Shown here piece by piece: positions 1 through 15,620 of a stretch of DNA of 15,620 bases. The stretch comes from a virus (Duplodnaviria; Heunggongvirae; Uroviricota; Caudoviricetes). The position numbers and the translations under genes are program-made. The notes under the pieces are model-generated. The model made no database searches and had not been told where the DNA came from. It worked only from the letters and a program-made list of their open reading frames with translations. The stretch lies in the IMG/VR virus record IMGVR_UViG_2711768073_000008. The stretch is one strand, 5' to 3'. Numbering within the stretch: the stretch's first letter is position 1; each line of letters starts with the position of its first letter.

Positions 1-377
1 TTGCCGTCACTGCATAAACCATCGGGAGAGCAGGCGGTACGCATACTTTCGTCGCGATAGATGATCGGTGATTCAGTAACATTCACGCCGGAAGTGAACT
101 CAAACAGGGCTCTGGCGTCGTTCTCGTACTGTTTTCCCCAGGCCAGCGCTTTAGCGTTAACTTCCGGAGCCACACCGGTGCAAACCTCAGCAAGCAGGGT
201 GTGGAAGTAGGACATTTTCATGTCAGGCCACTTTTTTCCGGAGCGGGGTTTTGCTATTACGTTATGAACTTCTGAAGCTGTGATGACGCCGAGCCGTAAT
301 TTGTGCCACGCATCATCCCCCTGTTCGACAGCTCTCACGTCGATCCCGGTACGCTGCAGGATAATGTCCGGTGTCAT
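1..377 (-). CDS. exo: Lambda exonuclease (Red-alpha), N-terminal part; gene continues beyond the window's left edge
   Basis: Minus-strand translation from the ATG at 375-377 reads [37 protein letters not shown]..., matching lambda Exo as recalled. Start overlaps the bet stop (ATGA). Partial ORF, so absent from the ORF track. Confidence 0.85.
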
Positions 378-1159
378 GCTGCCACCTTCTGCTCTGCGGC
401 TTTCTGTTTCAGGAATCCAAGAGCTTTCACTGCTTCGGCCTGTGTCAGTTCTGACGATGCGCGAATGTCGCGGCGAAATATCTGGGAACAGAGCGGCAAT
501 AAGTCGTCATCCCATGTTTTATCCAGGGCGATCAGCAGAGTGTTAATCTCCTGCATGGTTTCATCGTTTACCGGAGTGATGTCGCGTTCCGGCTGGCGTT
601 CTGCAGTGTATGCGGTATTTTCGACAATGCGCTCGGCTTCATCCTTGTCATAGATACCAGCAAATCCGAAGGCCAGGCGGGCACACTGAATCATGGCTTT
701 ATGCCGTAACATCCGTTTGGGATGCGACTGCCACGGCCCCGTGATTTCCCTGCCTTCGCGAGTTTTGAATGGTTCGCGGCGGCATTCATCCATCCATTCG
801 GTAACGCAGATCGGATGATTACGGTCCTTGCGGTAAATACGGCATGTGCAGGATTCGTTGTCCTGTTCAAAGTCCATGCCATCAAACTGCTGGTTTTCAT
901 TGATGATGCGGGACCAGCCATCAACGCCCACTACCGGAACGATGCCATTCTGCTTATCAGGAAAGGCGTAAATTTCTTTCGTCCACGGATTAAGGCCGTA
1001 CTGGTTGGCAACGATCAGTAATGCGATGAACTGCGCATCGCTGGCATCACCTTTAAATGCCGTCTGGCGAAGAGTGGTGATCAGTTCCTGTGGGTCGACA
1101 GAATCCATGCCGACGCGTTCAGCCAGCTTCCCTGCCAGCGTTGCGAGTGCTGTACTCAT
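374..1159 (-). CDS. bet: Bet (Red-beta) single-strand annealing recombinase, 261 aa
   Basis: ORF track 261 aa, [66 protein letters not shown]..., recognised as lambda Bet. Gene order exo-bet-gam as in lambda. Confidence 0.95.
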
Positions 1160-1548
1160 CCGTTTTATACCTCTGAATCAATATCAACCTGGTGGTGAGC
1201 AATGGTTTCAACCATGTACCGGATGTGTTCTGCCATGCGCTCCTGAAACTCAACATCGTCATCAAACGCACGGGTAATGGCTTTTTTGCTGGCCCCGTGG
1301 CGTTGCAAATGATCGATGCATAGCGATTCAAACAGGTGCTGGGGCAGGCCTTTTTCCATGTCGTCTGCCAGTTCTGCCTCTTTCTCTTCACGGGCGATCT
1401 GCTGGTAGTGACGCGCCCAGCTCTGAGCCTCAAGACGATCCTGAATGTAATAAGCGTTCATGGCCGAACTCCTGAAATAGCTGTGAAAATATCGCCCGCG
1501 AAATGCCGGGCTGATTAGGAAAACAGGAAAGGAGGTTAGTGAATGCTT
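1020..1548. repeat. Direct repeat copy 1 (~525 bp): gam plus the first 46 codons of bet
   Basis: Manual comparison with 2204..2727 at a fixed offset of 1184 bp: only two substitutions over the first ~440 bp, then about eight differences including one 1-bp indel in the last ~90 bp. Confidence 0.9.
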
Positions 1549-1581
1549 TTGCTTGATCTCAGTTTCAGTATTAATATCCAT
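1165..1581 (-). CDS. gam: Gam, RecBCD inhibitor (138-aa long form; internal start at 1461 gives the 98-aa GamS)
   Basis: ORF track 138 aa, [71 protein letters not shown]..., recognised as lambda Gam. Confidence 0.9.
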
Positions 1582-1679
1582 TTTTTATAAGCGTCGACGG
1601 CCTCACGAAACATCTTTTCATCGCCAATAAAAGTGGCAATAGTGAATTTTGTCTGGATAGCCATAAGTTTTTTATCCAT
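1536..1679 (-). CDS. kil: Kil (host cell-division inhibitor), 47 aa
   Basis: Internal Met of the 89-aa track ORF gives [47 protein letters not shown], close to lambda Kil as recalled. GGAG Shine-Dalgarno upstream on the minus strand (plus 1688-1691 ctcc). Confidence 0.7.
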
Positions 1680-1812
1680 TTTTGGGGACTCCTGGCTGAT
1701 TAAGTATGTCGATAAGGCGTTTCCATCCGTCACGTAATTTACGGGTGATTCGTTCAAGTAAAGATTCGGAAGGGCAGCCAGCAACAGGCCACCCTGCAAT
1801 GGCATATTGCAT
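1672..1812 (-). CDS. cIII: CIII (FtsH/HflB inhibitor), 46-aa version
   Basis: Minus-strand translation from the ATG at 1810-1812 gives [46 protein letters not shown] then stop; AAGGAG SD upstream. Too short for the ORF track. Overlaps the kil start by 8 nt. Confidence 0.75.
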   Translation of the reverse strand: MQYAIAGWPVAGCPSESLLERITRKLRDGWKRLIDILNQPGVPKNG

Positions 1813-1835
1813 GGTGTGCTCCTTATTTATACATA

Positions 1836-1860
1836 ACGAAAAACGCCTCGAGTGAAGCGT
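1836..1860 (-). terminator. Possible intrinsic terminator (tL-type) between the chimeric ORF and cIII
   Basis: Plus strand acgcctcgagtgaagcgt (1843-1860) forms a ~7-bp stem with one G-U pair when read on the minus strand, followed there by a U-run (plus-strand A-run 1839-1843). Confidence 0.3.
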
Positions 1861-1884
1861 AATTGGTATGCGGTAACGCCGCGC

Positions 1885-2343
1885 TCAGGCGGCTTTGATA
1901 GTCATATCATCTGGATCAAATATTCCTGATGTATCGATATCGGTAATTCTTATTCCTTCGCTACCATCCATTGGAGGCCATCCTTCCTGACCATTTCCAT
2001 CATTCCAGTCGAACTCACACACAACACCATATGCATTTAAGTCGCTTGAAATTGCTATAAGCAGAGCATGTTGCGCCAGCATGATTAATACAGCATTTAA
2101 TACAGAGCCGTGTTTATTGAGTCGGTATTCAGAGTCTGACCAGAAATTATTAATCTGGTGAAGTTTTTCCTCTGTCATTACGTCATGGTCGATTTCAATT
2201 TCAAATGCGATGAACTGCGCATCGCTGGCATCACCTTTAAATGCCGTCTGGCGAAGAGTGGTGATCAGTTCCTGTGGGTCGACAGAATCCATGCCGACAC
2301 GTTCAGCCAGCTTCCCAGCCAGCGTTGCGAGTGCTGTACTCAT
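1885..2343 (-). CDS. Chimeric ORF: Bet N-terminal 46 aa fused in frame to 106 aa of an unrelated gene (sits in the position of ea10 upstream of cIII); possibly a rearrangement product or pseudogene
   Basis: ORF track 152 aa; first 46 aa identical to Bet (MSTALATL...DAQFIA), then FEIEIDHDVMTEEKLHQINNFWSDSEYRLNKHGSVLNAV... The junction coincides with the repeat boundary at 2204. An internal ATG at 2178 could start a 97-aa product instead. Confidence 0.5.
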   Translation of the reverse strand: MSTALATLAGKLAERVGMDSVDPQELITTLRQTAFKGDASDAQFIAFEIEIDHDVMTEEKLHQINNFWSDSEYRLNKHGSVLNAVLIMLAQHALLIAISSDLNAYGVVCEFDWNDGNGQEGWPPMDGSEGIRITDIDTSGIFDPDDMTIKAA

Positions 2344-2727
2344 CCGTTTTATACCTCTGAATCAATATCAACCTGGTGGTGAGCAATGGTTTCAACCATG
2401 TACCGGATGTGTTCTGCCATGCGCTCCTGAAACTCAACATCGTCATCAAACGCACGGGTAATGGCTTTTTTGCTGGCCCCGTGGCGTTGCAAATGATCGA
2501 TGCATAGCGATTCAAACAGGTGCTGGGGCAGGCCTTTTTCCATGTCGTCTGCCAGTTCTGCCTCTTTCTCTTCACGGGCGATCTGCTGGTAGTGACGCGC
2601 CCAGCTCTGAGCCTCAAGACGATCCTGAATGTAATAAGCGTTCATGGCTGAACTCCTGAAAATGGCTGTGAAAAAATCGCCCGCGGAATGCCAGGCTGAT
2701 TCGGAAAACAGGAAAGGGGATTAGTGA
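2204..2727. repeat. Direct repeat copy 2 (~525 bp): second gam plus bet 5' end, flanked by unrelated sequence
   Basis: Same alignment as copy 1. The left boundary falls exactly after bet codon 46; the right end degrades just past the GamS start region. Confidence 0.9.
2349..2645 (-). CDS. gam: Second copy of Gam, short form only (GamS, 98 aa)
   Basis: ORF track 98 aa, identical to residues 41-138 of the first Gam. AGGAG SD upstream; the long-form N-terminal extension is disrupted by substitutions and an indel in this copy. Confidence 0.8.
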
Positions 2728-2927
2728 TTCAGACCGTTGCCGCGTCCGTCGAGAAAAACTTCCACGAGCAAATCACGGGTATAAGTGCGCTCGATGCCGC
2801 GATGCAGATAAAGCCGTCCGCGTAAATTAGCTGATGCAGTCCAGGTACCATCTTTGTGTTTGACCAGCATTCCTGGCATGACCGCACCTCGATTAACGGT
2901 CTGCGTTCCGTAATGTTGATGAACCAT
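2721..2927 (-). CDS. Hypothetical 68-aa protein in the pL operon
   Basis: ORF track 68 aa (MVHQHYGTQTVNRGAVMPGMLVKHKDGTW...). Good SD (caggag, ~5 nt spacing) upstream on the minus strand; same orientation as the leftward operon. No family recognised. Confidence 0.45.
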   Translation of the reverse strand: MVHQHYGTQTVNRGAVMPGMLVKHKDGTWTASANLRGRLYLHRGIERTYTRDLLVEVFLDGRGNGLNH

Positions 2928-3219
2928 AAAAACTCCTGCCCGTAAGCTGGGCTGCTGAACAAATAAGGGGTTGCGCAGTATCTGGCGGTGGATGGCCGCC
3001 GGTTGTCATAACTAAGTCGCCTCGTTGAAGCGACTGAGGTATGAAGTGTTGAGTTGATTTCAGCTGGTCACACCGACGTTCACGCGTCCGCTTCACCCCT
3101 CGCACTCCCCGGAGCCTGCTGAAATTCAAGCTGCGGATCTAAGCGGTCATCGCAACGGTGAATCAGGTGATTGCCGTATCGTTGTGTTGTTGCGATGAAT
3201 TCATTTAAAACTATAGTTG

Positions 3220-3290
3220 TTTTATCATCAACAACAAAAGTTGTTTTGTTGGTTGTTTTAGATATAACTGGTTGTATTTAGGATGGATTT
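3220..3290 (-). promoter_or_regulatory. Putative OL/pL operator-promoter region
   Basis: TGGTTGT at 3250-3256 and 3269-3275 plus a degenerate ACAACAA near 3230, the same half-site seen between the repressor and cro genes. AT-rich non-coding DNA at the position expected for pL. Confidence 0.35.
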
Positions 3291-3368
3291 ATTTTGTGAC
3301 TTGCATCGCATAGCGATAACCGAAGCGGGGTTGTGGTGGTTTTTTGAACGGTGTGTGATGAGGGGAGG

Positions 3369-3396
3369 CAAAAGAAAACCCGGCACGACGGCCGGG
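3369..3396 (-). terminator. Intrinsic terminator downstream of the 287-aa cargo gene
   Basis: Perfect 6-bp GC stem cccggc (3379-3384) / gccggg (3391-3396) with a 6-nt loop; on the minus strand it is followed by a U-rich tract (plus-strand caaaagaaaa 3369-3378). Lies 4 nt past the ORF stop. Confidence 0.6.
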
Positions 3397-3400
3397 GAAA

Positions 3401-4264
3401 TCATTTCGCATCTACAATAAATAACCTGTTTATCTGGCCTTTTTTAACAGTAGCCTTTGCGGTTATAGTGAATACTGCAGATGGATCACCTTTGGTTGAT
3501 ATATATGCACTAAGAGCTCTAATATACGGGTTATTCTTCTTTCCTGCAGCTGGATCGCTAATTTCAGCAGTGATTCTCTTTTTTGAGTCATCACCATCTA
3601 AAATTATTTTAGCTGTCATATTTTGTGCATCAAATTCTGTAAGAAAAGCACGATACTCACGAAGACCGAGAACTTCATCATCATCAAGCCTATCAATTTC
3701 AGCTTTATCTCTCTCGTTAACTTTTAGAAGGCAGCCGTCAACATTTGTTGCAACACTTATCTGATCGCAAGTATTACCAATAGGTGATACTGCCTGCCTT
3801 ACAGAGGGGCGAAGCTCTACAGCCATTCGGTCAATCAAAGAGATCAACTTATCAATGGTTCCAGCATCCTTGTTTCCTAGTGCCTCTATGGCCTTTTCAA
3901 GTGACTGCTGCAAAGCTTTCATTTCATCTTTCTTGTTAGAATTTCTCGCAAAAATATATTGTAGTATTGCGCCAAGTATAGTTGCGGCGATCCCCGAGAA
4001 CAACTGGTTCTGAGTGGCGAAGTTAAGAACTGCTTCAAGAGTAAAGCAGTTAGCTTTTGCTTCGCGTGCGTAAACCTTAACTTCCTGATAATTAATGTAT
4101 TTACTATATTTTTGTGTAACAGAGAAAGAAGCTGCTGTTGAGAGAACTTTAGAAAAACCCTTTAGGGATTCTCCTAGGCAGTTCAAATCTATTTCATGAT
4201 TTAAAGCATCTTTTCCGTCATACCTAAGAGAGATTTTTATATCCTGTAAAGCGTCACAATCCAT
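3401..4264 (-). CDS. Uncharacterised 287-aa protein, AT-rich cargo gene in the position lambda uses for rexAB
   Basis: ORF track 287 aa with no recognisable family or catalytic motif. Central hydrophobic stretch [20 protein letters not shown]. Co-directional with and directly downstream of the repressor gene; ends in its own terminator. Confidence 0.75.
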
Positions 4265-4330
4265 AAATCGCTCTCGTCTAATTCTAATTAAATTTACTAT
4301 CCCCTAAACGACTCATCAGCACAGTACTGA

Positions 4331-5020
4331 TTATCCATGTTTCCTGTACGTCTGGGGCATGCTCCCAATAACCTTACCGAAGATGAACACCCGGTTCATC
4401 TCGTCTTTCTCGATCGGGTCCCACGGTGAGTAGCTCTTGTTATCAGAGATAACCAGCAGCTTATCCTTCATCATTTGCAGGCGCTTTACATGGGCGGTGT
4501 CGTCGTACAGAAACGCATAGATGCCATCACCGTCGAAAGATTTAACCGTGATATCAACGAACAGCAGATCACCTGGTTCGATCGTTCCTGACATGCTGTC
4601 ACCACGCACGTTAATGATGCGGATATTTTCTGCCTTCCTACCATCGAACATGTGACGAGCATCGTCAAACGAGTACTCAACCGAGCGTAGAACTTCTACA
4701 AACTCACGGTTGATGACTCCCGGCCCGGCACTCACTTCTATATCAAGAACGTCAATCTTAAAGTATTTGGAATGGCTGACAGTTGATTGTATTGGTTGCA
4801 CTGTACTGTCTGACATATTTCCAACGCCAGAAGATAACCATTCTGCGCGCACACCCAAAGCGTTCGCGATCTCCACGATTTTAGTTGTTTGGTTAGCTTT
4901 CCCTGTTTCGATTTTCTGAATAGCAGCTTGGCTAACCCCGACCAAATCCCCAAGCGCCTTTTGTGTAAGGCCTCGCGCTAATCTGGCTTCTTTAAGTCTT
5001 TCTGAGAGTGTTGTTTTCAT
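4331..5020 (-). CDS. CI-like prophage repressor (N-terminal HTH, C-terminal S24 LexA-like autopeptidase), 229 aa from the ATG at 5018-5020
   Basis: MKTTLSERLKEARLARGLTQKALGDLVGVSQAAIQKIETGKANQ (HTH); candidate Ala-Gly cleavage site in EVSAGPG; GDSM serine and AHVKRL lysine motifs. The track ORF (to 5086) has a 22-aa N-terminal extension that is probably not translated; no SD precedes the ATG, so the transcript may be leaderless. Confidence 0.85.
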   Translation of the reverse strand: MKTTLSERLKEARLARGLTQKALGDLVGVSQAAIQKIETGKANQTTKIVEIANALGVRAEWLSSGVGNMSDSTVQPIQSTVSHSKYFKIDVLDIEVSAGPGVINREFVEVLRSVEYSFDDARHMFDGRKAENIRIINVRGDSMSGTIEPGDLLFVDITVKSFDGDGIYAFLYDDTAHVKRLQMMKDKLLVISDNKSYSPWDPIEKDEMNRVFIFGKVIGSMPQTYRKHG

Positions 5021-5124
5021 AGTCCAAATGTACAACCAAGGTTTTATTTCATCAAACGAAAATGGTTGTTGGCTAAAAACAACCATAGTTTTAATCTTGA
5101 TTCAAATTAACCACGGAGGTTGTT
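5021..5124. promoter_or_regulatory. OR-type operator/divergent promoter region between repressor and cro-like genes
   Basis: Repeated half-sites: ACAACCA 5032-5038, TGGTTGT 5063-5069, ACAACCAT 5079-5086, GGTTGTT 5116-5122. Contains a perfect 9-7-9 palindrome atggttgtt-ggctaaa-aacaaccat (5062-5086). Confidence 0.6.
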
Positions 5125-5355
5125 ATGAACCCAGCTATCAAAACAGCGATCAATATCGTTGGTTCACAAAAGAAACTGGGCGCTGCCTGCGAAGTTTCAC
5201 AGCAGGCCGTCTATAAGTGGCTTCACAACAAAGCAAAGGTATCCCCTGAACATGTCGGCAGCATTGTTACGGCTACTGGTGGAATAGTGAAGGCATACCA
5301 GATTCGCCCGGATCTTCCGAAGTTGTTTCCACATACCGAAAAGAACGCAGCTTAA
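5125..5355 (+). CDS. Cro-like HTH regulator (76 aa)
   Basis: ORF track 76 aa, MNPAIKTAINIVGSQKKLGAACEVSQQAVYKWLH (HTH). GGAGG SD 6 nt upstream; divergent from the repressor. Confidence 0.8.
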   Translation: MNPAIKTAINIVGSQKKLGAACEVSQQAVYKWLHNKAKVSPEHVGSIVTATGGIVKAYQIRPDLPKLFPHTEKNAA

Positions 5356-5367
5356 ATTTCCATTTCA

Positions 5368-5380
5368 CGCTCTTTAACAA
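5368..5380 (+). promoter_or_regulatory. boxA-like element (CGCTCTTTAACAA), possible nutR component
   Basis: Matches the rrn/nut boxA consensus GCTCTTTAACAA, located just downstream of cro where lambdoid nutR lies. No convincing boxB hairpin follows. Confidence 0.4.
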
Positions 5381-5424
5381 TAAGCAATCAACTTAGCAGT
5401 CAATTCAAACTAAAGGAGTCAATT

Positions 5425-5964
5425 ATGCAACAACTTACATACCAACAGACTAGCGGATTTAGCCCGACTGCGGTGATAAATCGTTCTCAAACAAAACAGG
5501 TGCCAGGCCACGAAAAAATCCGTGATGCCGTCCGCGCCTGGTCGGCTGAAGATAATCAGGATGTCGTTGCCACACTCATTGTGAATGAGTATCGGGAGCA
5601 GGGCGGCGGCACCATCGATTTCCCTGATGATGTCAGCCGTGCACGCCAGAAGCTGTTCCGCTTCCTCGATAACAAATTCGATTCTGAAAAATACCGAAAT
5701 AACGTGCGTGAACTGACCCCGGCAATTCTGGCGGTACTACCGCTGGAATATCGCGGCCACCTGGTTGAGCAGGATAGCTACATGGCTCGGCTGGCTGAAA
5801 TGGAAAAGGAACTCAGTGAGGCAAAACAGGCTGTCATTCTCAACGCACCACGCCACCAGAAACTGAAGGAGATGAGTGAAGGCATTGTGTCGATGTTTCG
5901 TGTGGACCCGGATCTGGCTGGTCCACTGATGGCGATGGTCACCACCATGCTGGGGGCAATATGA
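5425..5964 (+). CDS. YdaT-like / phage CII(CP76)-like regulatory protein (179 aa)
   Basis: ORF track 179 aa. Motifs NEYREQGGGTIDFP and ELTPAILAVLPLEYRGH resemble Rac-prophage YdaT as recalled. Position immediately downstream of cro; good SD (aaggag). Confidence 0.6.
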   Translation: MQQLTYQQTSGFSPTAVINRSQTKQVPGHEKIRDAVRAWSAEDNQDVVATLIVNEYREQGGGTIDFPDDVSRARQKLFRFLDNKFDSEKYRNNVRELTPAILAVLPLEYRGHLVEQDSYMARLAEMEKELSEAKQAVILNAPRHQKLKEMSEGIVSMFRVDPDLAGPLMAMVTTMLGAI

Positions 5965-6041
5965 CAGGTTCAGAAATGGCGAAAGCCGGTCTGCGCGAAC
6001 AGAACCGACTTTCAGGTGCAACACTCATTGCGGGAGGAATT

Positions 6042-6971
6042 ATGGCAAACACTGCTGAGATATTCAATTTTCCAGTGCCGGATGTGGCACAAAAGGAGCC
6101 GCGCGTGGCAGATCTCGATGATGGTTATACGCGCATTGCAAATGAGTTGCTGGAAGCTGTAATGCTGGCCGGATTAACACAGCACCAGCTTCTGGTCTTC
6201 CTGGCTGTCATGCGTAAAACATATGGCTTTAATAAAAAACTGGATTGGGTGAGCAACGAGCAACTTTCCGAGTTGACCGGGATATTGCCGCACAAGTGTT
6301 CTGCTGCAAAAAGTGTTCTGGTAAAGCGTGGGATTTTTATTCAGAGCGGGCGGAATACCGGCATTAATAATGTGATCAGTGAATGGTTAACATTACCCGA
6401 ATCAGGTAAGAAAAATAAAGTTTACCTGAAAGAGGTAAATTTACCTGAATCAGGTAAGAAAATTTTACCCAAATCAGGTAAAGACGTTTACCCGAATCAG
6501 GTAAATACAAAAGACAAACTAACAAAAGACAATATAAAACCTTTTTCGTCCGAGAATTCTGTCGAATCCTCTGACCAGCCAGAAAACGATCTTCCTGTGG
6601 TGAAACCGGATGCTGCAATTCAGAGCGGCAGCAAGTGGGGGACAGCAGAAGACCTGACCGCCGCAGAGTGGATGTTTGACATGGTGAAGACCATTGCGCC
6701 ATCAGCCAGAAAACCGAATTTTGCAGGGTGGGCTAACGATATCCGCCTGATGCGTGAACGTGACGGACGTAACCACCGCGACATGTGTGTACTGTTCCGC
6801 TGGGCATGCCAGGACAACTTCTGGTCCGGTAACGTGCTGAGTCCGGCCAAACTCCGCGACAAGTGGACCCAGCTCGAAATCAACCGTAACAAGCAACAGG
6901 CAGGCATGATAGCCAGCAAACCAAAACTCGACCTGACAAACACTGACTGGATTTACGGGGTGGATTTATGA
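6042..6971 (+). CDS. O: Replication initiator O (mosaic: divergent N-terminal origin-binding half, lambda-like C-terminus), ~309 aa from the ATG at 6042
   Basis: MANTAEIFNFPVPDVAQKEPRVADLDDGYTRIANELLEAV parallels lambda O (...ERNVADLDDGYARLSNMLLEA...); C-terminal ...DNFWSGNVLSPAKLRDKWTQLEINRNKQQ... is lambda-like. GGGAGG SD at 6032-6037. The track's upstream start (5961) would overlap the preceding gene. Confidence 0.85.
   Translation: MANTAEIFNFPVPDVAQKEPRVADLDDGYTRIANELLEAVMLAGLTQHQLLVFLAVMRKTYGFNKKLDWVSNEQLSELTGILPHKCSAAKSVLVKRGIFIQSGRNTGINNVISEWLTLPESGKKNKVYLKEVNLPESGKKILPKSGKDVYPNQVNTKDKLTKDNIKPFSSENSVESSDQPENDLPVVKPDAAIQSGSKWGTAEDLTAAEWMFDMVKTIAPSARKPNFAGWANDIRLMRERDGRNHRDMCVLFRWACQDNFWSGNVLSPAKLRDKWTQLEINRNKQQAGMIASKPKLDLTNTDWIYGVDL
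6392..6505. repeat. Replication origin iterons inside O (five ~18-bp TTACC-N-AATCAGGTAA repeats, one degenerate), followed by an A/T-rich tract to ~6550
   Basis: ttacccgaatcaggtaag (6393-6410), ttacctgaaagaggtaaa (6422-6439, degenerate), ttacctgaatcaggtaag (6441-6458), ttacccaaatcaggtaaag (6466-6484), ttacccgaatcaggtaaa (6488-6505). Each is an internal inverted repeat. The layout mirrors ori-lambda inside O. Confidence 0.75.
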
Positions 6972-7669
6972 AAAACATCGCCGCACAGATGGTTAACTTT
7001 GACCGTGAGCAGATGCGTCGGATCGCCAACAACATGCCGGAACAGTACGACGAAAAGCCGCAGGTACAGCAGGTAGCGCAGATCATCAACGGTGTGTTCA
7101 GCCAGTTACTGGCAACTTTCCCGGCGAGCCTGGCTAACCGTGACCAGAATGAACTGAACGAAATCCGCCGCCAGTGGGTTCTGGCTTTTCGGGAAAATGG
7201 GATCACCACGATGGAACAGGTTAACGCTGGAATGCGCGTAGCCCGTCGGCAGAATCGACCATTCCTGCCATCACCCGGGCAGTTTGTTGCCTGGTGCCGT
7301 GAAGAAGCATCCGTTATTGCCGGACTGCCAAACGCCAGCGAGCTGGTTGATATGGTTTACGAGTATTGCCGGAAGCGTGGACTGTATCCGGATGCAGAGT
7401 CTTATCCGTGGAAATCAAACGCGCACTACTGGCTGGTTACCAACCTGTACCAGAACATGCGGGCCAATGCGCTGACTGACGCGGAATTACGGCGTAAGGC
7501 TGCCGATGAGCTGACCTGTATGACCGCGCGAATTAACCGTGGTGAGGCGATACCTGAACCAGTAAAACAACTTCCTGTCATGGGCGGTAGACCTCTAAAT
7601 CGTGCACAGGCTTTGGCGAAGATCGCAGAAATCAAAGCTAAGTTCGGACTGAAAGGAGCAAGTGTATGA
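6968..7669 (+). CDS. P: Replication protein P (DnaB helicase loader), 233 aa
   Basis: ORF track 233 aa, MKNIAAQMVNFDREQMRRIANNMPEQYDEKPQVQQVAQIINGVFSQLL..., recognised as near-identical to lambda P. Start overlaps the O stop (ATGA). Confidence 0.95.
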   Translation: MKNIAAQMVNFDREQMRRIANNMPEQYDEKPQVQQVAQIINGVFSQLLATFPASLANRDQNELNEIRRQWVLAFRENGITTMEQVNAGMRVARRQNRPFLPSPGQFVAWCREEASVIAGLPNASELVDMVYEYCRKRGLYPDAESYPWKSNAHYWLVTNLYQNMRANALTDAELRRKAADELTCMTARINRGEAIPEPVKQLPVMGGRPLNRAQALAKIAEIKAKFGLKGASV

Positions 7670-7968
7670 CGGGCAAAGAGGCAATTATTCATTACCTGGG
7701 GACGCATAAGAGCTTCTGTGCGCAGGACGTTGCTGCGGTAACAGGCGCAACAGTAACCAGTATAAATCAGGCTGCGGTTAAAATGGCACGGGCAGGAATC
7801 TTAGTCATTGATGGTAAGGTCTGGCGAACGGTGTATTACCGCTTCGCTACCAGGGAAGAACGGGAAGGAAAGGTGAGCACGAATCTGATTTTCAAGGAGT
7901 GTCGCCAGAGTGCCGCGATGAAACGAGTGTTGGCAGTGTATGGAGATATGAACTTAAACTTGCTGTGA
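7666..7968 (+). CDS. ren: Ren (Rex-exclusion resistance protein), 100 aa
   Basis: ORF track MTGKEAIIHYLGTHKSFCAQDVAAVTGATVTSINQAAVKMARAGILVIDGKVWRTVYYRFATREEREGK..., matching lambda Ren as recalled. Overlaps the P stop. Confidence 0.9.
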   Translation: MTGKEAIIHYLGTHKSFCAQDVAAVTGATVTSINQAAVKMARAGILVIDGKVWRTVYYRFATREEREGKVSTNLIFKECRQSAAMKRVLAVYGDMNLNLL

Positions 7969-8216
7969 CGGTTTTCATCGGTAACACACCATGTAATCTA
8001 GCAGTCAGCTTAGAAATAGGAGCGGCAGTTAAAGATTTTTCAGTTAGTAGAAAATTACTGTTATTGCAGGGATCTAATCACCGGAGAGTCGTTCCATTTG
8101 TCTTATGATTACCTGATGTCCGTTAGTTCGTTGGTAATCACCGTTTTTGTTAGAGAAGTAAGCATCGCTGACAAAATATTCTCAACGATGCCTGCTTTAT
8201 TGCCACTACAAATTAA

Positions 8217-9719
8217 TTAAATTGCATCTGCAAACTCTGGGGTTTTTCGCTCAGGTATAATTGATGAGTTGTTGTTGTCACTTTTTTTATTTTCATGATT
8301 ACGAATAGCCAATGACTCATTAAAGTCTTTTGCGACTGCTGTCTCAATAAATTCAATTTCTGAATCAGAGTGTTTTTTAAGAGCTTCTTTGATCTCATCC
8401 AGAGTAACATAGAAAAACTCTTTTCTACGATTTACAAGATTGACTCTCTTTTTATCGAAGACATCATGTAGTTTTTTTTCTAATGATGGAGCGTCCTCCG
8501 AATAAATCATAGCATGCACATCAAAAATAAATGGAACAGATGCATCACCGAGCTCATTTACACGGTCTTGCGGATCAAGACGTCGTGTCATGCCTATTTT
8601 ATAAACATTCTCCCCAAAAGAACCTATGTTCGAAATAATATAAACATGACCTTGTTTGGTTTGTTGTGCCATGGATAATGCTCTTTGATGCTTTGATTCA
8701 GCCTGCGACAAACTCTGTTCTAGTTCGGCAATGCGATTTTCGAGGCGCTGCTTCATGTCACCAGTAACTTTTTCCATTTCCTTTCTTGCAGCTTCAATTG
8801 CTTTTTTATAACGGCGCTCTTCTGCCTCTGCGTCTTGCATGGCCTTTTCTATTTCTCGTTGTGCACGCTCCTCCTCTCTCATTTGTGCCCTTATTTCTGC
8901 CTGTTCTTCTTTTTCTTTCTGTTTTTGCTCACGATATTCATGGGTAAGCCACAATTCCTCAAGTTTTTTATTGAGGTATTTAGTGTTTATATATATGTGA
9001 TTTTGCTCGTTTAGTTTATTTATGGCCTCAAATGCCTTTGTGATGCGTTCTTCCATTTTAGTGATATTTTTCCACGTGCAATTGCTAATTGCAGCATCAC
9101 ATTCATTATTAAATGCTCTAGTAGTTAACCTGATATTTCTGTCTGTCATTTTTTTACCCTCTGCTCGAGAGCCTTCAACAGTCCATTGGGTTGTACAATA
9201 TACTGCGCCAGAGTGGGTTTTATCCCGCAGCATTAATTTCTGTTCATCCCTGATGGATTTTATTTTGTTTTTAAATTGCTCTGAATCTTCAAAATTAAAA
9301 TGAGGTTCGTAAAATCCTAGCTCGGCTAGCTCAACATCTTCTGAATAAATAGAAATTTGCCTTACTAGTTTATCATATATTTCTTTCTTCTCTTTATAAG
9401 TTCTTCTTAGCTCTTGGATTTGTTTATTGATACCATCCATTTTTTCAATGGTGTTTGTTAGTTCATTATTGGCATTTTCTTTTACTTTTTGGGATTCTTC
9501 TTTTATTATGGAGCATTCTTGCTCTGTTTTCTCAATAAGCTTCTTACATTCTTCTTCTACATTAAAATAATCTGCAAAGCGAGATTTGTATTCTTCATTT
9601 TTTTGATTGCTATCACTTAATTCTAATTGTATTTTTTTGATGCGTTTGATTGCAGCTATATAAAGAACAAGAACAACCAATAAAAATATGATTGCAAGTA
9701 ATAGTGGAGTTTGAGTCAT
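8217..9719 (-). CDS. 500-aa cargo protein: N-terminal TM anchor, long coiled coil, C-terminal GIY-YIG/T5orf172 (MUG113)-like domain; candidate anti-phage defence or abortive-infection effector
   Basis: ORF track 500 aa. N-terminus MTQTPLLLAIIFLLVVLVLYIAAIKRIKK is hydrophobic; an E/K/Q/R-rich heptad-like region runs to ~aa 350; the C-terminal GHVYIISNIGSFGENVYKIGMTRRLDPQDRVNELGDASVPFIFDVHA...NRRKEFFYVTLDEIKEAL fits the GIY...YIG/T5orf172 pattern (encoded ~8380-8651). AT-rich, opposite strand to flanking ren and ybcN; SD aagga 8 nt before the ATG. Confidence 0.85.
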   Translation of the reverse strand: MTQTPLLLAIIFLLVVLVLYIAAIKRIKKIQLELSDSNQKNEEYKSRFADYFNVEEECKKLIEKTEQECSIIKEESQKVKENANNELTNTIEKMDGINKQIQELRRTYKEKKEIYDKLVRQISIYSEDVELAELGFYEPHFNFEDSEQFKNKIKSIRDEQKLMLRDKTHSGAVYCTTQWTVEGSRAEGKKMTDRNIRLTTRAFNNECDAAISNCTWKNITKMEERITKAFEAINKLNEQNHIYINTKYLNKKLEELWLTHEYREQKQKEKEEQAEIRAQMREEERAQREIEKAMQDAEAEERRYKKAIEAARKEMEKVTGDMKQRLENRIAELEQSLSQAESKHQRALSMAQQTKQGHVYIISNIGSFGENVYKIGMTRRLDPQDRVNELGDASVPFIFDVHAMIYSEDAPSLEKKLHDVFDKKRVNLVNRRKEFFYVTLDEIKEALKKHSDSEIEFIETAVAKDFNESLAIRNHENKKSDNNNSSIIPERKTPEFADAI

Positions 9720-9899
9720 TCGTGCTATTCCTTACGGACAATTTAAGACGTTTTTATTAAATCCTGTTCAATGTGTATGCGGGTGATTGCCACCGCTTAC
9801 AATCTTCATAATTATCAGTTAGATAGACTCTCTAGTAAATAATTTCATTTTTTGCAATATTCTTGTTTAATATTTCAATTTATGAAATGAACTCTTTAT

Positions 9900-9925
9900 C
9901 CTTTCAAGGCGAAAGGTTTTTTCTT
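9900..9925 (+). terminator. Weak terminator-like hairpin upstream of ybcN (tR2 position)
   Basis: cctttc (9900-9905) / gaaagg (9911-9916) stem with 5-nt loop followed by tttttt (9917-9922). The stem is short and AT-rich, so this is tentative. Confidence 0.3.
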
Positions 9926-10144
9926 CGGAAATATTTGCTCTCGTGTGACGTATAAAGACCTTTGATTTTCAAAAATCAGTAGGGAATAATATAGTTACTG
10001 TCGGCCTGAACACCCGGTGGTGGGGTTGCGCTAAACGGGGACGTTTATGCGCACATACAATCCAAACTCTCTTCTCCCTTCACAGATGCAGAAATGCACC
10101 TGCAATTCTTTGCATCTAGCGTTTGACCTCTGCGGAGGTGAAGC

Positions 10145-10600
10145 GTGAACCTCCCACAAGACGGTATCAAATTGCATCGCGGTAACTTCACCGCTATCGG
10201 TCAGCAGATCCAGCCTTATCTGGAGGACGGAAAATGCTTTCGCATGGTGCTTAAACCGTGGCGCGAGAGACGCAGTCTTTCCCAGAATGCACTCAGCCAC
10301 ATGTGGTACAGCGAAATCAGTGAATACCTCATCAGCAGGGGTAAAACGTTCGCCACTCCAGCTTGGGTAAAAGATGCTCTCAAACACACATATCTCGGTT
10401 ATGAAACCAAAGACCTGGTTGATGTCGTAACCGGTGATATCACCACTATCCAGTCGTTACGCCATACCTCCGATCTTGATACCGGAGAGATGTATGTCTT
10501 CCTGTGTAAGGTTGAAGCCTGGGCGGTGAATATTGGCTGCCACCTGACTATTCCGCAGAGCTGCGAGTTCCAGCTGCTCCGCGACAAGCAGGAGGCGTAA
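10145..10600 (+). CDS. ybcN: NinB-family protein (DLP12 YbcN-like), 151 aa, GTG start
   Basis: ORF track 151 aa. [20 protein letters not shown] parallels the lambda NinB RSLDQN motif; recalled as near-identical to E. coli DLP12 YbcN. GGAGG SD at 10134-10138. Confidence 0.7.
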
Positions 10601-10770
10601 TGGCTACACCGCTTATTCGTGTCATGAACGGACACATCTACAGAGTATCAAATCGTCGTAAGCGTAAGCCTGAGCTGAAGCCATCCGAAATACCAACACT
10701 GCTCGGATATACCGCTAGCCTGGTTGATAAAAAATGGTTGCGACTGGCAGCAAGGAGGAATCATGGCTGA
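10600..10770 (+). CDS. ninE: NinE-like small protein (56 aa)
   Basis: Manual translation from the ATG at 10600: [56 protein letters not shown] then stop. Start overlaps the ybcN stop (TAATG). Below the ORF-track size cut-off. Confidence 0.55.
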   Translation: MATPLIRVMNGHIYRVSNRRKRKPELKPSEIPTLLGYTASLVDKKWLRLAARRNHG

Positions 10771-11053
10771 TTTGAGAAAAGCAGCGCGTGGTCGGGAATG
10801 CCAGGTAAGAATCCCTGGCGTATGTAATGGCAATTCTGAAACGTCTGTACTGGCACATATCCGGCTGGCTGGATTGTGCGGTACCGGTATCAAACCGCCA
10901 GACCTGATTGCCACCATTGCATGTTCTGCCTGCCACGACGAAATCGACCGCCGCACACATTTTGTCGATGCTGCATATGCAAAAGAATGCGCGCTGGAAG
11001 GTATGGCGAGAACACAGGTTATCTGGCTGAAAGAGGGGGTTATTAAGGCGTGA
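10763..11053 (+). CDS. ybcO: YbcO-like protein (DUF1364, Cys-rich putative nuclease), 96 aa
   Basis: From the internal Met of the track ORF: [64 protein letters not shown]..., matching DLP12 YbcO as recalled. AAGGAGG SD upstream. Confidence 0.8.
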
Positions 11054-11412
11054 ATACCTACAGTATCACATTACCCTGGCCTCCGAGCAATAATCGCTAT
11101 TACCGCCATAATCGCGGGCGCACGCACGTCAGTGCAGAGGGGCAGGCATACCGCGATAACGTCGCCCGAATCATTAAAAACGCAATGCTGGATATCGGCC
11201 TGGCTATGCCTGTGAAAATCCGCATTGAGTGCCACATGCCGGATCGCCGTCGCCGTGACCTGGATAATCTGCAAAAAGCCGCTTTTGACGCACTCACCAA
11301 AGCAGGTTTCTGGCTGGATGATGCTCAGGTCGTTGATTACCGCGTTGTGAAGATGCCTGTTACCAAAGGTGGGAGGCTGGAACTGACCATCACCGAAATG
11401 GGGAATGAATGA
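11050..11412 (+). CDS. rusA: RusA Holliday-junction resolvase, 120 aa
   Basis: ORF track 120 aa, [46 protein letters not shown]...[25 protein letters not shown], recognised as RusA. Confidence 0.9.
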
Positions 11413-11549
11413 TGTTTGAGTTTTATATGGCAGAACTTCTTCGCCACCGCTGGGGGCATCTGCGCTTATATCGTTTCCCCGGTTCTGTTTTGACCGATTA
11501 CCGAATACTGAAGAATTACGCCAAAACCCTGACAGGAGCAGGAGTATGA
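11409..11549 (+). CDS. ylcG: YlcG-like small protein (46 aa)
   Basis: Manual translation [46 protein letters not shown] then stop; overlaps the rusA stop. Matches DLP12 ylcG as recalled. Confidence 0.6.
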
Positions 11550-11634
11550 AGTCAGAGATAACAATCAACTAATACTGTTTTGTTGATTTTTGCTTGTAAT
11601 TGGCGTTCTGGTCTGATTTTTGTGGAGTAAGTTG

Positions 11635-12018
11635 ATGCGTGATATTCAGATGGTTCTTGAGCGTTGGGGAGCGTGGGCGGCTAATAATCATGAAGATGTG
11701 ACCTGGTCGTCCATTGCCGCCGGTTTTAAGGGATTAATTACTTCAAAAGTAAAATCTCGCCCGCAATGTTGTGACGATGACGCGATGATTATTTGCGGGT
11801 GCATGGCCCGTCTGAAAAAGAACAACAGCGATTTGCACGATTTATTAGTAGATTATTATGTAGTCGGTATGACATTCATGTCACTGGCAGGTAAGCATTG
11901 CTGCTCTGATGGTTATATCGGGAAAAGGTTACAGAAGGCTGAGGGCATAATTGAAGGGATGTTAATGGCATTAGATATCCGGTTAGAGATGGATATCGTT
12001 GTTAATAACTCTAATTAA
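11635..12018 (+). CDS. quuD: Q-family late-gene antiterminator (DLP12 QuuD-like), 127 aa from the ATG at 11635
   Basis: [60 protein letters not shown]... GGAG SD 8 nt upstream. The track ORF begins at an upstream TTG. Confidence 0.8.
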
Positions 12019-12051
12019 TATGCCAATTGTTTACTAAAAATTATTAAAAAT

Positions 12052-12187
12052 GGGGCGTTGCAACGCCCCCAAAAATAAAGGGTAATATATAACAGAAGGT
12101 TTATATAGTTAGAAGCAAGGTTGTGCTCCTAAAGGAAGTGGCTTGAGGGAGCCACTTATATGTTGGGGAGGCAAAGCCTCCCGCAAC
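12052..12187. promoter_or_regulatory. Cluster of three GC-rich hairpins between quuD and the porin gene (candidate terminators and/or late-promoter/qut-associated structure)
   Basis: Perfect palindrome ggggcgttgcaacgcccc (12052-12069), flanked by a T-run on the minus strand; gtggct-tgaggg-agccac (~12139-12156); tgttggggaggc-aaa-gcctcccgcaaca (~12160-12187), 20 nt from the porin stop. Confidence 0.4.
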
Positions 12188-12206
12188 ATATCTTTTAGTA
12201 ATCAAA

Positions 12207-13289
12207 TTAGAACTGGTAAACCATACCTACAGCAACGATATCATCGGTAGCAACGCCAGATGCTTTCGTGAAATCGCTCTTATCAATCAGGTTGATTTTG
12301 TAATCAACAAAAGTGGACATATTTTTGTTGAAGTAATAGGTTGCACCTACATCAATATATTCAACCAGGTCCTGATCACCCCACGCACCCAAGTCTTTTC
12401 CTTTAGATTGCAGGTAAGCAACGGACGGACGCAGACCGAAGTCGAACTGATATTGTGCAACTACTTCGAAGTTTTGTGCTTTGTTGGCAATATGGTTATT
12501 ACCAAAAACAGTCATGTTCTGGGTTTCAGAATAGGTGGTAGCCAGATAGATGTTGTTCGCATCATATTTCAGACCAGCTGCCCATACTTCAGCATTTTGA
12601 CCAGATGCATTCAGGCTGTTGTTACCGTAGATAACCTGATTATTAGTGCGGTCAGATTTAGCATAGGTTGCACCTACACCGAATCCTTCATACTCATAAG
12701 TAGTGGAGAAACCGAAACCATCACCATTAGCTTCAGTTACGTCAGTGCGGTCATTTTTACCCTGATACTGAGCAGCAAAGTTCAGACCATCAACCAGACC
12801 AAAGAAGTCGTTGTTACGATAAGTTGCAACACCAGTGGTGCGACCAGTCATGAACACATCTGTTTGGGTCCAGGTATCGCCACCGAATTCTGGCAGAACG
12901 TCAGTCCACGCACCGATGTCATATGCTACACCGTAGTTACGGCCGTAATCGATTGAGCCGTAGTCCCCGAATTTCAGGCCTGCAAATGCAAGACGGGTTT
13001 TGTCTTTGGAGGAGCCTTGAGATTCAGCGCGGTTGCCTTTGAATTCATATTCCCACTGACCGAAACCAGTCAGTTGATCGTTGATTTGGGTTTCACCTTT
13101 GAAGCCAAGACGGGCATAAGTAGTATCACCATCATCTGCATCATTAGAGGAGAAGTAGTGCTTGGCATTAACTTTCCCATATAGATCCAGCTTGTTACTG
13201 TCTTTATTATAAATTTCAGCTGCCTGAGCAGACATCGCCATCAGTACTGATGCAGCTACAGCAGAAATTGCCACTGTTAATTTTTTCAT
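12207..13289 (-). CDS. nmpC: Outer-membrane general porin, OmpC/OmpF/PhoE family (NmpC/Lc-like), 360 aa, intact
   Basis: ORF track 360 aa; signal peptide [29 protein letters not shown]; porin hallmarks (GxxYxF-rich beta strands, C-terminal ...VAVGMVYQF). Sits between Q and the lysis genes as in DLP12; no IS interruption visible. Confidence 0.9.
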
Positions 13290-13717
13290 CGTGAGCCCTT
13301 TTTTTTGAACTATTATTAAAAAATGATGTCACTGCGCGATAAATATTCATCTAATCAATGTGATTATTTCAAGATGTAAGTTTTGGTTTCTCGTTTGATT
13401 TGTGAAGTAGATCTCTATTTTTATCTGAACTTTTTTCTATCGAATCCTATTCATGGATCTTGGCTGAATAAAAATAAATCTATTAGCCAATTTATATTAA
13501 CGGCTGTTATTTATAAGTGCTCTGTAATTTGAAGGTTCAATTTAAATCGGCTAAAAATAACACTGGAAATTATTTGTTGGTTATTTGTTGAGATTTGCTT
13601 ATGTATTTGTAGTGGTGTTTTCAATACTCGGTAGCATTCTCGCAAATATCATTTTGTGGTTTACGTACGTAAAAAATTGGTTATGCTGTTAAGAGTGGTT
13701 ACTTCGTCACACAGCTT

Positions 13718-13750
13718 AAACCCGCCGTCGAGCGGGTTTTTCCATTTTTT
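13718..13750 (+). terminator. Intrinsic terminator upstream of the holin gene (tR'-like)
   Basis: aaacccgc-cgtcga-gcgggttt stem-loop (13718-13739) followed by T-rich ttttccatttttt, about 130 nt upstream of the essD start. Confidence 0.55.
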
Positions 13751-13878
13751 GAGTCTCGATATTAGCTGATAACCCAATACCTGAGTTATTCACTGACTCC
13801 GAGTCTGTTACGTTTCTGCTTTTTTGCGATACGTTGTATTCCCTCAATTTACACCCGCTTTGTCTGCGAGGTGGGGTT

Positions 13879-14094
13879 ATGAAATCCATGGATAAGTTAA
13901 CAACGGGTGTCGCCTATGGCACCTCAGCAGGTAGTGCCGGTTACTGGTTTTTACAGCTGCTCGATAAAGTCACGCCCTCACAGTGGGCAGCAATAGGTGT
14001 GCTGGGTAGCCTGGTATTTGGCCTGCTGACGTACCTGACAAACCTTTATTTCAAGATTAAAGAAGATAAGCGCAAGGCTGCGAGAGGTGAATAA
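13879..14094 (+). CDS. essD: Holin (lambda S / DLP12 EssD-like), 71 aa with dual-start motif
   Basis: [71 protein letters not shown]; Met1 and Met4 (ATGs at 13879 and 13888) form a holin/antiholin dual start; GAGGTGGGG SD. The track ORF starts further upstream. Confidence 0.85.
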
Positions 14095-14591
14095 TGCCTC
14101 CATCATTACGAAAAGCCGTTGCTGCTGCTATTGGTGGCGGAGCAATTGCTATAGCATCAGTGTTAATCACTGGCCCAAGTGGTAACGATGGTCTGGAAGG
14201 TGTCAGCTACATACCATACAAAGATATTGTTGGTGTATGGACTGTATGTCACGGGCATACAGGAAAAGACATCATGCTCGGTAAAACGTATACCAAAGCA
14301 GAATGCAAAGCCCTCCTGAATAAAGACCTTGCCACGGTCGCCAGACAAATTAACCCGTACATCAAAGTCGATATACCGGAAACAATGCGCGGCGCTCTTT
14401 ACTCATTCGTTTACAACGTGGGTGCTGGCAATTTCAGAACATCGACGCTTCTTCGCAAAATAAACCAGGGCGATATCAAAGGCGCATGTGATCAGCTACG
14501 TCGCTGGACATATGCTGGCGGTAAGCAATGGAAAGGTCTCATGACTCGTCGTGAGATTGAGCGTGAAATCTGTTTGTGGGGTCAGCAATGA
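14094..14591 (+). CDS. rrrD: SAR endolysin (phage lysozyme, P21 R / DLP12 RrrD-like), 165 aa
   Basis: ORF track 165 aa. N-terminal signal-anchor-release segment [20 protein letters not shown] followed by a lysozyme-like domain. Start overlaps the holin stop (TAATG). Confidence 0.9.
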
Positions 14592-15049
14592 ACAGAGTAA
14601 CCGCGATTATCTCCGCTCTGGTTATCTGCATCATCGTCTGCCTGTCATGGGCTGTTAATCATTACCGTGATAACGCCATTACCTACAAAGCCCAGCGCGA
14701 CAAAAATGCCAGAGAACTGAAGCTGGCGAACGCGGCAATTACTGACATGCAGATGCGTCAGCGTGATGTTGCTGCGCTCGATGCAAAATACACGAAGGAG
14801 TTAGCTGATGCGAAAGCTGAAAATGATGCTCTGCGTGATGATGTTGCCGCTGGTCGTCGTCGGTTGCACATCAAAGCAGTCTGTCAGTCAGTGCGTGAAG
14901 CCACCACCGCCTCCGGCGTGGATAATGCAGCCTCCCCCCGACTGGCAGACACCGCTGAACGGGATTATTTCACCCTCAGAGAGAGGCTGATCACTATGCA
15001 AAAACAACTGGAAGGAACCCAGAAGTATATTAATGAGCAGTGCAGATAG
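14588..15049 (+). CDS. rzpD: Rz (i-spanin), 153 aa
   Basis: [26 protein letters not shown]... has an N-terminal TM segment then coiled coil. Start overlaps the endolysin stop. Confidence 0.85.
14808..14990 (+). CDS. rzoD: Rz1 (o-spanin lipoprotein), 60 aa, embedded in the +1 frame of Rz
   Basis: ORF track 60 aa, [24 protein letters not shown]... with lipobox VVGC and a proline-rich region [15 protein letters not shown]; lies entirely within rzpD. Confidence 0.8.
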
Positions 15050-15080
15050 AGCTGCCCATATCGATGGGCAACTCATGCAA

Positions 15081-15374
15081 TTATTGTGAGCAATACACAC
15101 GCGCTTCCAGCGGAGTATAAATGCCTAAAGTAATAAAACCGAGAAATCCATTTACGAATGTTTGCTGGGTTTCTGTTTTAACAACATTTTCTGCGCCGCC
15201 ACAAATTTTGGCTGCATCAACAGTTTTCTCCTGTCCAATTCCCGAAACGAAGAAATGATGGGTGATGGTTTCCTTTGGTGTTACTGCTGTCGGTTTGTTT
15301 CCAACAGTAAACGTCTGTTGAGCACATCCTGTAATAAGCATTGCCAGAGCGGCAGAAAACAACATTTTTTTCAT
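15081..15374 (-). CDS. borD: Bor-family lipoprotein (serum resistance), 97 aa from the ATG at 15372-15374
   Basis: MKKMLFSAALAMLITGCAQQTFTVGNKPTAVTPKETITHHFFVSGIGQEKTVDAAKICGGAENVVK... with lipobox ITGC. The track ORF has a 16-aa upstream extension. Confidence 0.85.
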   Translation of the reverse strand: MKKMLFSAALAMLITGCAQQTFTVGNKPTAVTPKETITHHFFVSGIGQEKTVDAAKICGGAENVVKTETQQTFVNGFLGFITLGIYTPLEARVYCSQ

Positions 15375-15620
15375 CTTATTATCCTGCATTGTTAAAAACG
15401 GCAGAATCCTATGTGACAACAATTAAACGATAGTTAAATGGATTGATGAAAATTAAAACTATATAGGTGGATGCTCAGCCTATTGGAGGAGGGGGGGCAC
15501 TCAGAATCCTGTGGAATGAAATAAACCGCTCTATCTGTCCATTACCCTTTTAGCTGCGCTGTATCGTCGCCGTATTCCCGCATTAACCATGACCGTAGCC
15601 CGACGGGGAATTCCTTCTGC

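Follow-up and report, generated by a model that had tools for sequence, protein, structure and literature searches.

The origin of lambdoid mosaic genomes is debated, with random illegitimate joining on one side and recombinase-driven exchange at weak homology on the other (PMC2327257, PMC3945230). In the Hendrix-type model, discussed in the same two papers, mosaic joints result from illegitimate recombination between lambdoid phages. Relaxed, or homeologous, recombination is attributed to Red-beta/Rad52-like recombinases (Martinsohn 2008, PMC2327257; De Paepe 2014, PMC3945230). In addition, two studies on multi-lysogens describe recombination between prophages that yields chimeric phages and prophage-mediated inversions, and the integration of one prophage into another (PMC2669165, PMC8112680). 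Nearly all of the evidence on mosaicism consists of old joints, the parents and by-products of which are gone.

Here, we analyzed a 15,620-nt stretch of phage DNA (the window, always taken at its full length) that contains sequence of two lambdoid types, A and B (Table 1). Comparison with related prophages, which an earlier note on this DNA had proposed as a check, found that both single-copy arrangements exist independently: the A-type order (exo-bet-gam-kil-cIII-ea10) in 1,371 genomes and the B-type gam/kilR boundary in 2,160 genomes. A kilR-family gene is the native upstream neighbor of gam in B-type prophages, and PF27398 (KilR) is assigned at the identical gene position in four of them (L005, L007, L009, and L012). 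We put a probability of roughly 0.78 on a single illegitimate recombination having joined an A-type and a B-type lambdoid genome out of register, as judged from sequence comparison.

Table 1. Coordinates, strand, and basis of the features discussed in the window
Feature	Position	Strand	Description	Basis
Direct repeat, copy 1	1020..1542	.	A-type context	Repeat search, pairwise alignment
Direct repeat, copy 2	2204..2727	.	B-type context	Repeat search, pairwise alignment
A-type arm	1..2202	-	exo 3' part, bet, gam, kil, cIII, DUF2528/ea10 3' 105 codons	Lambda-like pL operon
Full-length bet	374..1159	-	261 aa, identical to lambda-type Bet	ORF list; Pfam RecT
gam, copy 1	1165..1581	-	GamL frame of 138 aa; 98-aa Gam from ATG at 1461	ORF list, Pfam
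Terminator-like hairpin upstream of gamS, copy 1	1494..1511	-
kil	1536..1679	-	47 aa	Pfam Lambda_Kil; coordinates from CD45 annotation
cIII	1672..1812	-	46-aa allele	Pfam Lambda_CIII
cIII 5' thermoregulator RNA	1767-1825			Rfam RF01804, 88.5 bits
Predicted chimeric ORF	1885..2343	-	152 aa: Bet 1-46, hybrid Phe codon, DUF2528 (Ea10-family) residues 18-122
Single A/B joint, probably illegitimate	2202..2205	.	A parent matches to 2202, B parent from 2204
B-type arm	2204..15620	.	bet', gam, kilR, DUF7946/7947 gene, cI-like repressor, ydaS/ydaT-type cro region; further genes: O, P, ren, PD-Lambda-1, nin region, Q, porin, lysis genes
gam, copy 2	2349..2645	-	98 aa, without GamL frame, as native to B type	ORF list, Pfam
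Terminator-like hairpin upstream of gamS, copy 2	2679..2696	-
kilR-family cell-division inhibitor gene	2721..2927	-	68 aa	RefSeq name

The direct repeat and the parentage of its flanks

The earlier note had described a direct duplication of gam and the 5' end of bet. Repeat search and pairwise alignment bear this out: the window contains a 524-bp direct repeat, the copies of which are ~98% identical, offset by 1184/1185 bp, and separated by a 661-bp spacer (1543-2203). Both copies contain the 98-aa Gam together with codons 1-46 of bet (1022-1159 in copy 1 and 2206-2343 in copy 2), and a 1-nt indel near 1474/2659 splits the repeat into two gapless families. There are three differences in the first ~445 bp (1115/2299, 1133/2317, and 1465/2649), and further differences cluster in the final ~70 bp, which are ~90% identical. 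The claim that divergence concentrates at the right end of the repeat therefore stands. Its companion, that GamL was disrupted in copy 2, does not, since this is the native B-type arrangement, and the right edge of the repeat is the native boundary where A/B homology ends, as in the 2,160 genomes above. The cluster is the pre-existing edge of that homology and does not stem from damage during the event.

The left arm (1-2202) is ~99.7% identical to A-type prophages: over 2202 bp, it differs at six positions from L013 (GCA_019089265.1) and at seven from CD45 prophage A (L002), and the unique spacer (1543-2202) shows no difference from the A type (100% identity). Across the B-type loci examined, identity falls to 96.4-97.1%, with a value of 97.3% for CD45 prophage B over 1-1542 (B type: 41 mismatches in 1543 bp). 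Among informative sites in 1-1019, 31 are A-specific versus 3 that are B-specific. The A-type signature covers the entire visible left arm, and the left end of the window falls inside exo. The exact Bet protein of this arm, whose RecT domain (PF03837) spans residues 24-183, is in 14,583 collection blocks, among them A-type and B-type loci useful for comparison. The right arm (2204-15620) matches prophage B of E. coli CD45 with 2 mismatches and 0 gaps in 13,417 bp (99.985%), and the CD45 match is shorter than the window by exactly 1184 bp. CD45 and PS1Thumoskin9 each carry both parental types, inverted relative to one another; in these nearest relatives, the two prophages lie ~2 Mb apart.

These assignments bear on whether the repeat arose by duplication. 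The earlier note had favored a recombination scar between two lambdoid genomes over a simple tandem duplication, and the two arms, which are of different lineages and meet without homology, agree with it. We reject the simple form: kil precedes copy 1, kilR precedes copy 2, and the arms differ in lineage. An elaborated form, in which unequal exchange within one phage created the duplication and kilR then replaced kil-cIII, would explain the general appearance of the locus, that of a segment duplicated with a new head-to-tail joint. However, it requires at least two extra events, it has to accommodate a near-exact match of copy 2 and all rightward sequence to an existing B type next to a left arm of another lineage, and copy 2 ends on the right at the native gam/kilR boundary. 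We regard it as very improbable.

A patch insertion has more in its favor. A broken B-type bet might have been repaired by copying 1184 bp (bet'-gam-kil-cIII-'ea10) from a co-resident A prophage, with one end resolved homologously and the other by end-joining. The size excess over CD45 prophage B is exactly that length, and heteroduplex repair might leave B-like alleles in an A-like arm, such as those at 749-761 and 1133-1192. Nevertheless, 31/34 informative sites in 1-1019 are of A type, and B-type loci reach at most about 97.1-97.3% identity in the left arm. Because the A signature extends throughout this arm, the homologous end of a patch would have to lie >1 kb away, outside the window. 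We hold a patch insertion to be quite unlikely.

Out-of-register joining, our preferred reading, is itself not a perfectly clean single exchange, because B alleles occur in the A arm and copy 2 has the A allele at 2317. Four of the six left-arm differences from the best relatives (749, 761, 1133, and 1192) carry the B-type allele, and divergence from the best relatives in the database is ~20 times greater for the A arm than for the B arm, which was compared with CD45. The T1133/G1192 combination is common among 5,426 genomes; G1115 of copy 1 is matched by none of the 5,426 (best identity 99.6%, one mismatch). Gene conversion between the copies, a slightly different A donor, or mis-polishing of the repeat must be added to the exchange.

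The joint at 2203/2204

The switch of parentage coincides with 2203/2204. Base 2203 is an A, where both closest parents have a C, and microhomology at the joint amounts to ≤2 nt (2203-2204). When the parents are compared in the register of the joint, 24 of 100 positions are identical to its left and 17 of 100 to its right, that is, at the random level. As read in the assembled sequence, the sole novel joint lies where copy 2 begins on the left. The alternative offered by the earlier note, an illegitimate insertion, fits poorly with this, as one illegitimate joint was found and not two novel ends.

Searches for the joint elsewhere were negative. A 171-nt junction query found it covered in 0 of 5,426 complete E. 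coli genomes, exact 27-35-mers across it had 0 matches in viral, genome, and metagenome contigs, and an exact look-up of the fusion protein in protein collections returned no match. A homolog search over 5.8 billion clusters found no protein that covers >72% of the fusion. Given this absence from genomes, protein collections, and contig scans, the joint, and with it the hybrid, looks recent and private.

We asked whether such a joint could be an assembly artefact, i.e., prophages A and B are separate in the source, and a chimeric read or a mis-join made both the joint and the duplication. The closest relatives do hold both parents in one chromosome, the joint is in no other assembly searched, and the 1133/2317 swap, like the occurrence of B alleles within the A arm, could reflect mis-polishing of 98%-identical repeats. 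On the other hand, repeat-induced mis-joins occur in register within the shared bet-gam segment, whereas this joint lies outside the homology, with ≤2 nt shared. Without homology at the joint, overlap or k-mer assembly cannot produce it unless a chimeric molecule supports it. Moreover, the 13.4-kb gap-free alignment to CD45 indicates a high-quality consensus, and real one-off illegitimate fusions in the same operon are known from other public data. We consider an artefact unlikely.

Predicted products at the scar

The 152-aa in-frame chimera with Bet 1-46, predicted by the earlier note, is present, and its partner can now be identified as DUF2528 of the lambda Ea10 family. The PF10800 profile scores 155.7 bits against the fusion (Pfam gathering cut-off 22), with profile positions 3-104 of 104 on fusion residues 48-149. 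Hence, the predicted protein keeps nearly the whole DUF2528 domain (102/104 positions). The ORF also retains bet's own ribosome-binding site and start codon. The RecT/Bet profile (PF03837) gave no match to the 152-aa fusion, in which 46 Bet residues are present, and PADLOC returned 0 defence-family matches for the fusion protein and kilR.

Both Gam copies match PF06064 over its full length (1-98/98; 216.8 and 215.2 bits) and have identical protein sequences; the 98-aa Gam of copy 1 is encoded at 1165-1461. In copy 2, the kilR-family gene upstream supplies the stop codon that closes the GamL frame. Terminator-like hairpins precede gamS in both copies, and lambda has tL3 at the position of the copy 1 hairpin. 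It is reasonable to predict that a second gamS copy would increase RecBCD inhibition. A putative activity of the fusion protein in its own right is a more remote possibility.

One could imagine that an advantage came from having two gamS genes, from the Bet(1-46)::Ea10 fusion, or from kilR standing together with kil and cIII, and that selection kept the structure. The intact state of both Gam copies and an in-frame fusion that retains 102/104 profile positions and the bet translation start are in line with this. Yet an in-frame joint has a one-in-three chance, and 46 residues of Bet are not enough for the RecT domain to score. Nothing points to spread or retention of the structure, as the genomes and metagenomes searched contain no second example of it. 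We view selected innovation as extremely improbable and infer that the event was recent and selectively neutral.

Proposed origin and relation to known mosaics

In the out-of-register joining that we propose, the A-type genome (exo-bet-gam-kil-cIII-ea10-ral-N...) would have broken inside the ea10/DUF2528 gene at codon 17/18 and the B-type genome (exo-bet-gam-kilR-...) inside bet at codon 46/47, and the breaks would have been joined with a 1184-bp offset. As bet-gam is near-identical in both phages and the breaks are offset by this length, the hybrid would contain bet'(1-46)-gam twice. The 524-bp repeat would then flank kil, cIII, and the ea10 remnant, and a joint that fell in frame by chance (one in three) would have placed a Bet(1-46)::Ea10-like fusion under the bet translation signals. 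From the B-type pL promoter, the operon would read kilR, gam, bet'::'ea10, cIII, kil, gam, bet, exo. The setting may have been a phage-by-phage cross, an inversion between co-resident inverted prophages, or a circular A genome that inserted into prophage B; the local sequence predicted is the same in each case. The lambda pL-operon genes except N are all dispensable for plaque formation (PMC10695390), so the rearrangement would be tolerated.

RecA- or Red-mediated deletion between the 524-bp copies probably occurs readily. Its product, with A-type sequence on the left and B-type sequence on the right, would look the same as the result of an ordinary homologous crossover. It is conceivable, though unlikely, that the window captures a fresh intermediate of lambdoid mosaic formation, with the out-of-register joint and the duplication still in place. 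Deletion between the repeats would then yield a seamless module swap in which kilR replaces kil-cIII-ea10, and the allele swaps at 1133/2317 and 1192 would be conversion tracts of an ongoing resolution. If so, some mosaic boundaries that resemble homologous crossovers may have begun as illegitimate events. The source strain, if available, would be a convenient substrate for measuring the rate of scar erasure. Practical consequences would be strain-specific (an extra Gam copy and the fusion protein), and if the hybrid arose by inversion, the prophage may be unable to excise.

How does out-of-register joining at this locus compare with known routes? First, recombination in multi-lysogens resembles it in that two related co-resident lambdoid prophages are the likely partners here. 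Chimeras and inversions in those studies reportedly arise by homologous exchange or site-specific integration, whereas the joint in the window is non-homologous and creates a duplication. Second, other one-off in-frame fusions exist in public E. coli data (DUF2528::Bet C-terminus, P0014; DUF2528::Gam, P0028; and Bet1-55::integrase, P0099), which likewise join genes of the exo-bet-gam-kil-cIII-ea10 block. Those are read as deletions within one prophage, i.e., decay, whereas the window joint brings together two phage types and adds sequence. Third, exchange by Red-beta/Rad52-like recombinases also acts on related temperate phage genomes, and the present site adjoins the Red genes, but that route needs diverged, recognizable homology ('shoulders'). 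We reject homeologous (Red/RecT-type) exchange here: shoulders are missing from the flanks, which at 17-24% identity are at the random level.

The closest likeness is to Hendrix-type mosaics. As in those, lambdoid genomes appear to have been joined without homology or a special border signal and with gene order kept, and the site lies within the pL operon, which is dispensable. The hybrid provides a clean example of a known process, with no new gene, system, or mechanism, and documents the illegitimate route well in a single case. Known joints were inferred from old, trimmed mosaics; here, by contrast, the parents can be identified near base-exactly (99.7-99.985%), and the by-product, a 1184-bp duplication with its fusion ORF, is still present.

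Structure of the direct repeat

A repeat search of the window returned two families free of gaps and equal in offset, one at 1020-1319/2204-2503 (99% identity), the other at 1475-1542/2660-2727 (90% identity), and pairwise alignment placed both within one direct repeat of 524 bp (copy 1, 1020-1542; copy 2, 2204-2727) with a single 1-nt indel. The copies show just three differences across their first ~445 bp, the remainder being clustered in the final ~70 bp. All genes of the region, from bet through the 68-aa gene, are carried on the minus strand (see table), and the Gam domain is full-length in both gam copies. A terminator-like hairpin upstream of gamS, at the lambda tL3 position, is present twice (1494-1511 and 2679-2696), and the cIII thermoregulator RNA at 1767-1825 is intact (Rfam, 88.5 bits). 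Within the 152-aa ORF, Pfam recognized DUF2528, the family of lambda Ea10 (profile 3-104 of 104, residues 48-149), but not the RecT signal of intact Bet. The repeat search, alignment, ORF list, Pfam and Rfam bear out the coordinates and description of the duplication given in the earlier note.

Genes of the repeat region
Feature	Coordinates	Strand	Evidence and remarks
bet	374-1159	-	ORF list; RecT by Pfam
gam copy 1	1165-1581	-	138-aa GamL frame; 98-aa form from 1461; full-length Gam by Pfam
kil	1536-1679	-	Lambda_Kil by Pfam
cIII	1672-1812	-	Lambda_CIII by Pfam
152-aa ORF (Bet::DUF2528 fusion)	1885-2343	-	ORF list; DUF2528 by Pfam
gam copy 2, 98 aa	2349-2645	-	ORF list; full-length Gam by Pfam
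68-aa gene (kilR)	2721-2927	-	ORF list

Parentage of the two arms and the joint between them

Two types of lambdoid prophage are relevant here: A-type (exo-bet-gam-kil-cIII-ea10) and B-type (bet-gam-kilR). In a whole-window search, E. coli CD45 prophage B, which lies at a tRNA-Arg site in the order int ... exo-bet-gam-kilR-DUF7946 gene-cI ..., matched the window over 96% of its length with 99.7% identity; the match spans 14,436 bp against 15,620 bp, exactly 1184 bp shorter. Prophage A of the same strain, a second lambdoid prophage, adjoins mdtA and has the order exo-bet-gam-kil-cIII-DUF2528-ral .... Window positions 1-2202 differ from prophage A at 7 sites, positions 1-1542 differ from prophage B at 41, and positions 2204-15620 differ from prophage B at only 2 of 13,417 bp, without gaps. 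At informative sites left of the repeat (1-1019), the window has the A allele at 31 and the B allele at 3. Closer still than prophage A is the A-type prophage L013 (GCA_019089265.1), likewise adjoining an mdtA-like gene, with 6 mismatches over 2202 bp and an identical 660-bp spacer; left-arm identity was at most 97.1% for every B-type locus sampled. On these sequence comparisons (mismatch counts, allele tally, L013 and the B-type loci), the window is a hybrid of an A-type left arm and a B-type remainder, with parentage changing exactly at 2203/2204. This supports and sharpens the main reading of the earlier note, a recombination scar between two lambdoid genomes. A simple tandem duplication is ruled out by the differing flanks and lineages of the two copies.

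On its left side, copy 2 begins at a novel joint: a 171-nt query across it had no match of at least 80% coverage among 5,426 complete E. coli genomes, and matches ended at the joint from both sides (DUF2528 up to 2207, bet from 2204). On its right side, copy 2 has no joint; it stops at the native gam-kilR boundary (2620-2900), which 2,160 genomes contain in full, CD45 and PS1Thumoskin9 with 100% identity. Likewise, copy 1 ends at the native A-type gam-kil boundary, found in 1,371 genomes. The clustering of divergence at the right end of the repeat, seen earlier, holds, but these differences, in the final 70 bp, mark a pre-existing limit of A/B homology and are not damage from the event. GamL, too, was not disrupted in copy 2; its frame is missing there because it is closed by the kilR stop codon, native to B-type prophages.

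At the joint (slash), the A parent reads ...GATTTCAATTTC/CATTGATG, the B parent ...GATCAAC/AATGCGATG and the window ...GATTTCAATTTCAAATGCGATG. A-derived bases end at 2202 and B-derived bases start at 2204, base 2203 being A in the window and C in both closest parents. On one reading, CA was a dinucleotide common to both parents, and a substitution of A for C followed at the joint; on the other, the A donor carried the Ile17 allele that occurs in strain VCSW7 (...TTTCAATTG), leaving 1 nt of microhomology. Compared in joint register, the parents are identical at 24/100 positions to the left and 17/100 to the right, the random level, so homeologous shoulders are absent from the flanking 100 nt per side. 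The joint falls within a single codon, TTT on the coding strand, and the fusion product is Bet 1-46, Phe and DUF2528 residues 18-122.

The exact fusion protein was absent from an index of 153 billion gene positions, no protein among 5.8 billion protein clusters covered more than 72% of it, and the joint was not found in viral, genome or metagenome contigs. The uniqueness of the joint agrees with a recent and private event as well as with an assembly artefact. We consider an artefact improbable: repeat mis-joins occur in register, within shared sequence, whereas the present joint falls outside all homologous sequence and, as an artefact, would require a chimeric molecule; the other 13.4 kb are gap-free against CD45, a sign of high-quality consensus; and further E. 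coli assemblies in public data show one-off illegitimate fusions in the same operon (DUF2528::Gam, Bet1-55::integrase and, on 15 contigs, DUF2528::Bet C-terminus).

Divergence between the A arm and its best relatives is ~20-fold that between the B arm and CD45. Among the six differences between the window and L013, four (749, 761, 1133 and 1192) are the B allele, and the other two, at 1115 and 1533, are peculiar to the window. Parental alleles are swapped between the copies at 1133/2317; T1133 together with G1192 is frequent in the population, but G1115 had no match among the 5,426 complete genomes. Short tracts of conversion between homologous copies in the same host, an A donor that differed slightly, or mis-polishing of the repeat could each account for these odd alleles; none of the three affects the main conclusion.

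Neighboring genes and cargo

One-off in-frame fusions within the exo-bet-gam-kil-cIII-ea10 block occur among the public E. coli proteins P0003, P0014, P0016, P0028 and P0099; in P0003, a foreign N-terminus replaces DUF2528 at nearly the same residue (Ile17) as in the window. Among these fusions is one of an unknown N-terminus with DUF2528 and the Kil C-terminus. The window cIII is the 46-aa allele (RefSeq WP_001198858.1 type), other A-type loci having a 54-aa form. It may find no cII partner in the hybrid, because the immunity region ahead of it has genes of ydaS/ydaT type and lacks cII.

In the B-type arm, a 500-aa DUF4041 + T5orf172/MUG113 protein is encoded between ren and the nin region (8217-9719, minus strand). 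It matches PADLOC models of PD-Lambda-1 anti-phage defence near end to end (656 bits); its counterpart in the related phage PhiR26_1 is annotated PD-lambda-1, and some RefSeq records name this type 'SNIPE associated domain-containing protein'. Directly downstream of the cI-like repressor, in the lambda rexA/rexB position, lies a gene for a 287-aa DUF7946 + DUF7947 protein (3401-4264, minus strand), followed by a terminator-like hairpin (3379-3396). This slot looks like a variable position for lysogen-expressed cargo, possibly defence-related, because other B-type prophages hold different genes there (a SIR2_2 protein, or unannotated 340+168-aa or 313-aa proteins); the PADLOC match of the window protein is weak (PDC-S42, E = 1.5e-4). 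Between kilR and the DUF7946 gene, in the early-left region, ~470 bp (2927-3401) have no annotated gene, and the CD45 annotation shows no gene for an N-type antiterminator anywhere in the pL region of the B type. The late region carries ordinary lambdoid cargo, an OmpC-family porin gene (12207-13289) and an iss/bor-type serum-survival lipoprotein gene (15081-15422), both on the minus strand and named from the near-identical CD45 prophage.

Proposed origin and relation to known processes

The simplest account is that an A-type and a B-type genome underwent a single illegitimate exchange, with breakpoints in ea10/DUF2528 on the former and in bet on the latter. Because both genomes share bet-gam and the breakpoints are offset by 1184 bp, the product carries bet'-gam twice. 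Three settings would yield the same local sequence, and the window cannot tell them apart: two vegetative phage genomes might have crossed to give a hybrid phage, co-resident prophages might have undergone an inversion (in CD45 and PS1Thumoskin9, the two prophages are inverted and ~2 Mb apart), or a circular A genome might have inserted into prophage B. With copies 524 bp long and 98% identical, the repeat is expected to undergo RecA- and Red-dependent deletion often enough to be measured; deletion would leave exo-bet-gam-kilR with an A-type left arm, resembling an ordinary homologous crossover. The B-type pL transcript would run kilR, gam, bet'::'ea10, cIII, kil, gam, bet, exo. The consequences suggested for the additional gamS and for the fusion protein are speculative. 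The rearrangement should be tolerated, because all pL genes of lambda other than N are dispensable for plaque formation (PMC10695390).

For lambdoid mosaicism, an illegitimate-recombination model has been contrasted with homeologous, Red-dependent exchange (PMC2327257, PMC3945230). The joint in the window fits the former and lacks the shoulders that define the latter. Prophage-prophage interactions in multi-lysogens depend on homologous or site-specific recombination. The event described here is related to such interactions (PMC2669165, PMC8112680). The kind of event is already known, the particular joint and fusion are new to databases, and the window, of modest interest, probably preserves a tidy, datable illegitimate mosaic joint with its by-product intact.

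Follow-up and report, generated by a model that had tools for sequence, protein, structure and literature searches.

The locus analysed here raises the question of what a prophage carries directly behind its repressor gene, and for what use. The slot behind the repressor gene of a lambdoid phage is known from textbooks for exclusion genes that are expressed in the lysogen. In our window, which is the whole stretch of 15,620 nucleotides under study, a preliminary description had placed a 287-amino-acid open reading frame (ORF) in this slot and had suggested a novel exclusion or defence function. We asked whether this ORF is a real gene, to which family it belongs, how it is distributed, and which functions its context and anatomy support.

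A gene in the rexAB position

The features of the locus are the following.

3209..3242, no strand: operator-like palindrome, OL candidate (inverted-repeat search)
3369..3396, minus strand: intrinsic-terminator-like hairpin and T-run that closes the repressor operon (folding, conservation in the backbone)
3401..4264, minus strand: 287-amino-acid ORF, homologue of phi80 40A, Pfam DUF7946 and DUF7947 (ORF call, Pfam, PHROG, selection)
4265..4330, minus strand: intergenic gap of 66 nt separating the ORF from the repressor gene (sequence, terminator scan)
4331..5086, minus strand: cI-type repressor gene, HTH_3 and Peptidase_S24 (ORF call, Pfam, RefSeq)
5062..5086, no strand: operator-like perfect palindrome ATGGTTGTT-N7-AACAACCAT (inverted-repeat search)

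The ORF call gives an ATG start codon and, as previously described, a product of 287 amino acids and the same direction as the repressor gene. The foreign, AT-rich composition attributed to the ORF was also found, as its GC content is 38.4%, below that of the repressor gene (45.9%), of kil and gam (50–51%) and of the entire window (45.4%), and the family gene is lower in GC than neighbouring genes in the four lineages examined (4/4). Comparison of the window ORF with its Erwinia orthologue gives a pN of 0.086 versus a pS of 0.76 (saturated), a pattern of substitutions that indicates purifying selection. Because of these values, and because 496 clusters (50% identity) match the DUF7946/DUF7947 family profile, the ORF is a real gene and not a chance frame. 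It could be argued that the frame arose by chance or belongs to a pseudogene in decay, on the grounds that an AT-rich region constrains long ORFs less and that the function of the gene is hypothetical, but the probability of this explanation is practically nil, since the data on conservation refute it: pN is far below pS, the 496 clusters all have the same two-domain layout, the exact window protein is present on at least 1000 contigs, and the model of the C-terminal domain is a confident one.

The repressor protein is identical to RefSeq WP_000858975.1, which is 229 amino acids long, and the true start of the repressor gene is therefore likely to be position 5020. Within the 66-nt gap that separates this gene from the ORF, a GAGAG motif lies 7 nt 5' of the ATG; a scan of the gap for terminator-like sites on the minus strand found none, and a promoter scan of the gap found none above threshold for the ORF. 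The perfect palindrome at 5062..5086 separates the repressor gene from a cro-like gene (5125-5355), and has GTTGTT/AACAAC half-sites in common with the palindrome at 3209..3242. The region of the latter is upstream of kil-gam-bet and shares 95% identity with a backbone that many prophages have. The shared half-sites support the placement of the ORF between the repressor gene and OL, and together with the co-orientation of the two genes these matching palindromes bear out the rexAB position (repressor gene to OL/pL) that had been proposed for it.

The hairpin (CCCGGC-CGTCGT-GCCGGG, 3396..3379, then TTTTCTTTTG) begins 4 nt past the stop codon of the ORF. Its free energy is -12.1 kcal/mol (z = -2.0), and equal folding was obtained in 6 of 200 shuffles. 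The preliminary description had correctly reported a GC hairpin and T-run at this distance from the stop. One detail differs, as the hairpin is not part of the foreign segment but belongs to the conserved prophage backbone: blastn places it within the conserved flank, outside the cargo cassette described below, and it is kept, with a G-U-compatible change, in an empty-slot prophage. The layout fits an operon, with a gap that holds no terminator-like site and, in the window as in phi80, a terminator straight after the gene. It suggests co-transcription with the repressor gene, as for lambda rexAB, which is expressed in the lysogen, and the window gene is probably expressed in the lysogen too.

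The E. coli prophage counterpart of phi80 40A

The ORF had been described as having no recognisable domain. This is refuted by two Pfam matches.

3692..4234, minus strand: DUF7946 domain, residues 11-191 (Pfam PF25678, E 3.8e-55)
3404..3664, minus strand: DUF7947 domain, C-terminal residues 201-287, an OB-like beta-barrel in the predicted model (Pfam, E 1.4e-18)

The DUF7946 match scores 187.2 bits versus a cut-off of 27 and aligns with positions 1-183 of the 183 of the profile, and DUF7947 scores 67.1 bits versus a cut-off of 27. PHROG 5147 matches over the full length and colinearly (E 1.5e-178, positions 1-287 of 287), and protein 40A of phage phi80 (UniProt P14817, also PHI80_46, AFV29182.1 and, in DH10B, ECDH10B_RS06815) is 62% identical over 285 amino acids (E 2e-114). 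As expected for a member of the DUF7946/DUF7947 family, the window protein has both domains above threshold, is colinear with 40A, is a stand-alone protein in the range of about 270–300 amino acids and is encoded behind a cI-type repressor gene. The idea of a new kind of slot occupant thus does not hold, since a homologue occupies the same slot in a classical phage. Judged from homology and gene order, the window gene corresponds, in an E. coli prophage, to phi80 gene 40A, and we are highly confident that it is accessory cargo of the repressor operon belonging to this family. Like the window gene, 40A lies between cI and OL/pL, is co-oriented with cI, has a lower GC content than its neighbours, encodes the same two Pfam domains and is followed by an analogous hairpin terminator 4 nt past its stop codon. 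The two phages differ in immunity type, with repressors that are only 24% identical, and the gap from repressor gene to accessory gene is 136 nt in phi80 versus 66 nt in the window. The sequence of 40A has reportedly been known since 1988.

Other searches gave few indications on the nature of the protein. The GenBank label of phi80 40A, 'acetate kinase superfamily domain', was not reproduced by Pfam or NCBIfam; the latter gave a single, sub-threshold N-terminal match to 'LAPAL motif' proteins (26 bits versus a cut-off of 60). A sequence-profile search of the PDB returned nothing below E 0.02, and the matches at that level were short coiled segments, while Foldseek found no significant match of the predicted model in the PDB. 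Neither a catalytic domain nor one that forms pores could be recognised in the window protein, and distant DUF7946/DUF7947 relatives revealed no fused domain, enzymatic or other, the protein being always stand-alone. A full-text literature search (family names, PDC-S42, accessions, phi80 40A) retrieved no publication on the family. The Tai system of phi80 (orf63/64, PMC11364771) was considered as the 40A locus and rejected, as it is a different locus.

An optional cassette in E. coli prophages

Comparison with other prophages delimits a segment that is slightly larger than the gene.

3397..4331, no strand: 935-bp cargo cassette, missing from prophages that have both flanks (blastn breakpoints)

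The breakpoints, defined by blastn against loci L015, L016, L004, L005 and L006, are at 3396/3397 and 4331/4332. Homology with prophages that have the same repressor ends at the cI stop codon on one side and at the terminator on the other, and the empty slot contains an unrelated spacer of 122 nt. The gene is therefore an optional, self-contained AT-rich cassette, inserted between the cI stop codon and the conserved terminator of the immunity operon. In a census of 5426 complete E. coli genomes, 758 have an empty slot, 198 another cassette in it and 77 the window gene, in agreement with the earlier view of the gene as cargo rather than conserved core. The survey of cargo variability that had been proposed for the locus accordingly shows a variable slot, which is empty or holds lambda rexAB, PDC-M63 (the PADLOC candidate PDC-M63A/B, in PhiR30_1), two small genes or the window gene. 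No homology was found between the window protein and another slot occupant, PERCE_43 of Perceval. Next to the identical repressor WP_000858975.1, the slot can be empty, hold the two small genes or hold the window gene; conversely, one and the same protein, WP_000340376.1, adjoins three different repressors. IS1 insertions are present within the gene at otherwise intact loci (H7, H33). Because the slot is most often empty, any benefit of the gene must be conditional. The empty, other-cassette and occupied alleles associated with the same repressor provide natural controls for experiments. Other cargo genes of the window encode a porin and Bor.

These observations bear on the possibility that the gene serves the phage's own life cycle, being read from a pRE-equivalent establishment transcript or early after infection and having merely the look of a lysogenic gene. 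The corresponding region of lambda is transcribed from pRE as well, and phi80 as well as the phi80 remnants of laboratory strains have retained the gene. However, most prophages with the same backbone dispense with it, IS1 interrupts it at loci that are otherwise intact, and it is transferred horizontally in the manner of a cassette, all of which renders a role in the phage's own cycle highly unlikely.

Distribution beyond E. coli

The genomic context of the family was surveyed in about 15 distinct contexts, and the gene lies behind a cI-type repressor gene in about 11 of these 15. It is directly downstream of the repressor gene and on the same strand in phi80, Morganella, Vitreoscilla, Enterobacter, Neisseria and Mannheimia; in Erwinia a gene with a Tlde1 domain and a 71-amino-acid ORF intervene between the repressor gene and the homologue. 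Identity among these repressors is 23–28%, compared with 49–62% among the 40A proteins, and in Morganella 100% identical copies adjoin repressors that share 25% identity. Homologues located away from any repressor gene were found in a Helicobacter prophage, a Burkholderiaceae MAG and a metagenome contig. In Vitreoscilla the homologue is followed by a SIR2 gene, PDC-S25. Host-associated bacteria of many genera carry the gene. This distribution indicates that the cassette moves across immunity types and bacterial orders and almost always lands directly behind a repressor gene, so that one protein family is met repeatedly in the repressor-adjacent slot, in distant bacteria and next to unrelated repressors.

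The near-obligate link with cI-type repressors fits a lysogeny-control accessory equally well as it fits an anti-phage gene. Such an accessory would tune the cleavage of the S24-type repressor, the induction threshold (SOS) or the establishment of lysogeny, rather than act against phages. In support of this idea, the place behind cI-type HTH/S24 genes is kept from Enterobacterales to Pasteurellales and Neisseriales although the repressors are unrelated in sequence, single-stranded DNA, the signal for SOS, is a possible ligand of the modelled OB-like domain, and PADLOC reports no match to a validated defence family. Nevertheless, in prophages where repressor, operators and cro-like gene are identical the gene is mostly missing (758 empty slots versus 77 occupied), so this immunity system works without it; the same protein is present next to repressors with only 25% identity, which speaks against a specific partner; and the homologues remote from repressors, the foreign GC content and the sharp cassette boundaries, the latter two typical of cargo genes, also speak against it. 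We consider lysogeny control fairly unlikely. If true, it would add a new accessory layer to S24-type repressors.

Anatomy of the protein

The hydrophobic central segment noted in the preliminary description corresponds to one modelled helix.

3947..4003, minus strand: hydrophobic membrane-like helix, residues 88-106 (hydropathy, conserved position)

This segment has a Kyte-Doolittle mean of 1.85, an Eisenberg mean hydrophobicity of 0.72 and a hydrophobic moment of 0.19, and the surrounding K/R residues are all on the C-terminal flank (4, versus 0 on the N-terminal flank); the two hydrophobicity means and the K/R bias favour a membrane helix. The position of the helix is conserved in the family, but the threshold for spanning a membrane, a Kyte-Doolittle mean of 1.6, is reached in only 49 of 105 members, about half. 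In the model, DUF7946 consists of an N-terminal strand with a conserved RYDGxDAxxH motif, a long helix, the hydrophobic helix and a helical bundle; residues 56-84 form a conserved, poorly modelled stretch, and the C-terminal domain, modelled with confidence, would be an OB-like barrel. Residues Y15, H23, S33, D237, Y247 and K270 are conserved throughout the family. No signal peptide or lipobox was found in the window protein, most of which is predicted to be cytoplasmic. Alternatively, the hydrophobic helix could lie buried at the core of a helical bundle, and an N-out topology would require the export of an 87-residue N-terminal domain without a signal peptide.

A membrane-like helix, in a gene whose position is that of a lysogen-expressed gene, might also be expected of a lysogenic-conversion factor, a membrane-associated protein that acts on the host envelope, stress tolerance or colonisation and is unrelated to phages. 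The porin and Bor are other cargo of this type in the window, and the gene is found in host-associated bacteria of many genera. Against this proposal stand the lack of signal peptide and lipobox, the predicted cytoplasmic location of most of the protein, the lack of resemblance to any known virulence or envelope factor in Pfam, NCBIfam and PDB searches, and the fact that the other known or candidate occupants of the slot are anti-phage genes. Lysogenic conversion thus appears distinctly unlikely.

A candidate anti-phage protein

As the product of optional cargo that in many bacteria immediately follows the repressor gene of a prophage, the window protein is a good candidate for a new anti-phage protein. 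Its context and anatomy point to superinfection exclusion or abortive infection expressed by the lysogen, which we regard as the best explanation, at slightly less than even probability. In its favour, rexAB and PDC-M63A/B share the slot, PDC-S25 follows the Vitreoscilla homologue, a weak match to the candidate PDC-S42 exists, the GC content is low relative to neighbouring genes, and the protein carries a hydrophobic helix and an OB-like C-terminal domain and stands alone. In a possible mechanism, the helix of residues 88-106 would anchor the protein, or insert it, in the inner membrane; by the positive-inside rule, the helical and OB-like C-terminal part would then be cytoplasmic, where it would recognise the nucleic acid or a protein of the infecting phage, and the response would act at the membrane, with a Rex-like outcome reached without RexA/RexB ancestry. 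This specific membrane-sensor mechanism is unlikely. More generally, and tentatively, DUF7946/DUF7947 may constitute an anti-phage system of a new kind, which consists of one protein without homology to any validated system. Prophages from Enterobacterales to Pasteurellales and Neisseriales would express it from their repressor operon, and in it a membrane-inserting helix would be associated with an OB-like sensor.

A hypothetical protein is thereby turned into a directly testable candidate, for which strains, phages and knock-out tools are at hand. If the anti-phage function is true, a new protein family is added to bacterial immunity. Moreover, DH5alpha, DH10B, TOP10 and related strains carry an intact phi80 copy of 40A. 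In these cloning hosts, the most widely used ones, the gene would then be a determinant of phage resistance that has gone unrecognised, and could explain differences in phage plating on K-12 derivatives that carry phi80dlacZ remnants.

Comparison with known exclusion and defence systems

A search of PADLOC-DB v2.0.0 with the window protein matched no validated defence system. The sole match was a weak and partial one to the candidate PDC-S42 (E 1.5e-4, 19.3 bits), in which residues 9-127 align with profile positions 4-113 of 302. PDC-M63A/B occupies the identical slot, with the same flanks, in the related phage PhiR30_1, and has no similarity to the window protein; the PDC-S42 and PDC-M63 families are themselves unvalidated candidates.

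The window also encodes, at 8217-9719, the membrane-anchored nuclease SNIPE / PD-Lambda-1. SNIPE and the window protein are both single-protein, AT-rich prophage cargo, in which one membrane-like helix is combined with a cytoplasmic domain for which binding of nucleic acid or protein is predicted. They are not homologous: the DUF7946/DUF7947 protein has no nuclease or recognisable effector domain, and its hydrophobic helix is central, whereas that of SNIPE is N-terminal.

The Rex system of lambda excludes T4 rII mutants, and the membrane depolarises when the cell is infected. Homology to RexA and RexB was rejected (hhalign probability 0.2% each), in keeping with the initial impression that the protein resembles neither. 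Lambda uses two genes, for a sensor and a multi-pass membrane channel, in contrast with the single ORF of the window cassette; RexB is a four-helix membrane protein while the window protein has one hydrophobic segment, and RexA lacks the OB-like domain that is modelled here. The likeness is one of organisation: rexAB and the window gene are both downstream of cI, co-oriented with it and upstream of OL/pL, and both are optional AT-rich cargo with a hydrophobic component that possibly acts at the membrane.

The window gene and its surroundings

In this analysis the window gene, an ORF of 287 amino acids placed between the cI-type repressor gene and OL/pL, is clearly a new member of the catalogued, uncharacterised DUF7946/DUF7947 (phi80 40A) family, in a known hotspot. 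The window belongs to a lambdoid prophage and has the following layout.

Left part of the window, minus strand: bet, gam and kil
3401..4264, minus strand: DUF7946/DUF7947 ORF, 287 aa
4331..5086, minus strand: cI-type repressor gene, HTH_3 and Peptidase_S24
5125..5355, divergent from the repressor gene: cro-like gene
Right of the cro-like gene: YdaT-like gene, O and P replication genes, nin-region genes, Q, porin gene, lysis genes and bor

As the preliminary description stated, the ORF lies on the strand of the repressor gene and is AT-rich compared with its neighbours (38.4% GC; repressor gene 45.9%, kil/gam about 50%). It is 66 nt downstream of the repressor stop codon, with no terminator-like site in between in a site scan, and we infer that the two genes are co-transcribed. 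The strong hairpin that had been noticed is also there: it starts 4 nt past the ORF stop (3396..3379), has six pairs, all G/C, is followed by TTTTCTTTTG, and folds at -12.1 kcal/mol (z = -2.0 versus shuffles). Palindromes at 5062-5086, between the repressor and cro-like genes, and at 3209-3242 have GTTGTT/AACAAC half-sites in common, and their positions would fit OR and OL, in agreement with the proposed location of the ORF between repressor gene and OL. The repressor ORF as mechanically listed (4331-5086, minus strand, 251 aa) crosses the first of these palindromes; the identical RefSeq repressor, WP_000858975.1, is 229 aa long, which places the start at 5020, a more plausible version.

Other parts of the window deserve mention in their own right. 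Within the pL operon there is a tandem duplication with an insertion (374-2645, minus strand):

374-1159, minus strand: bet
1165-1581, minus strand: gam, first copy
1536-1805, minus strand: lambda-Kil-like ORF
1885-2343, minus strand: chimeric ORF, first 46 residues identical to Bet, remainder a DUF2528 domain
2349-2645, minus strand: gam, second copy

Just downstream of the putative OL/pL is a 78-aa ORF (2893-3129, minus strand) that starts with TTG and is arginine-rich at its N-terminus, RLRGVRGVKRTRERR. It has no Pfam match, is unannotated in RefSeq relatives, and may encode an N-type antiterminator. The late region contains further classical cargo: directly behind the Q antiterminator gene (11620-12018) is a porin gene of the OmpC/NmpC type (12207-13289, minus strand), and a gene for a Bor lipoprotein lies at 15081-15422.

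Family identity

Comparative data indicate that the ORF is a real gene. Compared with the Erwinia orthologue, it is saturated at synonymous sites (pS 0.76) but differs at only 8.6% of non-synonymous ones; a profile built from 24 homologues matches 496 clusters at 50% identity among 1.84 billion representatives searched, nearly all of 270–300 aa; and the exact window protein is found on at least 1000 contigs. The earlier view that it has no recognisable domain does not hold, as Pfam matches DUF7946 at residues 11-191 (E 4e-55) and DUF7947 at residues 201-287 (E 1e-18), and PHROG 5147 (function unknown) matches the full length. Among 50,697 phage records, tblastn finds the phi80 protein 40A, 62% identical over 285 residues. 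In phi80 the order is cI, 40A, then the annotated OL operators and pL, with 40A in the orientation of cI, no terminator in the cI–40A interval and a hairpin terminator 4 nt past the 40A stop codon. Given this identity and the same cI-to-OL position, the window gene corresponds to one that the phi80 early-region sequence of 1988 contains (record X13065), in which a frameshift splits it into 40A and 40B (UniProt P14817). Database records give no function for 40A, the sources name family members only "hypothetical", "DUF7946 domain-containing" or "Protein 40A", and the full text of 8 million papers yielded nothing on the family under its DUF names, PADLOC candidate name or accession numbers.

The phi80 cI–40A segment is intact and 100% identical in DH5alpha, DH10B, TOP10, NEB 5-alpha, NEB 10-beta, JM83 and XL10-Gold (genome-search matches H82-H106); in DH10B the gene is ECDH10B_RS06815 and the operon lies at NC_010473.1 1358581-1360294 (comparison locus L027). 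Standard hosts therefore carry the founding member of the family, which is open to immediate test in these strains, and any 40A phenotype would bear on phage work in them.

An optional cassette that follows repressor genes

In blastn comparisons, homology to prophages sharing both flanks ends at 3396, the top of the terminator stem, and restarts at 4332, at the stop codon of the repressor gene. This makes the terminator a piece of the conserved backbone and leaves 3397-4331 (935 bp) as the foreign segment. In prophages that encode the identical repressor WP_000858975.1, this slot is empty in TCM3e1 and VTB97585v (122 nt spacer), holds two small genes of 87 and 147 aa in 2009C_3689, and holds the window gene in FDAARGOS_144. 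A census of 5426 complete E. coli genomes finds the repressor gene (at least 80% coverage) in 1520; 758 have the empty junction, 198 the two-gene cassette (L014 2700-3419) and 77 the window-gene cassette, two of these 77 with an IS1 insertion in the locus. The window gene is thus optional cargo with sharp boundaries, not a conserved core gene of all related phages.

Related phage isolates carry different cassettes within the same flanks. The slot of phage Perceval (L004 3606-5156) encodes a 168-aa protein annotated as transmembrane and a 340-aa protein, and that of PhiR68_2 (L005 3599-5054) proteins of 149 and 341 aa; the two pairs are unrelated, each with a 149–168-aa and a roughly 340-aa member, the latter without a family match in either phage. 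PhiR30_1 (L006 2018-3372) has the PADLOC phage-defence candidate PDC-M63A/B, a DUF6932 protein and a 310-aa protein, and in lambda the slot is taken by rexA-rexB.

In a small gene-context survey, the gene stands directly behind a same-strand repressor gene of the cI type (HTH or HTH-S24) in phi80, Vitreoscilla, Neisseria, three Morganella prophages, three Mannheimia loci and an Enterobacter MAG (HTH-only repressor). In an Erwinia prophage it is downstream of the repressor on the same strand, after a Tlde1-domain gene (L017 4188-4721) and a 71-aa ORF. It is not behind a repressor in a Helicobacter prophage, a Burkholderiaceae MAG and one metagenome contig, where it is beside a transposase; a Rahnella contig is unclear. 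Its GC content is below that of its neighbours in every lineage examined. One protein, WP_000340376.1, occurs in E. coli beside three repressor proteins and two cro partners; 100% identical Morganella copies adjoin repressors only 25% identical to each other; and the 40A proteins of phi80, Morganella, Vitreoscilla and the window share 49–62% identity, versus 23–28% for the adjacent repressors. These comparisons suggest that the cassette tracks repressor genes and no particular repressor, the pattern expected if selection favours expression of a cargo gene from the lysogen's maintenance transcript. The near-obligate adjacency to S24-type repressor genes could also point to a role in lysogeny control, the main rival explanation, but prophages with identical repressors can do without the gene, which is also indifferent to repressor sequence, and we consider such a role rather unlikely.

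Protein anatomy

The AlphaFold2 model (mean pLDDT 75.8) gives the following organisation.

N-terminus: short strand, conserved motif RYDGxDAxxH
Residues 27-50: long helix
Residues 56-84 (window 4013-4099): conserved stretch, pLDDT below 50
Residues 88-106: hydrophobic helix (model and hydropathy)
To residue 158: three amphipathic helices
Residues 168-286: beta domain, confidently modelled

Residues 56-84 are among the most conserved in close homologues, with V62, A66, A71, C73 and F74 invariant (alignment A1), and, lying beside the hydrophobic helix, might serve as an oligomer interface or as a conformational switch. The central hydrophobic segment noted previously is borne out at residues 88-106 (Kyte-Doolittle mean 1.85, Eisenberg mean hydrophobicity 0.72, low hydrophobic moment), with four K/R in its C-terminal flank and none in the N-terminal one. 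Its position is kept family-wide, but only about half of the members are above the membrane-spanning threshold; the helix may truly anchor the protein in the membrane, insert conditionally or lie buried in the core. Among 106 diverse members, Y15, H23, S33, D237, N245, Y247 and K270 are conserved polar residues, P161, G163 and C166 are likewise conserved, and no known catalytic motif is evident. Distant relatives have no extra domains.

A candidate anti-phage function

By PADLOC v2 the window protein belongs to no validated defence family; its N-terminal part weakly matches the candidate family PDC-S42. In the Vitreoscilla sp. C1 prophage (L007 7661-9274) a SIR2 gene matching PDC-S25 (E 2e-142) comes after the DUF7946 gene. 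An anti-phage role is the function that we tentatively favour, from genomic context, because of the use of the slot by Rex and by the candidate system PDC-M63, the downstream SIR2 gene, the PDC-S42 match, and the foreign composition and presence/absence polymorphism of the gene. The preliminary observation is confirmed and its interpretation partly supported; as a candidate for a new defence protein the gene is well founded but unproven. More specifically, a single protein might act as both sensor and effector: residues 88-106 would anchor it in, or insert into, the inner membrane, the cytoplasmic helical and OB-like domains would sense the infecting phage, and exclusion or abortive infection would follow; this particular mechanism is unlikely. 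A conversion factor acting on host fitness is less probable than a role in lysogeny control, and a function in the phage life cycle is the least probable of these explanations.

Comparison with Rex and SNIPE

RexAB occupies the position of the window gene. However, RexAB is two genes whereas the window cassette is one, Rex involves a four-helix channel protein whereas the window protein has one hydrophobic segment, and, as first thought, no similarity to RexA or RexB was found; by these comparisons the window gene is not a Rex family member. A second system lies in the same window: a 500-aa, 35% GC ORF (8217-9719, minus strand) with DUF4041 and T5orf172/GIY-YIG domains is a full-length PD-Lambda-1 (PADLOC E 9e-198), carried as cargo with the replication genes on one side and the nin region on the other. 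PD-Lambda-1 is the membrane-bound nuclease SNIPE (bioRxiv 10.1101/2025.11.03.685801), and the presence of this AT-rich single-gene defence in the same window is a further reason for favouring an anti-phage role for the window gene.

Follow-up and report, generated by a model that had tools for sequence, protein, structure and literature searches.

A gene very probably encoding the SNIPE (PD-λ-1) anti-phage nuclease beside ren in a lambdoid prophage

The window, the whole stretch of 15,620 nucleotides that was analysed, contains a DLP12-like lambdoid prophage region of E. coli in which a single large gene lies on the minus strand between ren and the first gene of the nin region. The organization of this locus is as follows:

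7666..7968, plus strand: ren, 100 aa, left neighbour, named from the RefSeq annotation of near-identical loci
7933..9960, no strand: variable SNIPE cassette, 2028 bp, GC 0.352, delimited by blastn against related prophages and including an alternative ren 3' end (7933..7968)
7969..8216, minus strand: non-coding DNA 3' of snipe, 248 bp, travelling with the cassette
8217..9719, minus strand: snipe / PD-λ-1 gene, 1503 bp, 500 aa, ATG start
9720..9960, minus strand: non-coding region, probably the upstream side of snipe, with its presumed own promoter
10047..10148, plus strand: ylcH-like ORF, 33 aa, conserved core just 5' of ybcN (WP_001303586.1 in K-12 and many other genomes)
10145..10600, plus strand: ybcN (NinB-like), right neighbour and first gene of the nin region

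The AT-rich block with its 500-residue minus-strand reading frame, already described in the initial annotation, is clearly set apart in composition. The GC content of the gene is 0.350, against 0.503 in the O-P-ren flank and 0.484 in the ylcH-Q flank. An AGGA motif resembling a Shine-Dalgarno sequence can be read 9 nt 5' of the ATG. The boundaries of the block, in contrast, had been placed wrongly at 7969..10144. Comparison of the ren junction with six related prophages by blastn, as had been proposed, gives 7933..9960: homology to the DLP12-type prophages ends at 7932 and restarts at 9961 (9954 in one of them). The ylcH ORF, formerly counted in the block, belongs to the conserved core outside the cargo. 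On the left side, alignment and translation reveal that the last 12 codons of ren consist of cassette-specific sequence, so that this gene receives a different 3' end from the cassette. Around the cassette, direct or inverted terminal repeats were represented by short chance-level matches only, and an exchange by homologous recombination at the conserved flanks fits better than transposition or site-specific insertion.

The non-coding parts of the cassette are shared with Escherichia phage PhiR26_1, in which ren and snipe are also spaced by 248 bp and the region upstream of snipe is 98% conserved. A consensus scan of 9720..9960 gave a single sigma-70-like element on the minus strand (TTTACT-17-GATAAT, 9839..9811), and a hairpin followed by a T-run, resembling a terminator for the plus strand, is located at 9900..9916. 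This promoter call is tentative, because the number of promoter and terminator matches in the scan was no higher than the shuffled expectation. In 7969..8216, neither the terminator scan nor Rfam gave a convincing candidate. Over the whole window, Rfam returned nothing in or near the cassette and one match, the λ cIII thermoregulator at 1767..1825.

The encoded protein can be divided into five parts, based on hydropathy, Pfam and an AlphaFold2 (AF2) model:

residues ~6-24: transmembrane (TM) helix, the sole strongly hydrophobic stretch (Kyte-Doolittle 19-mer maximum of 3.37)
residues ~25-133: helical stalk (AF2 model)
residues ~143-260: globular DUF4041 domain (AF2 pLDDT >90)
residues ~246-355: helical linker
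residues 357-450: GIY-YIG (T5orf172/MUG113) nuclease domain, followed by a low-confidence tail

The single N-terminal TM helix that had been proposed is present, as no second hydrophobic segment follows the maximum at residues 6-24, and in the sequence it is followed by a positive patch (KRIKK). A hydrophobic N-terminal helix is shared by 56 of the 58 homologues with 50-57% identity. The AF2 model consists of a helix from residue 6, a stalk, a confident globular middle domain and an alpha/beta C-terminal domain. The ~300 residues of coiled coil in the initial annotation are therefore incorrect: the globular DUF4041 domain parts two long helical segments. This domain is recognized by Pfam at residues 198-252 (PF13250, E = 1.2e-19, 70.4 bits for a cut-off of 27).

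The proposed GIY-YIG/T5orf172-like C-terminus is substantiated by Pfam matches to MUG113 (residues 373-449, E = 1e-18) and T5orf172 (residues 357-449, E = 1.2e-16). Both families are members of the GIY-YIG superfamily. The modelled domain has the expected alpha/beta fold, with a three-stranded sheet bearing the GIY and YIG strands. Four of the motifs quoted for it, VYIISN (359-364), YKIGMTRR (373-380), ELG (389-391) and PF (396-397), were found as described, and the fifth reads KEFFYV (433-438) rather than REFFYV. Residues Y360, K374, G376, R379, R380, E414, N427 and N430 do not vary among the 58 homologues. The role of E414 has been tested experimentally (Saxton et al., PMC13190303), and catalytic roles of the other invariant residues are suggested by analogy. 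A search of the PDB with the protein sequence returned no relative, only low-complexity helical matches (E >0.07).

These features identify the gene, with a probability of about 0.93, as a near-identical copy of SNIPE (PD-λ-1), a membrane-anchored nuclease defence carried in a lambdoid prophage cargo slot. A search against PADLOC had been advised: residues 1-485 align with positions 1-485 of the 491 in model PDLC03976 (PD-Lambda-1; E = 9.4e-198, 656 bits), and the second PD-Lambda-1 model, PDLC03977, also matches over its full length (E = 2e-194). The C-terminal GIY-YIG nuclease domain with the catalytic Glu414, by which a SNIPE protein is recognized, is present. In addition, 497 of the 500 residues (99.4%) are identical to a CDS annotated as 'PD-lambda-1' in PhiR26_1, the substitutions relative to that copy being L77Q, V447L and S483N. 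Position 447 lies in the nuclease domain and is a Val in 56/58 homologues; the change to Leu is conservative. Together with the Pfam matches, these results bear out the earlier proposal of a foreign single-gene anti-phage module at a moron position, combining a membrane anchor and a nuclease effector.

The PD-λ-1 protein of ECOR26 (RCP76574.1) is encoded by a 1503-bp gene, with HHpred domains at residues 197-252, 357-448 and 373-449 (Vassallo et al. 2022, PMC9519451). Length and domain coordinates of the protein described here are essentially the same, and the nine residues targeted by the published SNIPE mutagenesis (E414, E223, W257, L253, E264, K305, T319, I308 and N250) all occur at the same numbers. 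Judging from its length, its domain coordinates, the numbering of its residues and the record of PhiR26_1, the protein is probably identical, or nearly so, to the one used experimentally. RCP76574.1 is absent among the accessions listed for its sequence cluster. Our guess, judging by the name of the phage, is that PhiR26_1 was derived from ECOR26; the literature found under this phage name concerned unrelated Pseudomonas phages only. The 500-aa sequence occurs without any change on 249 contigs, and the cluster at 90% identity has 975 members. Copies with 99% identity carry the RefSeq label 'SNIPE associated domain-containing protein'.

The system is thus already known: it was discovered in 2022, its mechanism was published in 2026, a RefSeq name is in use and PADLOC detects it. 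The remark that such proteins have no assigned mechanism is outdated, as PD-λ-1 has been renamed SNIPE and characterized by Saxton et al. (Nature 2026, 653:861, PMC13190303). Our literature search found nothing treating DUF4041 and T5orf172 together, and nothing on DUF7946.

According to that work, the SNIPE nuclease is anchored in the membrane and cuts the DNA of siphoviruses while it is being injected, with ManYZ and the tape measure protein of the phage as its guides; protection depends on E414. It is placed in the inner membrane, with a periplasmic N-terminus and the nuclease on the cytoplasmic side, and PhoA-LacZα data on its topology are given. It is found in association with ManYZ, the mannose permease that serves as the route of λ DNA entry, while DUF4041 contacts the incoming tape measure protein and also binds DNA. 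The membrane tether, together with an apparent auto-inhibition at that site, keeps the enzyme from attacking host DNA; without its TM helix, the protein becomes toxic and cleaves the chromosome of the host. Only siphoviruses are affected, a prophage already inside the cell is not, and phage specificity has been proposed to lie in the N-terminus and DUF4041. As the cell survives infection, the authors consider SNIPE a direct defence (PMC13190303). Defence by PD-λ-1 was seen under the native promoter, with unchanged adsorption (Vassallo et al., PMC9519451).

These experiments concern a protein at least 99.4% identical to the one described here, and the present allele is known from its sequence and structure prediction. 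By extension, the protein would be anchored in the inner membrane, meet ManYZ and the incoming tape measure protein there and degrade the phage genome during its injection. Its gene would be transcribed from its own promoter in the lysogen, convergent with the early-right operon. For the prophage, this may amount to protection from superinfection by λ-like and other siphoviruses, with its own induction left unharmed. A lesser possibility is that the Q77/L447/N483 allele, common in nature, differs from the laboratory one in phage range.

The initial annotation also offered abortive infection, in which the anchored nuclease is released or activated and destroys host and phage DNA, killing the infected cell. 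Single-gene nuclease defences are often abortive, and the chromosome damage caused by the TM-less form shows that the enzyme is capable of harming its own cell. This explanation is nevertheless very improbable, as it is contradicted by the published direct-defence data on an essentially identical protein. Time-lapse and radiolabel experiments showed the injected DNA being degraded with the host DNA uncleaved, and phage-genome foci became ~30-fold fewer with a parallel reduction in lysis. Moreover, SNIPE does not disturb the replication of an induced prophage, and PD-λ-1 cultures are reported to keep growing at an MOI >1.

An equally small chance is given to an inactive or drifting remnant, recognizable as SNIPE but nonfunctional or unexpressed in a decaying prophage. 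The prophage resembles DLP12, which is defective in K-12. An IS3 is inserted at the ren-cassette junction in the closest complete genome, an IS2 is associated with the block in one genome, and 1.18 kb of the gam-kil region is unusually duplicated in the window. V447L, furthermore, falls at a near-invariant column. Against such decay, the reading frame is intact and full-length, and the catalytic and DNA-binding signature residues are all conserved. The abundance of the exact protein and of its cluster argues in the same direction, as do the conserved upstream region and the occurrence of the 99.4% identical copy at the same place in a viable phage (PhiR26_1, host K-12 MG1655). Least probable of all is a housekeeping function for the phage, as a ParA- or SMC-like segregation ATPase or with T5orf172 acting as a DNA-binding regulator. 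In several records, homologues do go by names such as 'chromosome segregation ATPase', 'ParA' or SMC-like protein, and weak matches to SMC/Rad50 models are driven by the coiled coil. However, the NCBIfam SMC/Rad50/ASRP matches reach only 7-20 bits for cut-offs of 300-1087 and cover helical regions only, and the Pfam scan revealed no ATPase domain, hence none of the heads of an ABC-type ATPase. The gene is also accessory rather than core, because the whole block was found in 131 of 5426 complete E. coli genomes, compared with ~2750 for 118 bp of the conserved right flank (10027..10144), and because different cargo occupies the same slot elsewhere.

In comparison with known systems, the ECOR26 SNIPE has the same TM - DUF4041 - GIY-YIG order, coordinates and length, with at most a few substitutions in the present copy, and the PhiR26_1 copy is likewise lambdoid and adjacent to ren. 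Distant homologues occur in temperate phages, like Salmonella phage ES18 (gp19), Clostridium phage CDMH1 (gp42), Streptococcus phage EJ-1 and Klebsiella prophage-like phages. They have the DUF4041 and T5orf172 core in common (33-51% identity over 80-95% of the protein), with divergent N-terminal regions. The GIY-YIG nucleases SLX1, UvrC (N-terminal domain) and I-TevI show ~12% sequence identity to the protein. SNIPE has no SLX4-type partner or RING domain, and it is targeted by its membrane tether, with no reliance on the sequence or structure of the DNA.

Zorya and Kiwa have been compared with SNIPE (PMC13190303). As membrane-localised defences that sense the entry of phage DNA, they too work at the inner membrane, where and when the genome is injected. 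Both are multi-protein systems, consisting of a MotAB-like ZorAB motor and of KwaAB, respectively, with components unrelated to SNIPE. A weak match to ZorA (E = 0.055) was not significant. HK97 gp15 is also prophage-encoded, expressed in the lysogen and protective against incoming siphoviruses, and it likewise depends on the tape measure protein (PMC13190303). HK97 gp15 blocks entry without a nuclease, whereas SNIPE admits the DNA and then cuts it. The λ morons SieB and Rex are grouped with the prophage superinfection-exclusion proteins as well.

With the discovery and mechanism of SNIPE being published, the locus adds little biology overall. Beyond the published work it provides the cassette boundaries, the rewritten ren end, the prevalence among complete E. 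coli genomes and a sketch of the cargo slot. It had been assumed that ren is followed by the nin genes in λ and DLP12-type phages; this does not apply to DLP12 itself, where emrE-ylcJ-ybcK-ybcL-ybcM occupies the same slot. In related prophages, emrE-ybcK-ybcLM, an inverse autotransporter and a SIR2 protein were encountered, among others. Uncharacterised occupants in this small sample comprise a 472-aa hypothetical protein on the opposite strand, a hypothetical pair, the SIR2-family protein and an alpha/beta hydrolase. Tentatively, the P/ren-ylcH junction might be a hotspot of cassette exchange between conserved linkers (the ren 3' end at ~7932 and a hairpin-containing leader at 9961..10046), some occupants of which could be undescribed anti-phage genes. 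The ren-ylcH slot could accordingly serve as a source of additional candidate defence genes. Behind the cassette, PhiR26_1 has a second insert of 1.85 kb that contains Rha and is absent from the window, and 89 bp (10027..10115 here) are duplicated around this insert.

The window represents the early region of a lambdoid E. coli prophage that resembles DLP12. Based on ORF calls, Pfam and the RefSeq annotation of near-identical loci, its left part carries, in order, bet, gam, kil, a cI-type S24 repressor and a cro-like gene, followed by a YdaT-domain gene at the cII position, O, P, ren and a variable block. This block is followed by ylcH, ybcN, ninE, ybcO, rusA, ylcG and Q, and beyond Q by an ompC/nmpC-like porin gene, the S/R/Rz lysis genes and bor/iss. 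At the cro and cII positions (5125..5355 and 5425..5964, both plus strand) there are YdaS-like (PF15943) and YdaT-like (PF06254) genes instead of λ Cro/CII, a likeness to Rac/DLP12-type immunity regions. The main genes discussed are:

3401..4264, minus strand: 287-aa gene, Pfam DUF7946 (3.8e-55) and DUF7947 (1.4e-18) only
4331..5086, minus strand: cI-type S24 repressor (ORF calling, Pfam, RefSeq)
7666..7968: ren (ORF calling, RefSeq)
8217..9719, minus strand: snipe, 500 codons, ATG start
10047..10148: ylcH (RefSeq)
12207..13289, minus strand: OmpC/NmpC-like porin (Pfam Porin_1, 3.1e-153)
15081..15422, minus strand: Bor/Iss serum-resistance lipoprotein

ORF calling confirmed the 500-codon gene of the initial annotation, which had also recognized it as compositionally foreign; its GC is 0.350, versus 0.503 in O-P-ren and 0.484 in the nin-Q segment. 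This gene is already known: it is a textbook copy of PD-λ-1, a widely annotated defence system whose mechanism has been explained and which was renamed SNIPE by Saxton et al. (bioRxiv 10.1101/2025.11.03.685801; Nature 2026;653:861-9, PMC13190303). Its product aligns over the full length with the two PADLOC models for PD-Lambda-1 (E = 9.4e-198 and 2e-194) and also matches PHROG 1847. The three suspected Pfam families are all found, well over their gathering cut-offs:

residues 198-252: DUF4041, E = 1.2e-19
residues 357-449: T5orf172, E = 1.2e-16
residues 373-449: MUG113, E = 1e-18

PD-λ-1 was discovered in ECOR26 (protein RCP76574.1, encoded at 49060..50562 of contig QOXL01000020); its defence was validated with the native promoter, and phage adsorption was unchanged (Vassallo et al. 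2022, PMC9519451). That gene has the same length as ours, 1503 bp, and its HHpred domain coordinates (DUF4041 197-252, T5orf172 357-448, MUG113 373-449) essentially equal the Pfam ones. All SNIPE residues numbered in PMC13190303 (E414, E223, W257, L253, E264, K305, T319, I308 and N250) recur at identical positions in the window protein. Escherichia phage PhiR26_1 (PV340555.1, host K-12 MG1655) carries, adjoining ren, a CDS annotated “PD-lambda-1” that is identical at 497/500 positions; an ECOR26 origin of this phage is suggested just by how it is named, and searching the literature for the phage returned nothing relevant. In RefSeq, some 99%-identical copies are labelled “SNIPE associated domain-containing protein”. 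The exact protein occurs in 249 contigs, and its 90%-identity cluster has 975 members. PADLOC, PHROG, length, domain coordinates, residue numbering, PhiR26_1 and RefSeq names agree that this is not an unnamed DUF protein, and the earlier remark that such architectures have no assigned mechanism is out of date.

The proposed N-terminal membrane anchor is supported by a sole hydrophobic segment (residues ~6-24, then KRIKK), present as a helix in 56 of the 58 aligned homologues (50-57% identity). The ~300-residue coiled coil does not hold as described. The AlphaFold2 model (58 homologues as input, mean pLDDT 78) has an N-terminal helix starting at residue 6, a long helix at 54-133, a globular region at ~143-260 that includes DUF4041 (pLDDT >90), two long helices within 246-355 and, at the C-terminus, an alpha/beta domain. 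The central part is thus a globular domain carried by helical stalks. Foldseek gave no significant match with the whole model, because the long helices dominate. Y360, K374, G376, R379, R380, E414, N427 and N430, invariant in 58/58 homologues, form the expected catalytic constellation.

The mechanism is described in the literature for a near-identical protein (PMC13190303), not for this allele. Defence is lost with E414A or upon deletion of DUF4041, which supplies DNA binding. Without its TM helix, SNIPE binds the nucleoid and cuts it, which makes the protein toxic. With SNIPE, phages adsorb normally and labelled λ DNA gets into the cell, but E414-dependent degradation turns it into a smear; phage-genome foci are ~30-fold fewer and lysis is reduced in step. 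A resident λ prophage is induced normally. Proximity labelling finds SNIPE beside ManYZ before infection and, during infection, beside the λ tape measure protein. Of the BASEL phages, it acts on siphoviruses only, irrespective of ManYZ. In the authors' model, self and non-self are told apart by location, the nuclease being held at the genome-injection site and off the chromosome. The DUF4041 gain-of-function mutations E223K, L253H and W257R strengthen defence against Bas14-18; in our alignment 17/58 homologues have Arg at the W257 position, in agreement with the published remark that gain-of-function residues occur naturally.

The initial interpretation as a defence gene is essentially right, and the observation behind it is confirmed. 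An abortive-infection effector, as then also considered, is contradicted by these data, which the authors class as direct defence (PMC13190303). A dead remnant is unlikely: the frame is intact, the residues are conserved and a viable phage carries the same gene. The names “chromosome segregation ATPase/ParA” given to some homologues are coiled-coil artefacts, as Pfam finds no ATPase domain and the SMC/Rad50 matches of the window protein fall far under cut-offs. Compared with PhiR26_1, the window protein differs by Q77, L447 and N483. Homologues vary at positions 77 and 483; position 447, in a nuclease-domain helix, is Val in 56/58, which makes L447 an unusual but conservative change. As the exact protein is common in public assemblies, this allele is expected to be functional.

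The block was first placed at 7969-10144. When 7000..11500 is compared by blastn with six related loci, homology to DLP12-type prophages (K-12, 28RC1) reaches 7932 and sets in again at 9961, or at 9954 in MLI106K1, which lacks ren. This puts the cassette at 7933..9960 (2028 bp). It supplies the last 12 ren codons (7933..7968; ...RVLAVYGDMNLNLL, versus a different DLP12-type 3′ end), so that Ren gets an alternative C-terminus from the SNIPE cassette. An IS3 in the closest complete genome sits exactly at the ren-cassette junction (6740..7902 of that locus), with window 7934-7939 duplicated on either side; ren of K-12 DLP12 is also broken by IS3, elsewhere (about window 7755).

The segment 9961..10144 is conserved core and not upstream DNA of the insert. 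It opens with a short hairpin, TTGATTTTCAAAAATCA (9961..9977), includes ylcH, and its leader before ylcH-ybcN (9961..10115) is common to prophages with wholly different cargo. The 118 bp preceding ybcN have a match in about 2750/5426 complete E. coli genomes, the whole block in 131/5426. In PhiR26_1, SNIPE is followed by an extra 1.85 kb (Rha and two small ORFs), with a copy of the 89 bp of window 10027..10115 on each side (6670..6758 and 8604..8692 of that locus), which fits cassette exchange via recombination at a conserved linker. The leader looks like the linker where cassettes are swapped; a repeat search found no terminal repeats of transposition type flanking the cassette.

The cargo position had been recognized correctly, and the case is stronger than was then apparent, as nine other sampled prophages all carry cargo other than SNIPE between P/ren and ylcH. 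DLP12-type phages do not run straight from ren into the nin genes, contrary to what had been supposed:

emrE-ylcJ-ybcK-ybcL-ybcM: K-12 DLP12, 28RC1
emrE-ybcK-P22AR fragment-hypothetical: EC17CM6, JNE082640
1302-aa inverse autotransporter: MLI106K1
inverse autotransporter, IS66 and alpha/beta hydrolase: ST131
two hypotheticals: UK_Dog_Liverpool (L007 4919..5928)
SIR2-family protein: E. coli OW1E2 (L011 3456..5387)
472-aa hypothetical, opposite strand: E. coli S1-INA-02-A (L012 4372..5790)

The SIR2-family protein, the 472-aa hypothetical and the hypothetical pair are candidates for other defence cargo; this slot, from which more candidates may come, is the one lead worth noting.

An AGGA motif lies 9 nt 5′ of the snipe ATG. 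One minus-strand sigma-70-like match (TTTACT-17-GATAAT, 9839..9811) is present, in a scan that overall is not above shuffled expectation. The active PD-λ-1 clone of Vassallo has a 282-bp flank on one side (PMC9519451); if this is the upstream side, the promoter is within 9720..10001. Inside the cassette, at 9900..9916, lies a plus-strand hairpin with a T-run, which could, speculatively, act on rightward pR transcripts.

The 287-aa DUF7946 gene lies in a second AT-rich patch (GC 0.384), directly beside the cI-type repressor at the rexAB position of λ. It is hypothetical in RefSeq, has a weak PADLOC match to the candidate system PDC-S42 (1.5e-4), and a literature search for DUF7946 found no mention. 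Other prophages have a HipA-family kinase or a lipoprotein in its place. The gene may be a further defence or moron gene expressed in the lysogen.

Sequence within 1020..2727 is directly duplicated, the period being ~1184 bp (1020-1319 versus 2204-2503, 99% match; 1475-1542 versus 2660-2727, 90%). As a result, gam is present twice, at 1165..1461 and 2349..2645, with 98/98 aa identical. The two genes flank kil, the cIII thermoregulator (1767..1825, minus strand; Rfam RF01804) and a DUF2528 ORF (1885..2343) in which the first ~47 codons are a copy of the bet 5′ end. The duplicated 1.18 kb is absent from the closest complete genomes and represents either a joint formed by recombination between lambdoid modules, two in number, or an artefact of the assembly.

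The porin and Bor/Iss genes are two more opposite-strand morons of the classical kind. The 113-aa TTG-start bor/iss ORF is probably over-extended, the annotated iss having 97 aa. The DNA after the porin gene is AT-rich (GC ~0.31 at 13200-13600).
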